64,000 nt of DNA from an uncultured candidatus Porisulfidus sp. (GTDB taxonomy: Bacteria; Pseudomonadota; Gammaproteobacteria; Poriferisulfidales; Oxydemutatoraceae): NCBI GenBank assembly GCA_965200865.1, contig CBDAVG010000002.1, forward strand, positions 2,130,712 to 2,194,711. The letters are read 5' to 3'. How positions within the stretch are numbered: the stretch's first letter is position 1; each line of letters opens with the position of its first letter. The position numbers and the translations under genes were made by a program. The notes under the pieces are model-generated. The model was given only the letters and a program-made list of their open reading frames with translations. It had not been told where the DNA came from and did no database searches. Positions 1-64,000 of this stretch are shown one piece after another.

Positions 1-114
1 TCATGCTCTAATCCTAGCTTTGTTAATGCGCTGTATGGTGCTATATCAGACATTTTGTTCACTCGAAAATAGAAACTATCTTACTTTATAATCTCAAATC
101 GCAGCACACCCTTT

Positions 115-750
115 TTAATGTTTCAGGGATTTGTCGTCGTGATAAAAATAGTGTCCTTTCAATCCTTCAATGTTGAATATTAGGATTTCACTATGAAATA
201 GGATGCTCTCAAAAATATCTTTTGGCAGGCTGATAATAGATTTAATTTCTGGGTATTCGCCGTCTATAAACTTTTGCCAACGGCGACTTGTCACCATTTG
301 GTTAAGCCGCAACCCGTAGGGTGTAAATAACACAAGTGGCACATTTTTCCCGAACAACTCTATGGCTTTTTGTAGCCACACTTCGGGGAGTAGTGGTCGC
401 CCACCATAGTGCGCCGTTATATATTCTTTGGTCTTTTTGTCAATGTTAAAAGGTGGATTCACTATCACTAAACCGGGTGTTTCAATCTCACCTTTTTTAA
501 TATCCAAATAGTTTCTTACTTTTGTCTTAGGGAAACCCTGATATTCAATATCAATGCCGATTACCTTGAACCTGTTTTGTTGGAAAGGTTTGAGCAGTGA
601 ACCACTACCCACACACGGGTCTAATATCGGTTTGGTTGCATCTATTTTGTCCGAGACAATATCATAAATGAATTGGCTAACACCGGCAGGTGTGTAGATT
701 GTTGCCTTTTTCGGTTGCCGATAAAAATTGTTTCTATCAACTCGATACAT
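115..750 (-). CDS. SAM-dependent N6-adenine DNA methyltransferase, short gamma-class (M.TaqI-like motif order)
   Basis: 211-aa ORF; motif X-like 'YTPAGVSQFIYDIV', motif I 'LDPCVGSGSLL', motif IV 'NPPF' in order X-I-IV; no REase partner inside window (a minus-strand ORF starts at 53 and runs off the window edge). Confidence 0.55.
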   Translation of the reverse strand: MYRVDRNNFYRQPKKATIYTPAGVSQFIYDIVSDKIDATKPILDPCVGSGSLLKPFQQNRFKVIGIDIEYQGFPKTKVRNYLDIKKGEIETPGLVIVNPPFNIDKKTKEYITAHYGGRPLLPEVWLQKAIELFGKNVPLVLFTPYGLRLNQMVTSRRWQKFIDGEYPEIKSIISLPKDIFESILFHSEILIFNIEGLKGHYFYHDDKSLKH

Positions 751-1009
751 TTTGCCCTCTGTATTTTTACATACTTAGTGTAGCAGTTTTCCCCAGTGTT
801 AGTCGAAAAAGTATCATTACATATATCAAAATCAATCGGCAATACAAGGCCGCCGATTGAGCCAGTAGGTCAATCAGCAATTATATATGTCTGCCTGTAA
901 AATGTCGCGTTAGCATACAATATTGTTTATCATTTAATTCATGAAAACCCTAATTGGAGGCGCAGAGCGGTTGAGATTGTGCAGGTGCAATACTTTAGGG
1001 AGGGCATGT

Positions 1010-2824
1010 GGGACTGTTGAAAAAGTATTTGATATAAGCGAAAATAGATAACTGATTCAATCGGAGGTTTTTATGCAAGGCAATCATAATTTTCAGCCTG
1101 AACTATTTGTCCAAATAGACTATCAGGCACTCATTCCCAGCTATCACATATTAAGGCGTATTGATAAAGTTTTAGACTTGAGCTTTGTCAAACAATTAAC
1201 CCAAAGTTTCTATAGTGATACGCAAGGTAGACCGTCAATAGACCCGGAGGTATTTTTTCGTATGTGTATATTAGGACAACTCTATGGGATTAAGTCGGAT
1301 CGTCAACTGTGCGACGAGGTTGGAATGAACATTGGCTATCGTTGGTTTGTCGGATTAACTATGAGTGATGTGGTGCCGGATCACTCGTCATTAACTCGTA
1401 TCCGCGACCGATTAGGTGTGGGATGTTTTGAGGCGATATTTGAGCGTGTCGTAGAACAATGCCGTGAGGCTGGATTAGTTGAAGGGAAACGGATCATAAC
1501 AGATGCGAGTTTAGTTGAGGCGAATGCGTCGGCGAGGAAACTAGAGAGACGAGAGCAGCCGACTGCGGCAATAGCAGTCAAGGATGAGAGGCAACAAAGC
1601 CAGGAGGTAGTATCACAAACTGCATCAGTAAAAAAAGAAAAAGTCAGCAACCATGCCGATAAAGTAGATGATGATGCGAGTGCGGGCGAGACGAACCTAC
1701 CGGCACAGAAATTGGAGAGGCGAGAAGAACCAACACCAGCAGTAGAAGTTAAGGATGACAAGCAGCAGAGCAAGAGCGCAGTCTCGCCAACTGCGGTAGT
1801 AAAAAAAGAAAAAGTCAGCAACCATGCCGATAAAGTAGATGATGATGCGAGTGCGGGCGAGACAAACCTATCGGCACAGAAACTGGAGAGGCGAGAAGAA
1901 CCAACACCAGCAGTAGAAGTTAAGGATGACAAGCAGCAGAGCAAGAGCGCAGTCTCGCCAACTGCGGTAGTAAAAAGAGAAAAAGTCAGCAACCGCACGC
2001 ATGTGAGTAAAGTAGACAGCGATGCGACTCTAGTCAATCGTGCGGGGTATCCAAGAAAGTTATATCATAAGGTGCATTATTGTGCCGATGCAACCAGCCG
2101 AGTGATAACGGATTGCCATGTGACCACGGGTGCCTATCATGAGACTAATGTGATAACACAGAGGATTCAATATCAACAACAACGCTTTGGCTTGCCGGTT
2201 GAAGAAGTGATAGCAGATGTCGGCTATAGCAGTGGCAAGAATTATAAGTTCTTTGAAGAACACCAGATCCGCAGCTATATCCCGACTGCCAAGTTTCGTC
2301 TGACACCTGGTAAGCAAGTAGCCCATGAAGGCAGTTTCCAGTATGACCCCAATAAAGACATCTATACCTGTCAGGCGGGTCATGCGTTACACCCCAAACA
2401 TGCAGTCGGTGCGACGAAGTATTATCACATCAAGAAAGCACATTGTAATAGCTGTCAATGGCAGAACAGTTGCTACTTGGGCAGGCGTCATACGGGTCTA
2501 TACCGAAATGAGCATAAAGAGGCGATAGAACGAGTGAGACAACGACAAAGCAGTCCAGTATTTAAGCAAAGAATGATAGAAAGGAGTTGGAAGATAGAGG
2601 GTTTATTTGCTGAGGCAAAGGAGCGGCATGGATTGAGGCGAGCAAAATATAGAGGTTCGGATAAAGTGCAGATCCAAGCCTACCTAACTGGGACCGCCCA
2701 GAACCTAAAGAGACTAGCGGTTTCTTTAGATTTTTATTTTCGTTGGATCAGATTTTGGTTTACACAAAGATTTTTATTATTGCGGTGTAGTTTCCAAGGA
2801 TAGAACTACTTTTTCAACAGTCCC
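1010..2824 (+). mobile_element. IS1182-family (IS5 superfamily) insertion sequence, copy 1, with 18-bp TIR GGGACTGTTGAAAAAGTA and 4-bp TSD ATGT
   Basis: Left TIR 1010-1027 and right TIR 2807-2824 are perfect inverted repeats; ATGT at 1006-1009 and 2825-2828; the flanks rebuild the palindrome GGGAGGGCATGT|TAGCCCTCCC that occurs uninterrupted elsewhere (e.g. 13775-13800). Confidence 0.8.
1073..2803 (+). CDS. IS1182-family DDE transposase with three 57-aa linker repeats
   Basis: 576 aa; N-terminal DUF772/InsH-like region '...YSDTQGRPSIDPEVFFRMCILGQLYGIKSDRQLCDEV...RWFVGL'; C-terminal DDE_Tnp_1-like region ending '...QNLKRLA'; 171-bp tandem units starting 1505, 1676, 1847. Confidence 0.8.
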   Translation: MQGNHNFQPELFVQIDYQALIPSYHILRRIDKVLDLSFVKQLTQSFYSDTQGRPSIDPEVFFRMCILGQLYGIKSDRQLCDEVGMNIGYRWFVGLTMSDVVPDHSSLTRIRDRLGVGCFEAIFERVVEQCREAGLVEGKRIITDASLVEANASARKLERREQPTAAIAVKDERQQSQEVVSQTASVKKEKVSNHADKVDDDASAGETNLPAQKLERREEPTPAVEVKDDKQQSKSAVSPTAVVKKEKVSNHADKVDDDASAGETNLSAQKLERREEPTPAVEVKDDKQQSKSAVSPTAVVKREKVSNRTHVSKVDSDATLVNRAGYPRKLYHKVHYCADATSRVITDCHVTTGAYHETNVITQRIQYQQQRFGLPVEEVIADVGYSSGKNYKFFEEHQIRSYIPTAKFRLTPGKQVAHEGSFQYDPNKDIYTCQAGHALHPKHAVGATKYYHIKKAHCNSCQWQNSCYLGRRHTGLYRNEHKEAIERVRQRQSSPVFKQRMIERSWKIEGLFAEAKERHGLRRAKYRGSDKVQIQAYLTGTAQNLKRLAVSLDFYFRWIRFWFTQRFLLLRCSFQG

Positions 2825-2879
2825 ATGTTAGCCCTCCCCTACGGTCTATGACATACTTTTCAGCAATTCCATTTTCCTT

Positions 2880-3854
2880 ATGAATCACGCAAATAATCAG
2901 TCGGTTTCTCTAGGGGTTGTAATGGATCCGATTGCCGAGATAAATCCGCTCAAAGACACCACTCTATGCTTGCTGGAGGCTGCCCAACGAAAAGGTTGGC
3001 AACTCTATTATTTTGAACCCAAAGACCTGCACTTGTATCGGGGGCAGGCGCGGGGACATGCGCGAAATCTAAAGGTCTTCTTAGACCAGAAGCACTGGTT
3101 TGAAGTATCCGCGTCCAAAGACATTGATTTATCCGAACTAGATGTGATATTGATGCGTGCCGACCCGCCGGTAGATACTGAGTTTCTATATACCTGTCAT
3201 ATATTGACGTTTGCCGAACGTGCCGGCACATTGGTGTATAACCCGCCGCGTAGCTTGTTATCTGTCAACGAGAAAATACTCGCTCAGGAATTCGCCGACT
3301 TAGGGCCGCCGACCCTAGTTGGCAATTCATTGGATGATTTGCTAAACTTTTTAGAGTTACACCCTCAAGCGGTAGTCAAACCACTGAACGAAATGGGCGG
3401 GGCTTCGGTATGCAGGATCAACCGCAGCGACGACGATGTGTCCCAAGTACTCAAAACGATGCTTTGCGATGGTCAAAAGACTCTCCTAATCCAAGAACTA
3501 ATCCCCAATTATAGCGACGGTGATAAGCGTGTACTATTGATAGACGACACGCCGGTGCCGTATGGGCTCAACCGTGTTCCGCAGCAAGGTGAGTTCAGAG
3601 CTAATTTGGCTGCCGGAGGTAAAGGTGTGGCTGTGGCATTGAATGACCACGACTATAGGGTTTGTGAGCGCATCGCCCCGCGCCTACAAGAGCTGGACTT
3701 ACTGTTTGTGGGTATTGATTTGGTTGCCGGTTATTTAACTGAGATCAACATCACAAGCCCCACCTGTGTCAGGGAAATCAATCAAGCGTATGCGCTGGAC
3801 ATCGGCAGCGACGTAATCAATGCGATTGAAAAACGTCTGATGTCTCAAGTTTAA
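2880..3854 (+). CDS. gshB: glutathione synthetase (ATP-grasp)
   Basis: 'GVVMDPIAEINPLKD...DVILMRADPP...KPLNEMGGASV...GDKRVLLIDD...NLAAGG' matches GshB along its length; start codon uncertain by a few codons. Confidence 0.85.
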   Translation: MNHANNQSVSLGVVMDPIAEINPLKDTTLCLLEAAQRKGWQLYYFEPKDLHLYRGQARGHARNLKVFLDQKHWFEVSASKDIDLSELDVILMRADPPVDTEFLYTCHILTFAERAGTLVYNPPRSLLSVNEKILAQEFADLGPPTLVGNSLDDLLNFLELHPQAVVKPLNEMGGASVCRINRSDDDVSQVLKTMLCDGQKTLLIQELIPNYSDGDKRVLLIDDTPVPYGLNRVPQQGEFRANLAAGGKGVAVALNDHDYRVCERIAPRLQELDLLFVGIDLVAGYLTEINITSPTCVREINQAYALDIGSDVINAIEKRLMSQV

Positions 3855-4321
3855 TGGACGATAAACATACAAAACGCGATGTGGCGTTGTCGTCGGAACA
3901 TGTGATTGCCTTTGACTACGGGCTGAAATATATCGGTAGTGCGGTGGGCAATATCAAAACGGCAACCGCACAACCCTTACAGACTATTGCGTGCAAGGCT
4001 GGTCAAGCCGATTGGCAAGCGATAGAAAAGATTTGTCAGATTTGGCAACCGTGTCGTTTTGTGGTCGGTTATCCTGACCCCGATTCGCCGCCCAAACTGC
4101 TGAAGCAACTAGACCAGTTTATAAGCCGATTACATCGGCACTTTAACCTGCCAGTAGACAAAGGCAACGAATATCTGAGTTCAATAGAGGCATACCATAG
4201 ACTAAAAAAACAAAGATCGGCAGGAGAAATTGGTAGAATAGCACGCTCGGATATTGACAAAGTTGCTGCTGCCTTGATATTGGAAAGCTGGTTTGAGGCG
4301 CAGCAAACGACAACCCGTTAA
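3854..4321 (+). CDS. ruvX: YqgF/RuvX putative pre-16S rRNA nuclease / Holliday junction resolvase-like
   Basis: 'VIAFDYGLKYIGSAVGN' RNase H-fold YqgF signature; TAATG overlap with the gshB stop suggests translational coupling. Confidence 0.8.
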   Translation: MDDKHTKRDVALSSEHVIAFDYGLKYIGSAVGNIKTATAQPLQTIACKAGQADWQAIEKICQIWQPCRFVVGYPDPDSPPKLLKQLDQFISRLHRHFNLPVDKGNEYLSSIEAYHRLKKQRSAGEIGRIARSDIDKVAAALILESWFEAQQTTTR

Positions 4322-4329
4322 ATGACAGA

Positions 4330-4830
4330 ATGAAAGAACCGGAAAAACTCATAGCAGAAATGTCGGAGCAATTACGGCATTTGATAGAACACCGACAATT
4401 AGATGACCCGATTATTTTGGGAATACGCAGCGGCGGGGTTTGGGTTGCTGAACGTCTCCATGAGCAACTGAAAATCAAGGAACCTATGGGACTGCTGGAT
4501 ATTAATTTTTATAGAGACGACTTTAGTCGGATAAGCTCTTTCCCACAAGTTAAGCCTTCGGCAATCAATACGAATCTTGATGACCGACATATTATTTTGG
4601 TTGATGATGTTATACACAGCGGGCGTACGATCTGTGCCGCGCTGAACGAAATCGCCGATTATGGGCGCGCCGCAACCATCAGCTTGGTAATCATGATAGA
4701 CAGAGGTGGAAGAGAAATGCCGATTTGCGCTGACATCGTCGGCACCACGGTGGATTTGCGCGAAGGACAACACATTAAACTCAGAGGTCCTGCCCCGCTG
4801 CACATAGAAGTTATTGATAGCAAAACCTAA
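4330..4830 (+). CDS. pyrR: bifunctional pyrimidine operon regulator / uracil phosphoribosyltransferase PyrR
   Basis: 'ILGIRSGGVWVAERL' and PRPP-binding 'ILVDDVIHSGRTICAAL'. Confidence 0.85.
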   Translation: MKEPEKLIAEMSEQLRHLIEHRQLDDPIILGIRSGGVWVAERLHEQLKIKEPMGLLDINFYRDDFSRISSFPQVKPSAINTNLDDRHIILVDDVIHSGRTICAALNEIADYGRAATISLVIMIDRGGREMPICADIVGTTVDLREGQHIKLRGPAPLHIEVIDSKT

Positions 4831-4835
4831 AGCAG

Positions 4836-5543
4836 TTGAATAACAAAATCCCTACCGCTGACCGCCTTATTTTTGCCCTTGATGTGACAACTGCGGATCA
4901 CGCAAGAGCACTCGTTGCAACTTTAGGTGATACGGTGAGTTTCTACAAACTGGGCTTGGAACTACTTGCTTGCGGAGAGTATTTCGCATTGGCAGAGGAA
5001 TTGCAGGAACAAGGTAAAAAGATATTTCTAGATCTAAAACTATTTGATGTGCCGCGCACGGTCGCTGCAACGGTTAAAGGTTTGCGCCGTTTCGGTGACA
5101 CTTTTGTGACCGTTCATGGCAACGACGACATGCTAAAAGCGGCAAACGCCGAGAAAGGTGATTTGAAGATACTCGCAGTGACGGCACTGACCAGCTTAGA
5201 CCAGAACGATATAGATGCGCTCGGCTTTAAGTGCAGTGTGCGGGAATTGGTGCTGTCGCGTGCAAGACGCGCAATTGCCGTCGGTTGCGACGGCGTTATC
5301 GCATCCGGATTGGAAGCCGGTGCGTTAAGGCAGACGCTTGGCTCCAAGAACTTGATCATCACCCCCGGCATCCGCCCAGTTGCCAATGTGGACGACCAAA
5401 AACGCACAGTTGATTTAGCACAAGCATTTGAAAACGGTGCAGACTATATCGTGGTCGGCAGACCAATACGCGAAGCCGCATCACCGGTTGAGGTGGCAGC
5501 TCAAATGCAAGCTCAAATCCGCACGATTTTTGATCGTCATTAG
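4836..5543 (+). CDS. pyrF: orotidine 5'-phosphate decarboxylase
   Basis: 'LIFALDV...FYKLGLEL...KIFLDLKLFDVP' OMPdecase motifs; 235 aa. Confidence 0.85.
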   Translation: MNNKIPTADRLIFALDVTTADHARALVATLGDTVSFYKLGLELLACGEYFALAEELQEQGKKIFLDLKLFDVPRTVAATVKGLRRFGDTFVTVHGNDDMLKAANAEKGDLKILAVTALTSLDQNDIDALGFKCSVRELVLSRARRAIAVGCDGVIASGLEAGALRQTLGSKNLIITPGIRPVANVDDQKRTVDLAQAFENGADYIVVGRPIREAASPVEVAAQMQAQIRTIFDRH

Positions 5544-5559
5544 GCACACTGATAAGCAC

Positions 5560-5890
5560 CTCACCAAATTTGGGGCTGTTGAAGAGGTATTTCATGCACT
5601 GTAGGGGAGGGCTAGCATGCCCTCCCGAAACGCGACGCGCCTGCACAAGTAGAACCGCCGATTGAGCCAGTAGGTCAATCGGCGTGACATTGTGCAGAAC
5701 CTCAGCATGGTTGCTTGTCGTACATTATCCTTCGTACACCATTCAATTTATGGGAACCAAAATCAAGTGGCGCAAGCGGTTGCAGTAGTGCAGAACGGTA
5801 CTTTAGGGAGGGCATGCTAACCCTCCCCTACGGGTGGTTATCGTAAATTTGATGGCGCGGAGCGGTTGAGTTTATGTGATAGTGGTACTT
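5560..5890. repeat. intergenic cluster of palindromic repeat modules (family-D palindrome GGGAGGGCTAGCATGCCCTCCC, hairpin A GCCGATTGAGCCAGTAGGTCAATCGGC, 'acattgtgcagaac' module, 'ggcgcaagcggttgcag' module)
   Basis: Same modules recur at >15 other intergenic sites in the window. Confidence 0.7.
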
Positions 5891-5892
5891 TG

Positions 5893-8217
5893 TTAGCGCA
5901 TCAGTGCGCCTTCCAACAAGACTCTCACCTGTACTTGCAAAGTAGGAAAGATGCGCAAATCAAAAAGCTCCGTTCGGCTAACCCCGTCTACTCTAGTCGC
6001 AACAATCTCAAGGCGATAATTTCCAGAGCTAATCGGCGTGCCGCTGATGATAGAACCGTTTATTTCCAGACCCAGTGGTAGACCGCTTACCATGTAGGTC
6101 AATGCCTGCGCACTTGCGAAGATATCATCCAGCGTAAAGGAGTAATCTGAACCGCTAGTGCCGTTGGGAAAGGTGATATCTCTGCGTACCGTTATTGGTG
6201 TGCTGGATACTATTGGTATGTCGTTGCTAACAAGTGGGTTTCTGATGTTCGGAACTGTGCTGGTCGTCGCGACAACTTGAAAGAGGTAGTCTCTCGCAAA
6301 GCCGATGCCATCCAACGCAAGATTAAGCTGGACTTGTGTATCGGAAGTGCGGCTTACACTTGCAATGCGCAACCCTGCCGGTGCATTTTGCAAACCAAAG
6401 TCGTTAGGCTGCAAATCTTTTTCCCAACTCGCACCAACCAAAGGCAAAGTCAATGGGGTTCCAGTCACATTGCTGTCCGACAACCCGACAACAGAGGCAG
6501 CATCCATTTTTATTTGATAGCCGCGTATTCTCACTCCCCAATCAATCAAGGTGCCGGTTGTAGCCCTAGTGTCTTCAAATCTCAATCTCCAAACTCCCGA
6601 CGGATCTTCGCCTAAATGAACGCTTGAACCGAAACGCCAAAACCCTCGAGTAGTACTGATTGCATATGAACTGGTACTACTGATGGGATGAGTAGATGGT
6701 ATGAAGAGGTCTGAAGTGTTGCCCGAGGGCGAGGTCAATTTAACGCTTAAATCTTGGATTAAGGGGTGTGTTAATCTGATAGGAATCTCCACATATTCTA
6801 TGAAATTGATATCCGATTGGACGGCTATCTCGCTATTGATAACCGGATTATCGGCACTCAGCCTAAGGTCTAGATTACTATTTCTTACTTCCGTATACGG
6901 TGCTGCCAGAGGAAGATTGATCCATCCATCCGCCATTTCAATCGCTTTTTCTGCATCAACGAGACCGAATCCATGTTTGTGGTTGAAATGATATTGCGCG
7001 TTGTTATCACTGCTGGACAGACCATACTTTACGGCACCTTGCGCCCAGCCGTCGTCTGTGAGGTTGTTTTGCCTTGCCGAATTAGCCAGAATGAGTTTCA
7101 CATCGCGCCAGCTAAGGCTTGGATTGACTTGTCGCATTAATGCCACCACACCGCTGACCATCGGAGCTGCTGCAGAGGTTCCACCAAAACTAAAACGTAT
7201 CAAGGAATGATTGTAGGTTCCTCTAAGAATTCCTCTATAGGTTGTAGTAATCCCTCTGCTGAAAAAGTTTGTCCCAGTTCTTGGATTAAAAGTGTCATCC
7301 CTGGATGGCGCACTGACCCACAAATTGGCACCAAGTTCCGAATGCCCAACATGTCGCCCAAAACGATAACTCACCGCAGATACGGGAATGGTTGCATAAT
7401 GCTTGGCTCTGCCGTCATAATTTGCATTATCTATATCACAGACTTGTTCATAGCGACTGGGCGACACCTGCCTGCTAATACAACGGTCGTTTCCAGCAGC
7501 CCAAACGTAGACTGTGCCTTTACCGTGGAATCCATCCTTAATGCCAGTTTCTATTGCCATTTCCCATGCTGCAAGACGAGAACCAGACGGATTAAAAGGA
7601 TGCGCACTTCCCCAGCTGTTATTGGAAACTGCGGTTATTGTGGTATGACGAACCATTGCGTTTAGGGTTGCCATCTCTCTAGTACTTGCCAACATACTCC
7701 TATTCCCATCGGGCACCCCTAAAATATTCAAGCCATAAATTTTTGCCCAAGGTGCCACACCCCGAACACCTATGTCGTTATAACCGCGTGCCGCAGCAAT
7801 GCCTGCTACGGCAGTAGCATGCCCGCCGGTGTCAATAACCGAAGGATAATAATCAACGCTGTGTTGGGTTGAGATATTGGCTATCAGATCCGGGTGAGCC
7901 AATGTTTGGGTTGTGGCAGGCTGGAGTCCAGTCGGCAGATCTCCGTCTACTATGGCAATGTATGTGCCTTGCCCCCTTATTTTCGTGCGTCCGTCCTTAA
8001 GCGTTTTCTCCCAGACTGGTGCTACATTGATACTCTGAGTATTAGAAATTGTTGAGCCTATAATCTCCTGACCGGACAAGTGCCACTGCCGATCATAACA
8101 AGGGTCGCCACGATCTGATATACAAAATAATTGCTGAGTAGTAGCAGGCTGAATGCCTGTGAATAAAAGCAACATCACCAGGACTTTTGCCAATGTTCTC
8201 AAAATCAAAATATTCAA
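5893..8217 (-). CDS. secreted subtilisin/kexin-like S8 serine protease with proprotein-convertase P-domain and C-terminal beta-rich repeats
   Basis: 774 aa; signal peptide 'MNILILRTLAKVLVMLLLFTG'; catalytic triad contexts 'AIVDGDL', 'GGHATAVAGI', 'GGTSAAAPMVSG'; paralogue of 8481..11519. Confidence 0.8.
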   Translation of the reverse strand: MNILILRTLAKVLVMLLLFTGIQPATTQQLFCISDRGDPCYDRQWHLSGQEIIGSTISNTQSINVAPVWEKTLKDGRTKIRGQGTYIAIVDGDLPTGLQPATTQTLAHPDLIANISTQHSVDYYPSVIDTGGHATAVAGIAAARGYNDIGVRGVAPWAKIYGLNILGVPDGNRSMLASTREMATLNAMVRHTTITAVSNNSWGSAHPFNPSGSRLAAWEMAIETGIKDGFHGKGTVYVWAAGNDRCISRQVSPSRYEQVCDIDNANYDGRAKHYATIPVSAVSYRFGRHVGHSELGANLWVSAPSRDDTFNPRTGTNFFSRGITTTYRGILRGTYNHSLIRFSFGGTSAAAPMVSGVVALMRQVNPSLSWRDVKLILANSARQNNLTDDGWAQGAVKYGLSSSDNNAQYHFNHKHGFGLVDAEKAIEMADGWINLPLAAPYTEVRNSNLDLRLSADNPVINSEIAVQSDINFIEYVEIPIRLTHPLIQDLSVKLTSPSGNTSDLFIPSTHPISSTSSYAISTTRGFWRFGSSVHLGEDPSGVWRLRFEDTRATTGTLIDWGVRIRGYQIKMDAASVVGLSDSNVTGTPLTLPLVGASWEKDLQPNDFGLQNAPAGLRIASVSRTSDTQVQLNLALDGIGFARDYLFQVVATTSTVPNIRNPLVSNDIPIVSSTPITVRRDITFPNGTSGSDYSFTLDDIFASAQALTYMVSGLPLGLEINGSIISGTPISSGNYRLEIVATRVDGVSRTELFDLRIFPTLQVQVRVLLEGALMR

Positions 8218-8265
8218 CTGTGCATGGATTAAATAAATGCGGGGGAATTAAAAACCTTATTATAT

Positions 8266-8474
8266 GAGACTGTTGAAAAAGTACCGTCATCAAACAAACT
8301 TAACCGCCATGCGCCACTTGGTTTTGGTTTCCACAAACGAAATAAATGAATGGATTGTTTTTGCAGACGCAACGCGTTTCGGGAGGGCATGATAGCCCTC
8401 CCCTACCAGTATCGTAAATTCGATGGCACATAGTGGTTCAATTTGTGCAAAAATGATACTTTTTCAATAGCCCC
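8266..8474. mobile_element. MITE (~209 bp) carrying IS1182-family-type TIRs
   Basis: Starts 'gagactgttgaaaaagta', ends 'tactttttcaatagcccc'; internal family-D palindrome and 'ccatgcgccacttggttttggtttcca' module. Confidence 0.7.
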
Positions 8475-8480
8475 TAAAGT

Positions 8481-17869: not shown

Positions 17870-19630
17870 ATGCGAAATATAACGATACAAGAGGCAATAA
17901 AAAATATCAGTGCGAGGGAGTATCTTCTTCCTGCCATTCAAAGAGAGTTTGTTTGGAACACATATCAAATTGAGCGTTTGTTTGACTCCCTTATGCGAGA
18001 TTATCCAATTGGTACATTTCTGTTTTGGCGCGTAGAAGGTGAAGAAATCGGCGAATTTCAGTTCTATGAATTCTTCCGTTATTATCATCAAAAAGATAAG
18101 AGACATAATGAGAAAGCCGATGTTAAAGGTAAACCTAGTGTTACCGCTATCCTTGACGGTCAACAACGCCTTACTGCACTTTATTTAGGTTTGCACGGGT
18201 GGCATGCTACCAAGTTAAAACATAAACGATGGGATGACCATAATGCTTATCCTCCGAAAAAACTTTATTTAAATTTACTTGCTCCTCCCTCACCAGACAG
18301 TGAATGTGAATATGACTTTAAATTTTTAACAGACAAAGAATCGGAAGAAAGAAACGACAAAGTCTTTTGGTTTCCCGTTGGGAAAGTGTTGGACTTTCAT
18401 AAATCTAACGATTCTTATAAATACCTGCAAGAGAATCAACTAACTGAAATCTCAACAGAGCAGGCAGACTTTGCGAGCGAGACTCTCACTAAACTTAGAG
18501 AAGTTATTCATAAGGACACATTGATAAACTACTTTCTTGAAGAGAATGAACTCCTAGACAAAGTTTTGGATATCTTCATCCGTATAAACAGCGGTGGAAC
18601 GAAATTAAGTTATTCTGATTTGTTGCTTTCTATTGCAACGGCACAGTGGGAAGAAAAGGATGCACGGGAAGTTATTACAAAATTTGTTGATGATCTAAAC
18701 AATATAGGTAACGGTTTTTCTTTTAATAAGGATTTTGTATTGAAGGCTTGCCTTGTCCTGAGCGACTTTCCCAGTATTAAGTTTAAGGTACACAATTTCA
18801 ATAAGAAAAACATGCGCCAAATTGAATCTGACTGGGATAGCATATCAAAGGCTATTGAAGAAGCCGTGGGTCTTGTGTCTAACTTCGGGTTCAATAGAGA
18901 TACTTTGCCTTCTATGAACGCTGTTATTCCCATTGCGTATTATCTGCTGAAGGCACACCCTAATAGTTTTTGTGAATCGTTAAGCCATAAGGAGGAACGA
19001 AACAAGATTTTTAATTGGTTGATTAGAGTTTTGTTGAAGCAAACCTTTGGCGGACAGTCTGACAGCATTCTAAGCAGAATACAGTCAATCATAGGAGACA
19101 ACTATAAAACAGGCTTCCCGCTACATCAGATTGCACGCTCCCTAAGAGTAGAGCCAACAAAGTCCATTATATTTGCACCAAATGAAATAGAAGATCTTCC
19201 CAATCGGCCTAATAATAGATATGCATTCCCTTCATTGGCTGTTGTTTATCCAACACTAGACTTCAGAAATAAGTTTCACAAAGACCATATTTTCCCAAGA
19301 AAATTATTTAGCCGAGAAAAACTGCTTGCGCAGGGCGTATCAGAAGACAAGGTTCAATTTTGTCTAGAAAATTACAATACCTTAGCCAATCTCCAACTTC
19401 TTCCTGGAACAGAGAATCAAGAAAAATCTGCGAAACTTCCTAAAGTATGGATGGACGCTACTATGAATGAACAGGAACAAGAGTCTTACAGGAAGATGCA
19501 CTTCATACCGAGAGATATCCTCTTATCGTTAGATAACTTTAAGGAGTTTATTGAAAAAAGAAGAGAATTGTTGGTTGAGGAGTTCTCAAAATATCTTAAA
19601 ATGTCGGATGACGGTGTTGCTTATAAATAG
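17870..19630 (+). CDS. GmrSD-family type IV restriction endonuclease (DUF262 ParB-like NTPase + DUF1524 His-Me finger nuclease)
   Basis: 586 aa; 'LLPAIQREFVWNTYQIERLFDSL' and 'ILDGQQRLTALYLG' (DUF262 DGQQR); C-terminal 'FHKDHIFPRKLF' (DUF1524); markedly AT-rich relative to neighbours. Confidence 0.8.
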   Translation: MRNITIQEAIKNISAREYLLPAIQREFVWNTYQIERLFDSLMRDYPIGTFLFWRVEGEEIGEFQFYEFFRYYHQKDKRHNEKADVKGKPSVTAILDGQQRLTALYLGLHGWHATKLKHKRWDDHNAYPPKKLYLNLLAPPSPDSECEYDFKFLTDKESEERNDKVFWFPVGKVLDFHKSNDSYKYLQENQLTEISTEQADFASETLTKLREVIHKDTLINYFLEENELLDKVLDIFIRINSGGTKLSYSDLLLSIATAQWEEKDAREVITKFVDDLNNIGNGFSFNKDFVLKACLVLSDFPSIKFKVHNFNKKNMRQIESDWDSISKAIEEAVGLVSNFGFNRDTLPSMNAVIPIAYYLLKAHPNSFCESLSHKEERNKIFNWLIRVLLKQTFGGQSDSILSRIQSIIGDNYKTGFPLHQIARSLRVEPTKSIIFAPNEIEDLPNRPNNRYAFPSLAVVYPTLDFRNKFHKDHIFPRKLFSREKLLAQGVSEDKVQFCLENYNTLANLQLLPGTENQEKSAKLPKVWMDATMNEQEQESYRKMHFIPRDILLSLDNFKEFIEKRRELLVEEFSKYLKMSDDGVAYK

Positions 19631-19682
19631 TAGCTATGTTCCTTTCCCCTAGTTTGTAATATGTTATAGCATCATACATAGA

Positions 19683-19710
19683 TTGACAGAGTGATTGCAA
19701 TTTCTATAAT
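19683..19710 (+). promoter_or_regulatory. consensus sigma70 promoter (TTGACA-16bp-TATAAT), copy 2, upstream of dnaQ-like gene
   Basis: 'ttgacagagtgattgcaatttctataat'. Confidence 0.6.
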
Positions 19711-19755
19711 GAGCGTCCATGAGGGCATACTGAGAATAATGAATAGGAGTTGACA

Positions 19756-20274
19756 ATGAGACAGATTGCATTAGACACCGAAACTACCGGATTTGGACCA
19801 AGCAAGCATCGGATTGTAGAAATTGGTTGTGTTGAAATCGTAGACCGCACTATCACCGGACGTAATTTTCATTCCAAGATAAATCCTCAATGCGAAGTGC
19901 ACGAAGGTGCCACGGCAACCCATGGTTATACATGGGAGATGCTTAAAGATAGTCCGTTGTTCGCTGATATTTGCGATGAATTTATATCCTTTGTACAAGG
20001 TGCACAAATTTTGATACAAAATGTGCCGTTTGATTTGCCATTTTTAGACAGCGAACTGCAACGTTTGGGATGCGGAAATTTTACTGCAGAAGCCCAATGT
20101 ACTGTTGTTGATACGTTGAGAATGGCTGAAAAACGTCACCCTAGAGGTGAAAACTCACTAAATGCATTGTGCAACCATTATGGAATTGATAACAGCCACC
20201 GCAAGTTCCACGGTGCGTTGAAAGATGCGAAGTTATTAGCGCAGGTTTATTTGGCAATGACGAGCGACCAGTAA
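19756..20274 (+). CDS. stand-alone DnaQ/epsilon-like DEDDh 3'-5' exonuclease
   Basis: Exo I 'ALDTETTGF', Exo II 'NVPFDLPFL', Exo III 'HGALKDAKLLAQVY'; ~173 aa. Confidence 0.8.
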   Translation: MRQIALDTETTGFGPSKHRIVEIGCVEIVDRTITGRNFHSKINPQCEVHEGATATHGYTWEMLKDSPLFADICDEFISFVQGAQILIQNVPFDLPFLDSELQRLGCGNFTAEAQCTVVDTLRMAEKRHPRGENSLNALCNHYGIDNSHRKFHGALKDAKLLAQVYLAMTSDQ

Positions 20275-20313
20275 TACTACCACCCAATGTGACTAATACA
20301 ATGGGGTGACATG

Positions 20314-20461
20314 GGACTGTTGAAAAAGTGTCTGCATTAGTACATTCCCCTCCTTTGGAGGGGTGGCAGGCGAAGCCTGACGGGGTGGTTGTTAAGGTTC
20401 TGAACAATGTTACGCCGATTGACCTACTGGCTCAATCGGCGGTTCTATTTTTCAACAGCCC
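20314..20461. mobile_element. MITE (~148 bp) with IS-type TIRs, flanked by ACAT(G) direct repeats
   Basis: 'gggactgttgaaaaagtg' ... 'tctatttttcaacagcccc'; internal hairpin E and hairpin A; 'acatg' at 20309-13 and 20462-66. Confidence 0.7.
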
Positions 20462-20647
20462 CACATGTTCTCCCGTAACGCGTTGCGCCTGCAAAAACAA
20501 TCCATTCATGCGTTTCGTTTATGGAAACCATACAGATGGCGCAGGTGGTTGGAATCGTACAGATACGACACGCTCGGATGGTTTGCATGATTATGTGGCG
20601 CATAGCGGTTAAGATGGTACAGGTACAATACTTTAGGGAGGGCATGT

Positions 20648-22297
20648 GGGACTGTTGAAAAAGTATTTGATATAAGCGAAAATAGACAACTGATTCAACC
20701 GGAGATTTTTATGCAAGGCAATCATAACTTTCAGCCTGAACTATTTGTCCAAATAGACTATCAGGCACTCATTCCTACCAATCATTTATTAAGGCGTATC
20801 AATAAAGTTTTAGACTTGCGCTTTGTTAAACAATTAACCAAAAGTTTTTATAGTGATACGCAAGGTAGACCGTCAATAGACCCGGAAGTGTTTTTCCGTA
20901 TTTGTATATTAGGACACATTTATGGGATTAAATCAGATCGTCAATTGTGTGACGAGGTAGCAATGAACCTCGCCTATCGTTGGTTCGTCGGATTAACGAT
21001 GAGTGATGAGGTGCCGGATCATTCGTCATTAACTCGTGTTCGAGATAGATTGGGAGTTGGATGTTTTGCGTCGGTATTTGAGCAAATAGTAGAACAATGC
21101 CGTGATGCCGGCTTAGTGCCTGGCAAGCGTATCATAACGGATGCGAGTTTAGTAGAGGCGAATGCGTCGGCGAGGAAACTAGAGAGACGAGAGCAGCCGG
21201 CACAGGCAATAGAAGTCAAGGATGAGAGTCAACAAAGCAAGGAAGTAGTGTCACAAACTGCGGTAGTAAAAAGAGAAAAAGTCAGCACCCGTACCCATGC
21301 CGGTAAAGTAGATGGTGATGCGAGTTTAGTTGAGGCGAATGCATCGGCACAGAAATTAGAGAAGCGAGAGGAGCCAATACCAGCAGTAGAAGTTAAGAAT
21401 GAGAAGCAGCAAAGCAAAGCAGCGGTCTCGCAAACTGCGGTAATAAAAAGAGAAAAAGTCAGCAATCGCACGCATGTGAGTAAAGTAGACAGCGATGCGA
21501 CTTTAGTCAATCGTCAGGGGTATCCAAGAAAGTTATATCATAAGGTGCATTATTGTGCCGATGCAGCTAGCCGGGTGATAACCGATTGCCATGTGACCAC
21601 GGGTGCCTATCATGAGACTAATGTGATAACACAGAGGATTCAATATCAACAAGAACGTTTTGGATTGCCGGTTGAAGAGGTGATAGCAGATGTCGGCTAC
21701 AGCAGTGGCAAGAATTATAAGTTCTTTGAAGAACACCAGATACGCAGCTATATCCCGACTGCCAAGTTTCGTCTGACGCCTGGTAAGCAAGTAGCCCATG
21801 AAGGCAATTTCCAGTATGACCCCAATAAAGACATCTATACCTGTCAAGCGGGTCATGCGTTACATCCCAAACCTGCAGTCGGCGCAACGAAGTATTACCA
21901 TATCAAGAAAGCACATTGTAATAGTTGTCAATGGCAGAATAGTTGCTACTTGGGCAGGCGTCATACGGGTCTATACCGAAATGAGCATAATGCGGCGATA
22001 GAACGAGTAAGACAACGACAAAGCGGTCCAGTCTTTAAGCAAAAAATGATAGAAAGAAGCTGGAAGATAGAGGGCTTATTTGCTGAGGCAAAGGAGCGGC
22101 ATGGGTTGAGGCGGGCAAAATATAGAGGTTTGGAGAAAACGCAGATCCAAGCCTACCTAACTGGGACCGCTCAGAACCTAAAGAGGCTAGCGGTTTCTTT
22201 AGATTTTTATTTTCATTGGATCAGATTTCAGTTTATACAAAGATTTTTATTATTGCGGTATAGTTTCCAAGGATAAAGCTACTTTTTCAACAGCCCG
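20648..22297 (+). mobile_element. IS1182-family insertion sequence, copy 2 (165 bp shorter than copy 1), TSD ATGT
   Basis: TIRs 20648-20665 / 22280-22297; ATGT at 20644-47 and 22298-301; again inserted in GGGAGGGCATGT|TAGCCCTCCC. Confidence 0.8.
20711..22276 (+). CDS. IS1182-family DDE transposase, two 57-aa linker repeats
   Basis: 521 aa, ~90% identical to 1073..2803 outside the repeat region. Confidence 0.8.
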   Translation: MQGNHNFQPELFVQIDYQALIPTNHLLRRINKVLDLRFVKQLTKSFYSDTQGRPSIDPEVFFRICILGHIYGIKSDRQLCDEVAMNLAYRWFVGLTMSDEVPDHSSLTRVRDRLGVGCFASVFEQIVEQCRDAGLVPGKRIITDASLVEANASARKLERREQPAQAIEVKDESQQSKEVVSQTAVVKREKVSTRTHAGKVDGDASLVEANASAQKLEKREEPIPAVEVKNEKQQSKAAVSQTAVIKREKVSNRTHVSKVDSDATLVNRQGYPRKLYHKVHYCADAASRVITDCHVTTGAYHETNVITQRIQYQQERFGLPVEEVIADVGYSSGKNYKFFEEHQIRSYIPTAKFRLTPGKQVAHEGNFQYDPNKDIYTCQAGHALHPKPAVGATKYYHIKKAHCNSCQWQNSCYLGRRHTGLYRNEHNAAIERVRQRQSGPVFKQKMIERSWKIEGLFAEAKERHGLRRAKYRGLEKTQIQAYLTGTAQNLKRLAVSLDFYFHWIRFQFIQRFLLLRYSFQG

Positions 22298-22390
22298 ATG
22301 TTAGCCCTCCCCTACCGTTTTCTTAAATTTAATGGCGCGAAGCGGTTGAGTTTTTACAATGGCAGTACTTTTTCAACAGCCCCACATTTC
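22298..22390. repeat. palindrome half + MITE right-end remnant
   Basis: 'atgttagccctcccctacc...ggcgcgaagcggttgag...gtactttttcaacagcccc'. Confidence 0.5.
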
Positions 22391-22631
22391 AACTTTGGGT
22401 TGACAGATTATGTACGATGTCTGTAAGCACAAAGTTCAAATGTCACTCCTCCAGAGGAGAGGAATGGTCTGCCCCACCATTCTTTTGTGCAATTTGATAC
22501 CGTTTGTCTAATATCTGCTACTGTTCGTCGGTTTGCCGAATCTTGGTAACACACTCTGTGCTATTGGTATACGTAGCGAAACCTTGCTTTAGCAAGGTGT
22601 TTATTTATAATCTAACAATAGGAGAAAAGAG

Positions 22632-22841
22632 ATGAAAATAACCAACGAAAAACTATACGAAATGATAGTTGATATGCGTACGGAGTTTAAGTCTGAGATA
22701 GCGGAAATAAAAGCAGCTCAATCGGAACTCAGAGCAGACATCACAAAATGGGGTGTTGCATTATTCATTGGGAGCATAGTCGCAATGACCTCAATCATCG
22801 GCGTATTCTTGGCAAGCGTTGTGTTGACGGTGGCATCATAA
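22632..22841 (+). CDS. XhlA-like small tail-anchored membrane protein (N-terminal coiled coil + C-terminal TM helix)
   Basis: 69 aa 'MKITNEKLYEMIVDMRTEFKSEIAEIKAAQSELRADITKWGVALFIGSIVAMTSIIGVFLASVVLTVAS'; architecture like haemolysin XhlA; its last 20 codons are duplicated at 24798-24857. Confidence 0.5.
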   Translation: MKITNEKLYEMIVDMRTEFKSEIAEIKAAQSELRADITKWGVALFIGSIVAMTSIIGVFLASVVLTVAS

Positions 22842-22984
22842 ATGTTTGTAAGCAATCCCAGATGCGAGCGTTGGTACGGTTTATATTTGCTACTTGACTA
22901 GTTTAGGAACTAAGATTCGGTACAATAACTAGTAATGACAACGAAAAACAGACATTTTAGAAGGACACATATTTCAAACAGGAA

Positions 22985-23604
22985 AATCAGGGTTGTGTGA
23001 GATACTTTGTCCTTGATCTGAGTGCGACTTAAATCGCCCAAGCAGCTGAGGTGAATAGGAATACAGTGAACAGATATGTAAATATAATCCGAAAAAAATT
23101 GCACAGCACTGCGAGTAGACGAGTATATTCTTTGGCGAGGTAGAGTTGAATGAGTCCTACTTCGGTGGTAGTAAAAAAGGAGATAAAAGGGGTAGAGGCG
23201 TACAGAACAAAGTGCTGGTATTTGGCATATTGAAAAGAGATGGGAAGGTCTATACACAGGTGATACGGAACGCTTCCAAGAGTGAAATACGTGCTCTTAT
23301 CAAACGTTTAGTAGGACATGAGAGTACCATCTACACTGATAAATGGAGAGCTTATGACGGGTTAGTATTGAACGAATACAAACACTATCAAATCAATCAT
23401 TCAAAGACAATGGGCAGTGGTACTAGACATATCAATGGCATTGGAAATTTCTGGGTTGGGCAAAAAGGAGATTAACAAAGTTCTGTGGAGTATCTAGAAA
23501 ACATTTTCATTTTCACCTAAAAGAATGTGAATGGCGGTTCAATAATAGACACCTTTCAGTTTCCCAAAAGTATGATATGCTAATGAAGATGGTACGGGAT
23601 ATTT
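22985..23604 (+). pseudogene. IS1595-family transposase, frameshifted/truncated remnant
   Basis: HTH-like 'DLSATKIAQAAEVNRNTVNRYVNIIRKKL' (frame a), catalytic 'GDKRGRG...VFGILKRDGKVYTQVI...IYTDKWRAYDGL...INHSK...INGIGNFW' (ORF 23146..23475), then frameshift to 'KRRLTKFCGVSRKHFHFHLKECEWRFNNRH' C-terminal signature. Confidence 0.65.
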
Positions 23605-24029
23605 GAGTGAGATTTTGTCCCTAAACTAGTCAAGTACCATACATAATCTGCAAACCGAATATTTAACTCTTTCTTTGCCGGCTTCTTATTCCAACCACGT
23701 CACTACTTTATGCTCTGTTGAAAATATCTTTAGCAGTTTAACTATGCTAATTGTTTTAGCCACTTTATTCATTGTTTAGTCTCTTTAATTGGAATAGCCT
23801 TCAAGACCTGAAAGTGTTATATAATCAGTCTTTTAACTGAACCTTGTAGATTTATGTATATAATTCCCTAAATTTTGGGTTGACAGCTTTTAAAAGTCCA
23901 ATATGTATCTGGCATTATTCAGTGAAAAATCAAAAATAATTATTTTTCACCCATTGGGTGAATTGGTAATTTATATAAGAGTATTGCAATATAAGAGGTT
24001 ATAGCCTTTTATAGTTCTCTATTGAAGAA

Positions 24030-24686
24030 TTATTGGGTGATAACGCCATACAGAGCAAGAGTAATAGCTAATATGCCGCCTATAACTGCTGGTAATTTCC
24101 AGTTCACAGTCTCTTTTAGATTGTCTACTGTTATCACTAAGGTTTGCAGAATCCTCATCATCTCAGTTTGTGACATATATTCACGCTCCAATGCAGTTTT
24201 GATATCTTCAGGCATCAGACTATCTCGTCCTTGGTACGGACCTTCATAGGGTGTGGATGACGGCTGATCAAGGCGATGAAACTCAATTGTCAAAAATCTA
24301 TCCTTATACGGCAAGACGATTGGTTTGCTTGATAAGTTAGTCAATCCGATAATTAACCGCCCTTCAAAACCAGGGTCAACTTGAGGTCCGACCGTAGCGA
24401 GCAAACCTTTGCGTGCGTAAGAACTAGTCAATCCAAAACGGGCTGTATGTTGTAAGTCTAGTGCTAATTTTTCGTGTGTCAGCATAATAACAAAATCCCC
24501 TGGCATGATTTCTATAAAGGCCGTTTTGGTTAAATCTAATACTTCTTTTTTAGCTGAACTGGCTGCTTGATCACCGACTCGTAAATCATAAGATGCCGGC
24601 TGTAATAGCTCTTCAAAAAAAGGCTCTATCACTATGGACGAACCGTTTTTACATGTATTAAGTATGTCTTTGTTAGAGAGAATCAT
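24030..24686 (-). CDS. dCTP deaminase/dUTPase-fold protein with catalytic Glu replaced by Gly and a C-terminal XhlA-like coiled-coil + TM anchor
   Basis: 'MILSNKDIL...ASYDLRVG...TSSYARKGLLATVGPQVDPGFEGRLIIGLTNLS' aligns to Dcd ('DPGWSGCIVLEFYN' in E. coli; E138 aligns to G); C-terminal 60 aa 'TEMMRILQTLVITVDNLKETVNWKLPAVIGGILAITLALYGVITQ'; AT-rich. Confidence 0.6.
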   Translation of the reverse strand: MILSNKDILNTCKNGSSIVIEPFFEELLQPASYDLRVGDQAASSAKKEVLDLTKTAFIEIMPGDFVIMLTHEKLALDLQHTARFGLTSSYARKGLLATVGPQVDPGFEGRLIIGLTNLSSKPIVLPYKDRFLTIEFHRLDQPSSTPYEGPYQGRDSLMPEDIKTALEREYMSQTEMMRILQTLVITVDNLKETVNWKLPAVIGGILAITLALYGVITQ

Positions 24687-24797
24687 GTAATACCATATAC
24701 CTATATTTAATTAATTTCAATAATTTTGTAGTATAACACATGCTGTCAACCCAAAGTTGAAATGTCGGGGTGTTGCATAATCCATCAGGAGTATCGT

Positions 24798-24857
24798 TGT
24801 GATGACCTCAATCATCGGCGTGTTTTTGGCAAGTGTCGTGTTGACGGTGGCATCATA
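24798..24857 (+). repeat. duplicated 3' fragment of the xhlA-like gene ('MTSIIGVFLASVVLTVAS*')
   Basis: ~90 bp at 24790-24880 matches 22775-22875 including stop and 3' flank. Confidence 0.7.
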
Positions 24858-24889
24858 AATATTTGTAGGCGACCCAGATACGGTGTGTT

Positions 24890-25370
24890 GATGTGGTTCA
24901 TATTTTTTATTTGTTGATAATGCACTAGTGCAGATACGATGCAACCACCCCGTCAGATAGAACCGCCGATTGAGCCAGTAGGTCAATCGGCGTAACATTG
25001 TGCACTCCAACATGATTGCTAAACGCATACATTACAAAATGCATAGGCCCGCCACCCCTCCAGAGAAGGGGAATTGTTTGTGCAGGCGCAACGCGTTAGA
25101 AGTAGTTATTGTAAATTTGGTGGCGCGGAGCGGTTGGGGTTGTGCAGGCGCAACGCGTTAGGGAGGGGAATTGCCTAGTGCAGATACGATGCAACCACCC
25201 CGTCGGGCTGCGCCCGCCACCCCTCCAAAGGAGGGGAATTGTTTGTGCAGATGCAACGCGTTAGAGTTGGTTATCGTAAATTGAGGGGCGCGGGGCGGTT
25301 GGGGTTGTGGTTCGCGTAATTATAGGGCGCGGAGCGGTTCGATTTGTGGTTTTTGTGAATTTGTGGGGTG
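24890..25370. repeat. dense repeat cluster (hairpin A, hairpin E x2, 'ggcgcggagcggttg' modules x4)
   Basis: 'tagtgcagatacgatgcaaccaccccgtc' occurs twice (24925, 25180); 'ggcgcggagcggttggggttgtg' repeated. Confidence 0.65.
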
Positions 25371-25371
25371 G

Positions 25372-26517
25372 CTATTGCATGATGTCAAGGTGACCGTCTT
25401 CGGGTCTCATTGACTCGGCGCGTAATCTGATGAATTCTTGGAAGTCTTGGGGTTTTGCGTAAGCCTGTGTTAGCACATATTCCATTGCCGATTGTACATG
25501 AAAGGTTTTCACATAGCCTTCAACGCGAAACACTTCGGCTAATGGTTGGCTTTCGGTTTGCCGTGCATAAAAGACCAAAGAAGGGGTGTATTCAATGTCT
25601 AGCTTACGCGCCCATTCTTTTTCGTTTATTTCGTCACCGCCATCCAGTGGCACAAGGGTCTCTTTGCCGTTGACGTTAATCATTACGGTGTCAAATTGTT
25701 GATATAGTTTATCGGTGGCTTCTCGTTTCAGAATATCAAGATGTAATTCGTCGCACGCCAAGCAGCGTGGTTGTTCAAACAGAACCAAAACAGGTTTTTC
25801 CGCTCCTAAAGTTTTTTCAGTCATATCAAGCGGCGGGCGCAGCACCTCTGGGGTATAGTGAATCTTATCGGCTGCCGGCGATACTTCTTTGGTTTGCAGG
25901 AAATCTATGAAGGTTATGTCTTTAAGGTAGTGTTTGTCGGTTATATATTCCAGCATTGTAAGGAACTTATGCGGTGGATAATAGCCGTTCATGCGAAAGA
26001 CTTCTCCCAGTGGAGAGAAGAAAATCATCGTCGGTGTGAATTGAATTTTTCGGTGTTCGGAAAAAGCACTTTCCGGTCTCGGAATACCGTCTAGGTCGGT
26101 TACTTCGACAGCACCGAAGATGTTAATTGGTGCGATGTTAAAGTTTGCTTTGGCATATTCGTTAATGCGGTATTGTCCGAAGTTATCGTCGATTAACTTT
26201 TCACAATAAGGACAGCCGTCCTGATAAAAATAGAGTCCGTAGTGTTTGTTTTCGGCTGCCGATTCTTCTACATCCTCGGCAATATCCAAGAAAGACATGC
26301 CGAACCAGTCGGGTTTTTCTTGTTCAAAGACATTGCTCATAGAGCCGTCGTCGTCTGGCTGAATCGCCGGCGAACCAGCTTCGTCTTCGGCGACTGCCGC
26401 TGAACACACTGCGATGAGTGTCAGGCAAGCAAGCATCAATACATTTTTATTGAACCACAGTATTGCTTGCAACATGCAGTTGCGGCAGGGGATGTAATCA
26501 AACGCCATCTTATTCAC
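25372..26517 (-). CDS. periplasmic tandem thioredoxin-fold protein (two CxxC domains: CPYC and CLAC), SoxW/TlpA-like
   Basis: 381 aa with signal/TM; 'YQDGCPYCEKL' and 'EQPRCLACDEL'. Confidence 0.6.
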   Translation of the reverse strand: MNKMAFDYIPCRNCMLQAILWFNKNVLMLACLTLIAVCSAAVAEDEAGSPAIQPDDDGSMSNVFEQEKPDWFGMSFLDIAEDVEESAAENKHYGLYFYQDGCPYCEKLIDDNFGQYRINEYAKANFNIAPINIFGAVEVTDLDGIPRPESAFSEHRKIQFTPTMIFFSPLGEVFRMNGYYPPHKFLTMLEYITDKHYLKDITFIDFLQTKEVSPAADKIHYTPEVLRPPLDMTEKTLGAEKPVLVLFEQPRCLACDELHLDILKREATDKLYQQFDTVMINVNGKETLVPLDGGDEINEKEWARKLDIEYTPSLVFYARQTESQPLAEVFRVEGYVKTFHVQSAMEYVLTQAYAKPQDFQEFIRLRAESMRPEDGHLDIMQ

Positions 26518-27052
26518 TGAATTCTAAATCCTCCTCAATGGTTTTTATGCCGACATTGGCACATTCTTCATCTGCTTCGGGAGTTGCGCCGGATACACCT
26601 ATACCACCGTATTGATGTCCGGCAACGATAATCGGCACACCGCCGCCTAAAGTGGTGATGTTCTCATAGTGGTTGAGCTTTTGCGCGTTGGTATCAGTGA
26701 GCGTTGATGTCGCAGCCCCCATCGTTGAAGAAGTATATGCTTTGACGCGGCTAATCATCGGGGTATGAGGTCCTGCCAGCGGGTGGCGGATAAAGAAAAG
26801 CAGTTGACCTTCGCGTGAGGTGATACTCACACCGACTTTGAAACCGCGCCGAGTGCAATCCTCCAGTGCGGTGCTGCCGATTTTCATCACCGACTCGGAG
26901 GTAAGCTGTCTAGTTTCGAGGAAAACTGGCTTGTCTTCGGCAATAGCAACCTGAACCATCAAAAACAAGGTCATGTAGCTAAGCAGCATAGCGGTTTTGA
27001 CGATACACTTTGCATAGTGTTTCATTTTCATAGCTTGTGTGTTTATTTTCAT
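26510..27052 (-). CDS. GlcG/HbpS-like DUF336 (haem-binding family) periplasmic protein
   Basis: 'GGGVPIIVAGHQYGGIGVSGATPEADEECA' DUF336 signature; signal peptide. Confidence 0.65.
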   Translation of the reverse strand: MKINTQAMKMKHYAKCIVKTAMLLSYMTLFLMVQVAIAEDKPVFLETRQLTSESVMKIGSTALEDCTRRGFKVGVSITSREGQLLFFIRHPLAGPHTPMISRVKAYTSSTMGAATSTLTDTNAQKLNHYENITTLGGGVPIIVAGHQYGGIGVSGATPEADEECANVGIKTIEEDLEFSE

Positions 27053-28797
27053 ATTAATTTACTCCATCCTAAGTTTTGGTCTATGTTCACCAGTTTGGGT
27101 GTATTTAGCTTTTTAACCGATGCGACTTTCTTGTCACGCAAGTAATCGGAAACCACATCCCACACTGGTGCTCCCGGCGACTTTGAACCGACAGTTGCCC
27201 ATCCCGACACCTTATAACGTTTGTCGGATTCAATCGCCTCGCCGTTGTCAAGCTGCATGTCGGTAATCCTTTTGCCCATAGTTGCGGTCGGGTCGCAAAC
27301 ATAGTTCATGCCGGTAACACGAACCATGTCTCCTCCTTGTTGCAGATACGGGTCGGCATTAAAGAGATTATCGCATACATCCTCAAAAATTAGTTTCAGC
27401 TGTTGTCCGGTCATCTCAGTTGCATAGGTTTCCGGATAGGTCATGCATGTTTGATCCAATATGTGTTCCATAGTAATATCCTGTCCCGGCAACACCGTCG
27501 TTCCCCAGCGAAAACCCGGTGATAATGCGATTTGTGTATCCAAGCGTTCGTTTAAGGCTTCGCAGATCAGCTGGTCAAAGGTGCCGTTGAAATTGCCACG
27601 GCGATACAGCAAGTCATCGGCAACAGCGATTTTCTCTTCAAGCTTATTTAGGTACGGCTTGCGAACCTGCTCTATATAGTTTTGCATTTCCTGATCGGGT
27701 GTTAGCATATTGGAGAATACCGGCAGTAGGCGATAGCGATAATCTGCAACTTTGTTGTTTTTCACGGTTAAATCCATGACTCCCAAGAACTTGCCGTTGG
27801 AACCGCCGTTGGTAACCAAGGTTCGCCCGCTGCGATTAGAAACTTCCATTGCCTTCAACACACCGTCGTGTGTGTGTCCGCCGAATATGACATCGATGCC
27901 TTCAACGCGCGATGCCAATTTCAAATCAATATCTGCGCCGTTATGCGATAGTAACACTACAACATTGGGCTTTTCTTGGTCGCGGATATCGGCAACGGTT
28001 TCTTGCAACTCGCTCTCGCGTATTCCGAAAGTCCAATCAGGAATAAATCGCTTGGGGTTGGCAATAGGTGTATAGGGATATGCCTGTCCGATGACTGCCA
28101 CGCGCACGCCGTTGAGGTTTTTTATCACATACGGCGGGAATACATGTCCGCTTGCTTCGTCGTAGGCAGGCTTGCCGTCGAACAGTCCTTCTTCGGTCAA
28201 AAAAACATTTTGTGCGACGAAGTCACCGTTGACCTTTTTGAGTCTTTCCATGACTTCGCTATCGTCATAAGTGAACTCCCAGTGTCCGGTCATCACATCC
28301 ACACCCAGCAGGTTGCACGCACCGACCATATCCTCTCCGCGCGTCCAATAAGCGGTGCCTGAGCCTTGCCAGGTGTCGCCGCCATCGAGCAGTAGCGTAC
28401 GATTTTCTCCGGCTTCGGCACGCAGTTGTTTTACTAGACTTGCTAGGTGTGCAAATCCGCCTACCTTCCCATAGCGTTGTGCGTCTTCAATGAAATTCAA
28501 GTAGGTCAACGCGTGTATATAATGCTCGCTTAGTCCCGGATGAAGTTTGAGTAAATTTTTTCCGACCACATGAGGCACGCGTCCTGAGGCATCGCCTATT
28601 CCGATGTTAGTGTTCGGTTCCCGAAAATAAACCGGCAAGAGTTGTGCGTGGCAGTCGGTGAAGTGCAACAACCGGAGGTCTCCAGAAAAAGGAAAGTCAT
28701 AAAAATCTTCGGTTTTAGCAAAAGTTGAGTGCGGTAGCAGACCAGCTGCTGCCGCACTTGACATTAAGGCGATGAATTGACGACGGGTTAAGTTCAT
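27049..28797 (-). CDS. soxB: thiosulfohydrolase SoxB (5'-nucleotidase/metallophosphoesterase family), Tat signal
   Basis: 582 aa; 'RRQFIAL' Tat motif; 'HFTDCHAQL', 'GGDTWQGSG', 'GHWEF', 'SHNG' metallophosphatase motifs; in sox cluster. Confidence 0.85.
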   Translation of the reverse strand: MNLTRRQFIALMSSAAAAGLLPHSTFAKTEDFYDFPFSGDLRLLHFTDCHAQLLPVYFREPNTNIGIGDASGRVPHVVGKNLLKLHPGLSEHYIHALTYLNFIEDAQRYGKVGGFAHLASLVKQLRAEAGENRTLLLDGGDTWQGSGTAYWTRGEDMVGACNLLGVDVMTGHWEFTYDDSEVMERLKKVNGDFVAQNVFLTEEGLFDGKPAYDEASGHVFPPYVIKNLNGVRVAVIGQAYPYTPIANPKRFIPDWTFGIRESELQETVADIRDQEKPNVVVLLSHNGADIDLKLASRVEGIDVIFGGHTHDGVLKAMEVSNRSGRTLVTNGGSNGKFLGVMDLTVKNNKVADYRYRLLPVFSNMLTPDQEMQNYIEQVRKPYLNKLEEKIAVADDLLYRRGNFNGTFDQLICEALNERLDTQIALSPGFRWGTTVLPGQDITMEHILDQTCMTYPETYATEMTGQQLKLIFEDVCDNLFNADPYLQQGGDMVRVTGMNYVCDPTATMGKRITDMQLDNGEAIESDKRYKVSGWATVGSKSPGAPVWDVVSDYLRDKKVASVKKLNTPKLVNIDQNLGWSKLI

Positions 28798-28824
28798 TAA
28801 ACCTGCCGAGTTAAGAGGCTTCGC

Positions 28825-29142
28825 CTACCGTTGCAGGTACGACGGAAGTTGAATTTTGCCTCGCTGAGAGACTGCTTGCTGATAACCTAACTCGCTTTGC
28901 ATTTTAGCTTTCTGAGCCAATTTCATCGCCTCTTCTTCGTTGCCTTCAGCGGCGGCTTTTTGCGCATTGTCTATGAATAGTTGAACATCGCGCCATTCTC
29001 CGCCGACTTCATTTGCTTTTTTCTGCGCCATTATGGCTTCGTTGAGCAATTTTTCAAACTCAGTTTCTGCATTGCCGACGGCGACGAACATTAGCAAGAG
29101 TAGTCCGACCAAGCATTTGGTTATTGGTTTTATATAGCTCAT
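28825..29142 (-). CDS. small periplasmic protein in sox cluster (possibly SoxK-like SoxXA-binding protein)
   Basis: Signal peptide 'MSYIKPITKCLVGLLLLMFVAVGNA'; position between soxA and soxB; annotated longer ORF start overlaps soxA, so trimmed to Met16. Confidence 0.4.
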   Translation of the reverse strand: MSYIKPITKCLVGLLLLMFVAVGNAETEFEKLLNEAIMAQKKANEVGGEWRDVQLFIDNAQKAAAEGNEEEAMKLAQKAKMQSELGYQQAVSQRGKIQLPSYLQR

Positions 29143-29155
29143 TGCGTCTCCTGGT

Positions 29156-29995
29156 TTATTTTCTAGCCGACGGTCCGTTGAATTCAAGTCCGTTGCTCAG
29201 AGACATATGGAAATATTCCAAATTACGATATTCCTCTCCTTGAGCTGCAAATGGCTTGGCACGTACTTGTTTGTTGCATCCAGTATAACGTCGATGTAGG
29301 GTGCCGATGTCGTTCCACTTTGACCTATATACCGGCCAGCCGGTTGTTTGTCCCATCACTGGGCTGAGGATTTCGGTTCGCAAGCTCATGCCGGCATTAT
29401 TGAAGTGGCAATGTGCACACGAGAAATTCAACTGTCCGCGTCGTGCAAAGTAAAATTCTTTGCCTTTGTTATACGCCTCCATTGCTTTGGGATCGTCCTC
29501 TGGCACAACAACGTTTATCACTTTTCCACGGCTTTGATATGCGATATAAGCCCACAATGAAGCAATCGGAGCTGCCTTGTAAGCCAACGGGGCTTCGCCA
29601 TGACTCTCGCGGCATTGATTGATTGCCAAAGGCAAAGTCATCACCATGCCTTGTTCTTTATCCCAATGCGGGTATTTGTGGCCTATCACTGGTCCATCGG
29701 GGAAACAGTCTTTATAACCTTTGCCGTTTGCAAAGGGTTCGCTCCACATTTCCTCGCCGATATCCACATATCTCAAATAGGGTGGAAACTCTTCTATGGC
29801 TTCCCAGTTTTGACGCATCTCCTCGCTCAACGCGTAGTAGCCGTTTTTGAATTCGGCAGGATCAATGTTTGGGAATTTAGCTTTCAGATAATCTTGATAA
29901 TGCTCGATATCTGCTTTATAGTCGGCCACCGCATAGCTACCAAAAGCGAATGCGATAGCTGTTACTAAAGTAATTAAAATATGTCTTTTTTTCAT
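29156..29995 (-). CDS. soxA: SoxA monohaem cytochrome c
   Basis: 279 aa, signal peptide, 'CAHCH' haem site, SoxA-like length and context. Confidence 0.8.
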   Translation of the reverse strand: MKKRHILITLVTAIAFAFGSYAVADYKADIEHYQDYLKAKFPNIDPAEFKNGYYALSEEMRQNWEAIEEFPPYLRYVDIGEEMWSEPFANGKGYKDCFPDGPVIGHKYPHWDKEQGMVMTLPLAINQCRESHGEAPLAYKAAPIASLWAYIAYQSRGKVINVVVPEDDPKAMEAYNKGKEFYFARRGQLNFSCAHCHFNNAGMSLRTEILSPVMGQTTGWPVYRSKWNDIGTLHRRYTGCNKQVRAKPFAAQGEEYRNLEYFHMSLSNGLEFNGPSARK

Positions 29996-30007
29996 GGGTA
30001 TCTCCGT

Positions 30008-30319
30008 TTATTTAATGGGAACGGTCAAAGAGTCCGAAGCTCCAGCGTTGTCTGTCCAGCTGAGCTTCAACTCATCACCGGCTTCGGCTCCTTTGAACCT
30101 GAAAGAAATGTAGGGGTTGGCGGCAATTCCTGATCCCCACTCGGCAGAGAACACAACTCTGCCGTTGGCCTCTGCGGTCAAATTCTCAATATAATGTGCC
30201 GGTATCGGATTACCTTTTTTGTCTTTTCTGATACCAGTCTCCATAGGATGTTTTATCAAGGCTTTGACCTCTATATGATCACCTTCTATTTTGGTGCGAA
30301 TTTTCATAGAATCGGACAT
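30008..30319 (-). CDS. soxZ: SoxZ
   Basis: 103 aa 'IKHPMETG...IPAHYI...NPYISFRFKG'. Confidence 0.85.
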   Translation of the reverse strand: MSDSMKIRTKIEGDHIEVKALIKHPMETGIRKDKKGNPIPAHYIENLTAEANGRVVFSAEWGSGIAANPYISFRFKGAEAGDELKLSWTDNAGASDSLTVPIK

Positions 30320-30344
30320 CTTAACTCCTCGCTTTTCAACTGCC

Positions 30345-30803
30345 TTAACCGCCGCAACCGCCGATTGTCACTTTGACAAGTTCAGTTGCTTTGTAGTGTT
30401 TACCGTCCGCAGTCACCAACGCGATCACATCAGAAGTGCCCATCATTTTGATTCGCGTTGAGATGTACGGGTCGGAAGCTTTGTGAAACTTATAACTAGA
30501 AGTCAGCGGCAAAGGGTTTTTTTCAACCAAGAGGCTAATCGCATCAACGTTGTCCATATCAACTTCCACTGAGATTGGTACCACAGCACCATTCTCCGAT
30601 ATGGTAGGTGCCTTGATGTGAATATGCTCTTTGTCTTCAATCACCTCGGCATCTCCGACTAGTTCTTTAATGCTCTCGTCTAGTGATTTTGACCCAAATG
30701 CTTCTTCGGATACTCGGGCTGCAAACAGAGATTGCGGCCACCAGCTTGCAAGCAACAGACCTGTGCCTGTTCCTATCAGTAGTTTTCTCCTTGTTTTATC
30801 CAT
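30345..30803 (-). CDS. soxY: SoxY sulfur carrier (Tat signal, C-terminal GGCGG)
   Basis: ends 'VKVTIGGCGG'; 'RRKLLIG' Tat motif. Confidence 0.9.
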   Translation of the reverse strand: MDKTRRKLLIGTGTGLLLASWWPQSLFAARVSEEAFGSKSLDESIKELVGDAEVIEDKEHIHIKAPTISENGAVVPISVEVDMDNVDAISLLVEKNPLPLTSSYKFHKASDPYISTRIKMMGTSDVIALVTADGKHYKATELVKVTIGGCGG

Positions 30804-30843
30804 TTTTCAATCCTCCTTTAATAGGTTGTGATGGTTCGGGTGT

Positions 30844-31230
30844 TCATAGTGTGTAAACATATTCGGTAATTTTATCTATTTCTTCTTCGCTCAGAATTTG
30901 ATGCTTGCCAAACGGCGGCATCGCAGCTTCGGGCGCAGATAGAGTGATATCCCAAATGCGCTTTCGTAACTCGGCTTTGGGGTATCGTACTTTCATTCCA
31001 ACCAAAGCCGGACCAATGTTGCCCGGGGATTCGGCACCGACGATGTAATGACACGAGACGCAGTTACCTTTTTTTCTGTCAAAGGTAAGTGCTTTGCCTT
31101 CTTCAACCATGTGCATCTCGCTGTGTTCTTCCGAAATTGTCGTTATCGGAAACAATAACGCAACTGCACACGCAATGGCAACAATTTTTAAGATGCGGTT
31201 TCTTATCTTCTGCATTTCATTCCTCCACAA
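30844..31230 (-). CDS. soxX: SoxX monohaem cytochrome c
   Basis: 128 aa, 'CVSCH' haem motif, first gene of the minus-strand sox cluster. Confidence 0.75.
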   Translation of the reverse strand: MWRNEMQKIRNRILKIVAIACAVALLFPITTISEEHSEMHMVEEGKALTFDRKKGNCVSCHYIVGAESPGNIGPALVGMKVRYPKAELRKRIWDITLSAPEAAMPPFGKHQILSEEEIDKITEYVYTL

Positions 31231-31370
31231 AATGTTATATCAAAATAAGTTACCTTTGATTATATAGTAGTTAATAGCTTAAATATTAAAAAAATATGGA
31301 AATTTAGGCATAAATTTTATAGACAAGAATAATAGGATTTTTTTATGTTCATACCTTAGTTCCAAATGTG

Positions 31371-33486
<2,116 letters not shown>

Positions 33487-33550
33487 TATTCTGTTCGTAT
33501 AAGAATACAAAATAATACATTATTAAACTGTGATAATAAATGATAGTGTG

Positions 33551-33610
33551 AAAATAAAAAAGAGCCGGGGACATAGTCCCCGGCAAAGGGGTCGTGGTAA
33601 TCATTACCAC
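33551..33610 (-). terminator. rho-independent terminator (two hairpins, then U-tract on the minus strand) downstream of dnaX; possible 3' end of an sRNA
   Basis: 'gccggggacatagtccccggc' (33564-84) followed on the minus strand by 'tcttttttatttt'; second perfect hairpin 'gtggtaatcattaccac'. Confidence 0.5.
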
Positions 33611-33930
33611 TTTCTAAGGAGGGTTTGACATCCTGTCGCCGAGTTCAGGGGGGATCTCAGCAATTGATATAGTTTAATCTAAATAGCCTTTTCTCATGCA
33701 AAAAAATACTGTAGACCAAACTAAAGCTAACATTAAAAATTCCATTAATTTGACTCCTATATCTAAGGTTTATTACATCATTCGTATATAAGTATATCAT
33801 AATATGCTTATATAGCAATACTATTTCAAGGTTTTTTTAGAGTATTTTTTATTCTATTGATTTTATGCGATTTATAGGCAGAAAAAATGAGAGGTCAGGC
33901 AAGATCAGTGCAATTCTGTAATCGTATTTG

Positions 33931-35595
33931 TTAATTTCCGCTAGGTTCTATGGGCTTGGTTGTATTGGATATCACTTGTGCGCCCAGCTTTTCTTGTAGT
34001 GCTTGCACATTAGGATCTTTTTTAATAGACATTTCTGCGTCATGTTGCCTTTGTTGGTTTATTTTTTCATCTTCAGAAATTGGCGTTGCATTGGGTTGGG
34101 TATATTTGAACATTAATTCCACATCGCTACCGTTGAGTTGTTTAAGTTTATTCAATATCTCCACTTTGATATCTTCGCTACATAGATCTTTAATGTCAGG
34201 GGGAACCTCTATGGTAGCTTGATTATCGGACTCAATGACTAGTGACGAGTGAAGGCATATTGCTTGGGCTGGCCCCTTAAGTTTGGATGCCTCTACATAG
34301 TGCCGCCAGTCTTCTATGCTTTTGCAGTCCAAAAGATTCTTTTGTTGTCTCGATCTGTCATGGGCAGATAAGTCTCCATCCGAAGTTTGTGTATTTTTGT
34401 TTGGGTGGGATACTTTGGCGGCGGTGCCGGTCAGAGGTTTAGATTGAGGTATAGCAGTGCTTGTGGTTGCTTGGATTTGTCTGTGCTTAGGCTGAGAGGC
34501 TGACTCTGCATGGAACGGCACGAAGCACACCATTTTCAGCATGGTCATCTCAAAGGCAGCTTTATAATCCGAGACCACTGCCATATCACGTTTAGCAGCC
34601 AATGCAAACTGATAATATAGTTGAGTATCCTCTGGCTTAAGCGCAGTTGCCAACTCAGCGACATCTGCCTCTTCAAATTGAGGCGGCAATTCAGCCTTGG
34701 GCAATGCTTGACGCAATGCGATTTGATGCAATAAGGCAATCAATTCCCGAAGCACATCGTTAAAGTCCACGCCCGCTTGATAAATCTCTGTGCTCATATC
34801 AATCACTCCAGATATATCCTGATCGGCAACGCGTTTAAGCAAGTTTGCAACCTGCGTTCTGGATGCGGTACCCAACATAGTCTTTACCTCTTTGTCTTTG
34901 AGTGCGCCGTTTCCATAAGAGATCGCTTGATCCAATAGGCTTAATGCATCTCGGACACTACCGTCGGCAGCAACGGCAATTTCGTTTAGTGCATCTTCTT
35001 CAAATGCAATCTCTTCTTTGCTGAGCATTTTTGCAAGGTAATCTCTGATGGCGGTATAAGGCAGGCGCAATAGATTGAAATGCAAACAGCGCGACAAGAT
35101 CGTCACTGGTATCTTTTGTGGGTGAGTAGTTGCAAAGAAAAATTTTATATGTTCGGGTGGCTCTTCCAAAGTTTTAAGCAGTGCGTTGAAGCTACTGATA
35201 GACAACATGTGCACTTCGTCTATTAGATAGATTTTATAAGTGCCGACATTCGGTGCATAAGGGACTTGATCTAGTAGCTCACGCATGTTTTCCACTCCAG
35301 TACGCGATGCCGCATCAACTTCAATTAGATCCACATAGCGACCGGCATCGGTCTGCATGCAAGCGGCACATTGATTACACGGGACTGCGCTCACACCTTC
35401 TTCGCAGTTAAAACATTTAGCCAGTATTCTAGCCAAAGTGGTTTTGCCTACGCCACGAGTGCCGCTGAACAAATAGGCGTGATGTAGCCGACCAAGAGAT
35501 AAAGCATTTTGTAATGCTTGAACGATATGCTGTTGCCCCACGACCTCCTCAAAAGTACGCGGCCGCCATTTACGCGCAAGAACCTGATAACTCAT
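33931..35595 (-). CDS. dnaX: DNA polymerase III subunits gamma/tau
   Basis: 'MSYQVLARKWRPRTF...GTRGVGKTT...' ; annotated ORF start at 35643 overlaps the SRP RNA, so trimmed to the conserved MSYQ start. Confidence 0.9.
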   Translation of the reverse strand: MSYQVLARKWRPRTFEEVVGQQHIVQALQNALSLGRLHHAYLFSGTRGVGKTTLARILAKCFNCEEGVSAVPCNQCAACMQTDAGRYVDLIEVDAASRTGVENMRELLDQVPYAPNVGTYKIYLIDEVHMLSISSFNALLKTLEEPPEHIKFFFATTHPQKIPVTILSRCLHFNLLRLPYTAIRDYLAKMLSKEEIAFEEDALNEIAVAADGSVRDALSLLDQAISYGNGALKDKEVKTMLGTASRTQVANLLKRVADQDISGVIDMSTEIYQAGVDFNDVLRELIALLHQIALRQALPKAELPPQFEEADVAELATALKPEDTQLYYQFALAAKRDMAVVSDYKAAFEMTMLKMVCFVPFHAESASQPKHRQIQATTSTAIPQSKPLTGTAAKVSHPNKNTQTSDGDLSAHDRSRQQKNLLDCKSIEDWRHYVEASKLKGPAQAICLHSSLVIESDNQATIEVPPDIKDLCSEDIKVEILNKLKQLNGSDVELMFKYTQPNATPISEDEKINQQRQHDAEMSIKKDPNVQALQEKLGAQVISNTTKPIEPSGN

Positions 35596-35611
35596 TTGTT
35601 TGATTATGATA

Positions 35612-35724
35612 GAAAGCCTCCCGCGACCGCTAATCTTCGGCACCCAGTCCCATTGCTACCGTTGCTTCCTTCCGAACCTGGCGGGGTTCACAACAAACTG
35701 CCGCGAAGGAGCCGTCGCGAAAGA
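35612..35724 (-). ncRNA. ffs: signal recognition particle RNA (4.5S, ffs)
   Basis: Minus strand '...ccaggttcGGAAggaagcaacggtagcaatgggactgg...' matches SRP domain IV (E. coli 'CCAGGUCCGGAAGGAAGCAGCCAAGGCAG'); 5'/3' arms 'cgcgacggctccttcgcggcag' / 'ctgggtgccgaagattagcggtcgcggg' pair; TATAAT -10 at 35732-37 (minus); usual position upstream of dnaX. Confidence 0.6.
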
Positions 35725-35744
35725 CTACAATATTATACCTTATC

Positions 35745-36290
35745 TGGGGCTGTTGAAAAAGTATCTGCATCAGTACATTCCCCTCCTTTGGAGGGGTGGC
35801 AGGCCTATGCATCTTGTAATGTATGCGTCTAGCAATCATGCTAGGGTTCTGCACAATGTCACGCCGATTGACCTACTGGCTCAATCGGCGGTTCTATCTG
35901 ACGGGGTGGTTGTTAAGGTTCTGAACAATGTCACGCCGATTGACCTACTGGCTCAATCGGCGGTTCTATTTTTCAACAGTCTCACATGGGACTGTTGAAA
36001 AAGTACTATCATTGCACAAATTGAACCACTATGTGCTATATAATTTATGAAAACCGTAAGGGCGGATTTATATATCCGCCCTACGGTACCGTCCTGCAAA
36101 ACCGTAACCGCTTTGCGCCACAAGATTATGGTTTGCATAAATTTGATGGATGAATGTATAAATCGTGCAAGTACGTCGCGTTAGGGCGGATATATAAATC
36201 CGCCCCTACGGTGTATGGAATACTTTTTCAACAGTCCCACATGCCCTCCCCTACGGCTCAAGGATACTTCTTCAACAGCCCTGCAAGGGT
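35745..36290. repeat. MITE cluster including a complete MITE 35988..36238 flanked by ACAT direct repeats, hairpin A x2, hairpin B x2, hairpin E
   Basis: 'acat|gggactgttgaaaaagta ... tactttttcaacagtccc|acatgccctccc'. Confidence 0.7.
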
Positions 36291-36364
36291 GGTTTTGTAA
36301 TGCGAATCGCAACATAAATAATATCGCCCACTGTTTAATTCAAAGTGTTAAAATTATAGGTGAG

Positions 36365-37492
36365 ATGGGCATTTCCGGGGTGGCACAAACACGCTTAAAT
36401 GCGATGTTGAAAGAATTTCAGACACTGGCGCAAAGTCAGGTCGGATATCCTTGTAATCAGAAATTTGATTATTCGGAACTATCGATTTTTATGCGCTATT
36501 GTTTGAACAATGTCGGCGACCCTTTTCACGAAAGTAATTTCCGCAGCAACACCCACCGAATAGAACAAGAAGTTATCGCTGAATTCGCTGACTTGATGCA
36601 TCTGCCGCAAGCGCAGGCTTGGGGCTATGTTACGTCTGGCGGCACTGAAGGCAACATGTACGGTTTGTATTTGGGGCGCGAGTTATATCCGAAAGGTGTT
36701 GTGTATTTTTCTCAGGATACGCACTATAGTGTACTCAAAATTTTGCATGTACTCAATGTGCGCAACATCATGATCAAAAGCCAAGATAACGGTGAAATAG
36801 ATTACGATGACCTTTACGAGACCATACGCATACACCGAGATGTCCCGGTCATTTTCATGGCGAATATTGGGACGACGATGAAGGGTGCGGTGGACGATTT
36901 AACCAAAGTGCGCAACATACTGAATGATTTAACGGTCAACAATTTTTACATACATGCAGATGCTGCGTTAAGCGGTATGATCTTAGCTTTTGTCGATGAC
37001 CCGCAACCTTACGATTTTGATGCCGGTATAGACAGCATAGCAATCAGCGGTCATAAATTAATTGGTGCGCCGTTGCCGTGCGGTGTAGTGCTAACCCGAC
37101 GCGACTATGTCAACCGTATCGCTCGTGCGATTGAATATGTCGGTGTTTTAGATACTACTTTGCCGGGGTCGCGCAACGCATTAACCCCTCTGATGTTATG
37201 GTACGCGTTTGAGAAGTACGGTCATGATGGCTTTAAGGAAATAGTGGCAGAAATGCTTGCGGTTGCCGAATATGCGGTGCTACGTTTCAACAAATTCGGT
37301 GTCAAGGCATGGCGGAACAAAAACTCCGCCACGGTCGTTATTCCTAAACCTTCGGCTACTTTTCTGCACAACTGGCAAATTGCCTCGCAAGGAGAAATCG
37401 CCCATATCATCACCATGCCCCATGTAGACCGCCCGCTGGTAGACCGACTGGTGGATGAATATATAAAAGACCGACAGACACAAGCGGCATAG
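36365..37492 (+). CDS. hdc: histidine decarboxylase (PLP-dependent, group II)
   Basis: Aligns along its length to Gram-negative Hdc ('WGYVTSGGTEGNMYGLYLGRE', 'IDYDDL', 'HADAALSGMIL', 'SGHKLIGAPLPCGV'); annotated ORF start 36215 lies in a MITE, so trimmed. Confidence 0.85.
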   Translation: MGISGVAQTRLNAMLKEFQTLAQSQVGYPCNQKFDYSELSIFMRYCLNNVGDPFHESNFRSNTHRIEQEVIAEFADLMHLPQAQAWGYVTSGGTEGNMYGLYLGRELYPKGVVYFSQDTHYSVLKILHVLNVRNIMIKSQDNGEIDYDDLYETIRIHRDVPVIFMANIGTTMKGAVDDLTKVRNILNDLTVNNFYIHADAALSGMILAFVDDPQPYDFDAGIDSIAISGHKLIGAPLPCGVVLTRRDYVNRIARAIEYVGVLDTTLPGSRNALTPLMLWYAFEKYGHDGFKEIVAEMLAVAEYAVLRFNKFGVKAWRNKNSATVVIPKPSATFLHNWQIASQGEIAHIITMPHVDRPLVDRLVDEYIKDRQTQAA

Positions 37493-37506
37493 GGAAAAGC
37501 CTTATC

Positions 37507-37899
37507 GTGAAAAGAATTATCATCATGGCGGAGAACAGAGTGGGTGTTATTGCCGACATCGGCAAAGTACTCGCCGACAATAATATCAACATAGAAACGC
37601 TGGATGCCGAAAGCACAGGAGACGACGGAATCGTTATCTTATCAACCGATGATCCCGATGGTGCTTTACACGCATTGACATACGCTGGATTTAAGGCGGT
37701 GAGCGACGAGGCATTAATCCTCAAATTGAAGGACGAACCGGGCGCACTTGCCAAAATTGCCGAGCAATTCAAACAATCTAATCTTGATATACGCAGCTTC
37801 CATATACTTGATCGCCAAGCAGGCTATTCTATGGTTGCGTTGACGACCGACGATAGAGAAAAAGCTCAAGCCCTAATAGACGACAAATACATCATATAA
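37507..37899 (+). CDS. ACT-domain protein
   Basis: 'IIIMAENRVGVIADIGKVLADNNINIETLDAE' ACT fold; 130 aa. Confidence 0.6.
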   Translation: MKRIIIMAENRVGVIADIGKVLADNNINIETLDAESTGDDGIVILSTDDPDGALHALTYAGFKAVSDEALILKLKDEPGALAKIAEQFKQSNLDIRSFHILDRQAGYSMVALTTDDREKAQALIDDKYII

Positions 37900-37919
37900 A
37901 TATGAGCCTGTTAAAAATA

Positions 37920-38150
37920 ATGCGGAACCACAACTTAGACTACATGTGTAGGGGAGGGCTAGCATGCCCTCCCTAAAGTACCGTTCTGCACCAACAAAAC
38001 CGCTTGCGTCACTTGGTTTTGGTTTCCATGAATTGGATGGTGTACGAAGGATAATGTACGACAAGCAACCATGTTAAGGTTCTGCACAATGTTACGCCGT
38101 TTGTTGCAGCGGCAACAATAGGCAGTTCTATTTTGTAACAGCTCCAATAT
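37920..38150. repeat. repeat cluster (family-D palindrome, 'caccaacaaaaccgcttgcgtcacttggttttggtttccat' module, hairpin 'gccgtttgttgcagcggcaacaa')
   Basis: shared modules. Confidence 0.6.
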
Positions 38151-38156
38151 TGATAT

Positions 38157-38600
38157 ATGAAAGAAACCCAAAAGCCGATTGATCCGTTTACCCAAGTCAA
38201 TCGCAATAAATCTGTCCTTGAGGTGAGCATGCAAATACAAAAAATTGCACAACAGTATCGTTTTGATTGGAGCAGCGCAAAGGGTGTGATTGCCAAACTC
38301 TACGAGGAACTGGAAGAGATAATCGAAGCAGACACCGACATGCCTGAGCGGGAGCAGCGTATTAAGGAAGAACTGGGAGACTTTTTATTCACTGCGATAA
38401 GTCTGGCGCGGCACTATTCCATAGACCCTGAGGTTGCCTTGGACGAGGCTAACCGTAAGTTTGAGTGTCGCTTTGAGAAAATGGTGGAGATTATAGAGGC
38501 GAGCGGTTCAACTATCCTCAACGCTACCAAAGAACAAATGGAAGATGCTTGGCACCAAGCAAAGCAACGGGAAAAAGCACCGCCCAGAGCGAACCTATAG
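38157..38600 (+). CDS. MazG-family nucleoside triphosphate pyrophosphohydrolase (short form)
   Basis: 'EELGDFLFTAISLARHYSIDPEVALDEANRKFECRF' MazG EExxE/D motif. Confidence 0.7.
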   Translation: MKETQKPIDPFTQVNRNKSVLEVSMQIQKIAQQYRFDWSSAKGVIAKLYEELEEIIEADTDMPEREQRIKEELGDFLFTAISLARHYSIDPEVALDEANRKFECRFEKMVEIIEASGSTILNATKEQMEDAWHQAKQREKAPPRANL

Positions 38601-38656
38601 GTGCGCCTCCTCTACCCGGGCGATGCTTCTTGCTCTTACTTTGAGCGCGTCCTGCC

Positions 38657-39184
38657 CTAGAAGGGCAGACCGTGTCCCATACCGCCACCGATCATGCACA
38701 GTAGCATTGGTATAGAAAGCAGGGTGTTAGTACGAGATGCCATCAGTGCCTTTCTCTTCGCAGAGGCTTTCTCTTCGTCGCTGGCTTGTATGCCGCCTAT
38801 GCCCAGTACCTTTTTCTGGTTTGGCCAAATGATGCCCCATACATTGAGCAACATAATAGTACCGAGCCATGCACCTACGCCGATAACCTCGTAGGGGCTA
38901 TTCAGCAGAAATACTTTTGTAGTACTTCCGCCTCCATAGACAATTTCTATTGCGGCAGCACCAGTGAGCCATGTTAGCAAGGCACCGTAACGAAACCATG
39001 CAAGTGCTCGCGGCGCAACATATTTGTTGATTGCAGCCGGACCAGGGCCGTCTTTGTCGTTCATCGCTTCGGCAACTGCAGGTACTTGTACGAAATTGAA
39101 ATAATAGAGCAAGCCTATCCAAATAATTCCGACAAATACGTGTAGCCAAATGATTATAGAACTCATATTCAAACTCATATCCAT
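38657..39184 (-). CDS. polytopic membrane protein, possibly HemJ/UPF0093-like
   Basis: 175 aa, 4-5 TM; N-terminal 'WLHVFVGIIWIGLLYYFNF' loosely resembles the HemJ 'FHxxxxxxWFAGLFYLPR' motif. Confidence 0.3.
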   Translation of the reverse strand: MDMSLNMSSIIIWLHVFVGIIWIGLLYYFNFVQVPAVAEAMNDKDGPGPAAINKYVAPRALAWFRYGALLTWLTGAAAIEIVYGGGSTTKVFLLNSPYEVIGVGAWLGTIMLLNVWGIIWPNQKKVLGIGGIQASDEEKASAKRKALMASRTNTLLSIPMLLCMIGGGMGHGLPF

Positions 39185-39212
39185 AATGATATCTCCTTAT
39201 GTCAAATAGATA

Positions 39213-39290
39213 TTAAAGAATTAAACTAATTATCAACGCCAAAATAAAGCCAGCGATAATTGTTCCAGTAATAGAGTCAAGTGGGTTCAT
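39213..39290 (-). CDS. putative 25-aa hydrophobic peptide upstream of the membrane protein
   Basis: 'MNPLDSITGTIIAGFILALIISLIL' preceded by GGAGG 8 nt upstream; not in ORF table (<60 aa). Confidence 0.25.
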   Translation of the reverse strand: MNPLDSITGTIIAGFILALIISLIL

Positions 39291-39548
39291 AACAATTCCT
39301 CCTTGTTAAGTGGGTTAGCCGACGATTATATCACAAGACTGTTGCAGCGATACCGACAATATATTTGCGAATCAGCACAAAGTTATGAGCCATTTGTTCA
39401 AGTAAATTTGATATTGGAAATAAAATTGCACAAAATAACGATGTCAAGCCACTTTTGAAACACCAATTTGTTTATGTGGATTTCCAGTATTGATTTATTT
39501 TTGCATTACAATATCTAAACCATAGTTTTACAGAAGGAGGAATTTAAT

Positions 39549-40187
39549 ATGTACCCCAAAAAGATTTTCGTTATGCTCGTTTTAGTTATGACGCTTGCCA
39601 CAGGCATCGTAGAAGCTCGTTTCGGTTCAGCACCCGAAGGCTGGCCGTGTGTGCAACCCTATGTTGCCGAAGTCTCGGCAGGGGCGTTTTGGACTGGTGG
39701 TGAATTGCCTGCTAGTGAAGCCTTAGTAGGAAATGAGGCATTGATGAGATTGGTAGAGGAAGTGAGTGATAGGACTATTTCTTATGAACAGAGCCTTGAT
39801 AAGGTAAAAACTTTCTTAGATCAACTTGAAGGAAGTAGTCCCGAACATAAGCAAGAGCAAGTCGCCTTTCTAGTAGCCGCACTGACTGATGCAATCAACA
39901 GCAAGCGTGCGCAAGTACTAAAAGCGATAGAACGTTTCAGTAAACGCCAGCAAATGATGATTACACGTATAGAAAACCAAGACAACAAGATGAGGGCTAT
40001 TGAAGGTGACGACAGTTCGGAAAATGTCTCAACACTTGAAGATTTAGAGGCTCGTCAAAGATGGGATATTCGTGTTTTTGAAGAGCGTGAGTTCCAGAAA
40101 AATTATCTGTGTGAACAACCAGTTTTACTTGAGCAAAGATTCTTTTTGTTAGGGCGCGAGATTGCTGCTTGGCTTAGCAGCGAGTAA
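39549..40187 (+). CDS. secreted hypothetical protein (signal peptide, coiled-coil-rich)
   Basis: 212 aa, 'MYPKKIFVMLVLVMTLATGIVEA'. Confidence 0.5.
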   Translation: MYPKKIFVMLVLVMTLATGIVEARFGSAPEGWPCVQPYVAEVSAGAFWTGGELPASEALVGNEALMRLVEEVSDRTISYEQSLDKVKTFLDQLEGSSPEHKQEQVAFLVAALTDAINSKRAQVLKAIERFSKRQQMMITRIENQDNKMRAIEGDDSSENVSTLEDLEARQRWDIRVFEEREFQKNYLCEQPVLLEQRFFLLGREIAAWLSSE

Positions 40188-40189
40188 TT

Positions 40190-40620
40190 TGTGGCTGTTG
40201 AAAAATAGAACTGCCGTTTGTTGCCATTGCAACAAACGGCGTAACATTGTGCAGAACCAAAACGTAAACTATATGTGTAGGAGCGGACAATTGAAATGCC
40301 ACTTGACCTACTGGCTCAAGTGGCGGCTTTATTCTGCCCTAACGCGACGTACTTGCACGATTTATACATTCATCCATCAAATTTATGCAAACCATAATCT
40401 TGTGGCGCAAAGCGGTTACGGTTTTGCAGGATGGTACCGTAGGGCGGATATATAAATCCGCCCCTACCGTTATCGTTAATTTGGTGGCGCAAGCGGTTAC
40501 GTTTGGGTGATGACAGTACTTTTCAACAGCCCCATTCATCCATTTCGTTTAAGGTAACCATGATTTAATGGCGCAAAGCGGTTGAAGTTGTGCACAACGG
40601 TACTTTTTCAACAGCCCTGG
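40190..40620. repeat. MITE cluster (left TIR variant 'ctgttgaaaaatag', hairpin 'gccgtttgttgccattgcaacaaacggc', hairpin B, two right TIRs)
   Basis: TIR and hairpin modules. Confidence 0.65.
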
Positions 40621-40624
40621 TTCA

Positions 40625-41113
40625 TTAATTGGGTGGCTTTGATTCGGAATGATCGTGATCGCTTGGAGCCCGAGGACACCTTAGGCTTTGAAAGTTTACT
40701 AAGGCGATATTATATGTTGGTATGCTTATCGGCACGCGATTATCATAAAGCCAGTTGTGCTGTATTTTGTAGGCTTCCACTTCTCTTGCCTTCCAAGTCA
40801 GGCAGTCGTTTGCCAAAGTCGGAGAGTTGCGCTTGTACTGCACATAATGAACTAATTCATGTAGCAAGATACCACGCGCCTCCATGTTGCGTTGAACATC
40901 TAGTGTATCCTTAAGATATACAGCCCCGTCTTCTTTGGGAACCATGCCTAGTAAACTTCCACATGACTTACCGCCACAGAATTTGACTTCCATTTGTTTT
41001 TCCGTTAAGAACTTAACCTCTGGTGTGGGGATTTGCCCATCAGGGATATGCATGGCAGTACTGATGTATAACATCAATGAACTGATGATCGCTGGTATTG
41101 AGGCTACTTCCAA
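40625..41113 (-). CDS. hypothetical protein with HExxH zinc-metallopeptidase-like motif
   Basis: 'GILLHELVHYVQ'; start uncertain. Confidence 0.4.
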   Translation of the reverse strand: MEVASIPAIISSLMLYISTAMHIPDGQIPTPEVKFLTEKQMEVKFCGGKSCGSLLGMVPKEDGAVYLKDTLDVQRNMEARGILLHELVHYVQYKRNSPTLANDCLTWKAREVEAYKIQHNWLYDNRVPISIPTYNIALVNFQSLRCPRAPSDHDHSESKPPN

Positions 41114-41131
41114 TATCCCAGTCTCTTTTAT

Positions 41132-41941
41132 TTATGCGGTGGTTACAGGCCACTGCGATTCGTATATTTTCTTGCGCGAATCTATCGCTTTGGCAAATAA
41201 CACATCATCGTTTTCAGTGGCTAGATAAGAAAAATCAAAACTTGGATTCTCGCTAAAAGAGATATCGCCTTTAACCGCAAACACAACTTCGCCAAGACGA
41301 TTTTTAATCTCCACGCTTTCAATATAGTGCGGGGGAATAAAAAGAAGTGTTATCTGGTCTTTTTGCAGACCTGAAAAATTAGGATGGGTGATTACGAGAT
41401 GAAGGTCGCGCATTTTTGGATTATCTTGCGCATCGTCTTGTATCAGTTGCATTTTGCCCATCGTCAGTTTAGACATAGGGTCAATTTCCATCGGCGGCGC
41501 AGAACAACCGCCGGAGGCTTTGACAAAAGTCTTATTCATATAGAGTTTGCCATCGTTGGTTTCCGAGATAACACGAACATTACTATAAGTGTTAACACGG
41601 ATGCGGGTTGATATATCTGCTGCACCGTTTTTTGGTGACAAAGAAAATTTAGCCGCAACCGGAGACGGGTTCTCGTCAACTATCAGATGGTGGGTTTTAA
41701 TAAATTTGTCCGTTTTTTGCGGATAGCGCGAGGCAATCGTTATCGGTACATCGCCACCATTAGGAGGACGCTCGGGTGCTATAATTGAGACCCATTGACT
41801 TCCGTCCTCTACAGGACGGTCCTGAAACAGAAAATCACGAATATCTGCCCATGCTTCCTCTTGTTCTGCCCAAACAGTTCCAAGCTTAAGGGCTAGGCCT
41901 GTTGCAGTACTACACATTAAAAATTTGCGTCGATTAATCAT
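41132..41941 (-). CDS. Tat-exported fused SoxY-SoxZ-like sulfur carrier (internal GGC 'swinging arm' cysteine)
   Basis: 'MINRRKFLMCSTATGLAL' Tat motif; SoxY-like half '...ISTRIRVNTYSNVRVISETNDGKLYMNKTFVKASGGCSAP' then SoxZ-like half '...ITHPNFSGL...IPPHYIESVEIKN...NPSFDFSY'; both halves align to soxY/soxZ at 30.0-30.8 kb. Confidence 0.7.
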   Translation of the reverse strand: MINRRKFLMCSTATGLALKLGTVWAEQEEAWADIRDFLFQDRPVEDGSQWVSIIAPERPPNGGDVPITIASRYPQKTDKFIKTHHLIVDENPSPVAAKFSLSPKNGAADISTRIRVNTYSNVRVISETNDGKLYMNKTFVKASGGCSAPPMEIDPMSKLTMGKMQLIQDDAQDNPKMRDLHLVITHPNFSGLQKDQITLLFIPPHYIESVEIKNRLGEVVFAVKGDISFSENPSFDFSYLATENDDVLFAKAIDSRKKIYESQWPVTTA

Positions 41942-42166
41942 ATTGCTTACCTCATTTATATGTTTGGTTGAATTTCGGATTATAGCACAATGCCACATAC
42001 GATTGTCAAATTCGTGTATGATGCCATGACATACCGGATAAGGCTGTTTTATTCTAATAGTTTGCTACAATAACCACTCAAGCCCCTCTTTTGAGTCTTT
42101 TATCCGATAGACTTGAATAATTGATAGGGATTTTGCGAACATATATTTACTTTAGGAGGAAAGATC

Positions 42167-42565
42167 ATGAAATATTATAGAGTAGTTATAGCCTTAGTTT
42201 GTGTTTCTTTGTTATCGGTTGCCTGCATGCATTCCGACAACGAAAGTATTCCGGATTTGTCCGGAGAGTGGAAAGGAATCAATCAAACTGTATCCAACGC
42301 TAAAGGATATTCGGAATGGGAGAAAACGCTGACGATTAGCGAGCAGCAAGATCGTCGCTTCAAAGGTTCCTTTGATTATGACGAGGGTACTATAAACTTC
42401 TCAGGTGTGATTTTCGGTGATAATACATCTTTCGGATGGACATCCGAAGATAGCAAAGGCTACAACATAGGGAGAATACTTGGAGATAATAAAATCAGTG
42501 CGTGTTATGTGGAAGCCGGGAAGCAAGCGACCGCAGGCTGTGCCGAAATGGTTCGCGACCCCTAA
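42167..42565 (+). CDS. lipoprotein, hypothetical
   Basis: lipobox 'LLSVAC'; 132 aa. Confidence 0.5.
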   Translation: MKYYRVVIALVCVSLLSVACMHSDNESIPDLSGEWKGINQTVSNAKGYSEWEKTLTISEQQDRRFKGSFDYDEGTINFSGVIFGDNTSFGWTSEDSKGYNIGRILGDNKISACYVEAGKQATAGCAEMVRDP

Positions 42566-42686
42566 TCCTTGCACGACAACAGAATCGCCGATTGTCGCCG
42601 AGTGAAACCGCCACTTGCCCCAGTTGAGCAAGTGGCGGGACTTCGTACAAAATCTAAATATTGTGTTCGTTAGAAACAGTACGTAT

Positions 42687-43033
42687 GGAACTGTTGAAAA
42701 AGTACCGTCATCGCATGAATCCAACCGCTTGCGCCATTGAATTTACGAAAATGGTAGGGGCGGATTTGCATATCCGCCCTAAAGTTGAGTCCTCACACAA
42801 ATCTACCCGCTCTGCGCCACCAAATCATGGTTACCGTAAACGAAATGAATGAATGTATTGATTGTGCAGACGTGCCACAACCACCCCGTCAGATAGAACC
42901 GCCGATTGAGCCAGTAGATCAATCGGCGTAACATTGTGCAGAACTCCAGCATGATTGCTAAACGCATACATTACAAAATGCATAGGCCTGCCACCCCTCC
43001 AAAGGAGAGGAATATCACTTTTTCAACAGCCCC
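42687..43033. mobile_element. composite MITE (~347 bp) with IS-type TIRs and nested hairpin modules
   Basis: 'ggaactgttgaaaaagtaccgtcatcgc...' to '...atcactttttcaacagcccc'; contains hairpin B, hairpin A, 'acattgtgcagaac', hairpin E. Confidence 0.7.
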
Positions 43034-43067
43034 AATATGGTTGATATACAAAGCGCAATGGTAAGGC

Positions 43068-44057
43068 ATGAAGCGTAGAACGTTTCTGAGTGTCGGGGCA
43101 AGCCTAGTTATGCTTTCTATGCTTGACTTAAAGCATGGTTTCGGTTCGCCTCAACCCAAAGTTGGCATGGTCTACGATCCGTTATTTGCAGAAGATTGGC
43201 GCATGCCCGACCATCCGGAATCACCCATGCGCTACCAATCAATCATCAACAGCCTTGAGCAGAACGGCATATTGAGGCAAACTTCAAAAATAGAATTGCT
43301 AGATGAAGTTGAAGCTTCATTGTTGACGGTGCATAATAAAAAACATATTGATACGATTAGAAAATTTTATATTTATGCACATGATATTGCGTTGGCGTCG
43401 GTTGGTGCTGGATTAGCCGCTGTCGATGCAGTTTGTAGCGGTACGCACAATAGTGTTTTTTGTGCCATACGTCCGCCGGGTCATCACGCCTTGAATACCG
43501 GCCGAGAGGAAGGCTTTTGTTTTTATAACAATATTGCCATTGCTGCGCGCTATGCACAAAACAAATATAAACGTGAGAAAATCTTAATCATAGATTGGGA
43601 TTATCATCACGGCAACGGCACGGAGGCAGCCTTTTATGACGATCCGTCGGTGCTTTTTTTCTCTACACACGATCACCGGGCTTATCCGGGCACTGGCAAT
43701 CCGGCTAGAATCGGTGTCGATAAAGGCAAAGGATACAATATTAATGTGCATTTAGATTGTGGTGCAAACGATAAGGACATCGTAGGTGTATTCAACGACA
43801 TACTGCTTCCTGCCGCACACCGCTTCAAACCCGACTTGATATTGATATCGGCAGGATTTGATAGCCGCAAAGACGATTTATTGGGATGCTTTGACATTAC
43901 CGACGATGGCTTTGCTCAACTAACACATATCGTGCGTAATCTTGCAGACGAGTACTGCGACGGATGTATGGTATCATTACTGGAAGGGGGGTATAGTTTA
44001 TCGGGACTGGCAAGTGCCACGGTTGCACACCTTAGAGCGATGCTTCAAATGTCCTGA
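43068..44057 (+). CDS. Tat-exported histone-deacetylase-family (acetylpolyamine/acetoin-type) amidohydrolase
   Basis: 'MKRRTFLSVGASLVML' Tat motif; HDAC motifs 'IIDWDYHHGNGTEAAFYDDP', 'GFD'. Confidence 0.7.
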   Translation: MKRRTFLSVGASLVMLSMLDLKHGFGSPQPKVGMVYDPLFAEDWRMPDHPESPMRYQSIINSLEQNGILRQTSKIELLDEVEASLLTVHNKKHIDTIRKFYIYAHDIALASVGAGLAAVDAVCSGTHNSVFCAIRPPGHHALNTGREEGFCFYNNIAIAARYAQNKYKREKILIIDWDYHHGNGTEAAFYDDPSVLFFSTHDHRAYPGTGNPARIGVDKGKGYNINVHLDCGANDKDIVGVFNDILLPAAHRFKPDLILISAGFDSRKDDLLGCFDITDDGFAQLTHIVRNLADEYCDGCMVSLLEGGYSLSGLASATVAHLRAMLQMS

Positions 44058-44158
44058 CTGACTCTAATCGGTACCCTTTTCATTGATATATGCGATTACC
44101 GAACACAGCTACGATGAAGAAATAGTACCAACTTTATAACATGATAAAGGAGTAAAAG

Positions 44159-45859
44159 ATGAGTAGTTTTTTTTCAAAGGAGCGGATTGTAGCTAAAGAA
44201 GGGTTTAATCGTTGGCGCGTACCACCGGCATCCATTGCGATACACCTTTGCATTGGTTCAGTCTATGCGTGGAGTATTTACAACCCGGCATTGACCAAAG
44301 TCGTCGGTGTCGTTGCCAGTTCTGCCGACGATTGGACTTTAACCGAAGTTGTCTGGATTTTCACCGTTGCCATTTTAGTTTTAGGGCTTGCTGCGGCGTT
44401 TGCCGGCAAATGGCTTGAGAAGGTCGGGCCACGCACAGTAGGCATCGTTGCTGCCTTTTGCTGGGGAGGTGGTTATATAGTAGGCAGTCTGGGCATCTAC
44501 TTGAATCAAGTATGGCTACTTTATCTCGGCTACGGTGTAATCGGTGGTTGCGGTTTAGGTTTGGGTTATGTCTCACCAGTCAGTACTTTGATCCGTTGGT
44601 TCCCCGACCGGCGTGGCATGGCAACCGGAATGGCAATTATGGGTTTCGGTGGCGGCGCAATGCTGGGAACACCTCTGAAAGAGTATTTCCTTCAAAAATT
44701 TTACCATGCCCCTGAGTATTTAGGTTCAGTTGATAGTTTGAGTTTAATCACTGAAGCTGGTAGACGCTTTGTGGAAATAGGCGGCGAATTAAAAGAAGTG
44801 GTGGTGGTCAGTGCAAACGAAGTTTCCGGCATGATTGTTCCAGGAGATCCCGGCGTTTATCTACTCGGCACAGGTTCGGTCGGTGCATGGCAGACATTCT
44901 TATTTATCGGTTTAATTTATTTTGTTGTGATGCTGATCGCAGCATTGAGCTACCGTATTCCTCGCGAGGGTTGGACCCCCGAAGGTTGGACACCGCCGAG
45001 TGAATCCGTTGCCGCTAAGAAAATGATAACCCAAGGCAATGTAGACATAGACCAAGCATTGAAAACACCGCAATTCTATCAACTATGGATTGTTTTATGC
45101 TTCAATGTCACCGCCGGTATTGGTGTTATCGGCGTTGCCAAGACAATGGTGACAGATATCTTTGGCTCCGCTTTGCCGGGCATAGTAGACGGTGCCTTTG
45201 CCGCAACTTATGTTTTGATGATCAGCGTATTTAATATGATCGGTAGAGTATTGTGGGCAGGTTCGTCTGATTTTATCGGGCGCAAAAACACCTATTGGAT
45301 ATTTTTTGTCGGCGGTATCATACTTTATTTATCTATCCCATTTGCGGCGCAACAAGTGAGTGTCCATCCTACGGTATTCTGGCTGGTATTTTTCTATGCA
45401 GCAACGATGATTATATTCACATTTTACGGCGGTGGTTTTGCAACCATTCCTGCATATTTGGCAGATATTTTTGGCACCCACCATGTCGGTGGTATCCACG
45501 GTAGGCTACTGACCTCATGGAGTACCGCTGGTGTATTAGGACCACTTGCTATTACAACTTTGCGTCAAAACTCGCTCAGCAATTCAATTCACGAATTAGC
45601 TGCCAAAGTTGATCCTGCAAGATTTGCCGAAACATTCGGAGCAGGAATTGATAAACTGGATTTATTGATTGAAAAAAAGACCGTGACACTTGCCAAGTTG
45701 TTGGAAATCTCACCGCCGGGAACCGTAGACCCTACGCCCAGTCTGTATAACACAACGATGTATTTGATGGCGTTTTTACTACTCATAGCCCTGATATCAA
45801 ATGCGTTTATGAAGCCGGTGCATCCCAAGCACTATATGAAAGGTGAAAAATCAGCATAG
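44159..45859 (+). CDS. MFS transporter, oxalate/formate antiporter (OFA) family, copy 1
   Basis: 566 aa, 12 TM; ~90% identical to 46766..48466. Confidence 0.7.
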   Translation: MSSFFSKERIVAKEGFNRWRVPPASIAIHLCIGSVYAWSIYNPALTKVVGVVASSADDWTLTEVVWIFTVAILVLGLAAAFAGKWLEKVGPRTVGIVAAFCWGGGYIVGSLGIYLNQVWLLYLGYGVIGGCGLGLGYVSPVSTLIRWFPDRRGMATGMAIMGFGGGAMLGTPLKEYFLQKFYHAPEYLGSVDSLSLITEAGRRFVEIGGELKEVVVVSANEVSGMIVPGDPGVYLLGTGSVGAWQTFLFIGLIYFVVMLIAALSYRIPREGWTPEGWTPPSESVAAKKMITQGNVDIDQALKTPQFYQLWIVLCFNVTAGIGVIGVAKTMVTDIFGSALPGIVDGAFAATYVLMISVFNMIGRVLWAGSSDFIGRKNTYWIFFVGGIILYLSIPFAAQQVSVHPTVFWLVFFYAATMIIFTFYGGGFATIPAYLADIFGTHHVGGIHGRLLTSWSTAGVLGPLAITTLRQNSLSNSIHELAAKVDPARFAETFGAGIDKLDLLIEKKTVTLAKLLEISPPGTVDPTPSLYNTTMYLMAFLLLIALISNAFMKPVHPKHYMKGEKSA

Positions 45860-45902
45860 AATAGGATATACTAACGAGTTTTGTTTCAACACACGATAAT
45901 TT

Positions 45903-46433
45903 ATGAGGAGAAAAAACGATATGATATTTAGCAATAGCAAACAATTACTTAGCAATATCTGCCGCTGTTCAATAATGAGCCGTGGATTATTCATCGCAAT
46001 ATTTGCAGCCAGCATAATTGGCTCGCCGGCGGTTGCCGTTGACCTTGAAAAAGGCCAAAAAACTTTTGTCAAGTGTGGAATATGTCATGCGGTGGAAAAG
46101 GATGTAAGCAAGATAGGTCCTAGCCTGTATGGTGTCTTCGGGCGCAAGGCAGGAAGTTTGGAAAGTTTCCCAAACTATTCCGATGCAATCAAATCAACGG
46201 ATATTGTCTGGGGAGATGAGACCATACGCGAATTGCTAAAAGCACCGCGCACTTACATTCCCGGCACAAAAATGATTTTTTTAGGTATCAAGAGTGATGA
46301 GGAAATAGATAATTTATTGGGTTATCTAAAAACGGTCACAGGTGCCGAGACTGGTTCCGAGACTTCCGATGCCGAAACTTCCGATGCCGGCTCTGCCGTT
46401 GAGGCATCCCCAACCGAAACCGCCACAGAATAG
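45903..46433 (+). CDS. class I c-type cytochrome (c2/c550-like) with C-terminal acidic ET/SD repeat tail
   Basis: signal peptide; 'CGICHAV' haem site; Met ligand region 'YIPGTKMIF'. Confidence 0.75.
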   Translation: MRRKNDMIFSNSKQLLSNICRCSIMSRGLFIAIFAASIIGSPAVAVDLEKGQKTFVKCGICHAVEKDVSKIGPSLYGVFGRKAGSLESFPNYSDAIKSTDIVWGDETIRELLKAPRTYIPGTKMIFLGIKSDEEIDNLLGYLKTVTGAETGSETSDAETSDAGSAVEASPTETATE

Positions 46434-46439
46434 CTCTCA

Positions 46440-46700
46440 AAATGGTAGGGGAGGGCTAACATGCCCTCCCTAGAGTATTGTACTTGTACCATCTCATCCG
46501 CCACGCGCCACCAAATCATGGTTACCGTAAACGAAATGGATGAATGGATTGTTTGTGCAGACGCAACGCGTTAGGGCGGATATATAAATCCGCCCCTACA
46601 TTTCGTTTCACATTGTGGTTTTGAACAACATGTTCAGGTTCTGTACGAAGTTACATCGATTGACCTACTGGCTCAATCGGCAGCTTTATTCTGCCCCTAC
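46440..46700. repeat. repeat cluster (family-D palindrome, hairpin B, hairpin A)
   Basis: shared modules. Confidence 0.6.
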
Positions 46701-46765
46701 GGTTCATGAAATAATTTTCCAATAGCTTCATAGTGCCGACTTTATAACATGATAAAGGAATAAAG

Positions 46766-48466
46766 ATGAGTGGCTTTTTTTCCAAAGAGCGGATTATAGC
46801 TGAGGAGGGCTTTAATCGCTGGCGCGTACCACCGGCATCGATTGCGATACACCTTTGCATTGGTTCAGTCTATGCATGGAGTATTTACAACCCTGCATTG
46901 ACGAAAGTCGTTGGTATCGTCGCCAGTTCCGCCCACGATAATACTTTAACTGAGGTTGTTTGGATTTTCACCGTTGTCATTGTGATTGCAGGGCTTGCTG
47001 CGGCGTTTGCCGGCAAAAGGCTTGACGAAGTCGGGCCACGCACAGTCGGTATCGTCGCCGCCTTTTGCTGGGGAGGTGGTTATATAGTAGGCAGCCTGGG
47101 CATCTATTTGAATCAAATATGGCTCCTTTATTTCGGCTATGGTGTGATTGGTGGTTTCGGTTTAGGTCTAGCTTACGTCTCACCAGTCAGCATTTTAATC
47201 CGTTGGTTCCCAGACCGGCGTGGGATGGCAACCGGAATGGCAATTATGGGTTTCGGTGGCGGTGCAATACTGGGAACGCCCTTAAAAGAGTATTTCCTTC
47301 AAAAATTTTACCGTGCCCCTGACTATCTAGGTTCAATTGATAGTTTGAATTTAATCACCGAAGCCGGTAGACGTTTTGTGGAAATAGGCGGCGAATTGAA
47401 AGAAGTGGTGGTGGTTGGAGCAAACGAGGTTTCCGACATGATTGTTCCGGGAGATCCTGGTGTTTATCTACTCGGCACAGGTTCGGTCGGTGCCTGGCAG
47501 ACATTTTTATTTATCGGCTTAATTTATTTTGTTGTGATGCTGATCGCAGCATTGAACTACCGTATTCCTCCCAAGGGTTGGACTCCCAAAGGCTGGACAC
47601 CGCCGAGTGAATCCGTTGCCGCTAAGAAAATGATAACACAAAACAATGTAGACATGGATCAAGCACTGAAGACACCGCAATTCTATCAACTGTGGATTCT
47701 CTTATGCTTCAATGTTACCGCCGGTATTGGTGTTATCGGTGTTGCGAAGACAATGATCACTGATATCTTCGGCTCCGCTTTGCCAGGAATAGTAGACGGT
47801 GCCTTCGCCGCAACTTATGTTTTGATGATTAGCGTATTCAATATGATCGGTAGACTATTGTGGGCAGGTTCGTCCGATTTCATCGGGCGCAAAAATACCT
47901 ACTGGATATTTTTTATCGGCAGTATATTACTATATTTGTCTATCCCGTTTGCTGCGCAACAAGTGAGTGTTCATCCCACGGTATTCTGGCTGGTATTTTT
48001 CTACGCAGCAACGATGATTATATTCACATTCTACGGCGGTGGTTTCGCAACCATTCCTGCATATTTGGCGGATATTTTTGGCACCCATCATGTCGCTGGC
48101 ATCTACGGTAGGCTACTGACCTCAATGAGTACCGCTGGTGTATTAGGGCCACTTGCTATTACGACTTTGCGTCAAAACTCACTCAGCAATTCAATTCACG
48201 AACTAGCTGCCAAAGTTGACTCAGCGAAATTTGCCGAAACATTTGGAGCAGGAATCGATAAACTAGACTTGTTGATTGAAAAACAGACCGTGACACTTGG
48301 TAAGTTGTTGGAAATCTCGCCACCGGGAACCGTAGACCCTACACCCAGTCTATATAACACGACGATGTATTTGATGGCTTTTCTGCTACTCATTGCCCTG
48401 ATATCAAATGCGTTTATGAAGCCGGTGCATCCCAAACACTATATGAAAGACGGTAAATCAAAATAG
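46766..48466 (+). CDS. MFS transporter, OFA family, copy 2 (tandem paralogue)
   Basis: 566 aa; duplication includes ~30 bp upstream RBS region and 3' flank. Confidence 0.7.
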   Translation: MSGFFSKERIIAEEGFNRWRVPPASIAIHLCIGSVYAWSIYNPALTKVVGIVASSAHDNTLTEVVWIFTVVIVIAGLAAAFAGKRLDEVGPRTVGIVAAFCWGGGYIVGSLGIYLNQIWLLYFGYGVIGGFGLGLAYVSPVSILIRWFPDRRGMATGMAIMGFGGGAILGTPLKEYFLQKFYRAPDYLGSIDSLNLITEAGRRFVEIGGELKEVVVVGANEVSDMIVPGDPGVYLLGTGSVGAWQTFLFIGLIYFVVMLIAALNYRIPPKGWTPKGWTPPSESVAAKKMITQNNVDMDQALKTPQFYQLWILLCFNVTAGIGVIGVAKTMITDIFGSALPGIVDGAFAATYVLMISVFNMIGRLLWAGSSDFIGRKNTYWIFFIGSILLYLSIPFAAQQVSVHPTVFWLVFFYAATMIIFTFYGGGFATIPAYLADIFGTHHVAGIYGRLLTSMSTAGVLGPLAITTLRQNSLSNSIHELAAKVDSAKFAETFGAGIDKLDLLIEKQTVTLGKLLEISPPGTVDPTPSLYNTTMYLMAFLLLIALISNAFMKPVHPKHYMKDGKSK

Positions 48467-48572
48467 CATAGGATATGCTAACGCGTTGCGTCTGCACTAG
48501 TCAATTCCCCTACTTTGGGGGGGAATATCAATTGTTCCAGGCCGACCGCTCTGGGCATGGAAAAGATGCGCC

Positions 48573-49055
48573 TTAATCTGGCTGGTAGGGAAGCGAGGAA
48601 TGGTGTAGCACGATTCTCAGCGTGCCCTCGTCATCCTTTTTGTAACCCCAGCTCTTCTCAACTTTGGTGACATTACCGTCCCTGTCAATAAAAGTGACCC
48701 AGCCCATCCACATCGCCACATCGCCCTGGATAAAGCTCGCTGAGGTTTCTGAAACCACCGTGCGCCAGCCTTTGATCCCGAAACCACTGTCAAGGGGGTA
48801 GTCATCACTGTGACCCACAAAATAGGCTAGGGCTCCCTCACGAGTGGGACGAAAAGTTTTCTTACCGCTAGCCAGTGTTGGCTTGAAAAGAACCGGGCCA
48901 AGGTTATAGCCATAAGCAACATCAATCACGCCACTAGCCACTTCCCTCGCTGCATCAATACCACCCGCCTCAAAGGCCATGGAAACGGCAACCAGCGCAT
49001 CGCCCCAGATTTTACGCGCCTCGGTCAGTTCCTGCTCTGTAATTGCTGTCGTCAT
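48573..49055 (-). CDS. hypothetical protein (possible NTF2-like fold)
   Basis: 160 aa; no confident family assignment from sequence. Confidence 0.4.
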   Translation of the reverse strand: MTTAITEQELTEARKIWGDALVAVSMAFEAGGIDAAREVASGVIDVAYGYNLGPVLFKPTLASGKKTFRPTREGALAYFVGHSDDYPLDSGFGIKGWRTVVSETSASFIQGDVAMWMGWVTFIDRDGNVTKVEKSWGYKKDDEGTLRIVLHHSSLPYQPD

Positions 49056-49213
49056 CAGTTAACTCCATTCATTAAACCGTCGTCGTTGGTATCGATATCA
49101 ACCATACGGTCGCACGATGCACGACAAGCAGTGTCTTTGGATGGCGATTGAGCGAATACCCGACATGCAAACGGTATTAGCAATACAGAAATGATGTAAG
49201 GAGATAATTTCAT
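49054..49213 (-). CDS. putative small secreted Cys-containing peptide, stop/start overlap (TGATGA) with downstream gene
   Basis: 'MKLSPYIISVLLIPFACRVFAQSPSKDTACRASCDRMVDIDTNDDGLMNGVN'; <60 aa so absent from ORF table. Confidence 0.3.
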
Positions 49214-49269
49214 ATAAAATGATAAGTTTGTATGTGATCACGATAACAGCCGAATTGTATCATATCTCC

Positions 49270-49410
49270 CTGTTAGGGTGGCCACACTGCCCTTCCTAAC
49301 GCATTGTCCTTGTACCATTTCAATCGCTTCGCACCATCTGTATGATTACCGTAAACGAAATGGATGAATGAATTGTTCGTGCGAGGACAACGCGTTTGGG
49401 AGGGCATGTG
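49270..49410. repeat. repeat cluster (palindrome half, 'ccatttcgtttacggtaatcat' module)
   Basis: shared modules. Confidence 0.5.
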
Positions 49411-49750
49411 GGACTGTTGAAAAAATACTGTCATCGCCCAAACGTAACCGCTTGTGCCATTGAATTTACGAAAACGGTAGGGGCAGAACAAAGCCGCCGA
49501 TTGAGCCAGTAGGTCAATCGGCATTTCAATTATCCGCCCTATGGTACCGCCCTGCAAAACCGTAACTGCTTTGCGCCACAAGATTATGTTTTGCATAAAT
49601 TTGATGGATGAATGTATAAATCGTGCAAGTACATCGCGTTAGGGCGGATATATAAATCCGCCCCTACCCATGTAGTTTACGCTGTGGTTCTGGACAGTGG
49701 AAATGCCGATTGACCTACTGGCGCAAGCGGTTCTATTTTTCAATAGCCCC
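49410..49750. mobile_element. MITE (341 bp) with IS-type TIRs and ATGT target duplication; hairpin A nested in the loop of hairpin B
   Basis: 'gggagggcATGT|gggactgttgaaaaaatactgtcatcgc ... tctatttttcaatagccccc|ATGT'; internal '...ggtaggggcag[aacaaagccgccgattgagccagtaggtcaatcggcatttcaatt]atccgccctatgg...'. Confidence 0.75.
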
Positions 49751-50275
49751 CATGTATTCGTCTTTAAGCGACACATACATCTCTGCCGAATAAAGAAGAA
49801 ACTCTCTCTCCGTTTCGTTGAGTTCGCGGATTTTCTTTATCGGCGAACCCAGCCATAAAGAACCTCCCTCAACTACCTTTCCTGTTGGCACCAAGCTGTT
49901 GGCACCTACCATCGCCCCACTGCAAACTACGGCACCGTCTAGAACCGTGCTACCCATACCAATCAACGAAGTATCTTCTATAGTGCAAGCATGCAATATA
50001 CAGCGGTGTCCTACTGTGACCTCGTTGCCTATCGTCAAATGATAGCCGTCGGGAACAAAAGGACTTTGATTGGTGATATGCAAAACACTACCGTCTTGTA
50101 TATTAGTACGATTGCCTATCGTGATAGTCATATCCATATCACCGCGCACCACGCTTGCATGCCATACCGAACTATCTTCTCCGATAATGACATCGCCGAT
50201 GATATCGGCACTTTCGGCGATATATGAGGACTCGGCAATCCGAGGATAAGTATTCTTATAAGGTCTTATAGGCAT
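49733..50275 (-). CDS. gamma-class carbonic anhydrase family (left-handed beta-helix) protein
   Basis: hexapeptide repeats; 'VGHRCILHACTIEDTSLIGMGSTVLDGA' with conserved His ligands. Confidence 0.75.
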   Translation of the reverse strand: MPIRPYKNTYPRIAESSYIAESADIIGDVIIGEDSSVWHASVVRGDMDMTITIGNRTNIQDGSVLHITNQSPFVPDGYHLTIGNEVTVGHRCILHACTIEDTSLIGMGSTVLDGAVVCSGAMVGANSLVPTGKVVEGGSLWLGSPIKKIRELNETEREFLLYSAEMYVSLKDEYMGAIEK

Positions 50276-50329
50276 ACGATTATGCTAATGCATAATGTGT
50301 GTTGATGCAAAACATTACATGAAATTGGT

Positions 50330-51154
50330 CTAGCGTTTGCGGCGTGTACCCAACACACCGCGACGAGGGTCGTAACCGTAAACTGCCATCGTCATGAATA
50401 CTACGGCAACACCGACAACAATGAAGAATGCTTGGGTATTGAACTCAGAATAAAGCGCAAAGCGGATTAGCTCAACGATATGGGTGAATGGATTGAATAA
50501 ACAAATATCGTGCAATAGCACACTGGATTCCTTAATGCGCCACAAGGGATAAAGTGCCGAAGAGGCAAAGAACATCGGAAATATAACGAAATTCATGATG
50601 CCAGCGAAGTTTTCCAACTGTTTGATCACCGATGATATGAATAACCCGATAGCACTCAACATAAATCCGGTTAGAAGTAACGTTGGCAATAATGTCAAAT
50701 AACCGAGAGCAGGCGGGCGTATATCCCAAAACCATGCGATGGCAAGAAACACATAAACCTGTAGTATCGAGATGACAGTGCCTGCTAGCAACTTATTGAC
50801 CAACAAAAACCAGCGCGGTGCTGGGCTAGTCAGTAGAATTCTCATGCTACCCATCTCGCGATCGTAGACCATAGACAAAGAAGTTTGCATTCCGCTGAAC
50901 AGCTGGATCATGCCGATTAAACCGGGCGTAATGTATTCCTCGTAAAGCACATAGGTTTGATAGGGTGGAATAATAGACACGCCTAATACTGAGCGAAAAC
51001 CGGCAGCAAATATAAACAGCCATACCAACGGACGCACCAATGCAGCTATAAATCGTTCGCGCTGTTGCAGGAAGCGCAATACTTCACGCTCAACGATACC
51101 CAAGAAAAAATAAAAATAGCTAAGCGGAGTTAGTTTTGTAGTACTTTGATTCAT
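50330..51154 (-). CDS. ABC-2-type transporter permease (pedC-like cassette)
   Basis: 274 aa, 6 TM. Confidence 0.7.
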   Translation of the reverse strand: MNQSTTKLTPLSYFYFFLGIVEREVLRFLQQRERFIAALVRPLVWLFIFAAGFRSVLGVSIIPPYQTYVLYEEYITPGLIGMIQLFSGMQTSLSMVYDREMGSMRILLTSPAPRWFLLVNKLLAGTVISILQVYVFLAIAWFWDIRPPALGYLTLLPTLLLTGFMLSAIGLFISSVIKQLENFAGIMNFVIFPMFFASSALYPLWRIKESSVLLHDICLFNPFTHIVELIRFALYSEFNTQAFFIVVGVAVVFMTMAVYGYDPRRGVLGTRRKR

Positions 51155-51161
51155 GGCTATC

Positions 51162-51884
51162 CTATAGAAGTTCAGCTAATTTTTTTCTCATCGCAATAGC
51201 TTCGCTGGTGCCGGTCAGTTGTTCGGCACTGCCACGCATCGCTATCTGGCCTTTTTTGAGTATCAGCATACGGTCGTCGGCTTGAACCTCATCAAGCAGG
51301 TGCGTAGTCCATAGTACCGACAAGCCTTCATCGCACATTTTGCGTACATGCTTGATTATCAGTTCACGGCTCTGCACATCCAGACCTACCGTGGGTTCAT
51401 CCAAAATCAGTAATCTGGGTTTGTTGATTAGGGCGCGTGCGATTTCTATGCGTCTCACTTGTCCGCCGCTGAGAAACCTGATTTTGGTCTCCATTCGATC
51501 AGCCATTCCGATACGTTCAAGTTCCCGCGTCGCACGTTTCATGCCCTCGTTAGACGACAAACCGTACAAATGCGCCGAGTACTTAAGATTTTGGCGGACA
51601 CTTAAATCCATATCCAAAGAGCGTTGTTGAAAAACCACACCAAGTTGCAATAAGGCTTTAGCTGGCTTTTTGTCCATTGCGCAATCGCAAATAGAAATTT
51701 GTCCATGACGGCTATGGTAAAGACCAGTAATCAGAGAGAATAATGTCGTTTTCCCGGCACCGTTAGGGCCTAATAGTATCGTGAATTCACCGGCGGTAAC
51801 CGAGAAGCTCACTGCATCAAGTGCTTTGATCGTTCCGTAGTCATAGCTAACTGCGTCGACTTTTAAGGTCTCTTTTGAAGGCAA
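51162..51884 (-). CDS. ABC transporter ATP-binding protein
   Basis: Walker A 'GPNGAGKTT', signature 'LSGGQVRR', Walker B 'LLILDEPT'. Confidence 0.85.
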   Translation of the reverse strand: MPSKETLKVDAVSYDYGTIKALDAVSFSVTAGEFTILLGPNGAGKTTLFSLITGLYHSRHGQISICDCAMDKKPAKALLQLGVVFQQRSLDMDLSVRQNLKYSAHLYGLSSNEGMKRATRELERIGMADRMETKIRFLSGGQVRRIEIARALINKPRLLILDEPTVGLDVQSRELIIKHVRKMCDEGLSVLWTTHLLDEVQADDRMLILKKGQIAMRGSAEQLTGTSEAIAMRKKLAELL

Positions 51885-51989
51885 TGTATTATCGGGCTAA
51901 TTTCAAGTTATAGATAACAGCACACCGTGAGGCATGCCTAAGATATCATTTCATAGACAAGCTATTATACATAACTCACGACTCAATGT

Positions 51990-52175
51990 GGGGCTGTTGA
52001 AAAAGTTACCAGCACTGTATTTGTGCAGACACTCAGCAACCACCCCGTCAGATAGAACCACCGATTGAGCCAGTAGGTCAATCGGTGTGACATTGTGCAG
52101 AACCCCAACATGATTACTAAACGCATACATTACAAAATGCATAGGCCTGACACCCCTCCAGAGGAGGGGAATGTA
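51990..52175. repeat. MITE fragment (left TIR 'ggggctgttgaaaaagtt', hairpin A, 'acattgtgcagaac', hairpin E)
   Basis: shared modules. Confidence 0.6.
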
Positions 52176-52262
52176 CTAGCACTATATTTATATAGGTATT
52201 CAAAGATAATTAGGGGCGAACAACCATGTCTGCCCCTAATTTACCTACATACTAATCAGTAA

Positions 52263-53243
52263 TTAGTCGTCCTTGACGGCTACACCCCAAGGATAATTTC
52301 CAACCGCTATAGATTTTAACACCTTTTGGCTTTCAACCTCTATAACCGAGATATCATTGCTGACACCGTTCGTCGTATATACTCGGGTTTCGTCGGCATT
52401 GAAATCCAACTGCCAAACCCGTCTACCGACCAACAGATACTTCTCAACCTCAAGGGTTTGAACATTCACTACAGCGACACGGCTCGCAGGTCCTAATGCT
52501 ACAAATGCATACTTGTCATCATCAGTGATGCGCACACCAACCGGCTGTATTTCCTCTTTCTTCAAGCCAGGGATCGGAAATTCAATGGTCTTTATTATTT
52601 TGGGATCCTTCGCGTCAATCACGCTGACTGTGTTGCCGAGCTCGGCAGACACCCAGACTTGCATGCCGTCGTGTGTAAATTCGGCAAAACGCGGTCGTGT
52701 TCCGACCAGCACATTATGAGTCAATTTACGGCTGGCAACATCCAGAAAATGTGCCATATTGCTCGTCTCTGATGTCACAACGACTGTTTTGCCGTCGGGA
52801 CTAACACCTACACCTTCGGGTTCCTCACCGACCTCTATTTCCGCAACGATTTTTTTCGCAGCGATATCAACGATCGAAACCAAGGCATCATCTTCGTTGG
52901 CAACATAGATTGTTGTGTTGTCGGGGGAGATTGCCATAAGTTCAGGATCGGGGCCGGAAGGCAAATTGCCGACTATTTCGTTGGTAGCCAGATCAAGTAT
53001 TTGGATTGTGTCATCGTCGCTTGCGCAGATGTAAAGAAATTTTTGCTCTCTACCCATAATAAGCCCACGCGGACGCTGCCCAACCTTGACGGTTTTAATC
53101 ACTTCTAGTGTTTTGCCGTCAATAATACTGAGCGTATTATCCTTTTCGTTGGAAACATAAATCGTTTCGGCGAACAAAAGCGGACTACACAAAATGAGTG
53201 TGAAAAATATTAACCGCTTTAGGTTATTTGAAAAATAAGACAT
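52263..53243 (-). CDS. YVTN-family beta-propeller repeat protein (PQQ-dependent-catabolism-associated / PedB-like)
   Basis: signal peptide; ~7 repeats with 'YVxNExDxxVSVID'-type motifs. Confidence 0.7.
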   Translation of the reverse strand: MSYFSNNLKRLIFFTLILCSPLLFAETIYVSNEKDNTLSIIDGKTLEVIKTVKVGQRPRGLIMGREQKFLYICASDDDTIQILDLATNEIVGNLPSGPDPELMAISPDNTTIYVANEDDALVSIVDIAAKKIVAEIEVGEEPEGVGVSPDGKTVVVTSETSNMAHFLDVASRKLTHNVLVGTRPRFAEFTHDGMQVWVSAELGNTVSVIDAKDPKIIKTIEFPIPGLKKEEIQPVGVRITDDDKYAFVALGPASRVAVVNVQTLEVEKYLLVGRRVWQLDFNADETRVYTTNGVSNDISVIEVESQKVLKSIAVGNYPWGVAVKDD

Positions 53244-53257
53244 TTTATTACCTCCTG

Positions 53258-54529
53258 TCATTGTTTAACTTCATTGAGTTTGCACTCTACTTCATAGTCA
53301 TCAAAGCCCAGCGTATCTAACTGAGATCTTTGATGTAAAAACTGGTTTTGAGGGGAAACTGAGACTAGTGATTTCGGCGACACCAATAATATCGGTTGGC
53401 GGAGTTGTTGGTTCCAGGTGCGAAACGTCATCGGTTGTCCCTTGTATCCCGCTAATTCGAATTTGTCGCTTCTAATATAAGCGGCTATATCTTTGTCGGC
53501 TACCGACTGCGAGCGAGTGACGGCTTCACTGATGCTACGCACCGCCGACCATACGCCGTAATCTTTTTCCGACATAGGGTGTCCAAAGTTTTTGCGAAAA
53601 CGTTTTTGTATTTGTGCAGCCCCCCACTGTTCGTGTGCTTGGTGCCAAGTCACCGGCACGAGTCCTTGAGAACCTGCCACCACCATAGGCTTCCAAGTCT
53701 TATACATCAGATATTCGCCGAACTCTCCGACCATGTCAGCAACAATCAGTACATCGTAATCTGGTGCGTCTTGAGTGAAGACCGGTACGGTTGAAGCTGC
53801 AGTGCGGCGCATATCGGCAGTATCAAAATCCCACTTTTTTTCAGCAACGATTTTTCCACCGAACTTTTTCGCCGCTTTCCGCAATGCTACCGCAAAACCG
53901 GCATCTGATTCTCTCTTTCCTTCTACCAAAAACCATTTGTCCCATTTCTTAGCAATGAGATATTGGGCAAGTGCGTCAGCGCGCATCCCATGGCTTGGTA
54001 TGATATGAAAGATATTGGCTCGGCATTCCTTGGTGCGCAAAAAATCGTCTTCTGCATCAATATTATAAAACCAAGATTGTTTGCCTTGTTCGGAGTCGGC
54101 TGTAGCCAGCAATTCTTCAGCACTCAGATTGACGACAAAATGCCGTATACCTTTTTTGAATAACTCGTCAAGGGCTTTTGCCACCTCATCATTCTCTCCA
54201 AGAATAACTGCTTCAAGCGTATAGTTATGACCTAGAAATTTTCCAGTTGTATTGCTATCTTTTATGCCTTGCTCACCACCAAGTGCGCCGTCATCCTCAG
54301 GCGGCAGTTCGATGTTGGACATTTTCGGCAACACCTCAGTCTCCTTTTTGATATAAGCAATATTGACATTTTGGACGGTTTGTCCGGCAATCGCCACAGT
54401 AGCAAAACCGAATAGGCAAATAGCGACGAGGATATAACGCGTCAGCCGTCTTAGGTACTTAGGCCGTGATAAAAAGTGTTTACTTTCGTACATGTGTGGT
54501 CTCCTTATCTGTTGGTTGAGGGGATACAA
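53258..54529 (-). CDS. ABC transporter periplasmic substrate-binding protein (type I PBP, PedA-like)
   Basis: 423 aa, N-terminal TM/signal; 4-bp overlap with downstream propeller gene. Confidence 0.6.
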   Translation of the reverse strand: MYPLNQQIRRPHMYESKHFLSRPKYLRRLTRYILVAICLFGFATVAIAGQTVQNVNIAYIKKETEVLPKMSNIELPPEDDGALGGEQGIKDSNTTGKFLGHNYTLEAVILGENDEVAKALDELFKKGIRHFVVNLSAEELLATADSEQGKQSWFYNIDAEDDFLRTKECRANIFHIIPSHGMRADALAQYLIAKKWDKWFLVEGKRESDAGFAVALRKAAKKFGGKIVAEKKWDFDTADMRRTAASTVPVFTQDAPDYDVLIVADMVGEFGEYLMYKTWKPMVVAGSQGLVPVTWHQAHEQWGAAQIQKRFRKNFGHPMSEKDYGVWSAVRSISEAVTRSQSVADKDIAAYIRSDKFELAGYKGQPMTFRTWNQQLRQPILLVSPKSLVSVSPQNQFLHQRSQLDTLGFDDYEVECKLNEVKQ

Positions 54530-54534
54530 TAGGC

Positions 54535-55374
54535 TTACAGTTCAATTTCCAAGCCTATGCCGCCCCAGGTTTGGTCGTCATGGCCTTCGCGACGAAGATT
54601 TTCCTCAGCAAAGGAATGTGTAGCATATGCTCCCAGGCTGATCGCGTCGGTCAACGGTATACTCACTGCTACACCAACCAATATGTTGTTTAGCCCATCG
54701 TATTCGTCGCTGACATAACCGAAATCAATCAGGGCTCCTACATAAGGTTCTATGCTGAAGTGCTCCATCTCTATCTCTCTTGCTAATTCAATTTCAACCA
54801 TACCGCCGTTGGCTTCGGTGGAGTAGACATAAGACAGGTCTGGAACAATCTCGAAAGGCAGACATTCTTCGCATGAGAGGCCTAGAAAAAACTCGTGGTC
54901 GTTAGGGTCTTCTTCCTCTTCGTCGTCATCATCATCGTCGTCTTCTCTGTTTTCCTCTCCGTTGTCGTCTCCGTTGTCGTCTCCTTCTTCTTCCTCATCC
55001 TCGTAGACCCAAGTGTAACCAAGTGTCATACTGAAATTGTTGAACTCCCATTCTTTGCCTATGGATAATTCGGATTCGCGAAGATGTTCAGATTCTGCAA
55101 TTGCCATCTCGCCTTCAATAAAGAAACTTGGTAATTCAAAGTCTCCAATGCGTAATCCTTCAAATTCAACCTCAAGCTCCGGTGTCATCACCGCGCGTCC
55201 TGGTATCTCACTTTCGCCTTCCTCTATGAACTTATTACTAAAGTAGACTTCAAACTCAGCGGAAACATCATTCTCGTCCTCGTCATGTTCGTCTGCATGA
55301 ACAAACGAACTAAAAAGGATTAGCGACAAACCGATGCATAAAAGGTGAACTACATTTTTTTTGAACTTAAACAT
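54535..55374 (-). CDS. secreted, extremely acidic protein (poly-D/E tract) with beta-barrel-like C-terminus
   Basis: signal peptide; 'EDEEEEGDDNGDDNGEENREDDDDDDDEEEEDPNDHE'; alternating hydrophobic strands at C-terminus. Confidence 0.5.
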   Translation of the reverse strand: MFKFKKNVVHLLCIGLSLILFSSFVHADEHDEDENDVSAEFEVYFSNKFIEEGESEIPGRAVMTPELEVEFEGLRIGDFELPSFFIEGEMAIAESEHLRESELSIGKEWEFNNFSMTLGYTWVYEDEEEEGDDNGDDNGEENREDDDDDDDEEEEDPNDHEFFLGLSCEECLPFEIVPDLSYVYSTEANGGMVEIELAREIEMEHFSIEPYVGALIDFGYVSDEYDGLNNILVGVAVSIPLTDAISLGAYATHSFAEENLRREGHDDQTWGGIGLEIEL

Positions 55375-55480
55375 TTTAACTCCTTATATTTAAATTAAGA
55401 TATGCAAAGCATAGCAATTACATTGCATATCATGGGATATTTAGCGGTATAGTATAACAATCAATTTAACTATGAAACAA

Positions 55481-56170
55481 GGGCTGTTGAAAAAAAAACA
55501 GCACAGAACGATATATAAAATAAAACCGCCGATTGAGCCAGTAGGTCAATCGGCATTTCCATTGTCCAGAACCACAGCGTAAACTACATGGGTAGGGGCG
55601 GATTTATATATCCGCCCTACGGTACCGTTCCGCACAAACGTAACCGCTTGCGCTCCCAAATCATGCAAACCATTTGCCGCATACTCGCACAACCCCTCCC
55701 GCCTTGCGTCACCGAGTCATGGTTACCGTAAATAAAATGGATAAATGGGACTGCTGAAAAAGTACCGTCATTGCACAAACGTAACCGCTTGCGCCATTAA
55801 ATTTAAGAAAATGGTAGGGGCAGAATAAAGCCGCCGATTGAGACAGTAGTTCAATCGGCAATTTTAATATCCGCCCTACGGTACCGTCCTGCAAAACCGT
55901 AACCGCTTTGCGCCACAAGATTATGGTTTGCATAAATTTGATGGATGAATGTATAAATCGTGCAAGTACGTCGCGTTAGGGCGGATATATAAATCCGCCC
56001 CTCCGGTTCAAGAAATACTTTTTCAACAGTCCCATGTTAGCCCTCCCCTACGGTAGGTTCCCATAAACGAAATGAATGGAGTGTTTTTACAGACGTGCCA
56101 CAACCACCCCGTCAGGCTGCGCCTGCCACCCCTCCACAGGAGGGGAATACCACTTTTTCAACAACCCCAT
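55481..56170. repeat. MITE cluster: nested/adjacent MITEs (left TIRs at 55481 and 55747, right TIRs at 56043 and 56168) with hairpin A inside hairpin B twice
   Basis: 'gggactgctgaaaaagtaccgtcattgc...tactttttcaacagtccc|atgttagccctcccctacgg'. Confidence 0.7.
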
Positions 56171-56238
56171 GTTAGTCTGCCCCTATGGTGTCTGTTCATG
56201 CTACAATTTAACTTTCTAATCTGAAAGGCATACCATAA

Positions 56239-56964
56239 ATGATAGACAATAAACTCAATTATCCGCATTTGCTATTGTTGCAGTGGCTTATTTTCATTTT
56301 CGTTTTAACGTTCTTTGCATGGCTGGCATGGCAGCAAGGCGTAATACAGGATGTTCTAAGAACAGACCCAACTAAATTATCTCTGATAATCATGCTGATT
56401 TTTATCGTCGGCACCATCCATTGTGCAATACGCAGTGTATTCCTGTCTCGGCAGTTAAACGAATTAGGAAAAATCATCGATGCACCAAGCAAACTATATT
56501 TTGCCGACAACCAGTTATATTTTGATAAACAGTTGCTACCTTCGTCGCTGATAGCTGATTATTTGATCGGCATTTTTCGCTATCGACAATCGTTGTCCGA
56601 TCAAGCCGGCGCGCAGCAAGCATCCAAACTCGACGAAGTATTAAGCGAACACGCCAACGGCCCGCACGAAAGCGGATGGTTTTTTTCGCAGTTGTTAATT
56701 AAACTGGGTTTGTTAGGAACTGTTATTGGTTTTATCATCATGCTGAAATCGCTATCTAGTGCGTCGTTGGCTGATGTTTCACAAGTCTATGTGTTATTCA
56801 GTGATATGGCACAAGGTATGAGAGTAGCACTCAACACTACATTAACCGGATTGCTTGGTGCAATGTTGCTCGGACTTCAATACCTGATGTTAGATCGTGG
56901 TGCCGATCGCTTGCTATCAGGTGTAACCCATTTCGCCGAGACTTACACCAAGACGACCGAATAA
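56239..56964 (+). CDS. MotA/TolQ/ExbB-family proton-channel protein (short form)
   Basis: 'KLGLLGTVIGFI' and 'ALNTTLTGLLGAMLLGL' signatures; 241 aa. Confidence 0.7.
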   Translation: MIDNKLNYPHLLLLQWLIFIFVLTFFAWLAWQQGVIQDVLRTDPTKLSLIIMLIFIVGTIHCAIRSVFLSRQLNELGKIIDAPSKLYFADNQLYFDKQLLPSSLIADYLIGIFRYRQSLSDQAGAQQASKLDEVLSEHANGPHESGWFFSQLLIKLGLLGTVIGFIIMLKSLSSASLADVSQVYVLFSDMAQGMRVALNTTLTGLLGAMLLGLQYLMLDRGADRLLSGVTHFAETYTKTTE

Positions 56965-56980
56965 TAGTTCCCCCGACACG

Positions 56981-57592
56981 ATGGCTTTTAAGCGACAGGC
57001 ACGAACTTCACTTGCGATGGATCCTTTCACTGATCTGCTATTCAACGTATTGCTTGTATTTACCTTTTTGTTTATGATTGCGATTATTTTTTTAAATCCG
57101 ATATCTAAGGACGGCAATGTAGAATTGAAAGCTGAATACATCATCACGGTCAAATGGCCTGATCAAAGTCCAGATGATGTTGATACATGGGTAGAGGATC
57201 CGCAAGGAAATCTTGTTTGGTTTAATCATAACGAGGCTGGTTTTATGCATTTAGATCGCGACGATCGCGGCACAAGCAACGATACGATAATGGTTGACGG
57301 CAAAGAAGTCCTCAATCCCTTGAATCAAGAAATAGTAACGCTCAGAAAACCGATTCCGGGTGAATACACCGTCAATGTGCATTACTACAAATCCAACACC
57401 AAGAAACCAGTAACCGCCGAGGTGAGCGTGTCTAAAGTGAATCCGTGGCTTGAAGTTGTGTATTACGGTCAAGTGGAACTAGAAGCAACCAACTCGGAAC
57501 GCACCGCAGTACGGTTCAGGGTCAACGAAGACGGTAGCGTAGGCGAAATCAATACACTACCAAAGTCTTTGGTTACTGTGGAGCCGATATGA
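56981..57592 (+). CDS. single-pass membrane protein with periplasmic beta-sandwich-like domain (ExbD/TolR-position partner, not ExbD-like in sequence)
   Basis: TM 'LLFNVLLVFTFLFMIAIIFL' then soluble domain; translationally coupled to next gene. Confidence 0.45.
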   Translation: MAFKRQARTSLAMDPFTDLLFNVLLVFTFLFMIAIIFLNPISKDGNVELKAEYIITVKWPDQSPDDVDTWVEDPQGNLVWFNHNEAGFMHLDRDDRGTSNDTIMVDGKEVLNPLNQEIVTLRKPIPGEYTVNVHYYKSNTKKPVTAEVSVSKVNPWLEVVYYGQVELEATNSERTAVRFRVNEDGSVGEINTLPKSLVTVEPI

Positions 57593-58101
57593 ATACCGCA
57601 CTCATCGCACTCATCACCGCTTATGTTGCCCTTGCGGTTTTGCTTTTGGGGTTATGTCTTTATTCAAAATGGTCGGTATGGATTAAAGCGGGAGCAATCG
57701 TCTTAACTGGCTTTTTTTATTATGCAACCTATTTCTCTTTGCAAGGCTTGCTGGGGTGGCCAACACAATCTGATATGCCCAGTGAATTTATCCTATTGGC
57801 AGGCAAAGTAGAAGAACCCAACGAGAAGACCAAAGACGGTGGTGCAGTCTATCTGTGGGCATTGCCGCTGGATGAAGAGAAAATCAAAGGGATGCCTCGC
57901 TCATATAAAATACCGTATTCTAAGTCTCTGCACAACCAAGTCACCAAAGCCAATAAGAGGTTGCGTCGCGGTATTCCTCAAGTCGGCAAACTCGAAAACG
58001 CTATAGTGCCCAAGCCGGGCATAGGTCAGGCTTTGTTTGTGGAGACTATGCAGCGTATTGACATTTCCGACTTTCCCGACCCTGAATTACCCGACAAATG
58101 A
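57589..58101 (+). CDS. two-TM membrane protein, hypothetical
   Basis: ATGA overlaps on both sides (operon). Confidence 0.5.
   Translation: MNTALIALITAYVALAVLLLGLCLYSKWSVWIKAGAIVLTGFFYYATYFSLQGLLGWPTQSDMPSEFILLAGKVEEPNEKTKDGGAVYLWALPLDEEKIKGMPRSYKIPYSKSLHNQVTKANKRLRRGIPQVGKLENAIVPKPGIGQALFVETMQRIDISDFPDPELPDK

Positions 58102-64000: not shown

What the first reader, a model, noticed from the sequence alone, without database searches (positions are those of the whole stretch)
1006..2828. IS1182-family element inserts into the centre of a genome-wide palindrome with 4-bp ATGT/ACAT target duplication; its 18-bp TIRs are shared by dozens of MITEs
Both IS copies (1010..2824 and 20648..22297) are bounded by perfect 18-bp TIRs GGGACTGTTGAAAAAGTA and flanked by ATGT. 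Removing the IS in silico regenerates GGGAGGGCATGTTAGCCCTCCC, an imperfect palindrome that occurs intact at 5600, 5810, 8385, 13775, 37955, 46450 and 63370. At least 8 short elements (150-350 bp) carry the same TIRs and show the same ACAT/ATGT duplication, several again inside the palindrome. Well-defined examples are 8266..8474, 20314..20461, 35988..36238, 42687..43033, 49410..49750, 55747..56043 and 63003..63250. This is a palindrome (REP-like) targeting IS with a large family of non-autonomous derivatives. It explains most of the repeats in the window.
Basis: seen in the sequence. Interest (0 to 1): 0.7.

Follow-up and report, generated by a model that had tools for sequence, protein, structure and literature searches.

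The report
Palindrome-loop-targeting IS1182 element with MITEs
A jumping gene of the IS1182 family lands precisely in the loop of one short repeated DNA hairpin, duplicating the four bases ATGT, and shares its 18-base ends with many small gene-less copies that carry that same hairpin around; the behaviour is real and cleanly documented, but it belongs to a kind already known.

Summary
The core finding holds. Window 1010..2824 and 20648..22297 are two intact copies of an unnamed IS1182-family insertion sequence. Each has 18-bp inverted ends and sits between duplicated ATGT inside the 22-bp palindrome GGGAGGGC-ATGTTA-GCCCTCCC (P1).

A 96%-identical contig from another metagenome carries the same gshB-upstream locus without the IS, with one ATGT in an intact P1. 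That is a direct empty site.

Across the window and related sponge-symbiont contigs, 11 of 13 copies of this IS lie in P1, in both orientations. A sister palindrome with the same stem-loop geometry (P2) is never hit: 0 of 13, against 8 of 15 for P1.

The same ends bound about 9 paired short elements and about 10 solo ends in the window. Only 3-4 of the pairs show the ATGT/ACAT duplication.

P1 is not a free-standing REP. It is one module of a BIME-like mosaic, and it is carried inside the MITEs themselves. One P1-bearing MITE is present or absent between close relatives.

A sister IS lineage (49-67% identical transposase, the same ends) targets a different repeat module with a 5-bp duplication.

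Palindrome targeting is already reported for IS1182 members, and REP-loop targeting for other IS families. I rate this a new member of a known kind, of moderate interest.

The parts
1010..2824 (+). IS copy 1 (1815 bp), IS1182 family, intact
   Evidence: Perfect 18-bp TIRs. Single 576-aa ORF. Orthologous empty site in L098.
1010..1027 (+). Left TIR GGGACTGTTGAAAAAGTA
2807..2824 (-). Right TIR, identical to the left
1073..2803 (+). Transposase gene (576 aa): DUF772 N-terminal domain, repeat linker, DDE_Tnp_1_6 catalytic domain
   Evidence: Pfam. NCBIfam NF033551 at 379 bits against cut-off 270.
1627..1994 (+). 171-bp tandem repeat (2.2 copies) inside the transposase gene. It encodes a charged linker whose copy number varies between IS copies.
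   Evidence: TRF; alignments
1006..1009 (.). Target-site duplication ATGT, left copy
   Evidence: Single ATGT in the empty site.
2825..2828 (.). Target-site duplication ATGT, right copy
998..1005 (.). Left arm GGGAGGGC of the split palindrome P1
2829..2838 (.). Rest of the P1 loop (TA) and right arm GCCCTCCC
2854..2870 (-). Decayed TIR (TACTTTTCAGCAATTCC) 15 nt beyond P1. The P1 hit by IS copy 1 therefore sits inside an old MITE end. The same sequence is present at the empty site in L098.
20648..22297 (+). IS copy 2 (1650 bp). Right TIR has 2 mismatches. About 91% identical to copy 1, with a 165-bp shorter linker. ATGT at 20644-20647 and 22298-22301, in P1.
20711..22276 (+). Transposase gene of copy 2 (521 aa)
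5605..5626 (.). Intact P1 (loop ATGCTA), 15 nt inside TIR-like end 5572-5589
5806..5827 (.). Intact P1 (loop ATGCTA, one arm mismatch)
8381..8402 (.). Intact P1 (loop ATGATA) inside MITE 8266..8474
13771..13792 (.). Intact P1 (exact), 15 nt inside TIR end 13808-13825
37952..37973 (.). Intact P1 (loop ATGCTA)
46449..46470 (.). Intact P1 (exact)
63369..63390 (.). Intact P1 (exact)
63001..63250 (.). MITE (250 bp) in a complete P1 with ACAT duplication. Its interior holds two P2 palindromes.
20313..20462 (.). MITE (150 bp) with ACAT duplication in a degenerate P1
35988..36238 (.). MITE (251 bp) with ACAT duplication. Its right flank is the P1 right arm, 14 nt inside TIR 36265-36282. Its left flank abuts MITE 35746..35983.
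35746..35983 (.). MITE (238 bp), no matching duplication
49410..49750 (.). MITE (341 bp). Left flank is the P1 left arm plus ATGT. On the right, ATGT lies 1 nt beyond the TIR. No P1 right arm.
55747..56033 (.). MITE (287 bp). Right flank is ATGT plus the P1 right arm. Left flank is AAAT with no P1 arm.
8266..8474 (.). MITE (209 bp) with no duplication, not in P1
42687..43033 (.). MITE (347 bp) with no duplication. At the orthologous site, L089 holds a different MITE with a GTAT duplication.
11716..11733 (+). Solo TIR end flanked by the P1 left arm plus ATAT
22366..22383 (-). TIR end of the outer MITE whose internal P1 received IS copy 2

Best explanation
Window 1010..2824 and 20648..22297 are two intact copies of an unnamed IS1182-family insertion sequence. 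I call this lineage IS-A.

What is shown:
- Its single DDE transposase joins the 18-bp inverted ends to target DNA with a 4-bp stagger on the tetranucleotide ATGT, and this duplicates ATGT.
- The strongly preferred site is the ATGT at the start of the 6-nt loop of a 22-bp palindromic unit, P1 (GGGAGGGC-ATGTTA-GCCCTCCC). The site is within 1 bp of the symmetry centre.
- Insertion occurs in either orientation.
- P1 is one interchangeable module of a BIME-like mosaic of intergenic repeats. Heterogeneous MITEs are built from those modules and bounded by the same TIRs.
- Some MITEs carry P1 internally, so their spread creates new landing pads and nested insertions.

What is inferred:
- Target choice is sequence-specific, not just hairpin-specific. 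A sister palindrome of the same geometry is never used, and a sister IS lineage with the same ends uses a non-palindromic motif.
- The MITEs are moved in trans by this family of transposases.
For: Family:
- NF033551 (IS1182) scores 379 and 388 bits against a cut-off of 270. Pfam finds DUF772 plus DDE_Tnp_1_6.
- The TIR core TGTTGAAAAAGT is shared with transposases only 27-41% identical from other bacteria.

Insertion and duplication:
- L098, an ENA contig about 96% identical, has the gshB-upstream locus with an intact GGAAGGGC-ATGT-TAGCCCTCCC and no IS.
- Window 885-1009 aligns to L098 15-139, and window 2824-3851 aligns to L098 135-1162. The only extra sequence in the window is the IS plus a second ATGT.

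Target preference:
- 11 of 13 IS-A copies are in P1: window x2, L001 x2, L002, L003, L004, L005, L087 and L093 x2. Nine of the 10 complete copies in P1 have a perfect 4-bp duplication. Orientation relative to the asymmetric loop is 6 against 5.
- 56 of 111 TIR ends are directly flanked by ATGT or ACAT, against a background of 0.9% per position.
- In the window, 8 of 15 P1 units are occupied against 0 of 13 P2 units (Fisher p = 0.0025).
- P1 units with an ATGT loop: 8 occupied, 3 empty. P1 units with an ATGC or ATGA loop: 0 occupied, 4 empty (p = 0.026).
- P1 and P2 both fold as an 8-bp stem with a 6-nt loop, at -11.4 and -10.6 kcal/mol.

MITEs:
- They share only the TIRs with the IS.
- In the window, MITEs 63001-63250, 20313-20462 and 35988-36238 have the ACAT duplication in P1. 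So do L004 9626-9791 and L005 17160-17309.
- Mobility is shown by two filled/empty pairs. L089 10459-10744 is filled where window position ~45855 is empty. L098 1163-1428 is filled where window ~3853 and L099 are empty.
- The L098 MITE carries an intact P1 and a P2.

Sister lineage IS-B:
- Its transposase is 49-67% identical and its TIR is GGGGCTGTTGAAAAAGTA.
- All 4 copies are in GGGGTGGTTGT|NNCGT|ATCTGCAC with a 5-bp duplication.
- That motif occurs 9 times in the window, always empty.
Against: - No transposition was observed experimentally.
- Only about 35% of TIR ends (39 of 111) are in P1. Several window MITEs have no matching duplication or only half a P1. Their history must include recombination, deletion or other transposases.
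- Two IS-A copies and a MITE in L092 sit in a non-P1 site, separated by 4 bp. One of those copies has ATGT on one side and ACAT on the other.
- The left flanks of the two window IS copies are about 88% identical over 50 bp. Independent insertion, rather than duplication with flank, therefore cannot be proven for that pair alone.
- Which transposase moves which MITE is inference.
- Counts come from about 64 kb plus about 250 kb of related loci, not from whole genomes.
Confidence: 0.82

Rival explanations
1. The GGGAGGGC arms are part of the element (a longer, roughly 30-bp TIR). Intact palindromes would then be abutted ends or excision footprints, not targets.
For: In a 41%-identical relative from Ca. 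Thiodiazotropha, the same TIR core is extended outward by 14 nt that are inverted repeats of each other. These are in turn flanked by a 7-bp direct repeat.
Against: - The orthologous empty site has an intact P1 with conserved flanks and no IS.
- Two IS-A copies lie outside P1 (L092).
- P1 alternates with P2 in the same mosaic slots.
- No direct repeat lies outside the arms.
- P1 occurs inside MITE bodies.
Confidence: 0.02
2. The IS is not targeted. IS-plus-flank units were copied around by segmental duplication or recombination between mosaic repeats, which gives the appearance of a common target.
For: The left flanks of the two window copies are homologous for about 50 bp. Flanks fall into a few repeat classes. 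Half-sites show that recombination does occur.
Against: - Both orientations relative to the asymmetric loop occur, 6 against 5.
- Different left-flank classes (acgcgttt or ggtacttta) are combined with different right flanks.
- Different elements (the IS and several MITE types) occupy the identical position.
- The filled and empty alleles differ only by the IS plus 4 bp.
Confidence: 0.06
3. Targeting depends only on structure: any extruded hairpin or cruciform is hit, as described for IS1272/TnSha1 of the same family. P1 would simply be the commonest hairpin.
For: - IS1272 and TnSha1 insert into hairpins with no primary-sequence consensus (PMC4923244, PMC5678879).
- P1 folds stably.
- Some non-P1 sites are also locally palindromic, for example CTAC-ATGT-GTAG at L005 12362-12502.
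Against: - P2 has the same geometry and stability and about the same abundance, yet is never hit: 0 of 13.
- The duplicated bases are always ATGT or ACAT.
- P1 variants with ATGC or ATGA loops are all empty.
- There is a precise 4-bp duplication and no stem-loop deletion, unlike IS1272.
- The sister lineage targets a non-palindromic motif.
Confidence: 0.07
4. Insertion goes to any ATGT. The enrichment in P1 reflects survival, because only insertions in harmless intergenic repeats persist.
For: 19 of 111 ends have ATGT or ACAT without P1. All elements seen are intergenic.
Against: The window has 137 non-coding ATGT/ACAT sites, of which P1 supplies about 11. Yet 8 of about 12 ATGT-flanked insertion events are in P1. 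P2-containing repeats are equally harmless and are unused.
Confidence: 0.05

Closest known systems
IS1182 family insertion sequences (ISfinder), including IS1272/TnSha1 of staphylococci
   Same: - Homologous single-ORF DDE transposase (NF033551 above cut-off).
- Short TIRs with a conserved TGTTGAAAAAGT core in relatives.
- Family members are reported to target palindromes or hairpins (PMC4923244 and PMC5678879, both citing Siguier et al. 2015).
- Wan et al. sketched a loop-only duplication pathway as a possibility (PMC5678879, Fig 13 pathway c).
   Different: - IS1272/TnSha1 show no primary-sequence specificity, no target duplication, and delete part of the hairpin.
- This element uses one defined palindrome, always ATGT, with a clean 4-bp duplication and no deletion.
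- The transposase is at most 44% identical to anything outside its own small clade.
- It carries a variable tandem-repeat linker.
IS1397 / ISKpn1 (IS3 family) and other REP-targeting IS (ISPa11, ISPpu9, ISPpu10, IS621 of IS110; ISRm22 of IS4)
   Same: Highly specific insertion into repeated extragenic palindromic units of BIME-like arrays (PMC1525189, PMC3184786, PMC3333891). This is the same ecological logic: a safe, multi-copy intergenic landing pad.
   Different: The transposase families and chemistries are unrelated (IS3 with two ORFs and a frameshift; IS110 DEDD). No IS1182-family example is listed among the five families in Tobes & Pareja 2006 (PMC1525189). Here the landing pad is also cargo of MITEs that carry the IS's own ends.
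Bacterial MITEs with a cognate IS (e.g. Nezha/ISNpu3, RUP, Correia)
   Same: Short TIR-bounded elements without a transposase. The TIRs match an autonomous IS. There are flanking duplications and filled/empty polymorphism between relatives (PMC3184786).
   Different: The interiors are not deletion derivatives of the IS. They are mosaics of at least five interchangeable end modules and palindromic units. Duplications are of two lengths (4 and 5 bp), matching two transposase lineages.
REP / BIME repeats of gammaproteobacteria
   Same: 22-bp GC-rich imperfect palindromes, intergenic and multi-copy, in two sequence types (P1, P2), alternating in orientation with conserved linkers.
   Different: Association with a RAYT (TnpA-REP) is untested. 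Linkers are about 100 bp. Many units lie inside TIR-bounded MITEs, which suggests dispersal by a DDE transposase rather than by a Y1 enzyme.

Membership tests
IS1182 family | Transposase matches the family profile above the curated cut-off | tested here: met
   NF033551 scores 379.2 and 388.4 bits against cut-off 270, covering model positions 6-486 of 488. Pfam finds DUF772, DDE_Tnp_1_6 and DDE_Tnp_1.
IS1182 family | Single transposase ORF in an element of about 1.3-1.95 kb with terminal inverted repeats (size range recalled from ISfinder) | tested here: met
   1815 and 1650 bp, one ORF each, 18-bp TIRs.
IS1182 family | Target duplication within the family's reported range (0-60 bp, recalled from ISfinder) | tested here: met
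   4 bp (ATGT), confirmed by the empty site. A 38%-identical relative also shows 4 bp (GGGA).
IS1182 family | Catalytic DDE triad present | tested here: inconclusive
   D144, D382 and the R-x-W-x-I-E-x-x-F-x-x-x-K motif are conserved among intact copies in alignment A2. The catalytic role was not tested, and no structure was modelled.
MITE | Short (under about 500 bp), no transposase, TIRs matching an autonomous IS of the same genome | tested here: met
   About 9 paired elements of 150-347 bp, with TIRs 0-4 mismatches from the IS TIR.
MITE | Same target duplication as the cognate IS | tested here: inconclusive
   3-4 of about 9 window pairs have ATGT/ACAT on both sides. Others have none, or half-sites. 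Relatives show 4-bp (GTAT, ACAT) and 5-bp (AGCAT) duplications.
MITE | Evidence of mobility (filled against empty orthologous sites) | tested here: met
   L089 10459-10744 is filled where the window (~45855) is empty. L098 1163-1428 is filled where the window (~3853) and L099 are empty. No empty site was obtained for a window MITE lying in P1.
REP/BIME | 20-40 nt imperfect GC-rich palindrome, extragenic, many copies | tested here: met
   P1 has 15 units (7 intact) and P2 has 13 units in 64 kb, all between ORFs. Hairpin of -11.4 kcal/mol. Genome-wide copy number was not measured.
REP/BIME | Clustered in alternating orientation with conserved linkers | tested here: met
   For example 62987-63390, 13506-13792 and the MITE interiors. 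There are two left-flank classes and one right-flank class.
REP/BIME | Associated RAYT / TnpA-REP (Y1 transposase) gene | not tested
   Only 10 window ORFs were scanned and none is a Y1 transposase.
IS1272-type stem-loop-replacing transposition | Insertion into hairpins with loss of stem-loop sequence and no target duplication | tested here: not met
   Both arms are retained and 4 bp are duplicated.
IS1397/ISKpn1 (IS3 family REP-loop inserters) | IS3-family two-ORF transposase with programmed frameshift | tested here: not met
   Single IS1182-type ORF. The resemblance is in behaviour only.

The most novel reading that the evidence does not exclude
The IS, its MITEs and the palindromes form a self-reinforcing system. 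MITEs moved by the transposase carry the transposase's own landing pad (P1), so each MITE insertion seeds further safe sites.

Two transposase lineages with the same TIRs have diverged to recognise different modules of the same mosaic, with different staggers. One uses ATGT (4 bp) in the P1 loop. The other uses NNCGT (5 bp) in GGGGTGGTTGT..ATCTGCAC.

This would be a natural matched pair for mapping how an IS5/IS1182-type DDE transposase encodes target sequence and stagger.
Probability: 0.4. Interest if true: 0.6.

Novelty: new member of a known kind. Interest (0 to 1): 0.4.

Why it matters
It gives a clean, sequence-level example of target-specific insertion by an IS1182-family transposase, backed by a natural empty site. 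For this family, palindrome targeting had been noted mostly without detail, or in a different, duplication-free form.

The matched sister lineage has the same ends but a different target and stagger. The P1/P2 contrast has the same hairpin geometry but different use. Together they make target recognition directly testable by domain swaps and loop mutations.

It also shows how repeat-dense intergenic regions of an uncultured sponge symbiont are built: MITEs carry the landing pads for further insertions. This matters for assembling and annotating such genomes.

It does not reveal a new kind of mobile element.

Tried and rejected
- Metagenome scan with the transposase. It returned only relatives about 30% identical, from soil. 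No close copies were found, so it was no use for target tabulation.
- Automated TIR detection on those distant loci. The output was mostly noise. Only L041/L044 gave a clear 19-bp TIR (CGATGGTGTTGAAAAAGTC). I therefore could not test whether palindrome-centre insertion is general in the family.
- Exact-protein look-ups for the window's GshB and for the 100%-identical RNase T protein P0241. Nothing was on record. The cluster listing gave no names.
- Using the RNase T gene to fetch an orthologous locus for IS copy 2 and MITE 20313-20462.
- tblastn of window proteins against the Ca. Porisulfidus loci, to compare IS and host divergence. No orthologues fell in the fetched stretches.
- Rfam scan. 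No known RNA family matches the MITEs or palindromes; only an SRP RNA was found.
- Extended-TIR hypothesis and duplication-with-flank hypothesis. Both were rejected on the empty site and on orientation data (see rivals).
- A 5-bp reading of the IS-A duplication. Rejected: the flanks are CATGT on one side and ATGTT on the other.
- Similarity between the TIR tip (GGGAC) and the P1 arm (GGGAGGGC) as a recognition cue. It is only 4 nt and was not pursued.
- Papers on IS1397 (PMC94167) and the FEMS review on IS (PMC7190074) are not held.
Full report
**Observation**

Reading 900..2950 shows an 1815-bp element at 1010..2824. It has perfect 18-bp inverted ends GGGACTGTTGAAAAAGTA and a single 576-aa ORF (1073..2803). 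ATGT lies on both sides, and the outer flanks are GGGAGGGC and TAGCCCTCCC.

A second copy is at 20648..22297. It is about 91% identical and its ORF is 165 bp shorter. Its right end has two mismatches (CGGGCTG...), so it is not perfect as claimed. It has the same ATGT and palindrome flanks.

The TIR occurs 26 times with up to 3 mismatches, against 0.04 expected. The reconstituted palindrome GGGAGGGCATGTTAGCCCTCCC (P1) occurs 7 times intact with up to 2 mismatches, against 0 expected. Those copies are at 5605, 5806, 8381, 13771, 37952, 46449 and 63369. Three are exact and four have loops ATGCTA or ATGATA.

**Family**

Both transposases match NCBIfam NF033551 (IS1182 family) at 379 and 388 bits against a cut-off of 270. 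Pfam finds DUF772 plus DDE_Tnp_1_6 and DDE_Tnp_1.

In a 5.8-billion-protein search there is a small clade at 49-94% identity. After that, identity drops to 44% or less.

Transposases 27-41% identical from soil, Ca. Thiodiazotropha and another MAG have TIRs with the same core TGTTGAAAAAGT. One of them has a 4-bp duplication.

The family assignment and the TIR and duplication properties are therefore compatible.

**Source and relatives**

The window itself is not in the searchable genome set. One window protein is 100% identical to a protein recorded on a 2,491,028-bp NCBI/ENA contig, but no name could be retrieved.

Related copies come from three sources:
- a 2.88-Mb MAG labelled uncultured Candidatus Porisulfidus sp. 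(OZ241323.1; L001-L005). Porisulfidus is described as a gammaproteobacterial sponge symbiont (PMC12988363).
- ENA assembly ERZ25067984 (L087-L093).
- ENA assembly ERZ27276926 (L098).

L089 is syntenic with window 39.7-47.3 kb at 89-96% identity.

**Direct proof of the insertion**

L098 is the orthologous gshB locus. Its GshB is 98% identical and its DNA about 96% identical.

It reads ...gcaatactttaGGAAGGGC ATGT TAGCCCTCCCctacggtctatgacatacttttcagcaattcc... with no IS. Window 885-1009 aligns to L098 15-139, and window 2824-3851 aligns to L098 135-1162.

The only difference is therefore the IS plus a second ATGT. This fixes the element's boundaries, the 4-bp duplication and the target. It also rules out the idea that the palindrome arms belong to the IS.

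**Target preference**

I call this lineage IS-A. Its left subterminal sequence is tttgatataagcgaaaata.

- Of 13 copies in the window and related loci, 11 are in P1.
- Nine of the 10 complete copies in P1 have a perfect ATGT/ACAT duplication. L087 has ACAT on one side and ATAT on the other.
- The IS left end faces the GGGAGGGC-ATGT side in 6 copies and the GGGAGGGCTA-ACAT side in 5. Insertion is therefore orientation-independent.
- Over all 111 TIR-like ends in these sequences, 39 abut a P1 half, 19 more abut ATGT or ACAT alone, and 53 abut neither.
- That makes 56 of 111 ends next to ATGT/ACAT, against a background of 0.9% per position.

P1 folds as an 8-bp stem with the 6-nt loop ATGTTA (-11.4 kcal/mol). 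The duplicated ATGT is the first four loop bases, 1 bp off the symmetry centre.

A sister palindrome, P2 (GGGCGGAT-ATATAA-ATCCGCCC), has the same length, the same geometry (-10.6 kcal/mol) and the same flanking motifs. It has 13 copies in the window and none is occupied. By contrast, 8 of 15 P1 units are occupied (p = 0.0025).

P1 units with an ATGT loop are occupied in 8 cases and empty in 3. P1 units with an ATGC or ATGA loop are occupied in 0 cases and empty in 4 (p = 0.026).

The window has 137 non-coding ATGT/ACAT sites, of which P1 supplies about 11. Yet about 8 of 12 ATGT-flanked insertion events are in P1.

The choice is therefore sequence-specific, and not explained by hairpin structure or by ATGT alone. 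Some non-P1 sites are again locally palindromic, for example CTAC-ATGT-GTAG at L005 12362-12502.

**What the palindrome is**

P1 is not free-standing. It has conserved flanks...gcaacgcgttt or ...acggtacttta on the left, and ctacNgtggtt..cgtaaa on the right. It alternates with P2 in the same slots, about 100 bp apart and in alternating orientation. This is a BIME-like mosaic.

Many units lie inside TIR-bounded elements or 14-60 bp inside a TIR:
- 5605 (TIR 5572-5589)
- 13771 (TIR 13808-13825)
- 8381 (inside MITE 8266-8474)
- the P1 hit by IS copy 1 (decayed TIR 2854-2870, also present in the empty allele)
- the P1 hit by IS copy 2 (TIR 22366-22383)
- the P1 hit by MITE 35988-36238 (TIR 36265-36282)

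L098 carries a 266-bp MITE (1163-1428) exactly at the gshB/ruvX junction.
- It is absent in the window (caagtttaatgg at about 3850) and in L099.
- It contains an intact P1 and a P2.
- It extends GshB by five codons (P0121 is 329 aa against 324).

MITE transposition therefore disseminates the landing pad, and nested insertions are expected and seen.

**MITEs**

In the window, the paired elements are 8266-8474, 20313-20462, 35746-35983, 35988-36238, 42687-43033, 49410-49750, 55747-56033 and 63001-63250, plus a complex at 40191-40618. There are about 10 solo ends.

They share nothing with the IS beyond the TIR. Their subterminal sequences fall into at least five interchangeable types, combined as B-A, B-E, B-D, B-B, C-E and C-A.

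| Group | Elements |
|---|---|
| Clean ATGT/ACAT duplications | 20313-20462 (degenerate P1), 35988-36238 (half P1), 63001-63250 (full P1); in relatives L004 9626-9791 and L005 17160-17309 |
| P1 arm on one side only | 49410-49750, 55747-56033 |
| No duplication | 8266-8474, 42687-43033 |

A further filled/empty pair is L089 10459-10744. It has a 5-bp AGCAT duplication, and the window site at about 45855 is empty.

The MITE claim is therefore right in kind, but the population is heterogeneous and partly rearranged. By length, the IS copies plus TIR-bounded MITEs are about 5.5 kb of the 16.7 kb of repeated sequence.

**Sister lineage**

Transposases P0008, P0009 and P0012 are 49-67% identical to those of the window. 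They sit in elements with TIR GGGGCTGTTGAAAAAGTA. I call this lineage IS-B.

All four copies (L088-L091) lie in the motif gacGGGGTGGTTGT|NNCGT|ATCTGCAC with a 5-bp duplication. The duplications are CTCGT and GGCGT (both perfect), and two with one mismatch.

That motif is not palindromic. It occurs 9 times in the window, always empty.

The N-terminal DUF772 domains of the two lineages are nearly identical. Differences concentrate after the second catalytic D and in the Cys/His-rich insertion. This is only a lead for where target choice might reside.

**Mechanism**

Shown:
- element boundaries, the 4-bp stagger at ATGT, and loop position
- both orientations
- sequence selectivity between P1 and P2
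- MITE mobility, and P1 as MITE cargo

Inferred:
- A DDE transposase dimer or synaptic complex recognises P1, as duplex or as an extruded hairpin, and joins the 3' ends 4 bp apart.
- MITEs are mobilised in trans.

The outcome resembles the hypothetical loop-only duplication pathway drawn by Wan et al. for this family (PMC5678879). However, only 4 of the 6 loop bases are duplicated, and the cut positions are asymmetric with respect to the two loops. This again points to sequence reading rather than structure alone.

**Comparison with known systems**

- IS1272/TnSha1, of the same family, target hairpins. They do so without sequence specificity, without duplication and with deletion of the hairpin (PMC4923244, PMC5678879).
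- Both of those papers note that Siguier et al. 2015 reported palindrome targeting by some IS1182 members, without detailed data.
- REP-specific insertion is established for IS1397/ISKpn1 (IS3), IS621, ISPa11 and ISPpu9/10 (IS110), ISRm22 (IS4) and others (PMC1525189, PMC3184786, PMC3333891).
- MITEs with cognate IS elements are commonplace.

This is therefore a new, unnamed member of known kinds. The less usual features are the landing pad being MITE cargo and the retargeted sister lineage.

**Verdict**

- Novelty: new member of a known kind.
- Interest: 0.4.

Noticed in passing
window 1627-1994; alignment A2: The transposase gene contains a 171-bp tandem repeat. It encodes a charged linker of about 55 aa per unit between the DUF772 domain and the DDE core. 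Copy number differs between IS copies, giving proteins of 515-584 aa. This is unusual for IS1182 transposases, which are typically about 450-490 aa.
   Followed up: partly
L088 9938-11725, L089 1092-2879, L090 5351-7141, L091 1120-3089; window 24928, 25178, 42864, 52023 and others: A sister IS lineage has the same TIRs. It inserts into GGGGTGGTTGT|NNCGT|ATCTGCAC with a 5-bp duplication. The window holds 9 empty copies of that motif and no such IS.
   Followed up: partly
L092 94-3764: Two IS copies and a MITE lie head to tail, separated by exactly 4 bp: ATGT-IS-ATGT-IS-ACAT-MITE-ACAT. They sit in a non-P1 site whose two flanks are inverted repeats of each other (caaagtacaaATGT and gtaagcacaaagtagtaATGT). 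This could be repeated insertion into the duplicated ATGT, or a tandem-dimer intermediate. A similar TIR-ACAT-TIR junction is at window 35983/35988.
   Followed up: no
L098 1163-1428 against window 3850-3856: A MITE inserted exactly at the overlapping stop/start codons of gshB and ruvX. It supplies a new stop codon, so GshB is 329 aa instead of 324, and it keeps the ruvX ATG.
   Followed up: partly
window 13506-63179 (13 sites, e.g. 36184-36205, 63034-63055): A second 22-bp palindrome family, P2 (GGGCGGAT-ATATAA-ATCCGCCC), occupies the same mosaic slots as P1. There is also a third hairpin (GCCGATTGA-N9-TCAATCGGC, about 11 copies) and a CCCCTCC-TTTG-GAGGGG unit.
   Followed up: partly
window 44159-45859 and 46766-48466: Tandem duplicate genes for a 566-aa MFS transporter of the L-lactate/oxalate-formate antiporter type, about 90% identical. 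The same arrangement is in L089.
   Followed up: no
window 5893-8217 and 8481-11519 (- strand): Two adjacent paralogous subtilase/proprotein-convertase P-domain proteins, one with leucine-rich repeats. Such eukaryote-like domains fit a sponge symbiont. They account for the 5909-8032 against 9340-11352 self-similarity.
   Followed up: partly
window 35621-35717 (- strand): Bacterial small SRP RNA (Rfam RF00169, 66.6 bits). It lies 29 bp from MITE 35746-35983.
   Followed up: no
L094 1405-3007 and L095 (Ca. Thiodiazotropha MAG GCA_044326245.1): A 41%-identical IS1182 transposase has the TIR core CGGGCTGTTGAAAAAGTA. Outside it lie 14 nt whose outer 9 (TGTAGAAGT) are inverted repeats of each other, and the whole is flanked by a TGTAAAT direct repeat. 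This is either a long TIR or another palindrome insertion.
   Followed up: no
L006 (JAPORV010000112.1, labelled Aestuariivita sp.): A 2.9-kb contig binned to an alphaproteobacterium carries an IS-B-type left end and a MITE end of this family. It is probably a mis-binned fragment from a sponge-symbiont gammaproteobacterium.
   Followed up: no
window 42687-43033, L087 16221, L089 7300-7502: The same 30-nt left flank (aatattgtgttcgttagaaacagtacgtat) is followed by MITEs with different interiors in three genomes. This suggests replacement or recombination of MITE content at one orthologous site.
   Followed up: no

Follow-up and report, generated by a model that had tools for sequence, protein, structure and literature searches.

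The dUTPase/dCTP deaminase (Dcd) superfamily is among the best-studied folds of nucleotide metabolism, and its proteins form homotrimers. Dcd is typically a soluble protein of about 160-200 aa with a conserved presence. Dcd of E. coli (1xs1) and the Dcd:dut enzymes of M. tuberculosis (2qxx/4a6a), M. jannaschii (1ogh), and B. halodurans (4xjc) are encoded by housekeeping genes, have no membrane tail, and carry a catalytic Glu (E138 in E. coli and E145 in M. jannaschii), which the PDB mutant entries 1xs4, 2hxd, and 3gf0 mark. The archaeal dUTPases (P45 of Pyrococcus furiosus, 9ln0/9ln3; Thermococcus pacificus, 8y1w; SIRV and STSV) adopt the same fold without the deaminase Glu and are soluble proteins of ~155 aa that contain neither a coiled coil nor a transmembrane (TM) helix. 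Immunity that targets nucleotides is known from dCTP deaminases, dGTPases, the ATP nucleosidase effector of Detocs, and NAD depletion systems. The defence dCTP deaminases DcdV/AvcD combine a zinc-dependent CDA motif (HAE...PCxxC) with an N-terminal P-loop kinase. A "dUTPase" domain also appears among the unvalidated predicted defence domains of DefensePredictor, which gives no architecture for comparison, and the literature searched yielded no relevant account of a membrane-anchored Dcd or dUTPase.

The locus described here lies in a 64,000-nt stretch of DNA (the window) from an uncultured candidatus Porisulfidus sp. and encodes a Dcd-like protein that, unlike these relatives, ends in a 60-aa coiled-coil/TM extension (Table 1); the protein is a 100% match to an NCBI/ENA database entry.

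Table 1. Coordinates of the Dcd-like gene, its parts, and the elements around it in the window.
Feature	Position	Strand	Basis or remark
GmrSD-like (DUF262) type IV restriction gene	17870..19630	+	PF03235 GmrSD_N, E 1.2e-32
REP-like palindromic repeat, left edge of variable segment	20401..20448	.	partner 24957-25004
IS1182-like element	20644..22387	+	transposase 20711-22276 (DUF772, DDE_Tnp_1_6); 22-nt terminal inverted repeats
69-aa coiled-coil/TM protein gene	22632..22841	+	lineage-specific multicopy family
Degraded IS1595-family element	22881..23646	+	partial DDE ORF 23146-23475; degenerate terminal inverted repeats
AT-rich non-coding spacer downstream of Dcd-like gene	23647..24029	.	GC 0.30; third AACTTTGGGTTGACAG copy at 23871-23886
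Dcd/dUTPase-fold gene, tail-anchored 218-aa product	24030..24686	-	intact; stop codon 24030-24032
TM helix, residues 198-216, only 2 residues beyond (predicted tail anchor)	24039..24095	-	hydropathy
Coiled-coil stalk (predicted), residues 157-197, ending at interface residue Trp196	24096..24218	-	model and conservation
Nucleotide-binding barrel, residues 1-155	24222..24686	-	alignments, codon map, pLDDT
Lid Tyr147/Tyr151/Gln152 codons	24231-24248	-	barrel
His137 codon	24276-24278	-	barrel
Glu135 codon	24282-24284	-	barrel
Thr133 codon (motif-IV Gln position)	24288-24290	-	alignment
Asn117 codon	24336-24338	-	barrel
Gly114 codon (deaminase-Glu position)	24345-24347	-	alignment
Asp104 codon	24375-24377	-	barrel
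Arg92 codon	24411-24413	-	barrel
Ser88 codon	24423-24425	-	barrel
Arg83 codon	24438-24440	-	barrel
Promoter-like site TTGACA, 18 nt, AATTAT, upstream of Dcd-like gene	24720..24749	-	consensus match only
Inverted copy of IS1182-like right end with 26 nt flank	24736..24780	.	partner arm 22369-22413
Second small-gene copy, 3' fragment (codons 41-69 and ~20 nt)	24767..24875	+	84% identical to 22750-22858
REP-like palindromic repeat, right edge of variable segment	24957..25004	.	partner 20401-20448

Fold and Active Site

The N-terminal barrel, probably cytoplasmic, is closest to the archaeal monofunctional dUTPases. A Dcd fold had been proposed in the first-pass annotation, and profile and structure searches agree on it: Pfam DCD (PF22769) matches residues 2-138 (E 5e-21; 75.8 bits, cut-off 27), TIGR02274 scores 106.8 bits (cut-off 92.8), and Foldseek with an AF2 monomer model (pLDDT 86.8 overall and 86-97 across the barrel) retrieves Dcd/dUTPase structures at E 1e-17. 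The best Foldseek matches are 9ln0 ("dUTPase P45") and 8y1w ("T. pacificus dUTPase with dUMP"), with 36-40% identity over residues 15-157, a TMt (TM-score normalised on the target) of 0.92-0.93, and an rmsd of 1.3-1.7 Å; phmmer reaches dUTPases of the P45/T. pacificus type at E 4.5e-27, and the matches among cultured phages are archaeal-virus dUTPases. The archaeal enzymes and the Dcd-like protein have in common "ASYDLRVG," "RSS..R.G," "DPG(F/W).G," and the lid "PY.G.YQG." Dcd and Dcd:dut belong to the same superfamily with its trimer-type fold and share the Ser, Arg, Asp, and lid, but are only 20-31% identical to the Dcd-like protein. The fold of DcdV/AvcD, with which the protein had also been compared, is unrelated; the Dcd-like protein lacks HAE and PCxxC, contains only one Cys, and gives no such Pfam match. 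What survives of that comparison is a possible functional analogy, in that one protein would act on the deoxypyrimidine pool to defend against phages.

Because "GRLIIGLTN" of the Dcd-like protein aligns to "GQITLELFN" (4xjc) and "GHITLELSN" (4a6a), the deaminase Glu position corresponds to Gly114, in agreement with the substitution originally reported; Gly occupies this position in 95 of 101 family sequences, whereas 9ln0 and 8y1w have Met ("GNLTLMLYN"). The Ser and Arg contacts, whose status had been flagged for checking, are retained: the nucleotide-contact residues of "RSS..R.G" and "DPG.xG" (R83, S88/S89, R92, and D104) are kept, and the motif-III Asp and aromatic residue (DPG[FWY]) and the lid Y..YQ are present (D104, F107, Y147, Y151, and Q152). 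Across 41 diverse members, R83, S88, D104, G114, N117, E135, H137, Y147, and Q152 are invariant, and R92 is conserved in at least 90%. The motif-IV Gln, which is kept in every solved Dcd, Dcd-dut, and dUTPase aligned here ("FVQIAF" in the archaeal dUTPases), gives way to "FLT(I/V)EFH" in the tailed family, with Thr133 at the Gln position here, Thr/Ser as the family consensus, and an invariant Glu and His; canonical dUTPase chemistry is therefore not guaranteed. Asn117, Glu135, and His137 are new invariants of the tailed family, the latter two standing opposite Ala/Ile, Val/Ala, and Cys/Leu in solved relatives. The alignments show what would be a family-specific active site, with Gly114, Asn117, Thr133, Glu135, and His137 in place of the deaminase Glu and the motif-IV Gln.

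The description of the protein as inactivated does not hold up: Gly114 is near-invariant, the binding residues are kept, dN/dS in the domain is low (0.10-0.16), and the archaeal dUTPases are active without the Glu. Since the nearest solved dUTPases also lack it, absence of the Glu is no proof of inactivation. Nucleotide binding without turnover could nevertheless occur, and Glu135 could be used for deamination.

The C-terminal Tail

The ~60-aa coiled-coil/TM tail noted at first reading is recovered in the AF2 model as a single helix over residues 159-217 (stalk pLDDT 55-66) and in the hydropathy profile as a hydrophobic segment at 198-216 (Kyte-Doolittle 2.2; family median 2.56), followed in nearly all family members by 0-6 residues. 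The stalk motif "L.PEDI..V.ERE.MS..EM..L..L..V..L" is conserved, with near-invariant a/d positions (L180, L183, V187, and L190). Of 91 family members, 88 have a distance from Gln152 to the Trp that fits one of two heptad-phased series, 43+7n or 46+7n (spacings seen: 43, 46, 50, 53, 60, 64, and 67); in these, stalk length varies by heptad steps. Within the protein, conservation is lowest in the TM sequence, and dN/dS in the tail reaches 0.5.

No TM tail occurs on any solved or cultured-phage dUTPase or Dcd aligned here, and BFVD contains no tail-bearing relative. When a profile built from only the tail was run against 1.84 billion representatives, it retrieved the tailed family and its fragments, besides two to three long repetitive proteins with many partial matches, which are taken to reflect coiled-coil composition; the tail as a portable module on other effectors was thus ruled out. 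The label "XhlA-like," applied initially to both this tail and a neighbouring small gene, could not be sustained. Pfam XhlA (PF10779) matches neither the Dcd-like nor the 69-aa protein at E<=1, and the Dcd tail has no PHROG 1193 match; only the 69-aa protein (E 1.3e-3) and its paralogues weakly match PHROG 1193 "hemolysin" (E 3e-4 to 1e-3), and the match of the 69-aa family to PF07798 (CCDC90-like/DUF1640) falls below its cut-off. The layout of XhlA, PHROG 1193, and PF07798 proteins is alike (helix or coiled coil, Trp, and a single C-terminal TM), but the lysis-cassette context of XhlA (holin and endolysin) is absent here, where the neighbours are IS remnants and REP repeats.

Distribution and Genomic Contexts

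The tailed family (~220 aa) comprises at least 232 proteins from many phyla, is conserved in bacteria and phages, and is apparently undescribed; the first-pass annotation had likewise called the architecture new, and it is found neither in PADLOC, whose scan gave no match for the Dcd-like protein, nor in the literature searched. It is patchily distributed, with 217 loci among 185,579 species genomes. Judged by dN/dS among Porisulfidus orthologues (0.19-0.24 overall and 0.10-0.16 in the domain), the tailed family is under purifying selection.

The Dcd-like gene shows no synteny. All-against-all clustering of 862 neighbour ORFs gave clusters shared by at most 12 of 73 loci, by which a conserved partner gene or operon was ruled out, and the homologues are not the syntenic housekeeping genes that would have undercut the original reading. 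In three congeneric genomes, the gene occupies differing positions, with homology confined to the gene and ~57 nt (beginning at 24743 for the Porisulfidus orthologue), and several genomes carry two copies, including a 2.2-kb duplication of 98% identity. The Dcd-like gene stands alone and is mobile.

The suggestion that homologues might co-localise with defence genes is borne out at several loci. In the window, the GmrSD-like gene lies 4.4 kb from the Dcd-like gene and provides a defence context; homologues elsewhere adjoin a type I RM system with SIR2 and DUF87/HerA, Cas9 with Cas1, Cas2, Cas4, and Fic, or an HTH-MmeI island. The nearest neighbours include type I and IIG methyltransferases, AbiEi, SoFic, transposases, and S24/HTH regulators, and IS elements also occur among the contexts. 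The PADLOC scan set 136 nearest neighbours against 104 distal genes (at least 7 kb off) as family counts rather than per-protein matches, and redundant MTase models dominate the counts of the distal set. Family genes also lie within real phage genomes with terminase, portal, tail-fibre, and Mu-type transposase genes, where they sit in early regions. Several contexts are purely housekeeping (e.g., tRNA synthetases and purD), and some are stable across samples.

Proposed Function and Alternatives

The explanation that we favour, at roughly even confidence, is a membrane-tethered, dUTPase-type deoxypyrimidine-nucleotide enzyme that acts in phage-host conflict. By analogy with its fold, the Dcd-like protein would be a homotrimer, in which the three C-terminal helices would associate in parallel as a coiled-coil stalk, continue into the membrane as a three-helix anchor, and hold the enzyme on the cytoplasmic side. 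It would bind, and most likely hydrolyse, a deoxypyrimidine triphosphate (dUTP- or dCTP-like, possibly modified), the chemistry presumably being that of a pyrophosphatase rather than deamination. As the lid lies only ~5 residues from the stalk, its closure is probably coupled mechanically to the anchored coiled coil. The role would be defence, exclusion, or phage control of the nucleotide pool, rather than housekeeping dTTP synthesis. Against this explanation stand the replaced motif-IV Gln, the several purely housekeeping contexts, and the lack of an evident gain from tethering an enzyme to the membrane when its metabolite diffuses freely.

A bolder proposal, which we consider unlikely, is a single-gene, membrane-coupled immune or exclusion module, in which a rebuilt trimeric head senses or destroys phage-specific deoxypyrimidine triphosphates under the control of membrane events relayed by the coiled coil, or signals in the reverse direction. 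Gly114 would open space at pyrimidine C4/C5, and Glu135, His137, and Asn117 would serve as new ligands; targets might be the dUTP of dU-DNA phages or 5-hydroxymethyl or otherwise modified dCTP/dUTP, and the trigger might be DNA injection or holin action, unless nucleotide binding instead acts on the membrane. Were this so, the position beside GmrSD, a modified-DNA restriction enzyme, would be complementary. An ordinary phage or host dUTPase, localised to the membrane (e.g., at a site of replication or DNA entry) to keep uracil out of DNA and without any immune role, seems similarly unlikely. The closest relatives are bona fide dUTPases, phage-encoded dUTPases are common, family members occupy phage early regions, and, in bacteria, certain housekeeping contexts stay stable from sample to sample; against this stand the patchy spread, a position that varies even among congeners, the substituted motif IV with its new invariant residues, and the restriction of TM tails to this family among the dUTPases and Dcds aligned.

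The loss of both the deaminase Glu and the motif-IV Gln would also suit a catalytically dead dCTP/dUTP sensor, in which binding or loss of nucleotide is relayed through the coiled coil to TM oligomerisation, permeabilising the membrane in abortive infection. Mechanical signalling of this kind fits a lid that runs straight into a stalk of preserved phase. Small-xxx-small spacing, which favours helix packing, is frequent in the TM helices (e.g., G203/A207/A211), and defence neighbours occur at several loci. We judge such a sensor fairly improbable, however, and no observation points to it specifically: the weakly conserved TM segment and the dN/dS of the tail are more in keeping with an anchor than with an effector, a single TM helix in each subunit is about the least that could form a pore, the active site seems to have been rebuilt instead of decaying, to judge by the new invariants Glu135, His137, and Asn117, and neither XhlA/holin homology nor a PADLOC match was found. 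Still less probable is that the protein remains a dCTP deaminase through migration of the catalytic residue, with Glu135 taking over the role of the lost Glu. Glu135 would lie on the strand that usually carries the motif-IV Gln, beside the Gly114 strand, and both it and His137 are invariant and family-specific. A side chain nearby could occupy the space left by Gly114, the Ser88 and Arg92 that aid deamination in Dcd are still present, and the TIGR02274 score exceeds its cut-off; yet the nearest relatives are non-deaminating dUTPases. That same score, together with the name "dCTP deaminase" borne by homologues, would make the gene the housekeeping dcd/dut of its source genome, as public annotation implies. 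We regard this as highly improbable given the missing catalytic Glu, the TM tail, the absence of synteny, the multiple and sometimes phage-borne copies per genome, and the IS and REP debris on both sides of the gene.

Implications

Neither in solved structures, PADLOC, PHROGs, and BFVD nor in the searchable literature was any other dUTPase/Dcd member found to have a membrane anchor or such an active site. If the family does act on nucleotide pools from the membrane, it would represent a new architecture for nucleotide-targeting immunity and a natural system for the coiled-coil gating of the C-terminal lid of a dUTPase fold. The NCBIfam equivalog TIGR02274 passes tailed proteins, which are therefore annotated "dCTP deaminase" despite having no catalytic Glu; this misannotation carries over into metabolic reconstructions of MAGs, those of sponge symbionts included. 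Homologues are named "dCTP deaminase" in public sources.

The Surrounding Variable Region

The small gene upstream of the IS1595 element had been noted for a coiled-coil, Trp, and TM layout like that of the Dcd-like protein, and a possible coupling of the two was considered. The layout itself is real (a helix, then Trp40, then a hydrophobic stretch at 41-69 with hydropathy up to 2.5), but the proposed coupling was ruled out: the gene belongs to a family with at least four copies in the same genome, others of which flank gene fragments and an R-M system, it is absent by tblastn from all 80 other genome loci of the Dcd-like gene, and hhalign of the 69-aa protein with the Dcd tail gives a probability of 28% over the TM segment only. 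On these comparisons, the 69-aa gene is neither homologous to the Dcd tail nor functionally linked to the Dcd-like gene. Duplication of its 3' end was confirmed (109 nt at 84% identity; 86% by tblastn over residues 41-69), although the second copy had been placed slightly off, at 24790-24880. The interpretation of this duplication as direct repeats bounding an island was not upheld, and direct repeats as cassette or target-site bounds were ruled out, since the repeat is the coding sequence of a second, paralogous small-gene copy that is cut at an IS-end remnant.

The IS1595 element had correctly been called dead: its ORF matches PF12762 (E 1e-21) and NF033547, but the DDE domain extends only over positions 8-122 of 153 in one frame, stops interrupt the upstream reading frame, and the inverted repeats (22881-22934 and 23593-23646) are 72% complementary. 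It is a remnant, and its DDE transposase is not intact. An inverted repeat of 84% over 45 nt joins the right end of the IS1182-like element to the copy that adjoins the truncated small gene. The best explanation for the 69-aa gene, the IS1595 remnant, and the repeat is that they are unrelated leftovers of a variable region rich in IS and REP elements and prone to recombination. With regard to a regulatory RNA comparable to AvcI, the regulatory RNA of AvcD, positions 22200-25400 contain no Rfam match and no tRNA. The -35 box of the promoter-like site lies within the repeated motif AACTTTGGGTTGACAG. The AT-rich character first noted for the region was verified (GC 0.30-0.41 around the Dcd-like gene vs. 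0.45 for the whole window). The two REP-like repeats are inverted and 98% identical over 48 nt, their 29-nt core occurs 12 times in the window, and the repeat also lies 200 nt from the orthologues at two further loci (L003 and L004).

Fold, Active Site and Selective Constraint

The assignment of the Dcd-like gene product (218 aa) to the Dcd/dUTPase fold is supported by profile matches to Pfam DCD (E 5e-21), NCBIfam TIGR02274 (106.8 bits, cut-off 92.8), and PHROG 1663 'dCTP deaminase' (E 2e-30), and by an AlphaFold2 monomer prediction from a 41-sequence alignment (mean pLDDT 86.8), wherein a beta-barrel domain (residues 1-155) is followed by a single unbroken helix (159-217). As HMMER alignments to solved Dcd:dut enzymes place 'GRLIIGLTN' opposite 'GQITLELFN' of B. 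halodurans and 'GHITLELSN' of M. tuberculosis, Gly114 is assigned to the deaminase-Glu position; Gly occupies this position in 95/101 sequences of the Dcd-TM family (barrel, stalk, and TM helix) and is, on this count, fixed. Retained are the Dcd-family residues that contact the nucleotide: Arg/Ser in 'RSS..R.G', Asp and the aromatic side chain in 'DPG[FY].G', and the lid Tyr/Gln. Invariant in the 41-member alignment are R83, G85, L86, S88, A91, G94, T98, D104, P105, G109, L111, G114, N117, E135, H137, L139, Y147, Q152, and L157, while R92 is kept in at least 90% of members. Given these invariant residues and the low dN/dS among Porisulfidus orthologues (0.19-0.24 for the whole protein, 0.10-0.16 for the barrel), the protein is judged to be constrained, with a remodelled active site, rather than decaying; a constrained and, to judge by its residues, nucleotide-binding-competent head that lacks the deaminase Glu can be regarded as firm.

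The top matches by both sequence and structure are 9ln0 and 9ln3 ('A thermostable enzyme dUTPase P45', 38-40% identity) and 8y1w ('Thermococcus pacificus dUTPase complexed with dUMP', 36% identity), with target-normalised TM-scores of 0.92-0.93 (rmsd 1.3-1.7 Å) for 9ln0 and 8y1w and 0.89 (2.1 Å) for 9ln3. The P45 and T. pacificus enzymes are active monofunctional Dcd-like dUTPases with Met at the deaminase position, whereas the protein described here has Gly; since active enzymes of this kind lack the Glu, its absence marks the non-deaminating branch of the fold and is no proof of inactivation. The first-pass annotation was right about the fold, the Glu-to-Gly replacement, and the coiled-coil/TM tail, and its word 'inactivated' is not supported. 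The best matches from cultured phages are archaeal-virus dUTPases (SIRV, STSV), which cover the domain only.

Stalk and Membrane Anchor

The lid, 'PY.GPYQ.R', continues directly into 'L.PEDI..V.ERE.MS..EM..L..L..V..L...W' and then into the TM helix, which is formed by the terminal 19-20 residues (Kyte-Doolittle 2.2), with only two residues beyond; the C-terminal TM anchor can be regarded as firm. The near-invariant hydrophobic residues L180, L183, V187, and L190 are spaced 3-4-3. Among 91 non-identical family members having the interface Trp, the Gln152-to-Trp distance is 43 (n = 23), 46 (32), 50 (2), 53 (24), 60 (5), 64 (1), or 67 (1) in phase and 47, 54, or 63 (one each) off phase, so that 88/91 fit 43+7n or 46+7n, a count that is descriptive and carries no probability, as the sequences are related. 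Insertions come in units of seven residues, the pattern expected of a coiled-coil stalk that must keep its register between head and membrane, and the heptad phasing of the predicted helical stalk is likewise considered firm. Stalk pLDDT in the monomer model is 55-66, and the TM sequence is weakly conserved save for its hydrophobicity and small-residue spacing.

When 1.84 billion representative proteins were searched with a tail-only profile, 111 matches were obtained. Nearly all are Dcd-TM family members or N-terminally shortened fragments that start within the barrel; two or three others, long and repetitive with many partial matches, were assumed to reflect coiled-coil composition. The tail therefore appears specific to this family rather than a shuffled module. 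In one chimeric protein from this search, P0272 (183 aa), the family's last strand, lid, stalk, and TM helix follow 95 N-terminal residues of unrelated sequence; it is probably the product of a disrupted gene.

Distribution and Genomic Context

At least 232 relatives were recovered by protein search, the best 120 of which are nearly all 214-244 aa with 84-100% query coverage; the closest among the matches listed belong to 'Candidatus Porisulfidus' (84-88% identity), and the window probably derives from a relative of that group. A pattern scan covering 185,579 genomes, each from a different species, located 217 loci, spread across Gamma- and Alphaproteobacteria, Acidobacteriota, Verrucomicrobiota, Nitrospirota, Thermodesulfobacteriota, Planctomycetota, Chloroflexota, Actinomycetes, Bacteroidota, and Marinimicrobia, with sponge-symbiont MAGs being many of the carriers. 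The earlier statement that this is not a described architecture holds: no membrane-anchored Dcd/dUTPase-fold protein was found in the literature searched or among solved structures, BFVD, PHROGs, and PADLOC, and in a 2026 machine-learning study 'a dUTPase' figures in the list of predicted, unvalidated defence domains, with no architecture for comparison. We accordingly regard the family as new to the dUTPase superfamily in both its architecture and its constellation of active-site residues; it is real, widespread, and testable, and its function and defence association are what we infer. Public records give homologues the name 'dCTP deaminase', the TIGR02274 equivalog accepting the Glu-less, membrane-anchored protein, and a systematic misannotation is probable.

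At 73 loci, the 862 ORFs lying no more than 6 kb from the gene were clustered, and no partner recurred; the biggest cluster was represented at 12 loci, its median distance from the gene being 3.8 kb. The 136 nearest neighbours are of mixed kind: some are housekeeping genes (tRNA synthetases, purD, FTHFS), others mobile or conflict genes, namely transposases (IS1, Mutator, rve, IS240), S24 peptidase and HTH regulators, AbiEi, Fic/SoFic, methyltransferases of types I and IIG, and mads- and PDC-type matches. Individual surroundings range from hsdM-hsdS with an MNT/HepT pair and SIR2 + DUF87 (SIR2-HerA-like) at locus L001, Fic followed by Cas4-Cas2-Cas1-Fic-Cas9 at L002, and, at L094-L096, an HTH-MmeI-[Dcd-TM]-HTH island flanked by the ccm operon and an amine oxidase gene, to housekeeping genes only at L097 and L098-L101. 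L094-L096 are three co-occurring strains with identical Dcd-like genes; the upstream MmeI-type IIG R-M gene is intact in two and decayed in L094, where the Dcd-like gene is intact. In the window, the GmrSD-type and DnaQ-like genes, together with the Dcd-like gene, look like a small defence-type neighbourhood.

Relatives also occur on ten IMG/VR contigs, at least four of which place the gene within real phage genomes (terminase, portal, head-tail adaptor, tail fibre J, Mu-type transposase). The gene is present twice in several genomes; one such pair is in tandem, and another reflects a segmental duplication of 2.2 kb (98% identity). Among three Porisulfidus-like genomes the chromosomal site differs, nucleotide homology is confined to the gene and ~57 nt upstream, and REP-like palindromes lie near the gene in each. 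That the Dcd-TM gene is mobile and stands alone is firm; it presents as an accessory gene of prophages and variable regions, compatible with a role in conflict.

Proposed Function and Alternatives

The Dcd/dUTPase fold is universally trimeric, and from this property a homotrimer with a cytoplasmic head, tethered by a three-helix coiled coil, is envisaged. It would bind, and probably hydrolyse, a deoxypyrimidine triphosphate by dUTPase-type chemistry, the base possibly being modified; its lid would be mechanically coupled to the stalk, and the whole would serve phage-host conflict. Taken jointly, a tethered trimer handling such a nucleotide, lid-stalk coupling, and a conflict role are given an even chance. 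A plain dUTPase that happens to reside at the membrane would agree with the best solved matches; nevertheless, the protein is not classed as a canonical dUTPase because the motif-IV Gln, present in 4/4 solved relatives with an alignment shown, is also changed (Thr/Ser in the family), and we consider this reading unlikely. Two residues beyond that position, on the same strand, lie the family-specific invariants Glu135 and His137, and a deaminase employing Glu135 as a relocated catalytic residue can be conceived; set beside monofunctional dUTPases as nearest solved relatives, it is highly improbable.

The model first put forward, a nucleotide sensor permeabilising the membrane through an XhlA-like module, seems distinctly unlikely. 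Neither the Dcd-like nor the small 69-aa protein matches Pfam XhlA at E<=1, the sole PHROG 'hemolysin' match is marginal (E 1.3e-3) and concerns the small protein, and the label 'XhlA-like' is not supported. A housekeeping dcd, the reading implied by the public name 'dCTP deaminase', is scarcely credible for a mobile, Glu-less, membrane-anchored protein. The anti-phage dCTP deaminases DcdV/AvcD have another fold, a zinc-dependent CDA with a P-loop kinase, and are functional analogues at most; PADLOC holds no model matching the Dcd-like protein.

Local Rearrangement and the Small Gene

Features of the window and of compared loci
Feature	Locus	Position	Strand	Remark
GmrSD-type (DUF262) type IV restriction endonuclease gene	window	17870-19630	+	
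DnaQ-like exonuclease ORF	window	19750-20274		174 aa; follows GmrSD gene; identified from translation by eye
Variable segment	window	20450-24950		REP-like palindrome on both sides
IS1182-like transposase ORF	window	20711-22276		
Tandem duplication in transposase ORF	window	21140-21493		177 nt, in frame, 79% identity
AACTTTGGGTTGACAG	window	22391-22406	+	
AACTTTGGGTTGACAG	window	23871-23886	+	
AACTTTGGGTTGACAG	window	24743-24758	-	
Small-family site	window	22560-22841		
Small gene	window	22632-22841	+	69 aa
Degraded IS1595-family element	window	22881-23646		between both small-gene copies
Dcd/dUTPase-fold protein gene	window	24030-24686	-	profile matches, AlphaFold2 model
End of homology to Porisulfidus orthologue	window	24033-24041		
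End of homology to Porisulfidus orthologue	L003	10649-10675		
IS1182-like right-end remnant	window	24736-24780		inverted
Truncated small-gene copy (3' part)	window	24767-24875		109 nt, 84% identity
REP-like 29-nt cores	window	851, 5656, 20413, 24964, 35862, 35934, 42900, 46654, 49495, 52059, 55527, 55832		
MmeI-type IIG R-M gene	L095, L096	5044-7842		intact
MmeI remnant	L094	7543-7842		99-aa C-terminal fragment
Small-family sites	L083	5990-7511, 11769-12038		

The repeated 3' part of the small gene, the dead IS1595 between the copies, and the AT-richness reported by the first-pass annotation are all present, the last in a 380-bp spacer between the copies (GC 0.30 vs 0.45 for the window). The supposed placement between direct repeats is to be read differently: the second repeat is a truncated small-gene copy abutting the inverted IS1182-like remnant, and the segment is bracketed by a REP-like palindrome. 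We therefore attribute the arrangement to IS and REP elements acting in a variable region, and not to a two-gene system framed by cassette repeats. Any coupling of the two genes likewise falls away, as the small gene was found at 0/80 genome loci holding the Dcd-TM gene, and profile-profile comparison of the small family with the Dcd tail gave 28% probability over the TM helix only.

The REP-like element is a perfect palindrome, CGCCGATTGA(G/C)C...TCAATCGGCG, present 12 times in the 64 kb where none is expected by chance; its cores sit inside longer repeats of ~100-150 nt bracketing the variable segment, and the same repeats are found no more than 200 nt from the Dcd-like orthologues at L003 and L004. 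Homology to the Porisulfidus orthologue stops ~2-3 codons before the stop, the TM end being 6 residues shorter in the window protein and the AT-rich spacer starting there; the 3' end of the gene may have been replaced by rearrangement. Upstream of the Dcd-like gene there is a single good promoter-like site, whose TTGACA comes from the IS1182-like remnant. The motif AACTTTGGGTTGACAG, found three times (0.03 expected), adjoins the IS1182-like right end, one copy providing the -35 box of that upstream site, and may be an outward-facing IS promoter. The duplicated transposase segment encodes 'DASLVEANASA.KLE.RE.P' between the DUF772 and DDE domains.

The small protein does have the architecture first described, a helix, Trp40, and a long hydrophobic segment. 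Its family (80 matches; 58-109 aa; conserved Trp and TM end) is multicopy and confined to the lineage of the window, with at least four members on the 2.49-Mb contig that carries the window protein and several on other contigs. Members share the N-terminus 'MNITNEKLYEMI' and a highly conserved end, 'SELRADI.KWGVALFIGSIVAMTSIIGVFLASVVL', separated by a variable number of short 'EFKAEI'-type repeats; similarity to CCDC90-like/DUF1640 is below threshold and that to PHROG 1193 weak. Each copy is preceded by a leader comprising, in this order, the hairpin ACCTTGC-TTTA-GCAAGGT, TATAAT, and an RBS. A different metagenome contig has four copies, all with this promoter-hairpin leader, located between a CfrBI-type R-M system and duplicated gene fragments, and such clusters suggest a recombination hotspot or a contingency-type gene.
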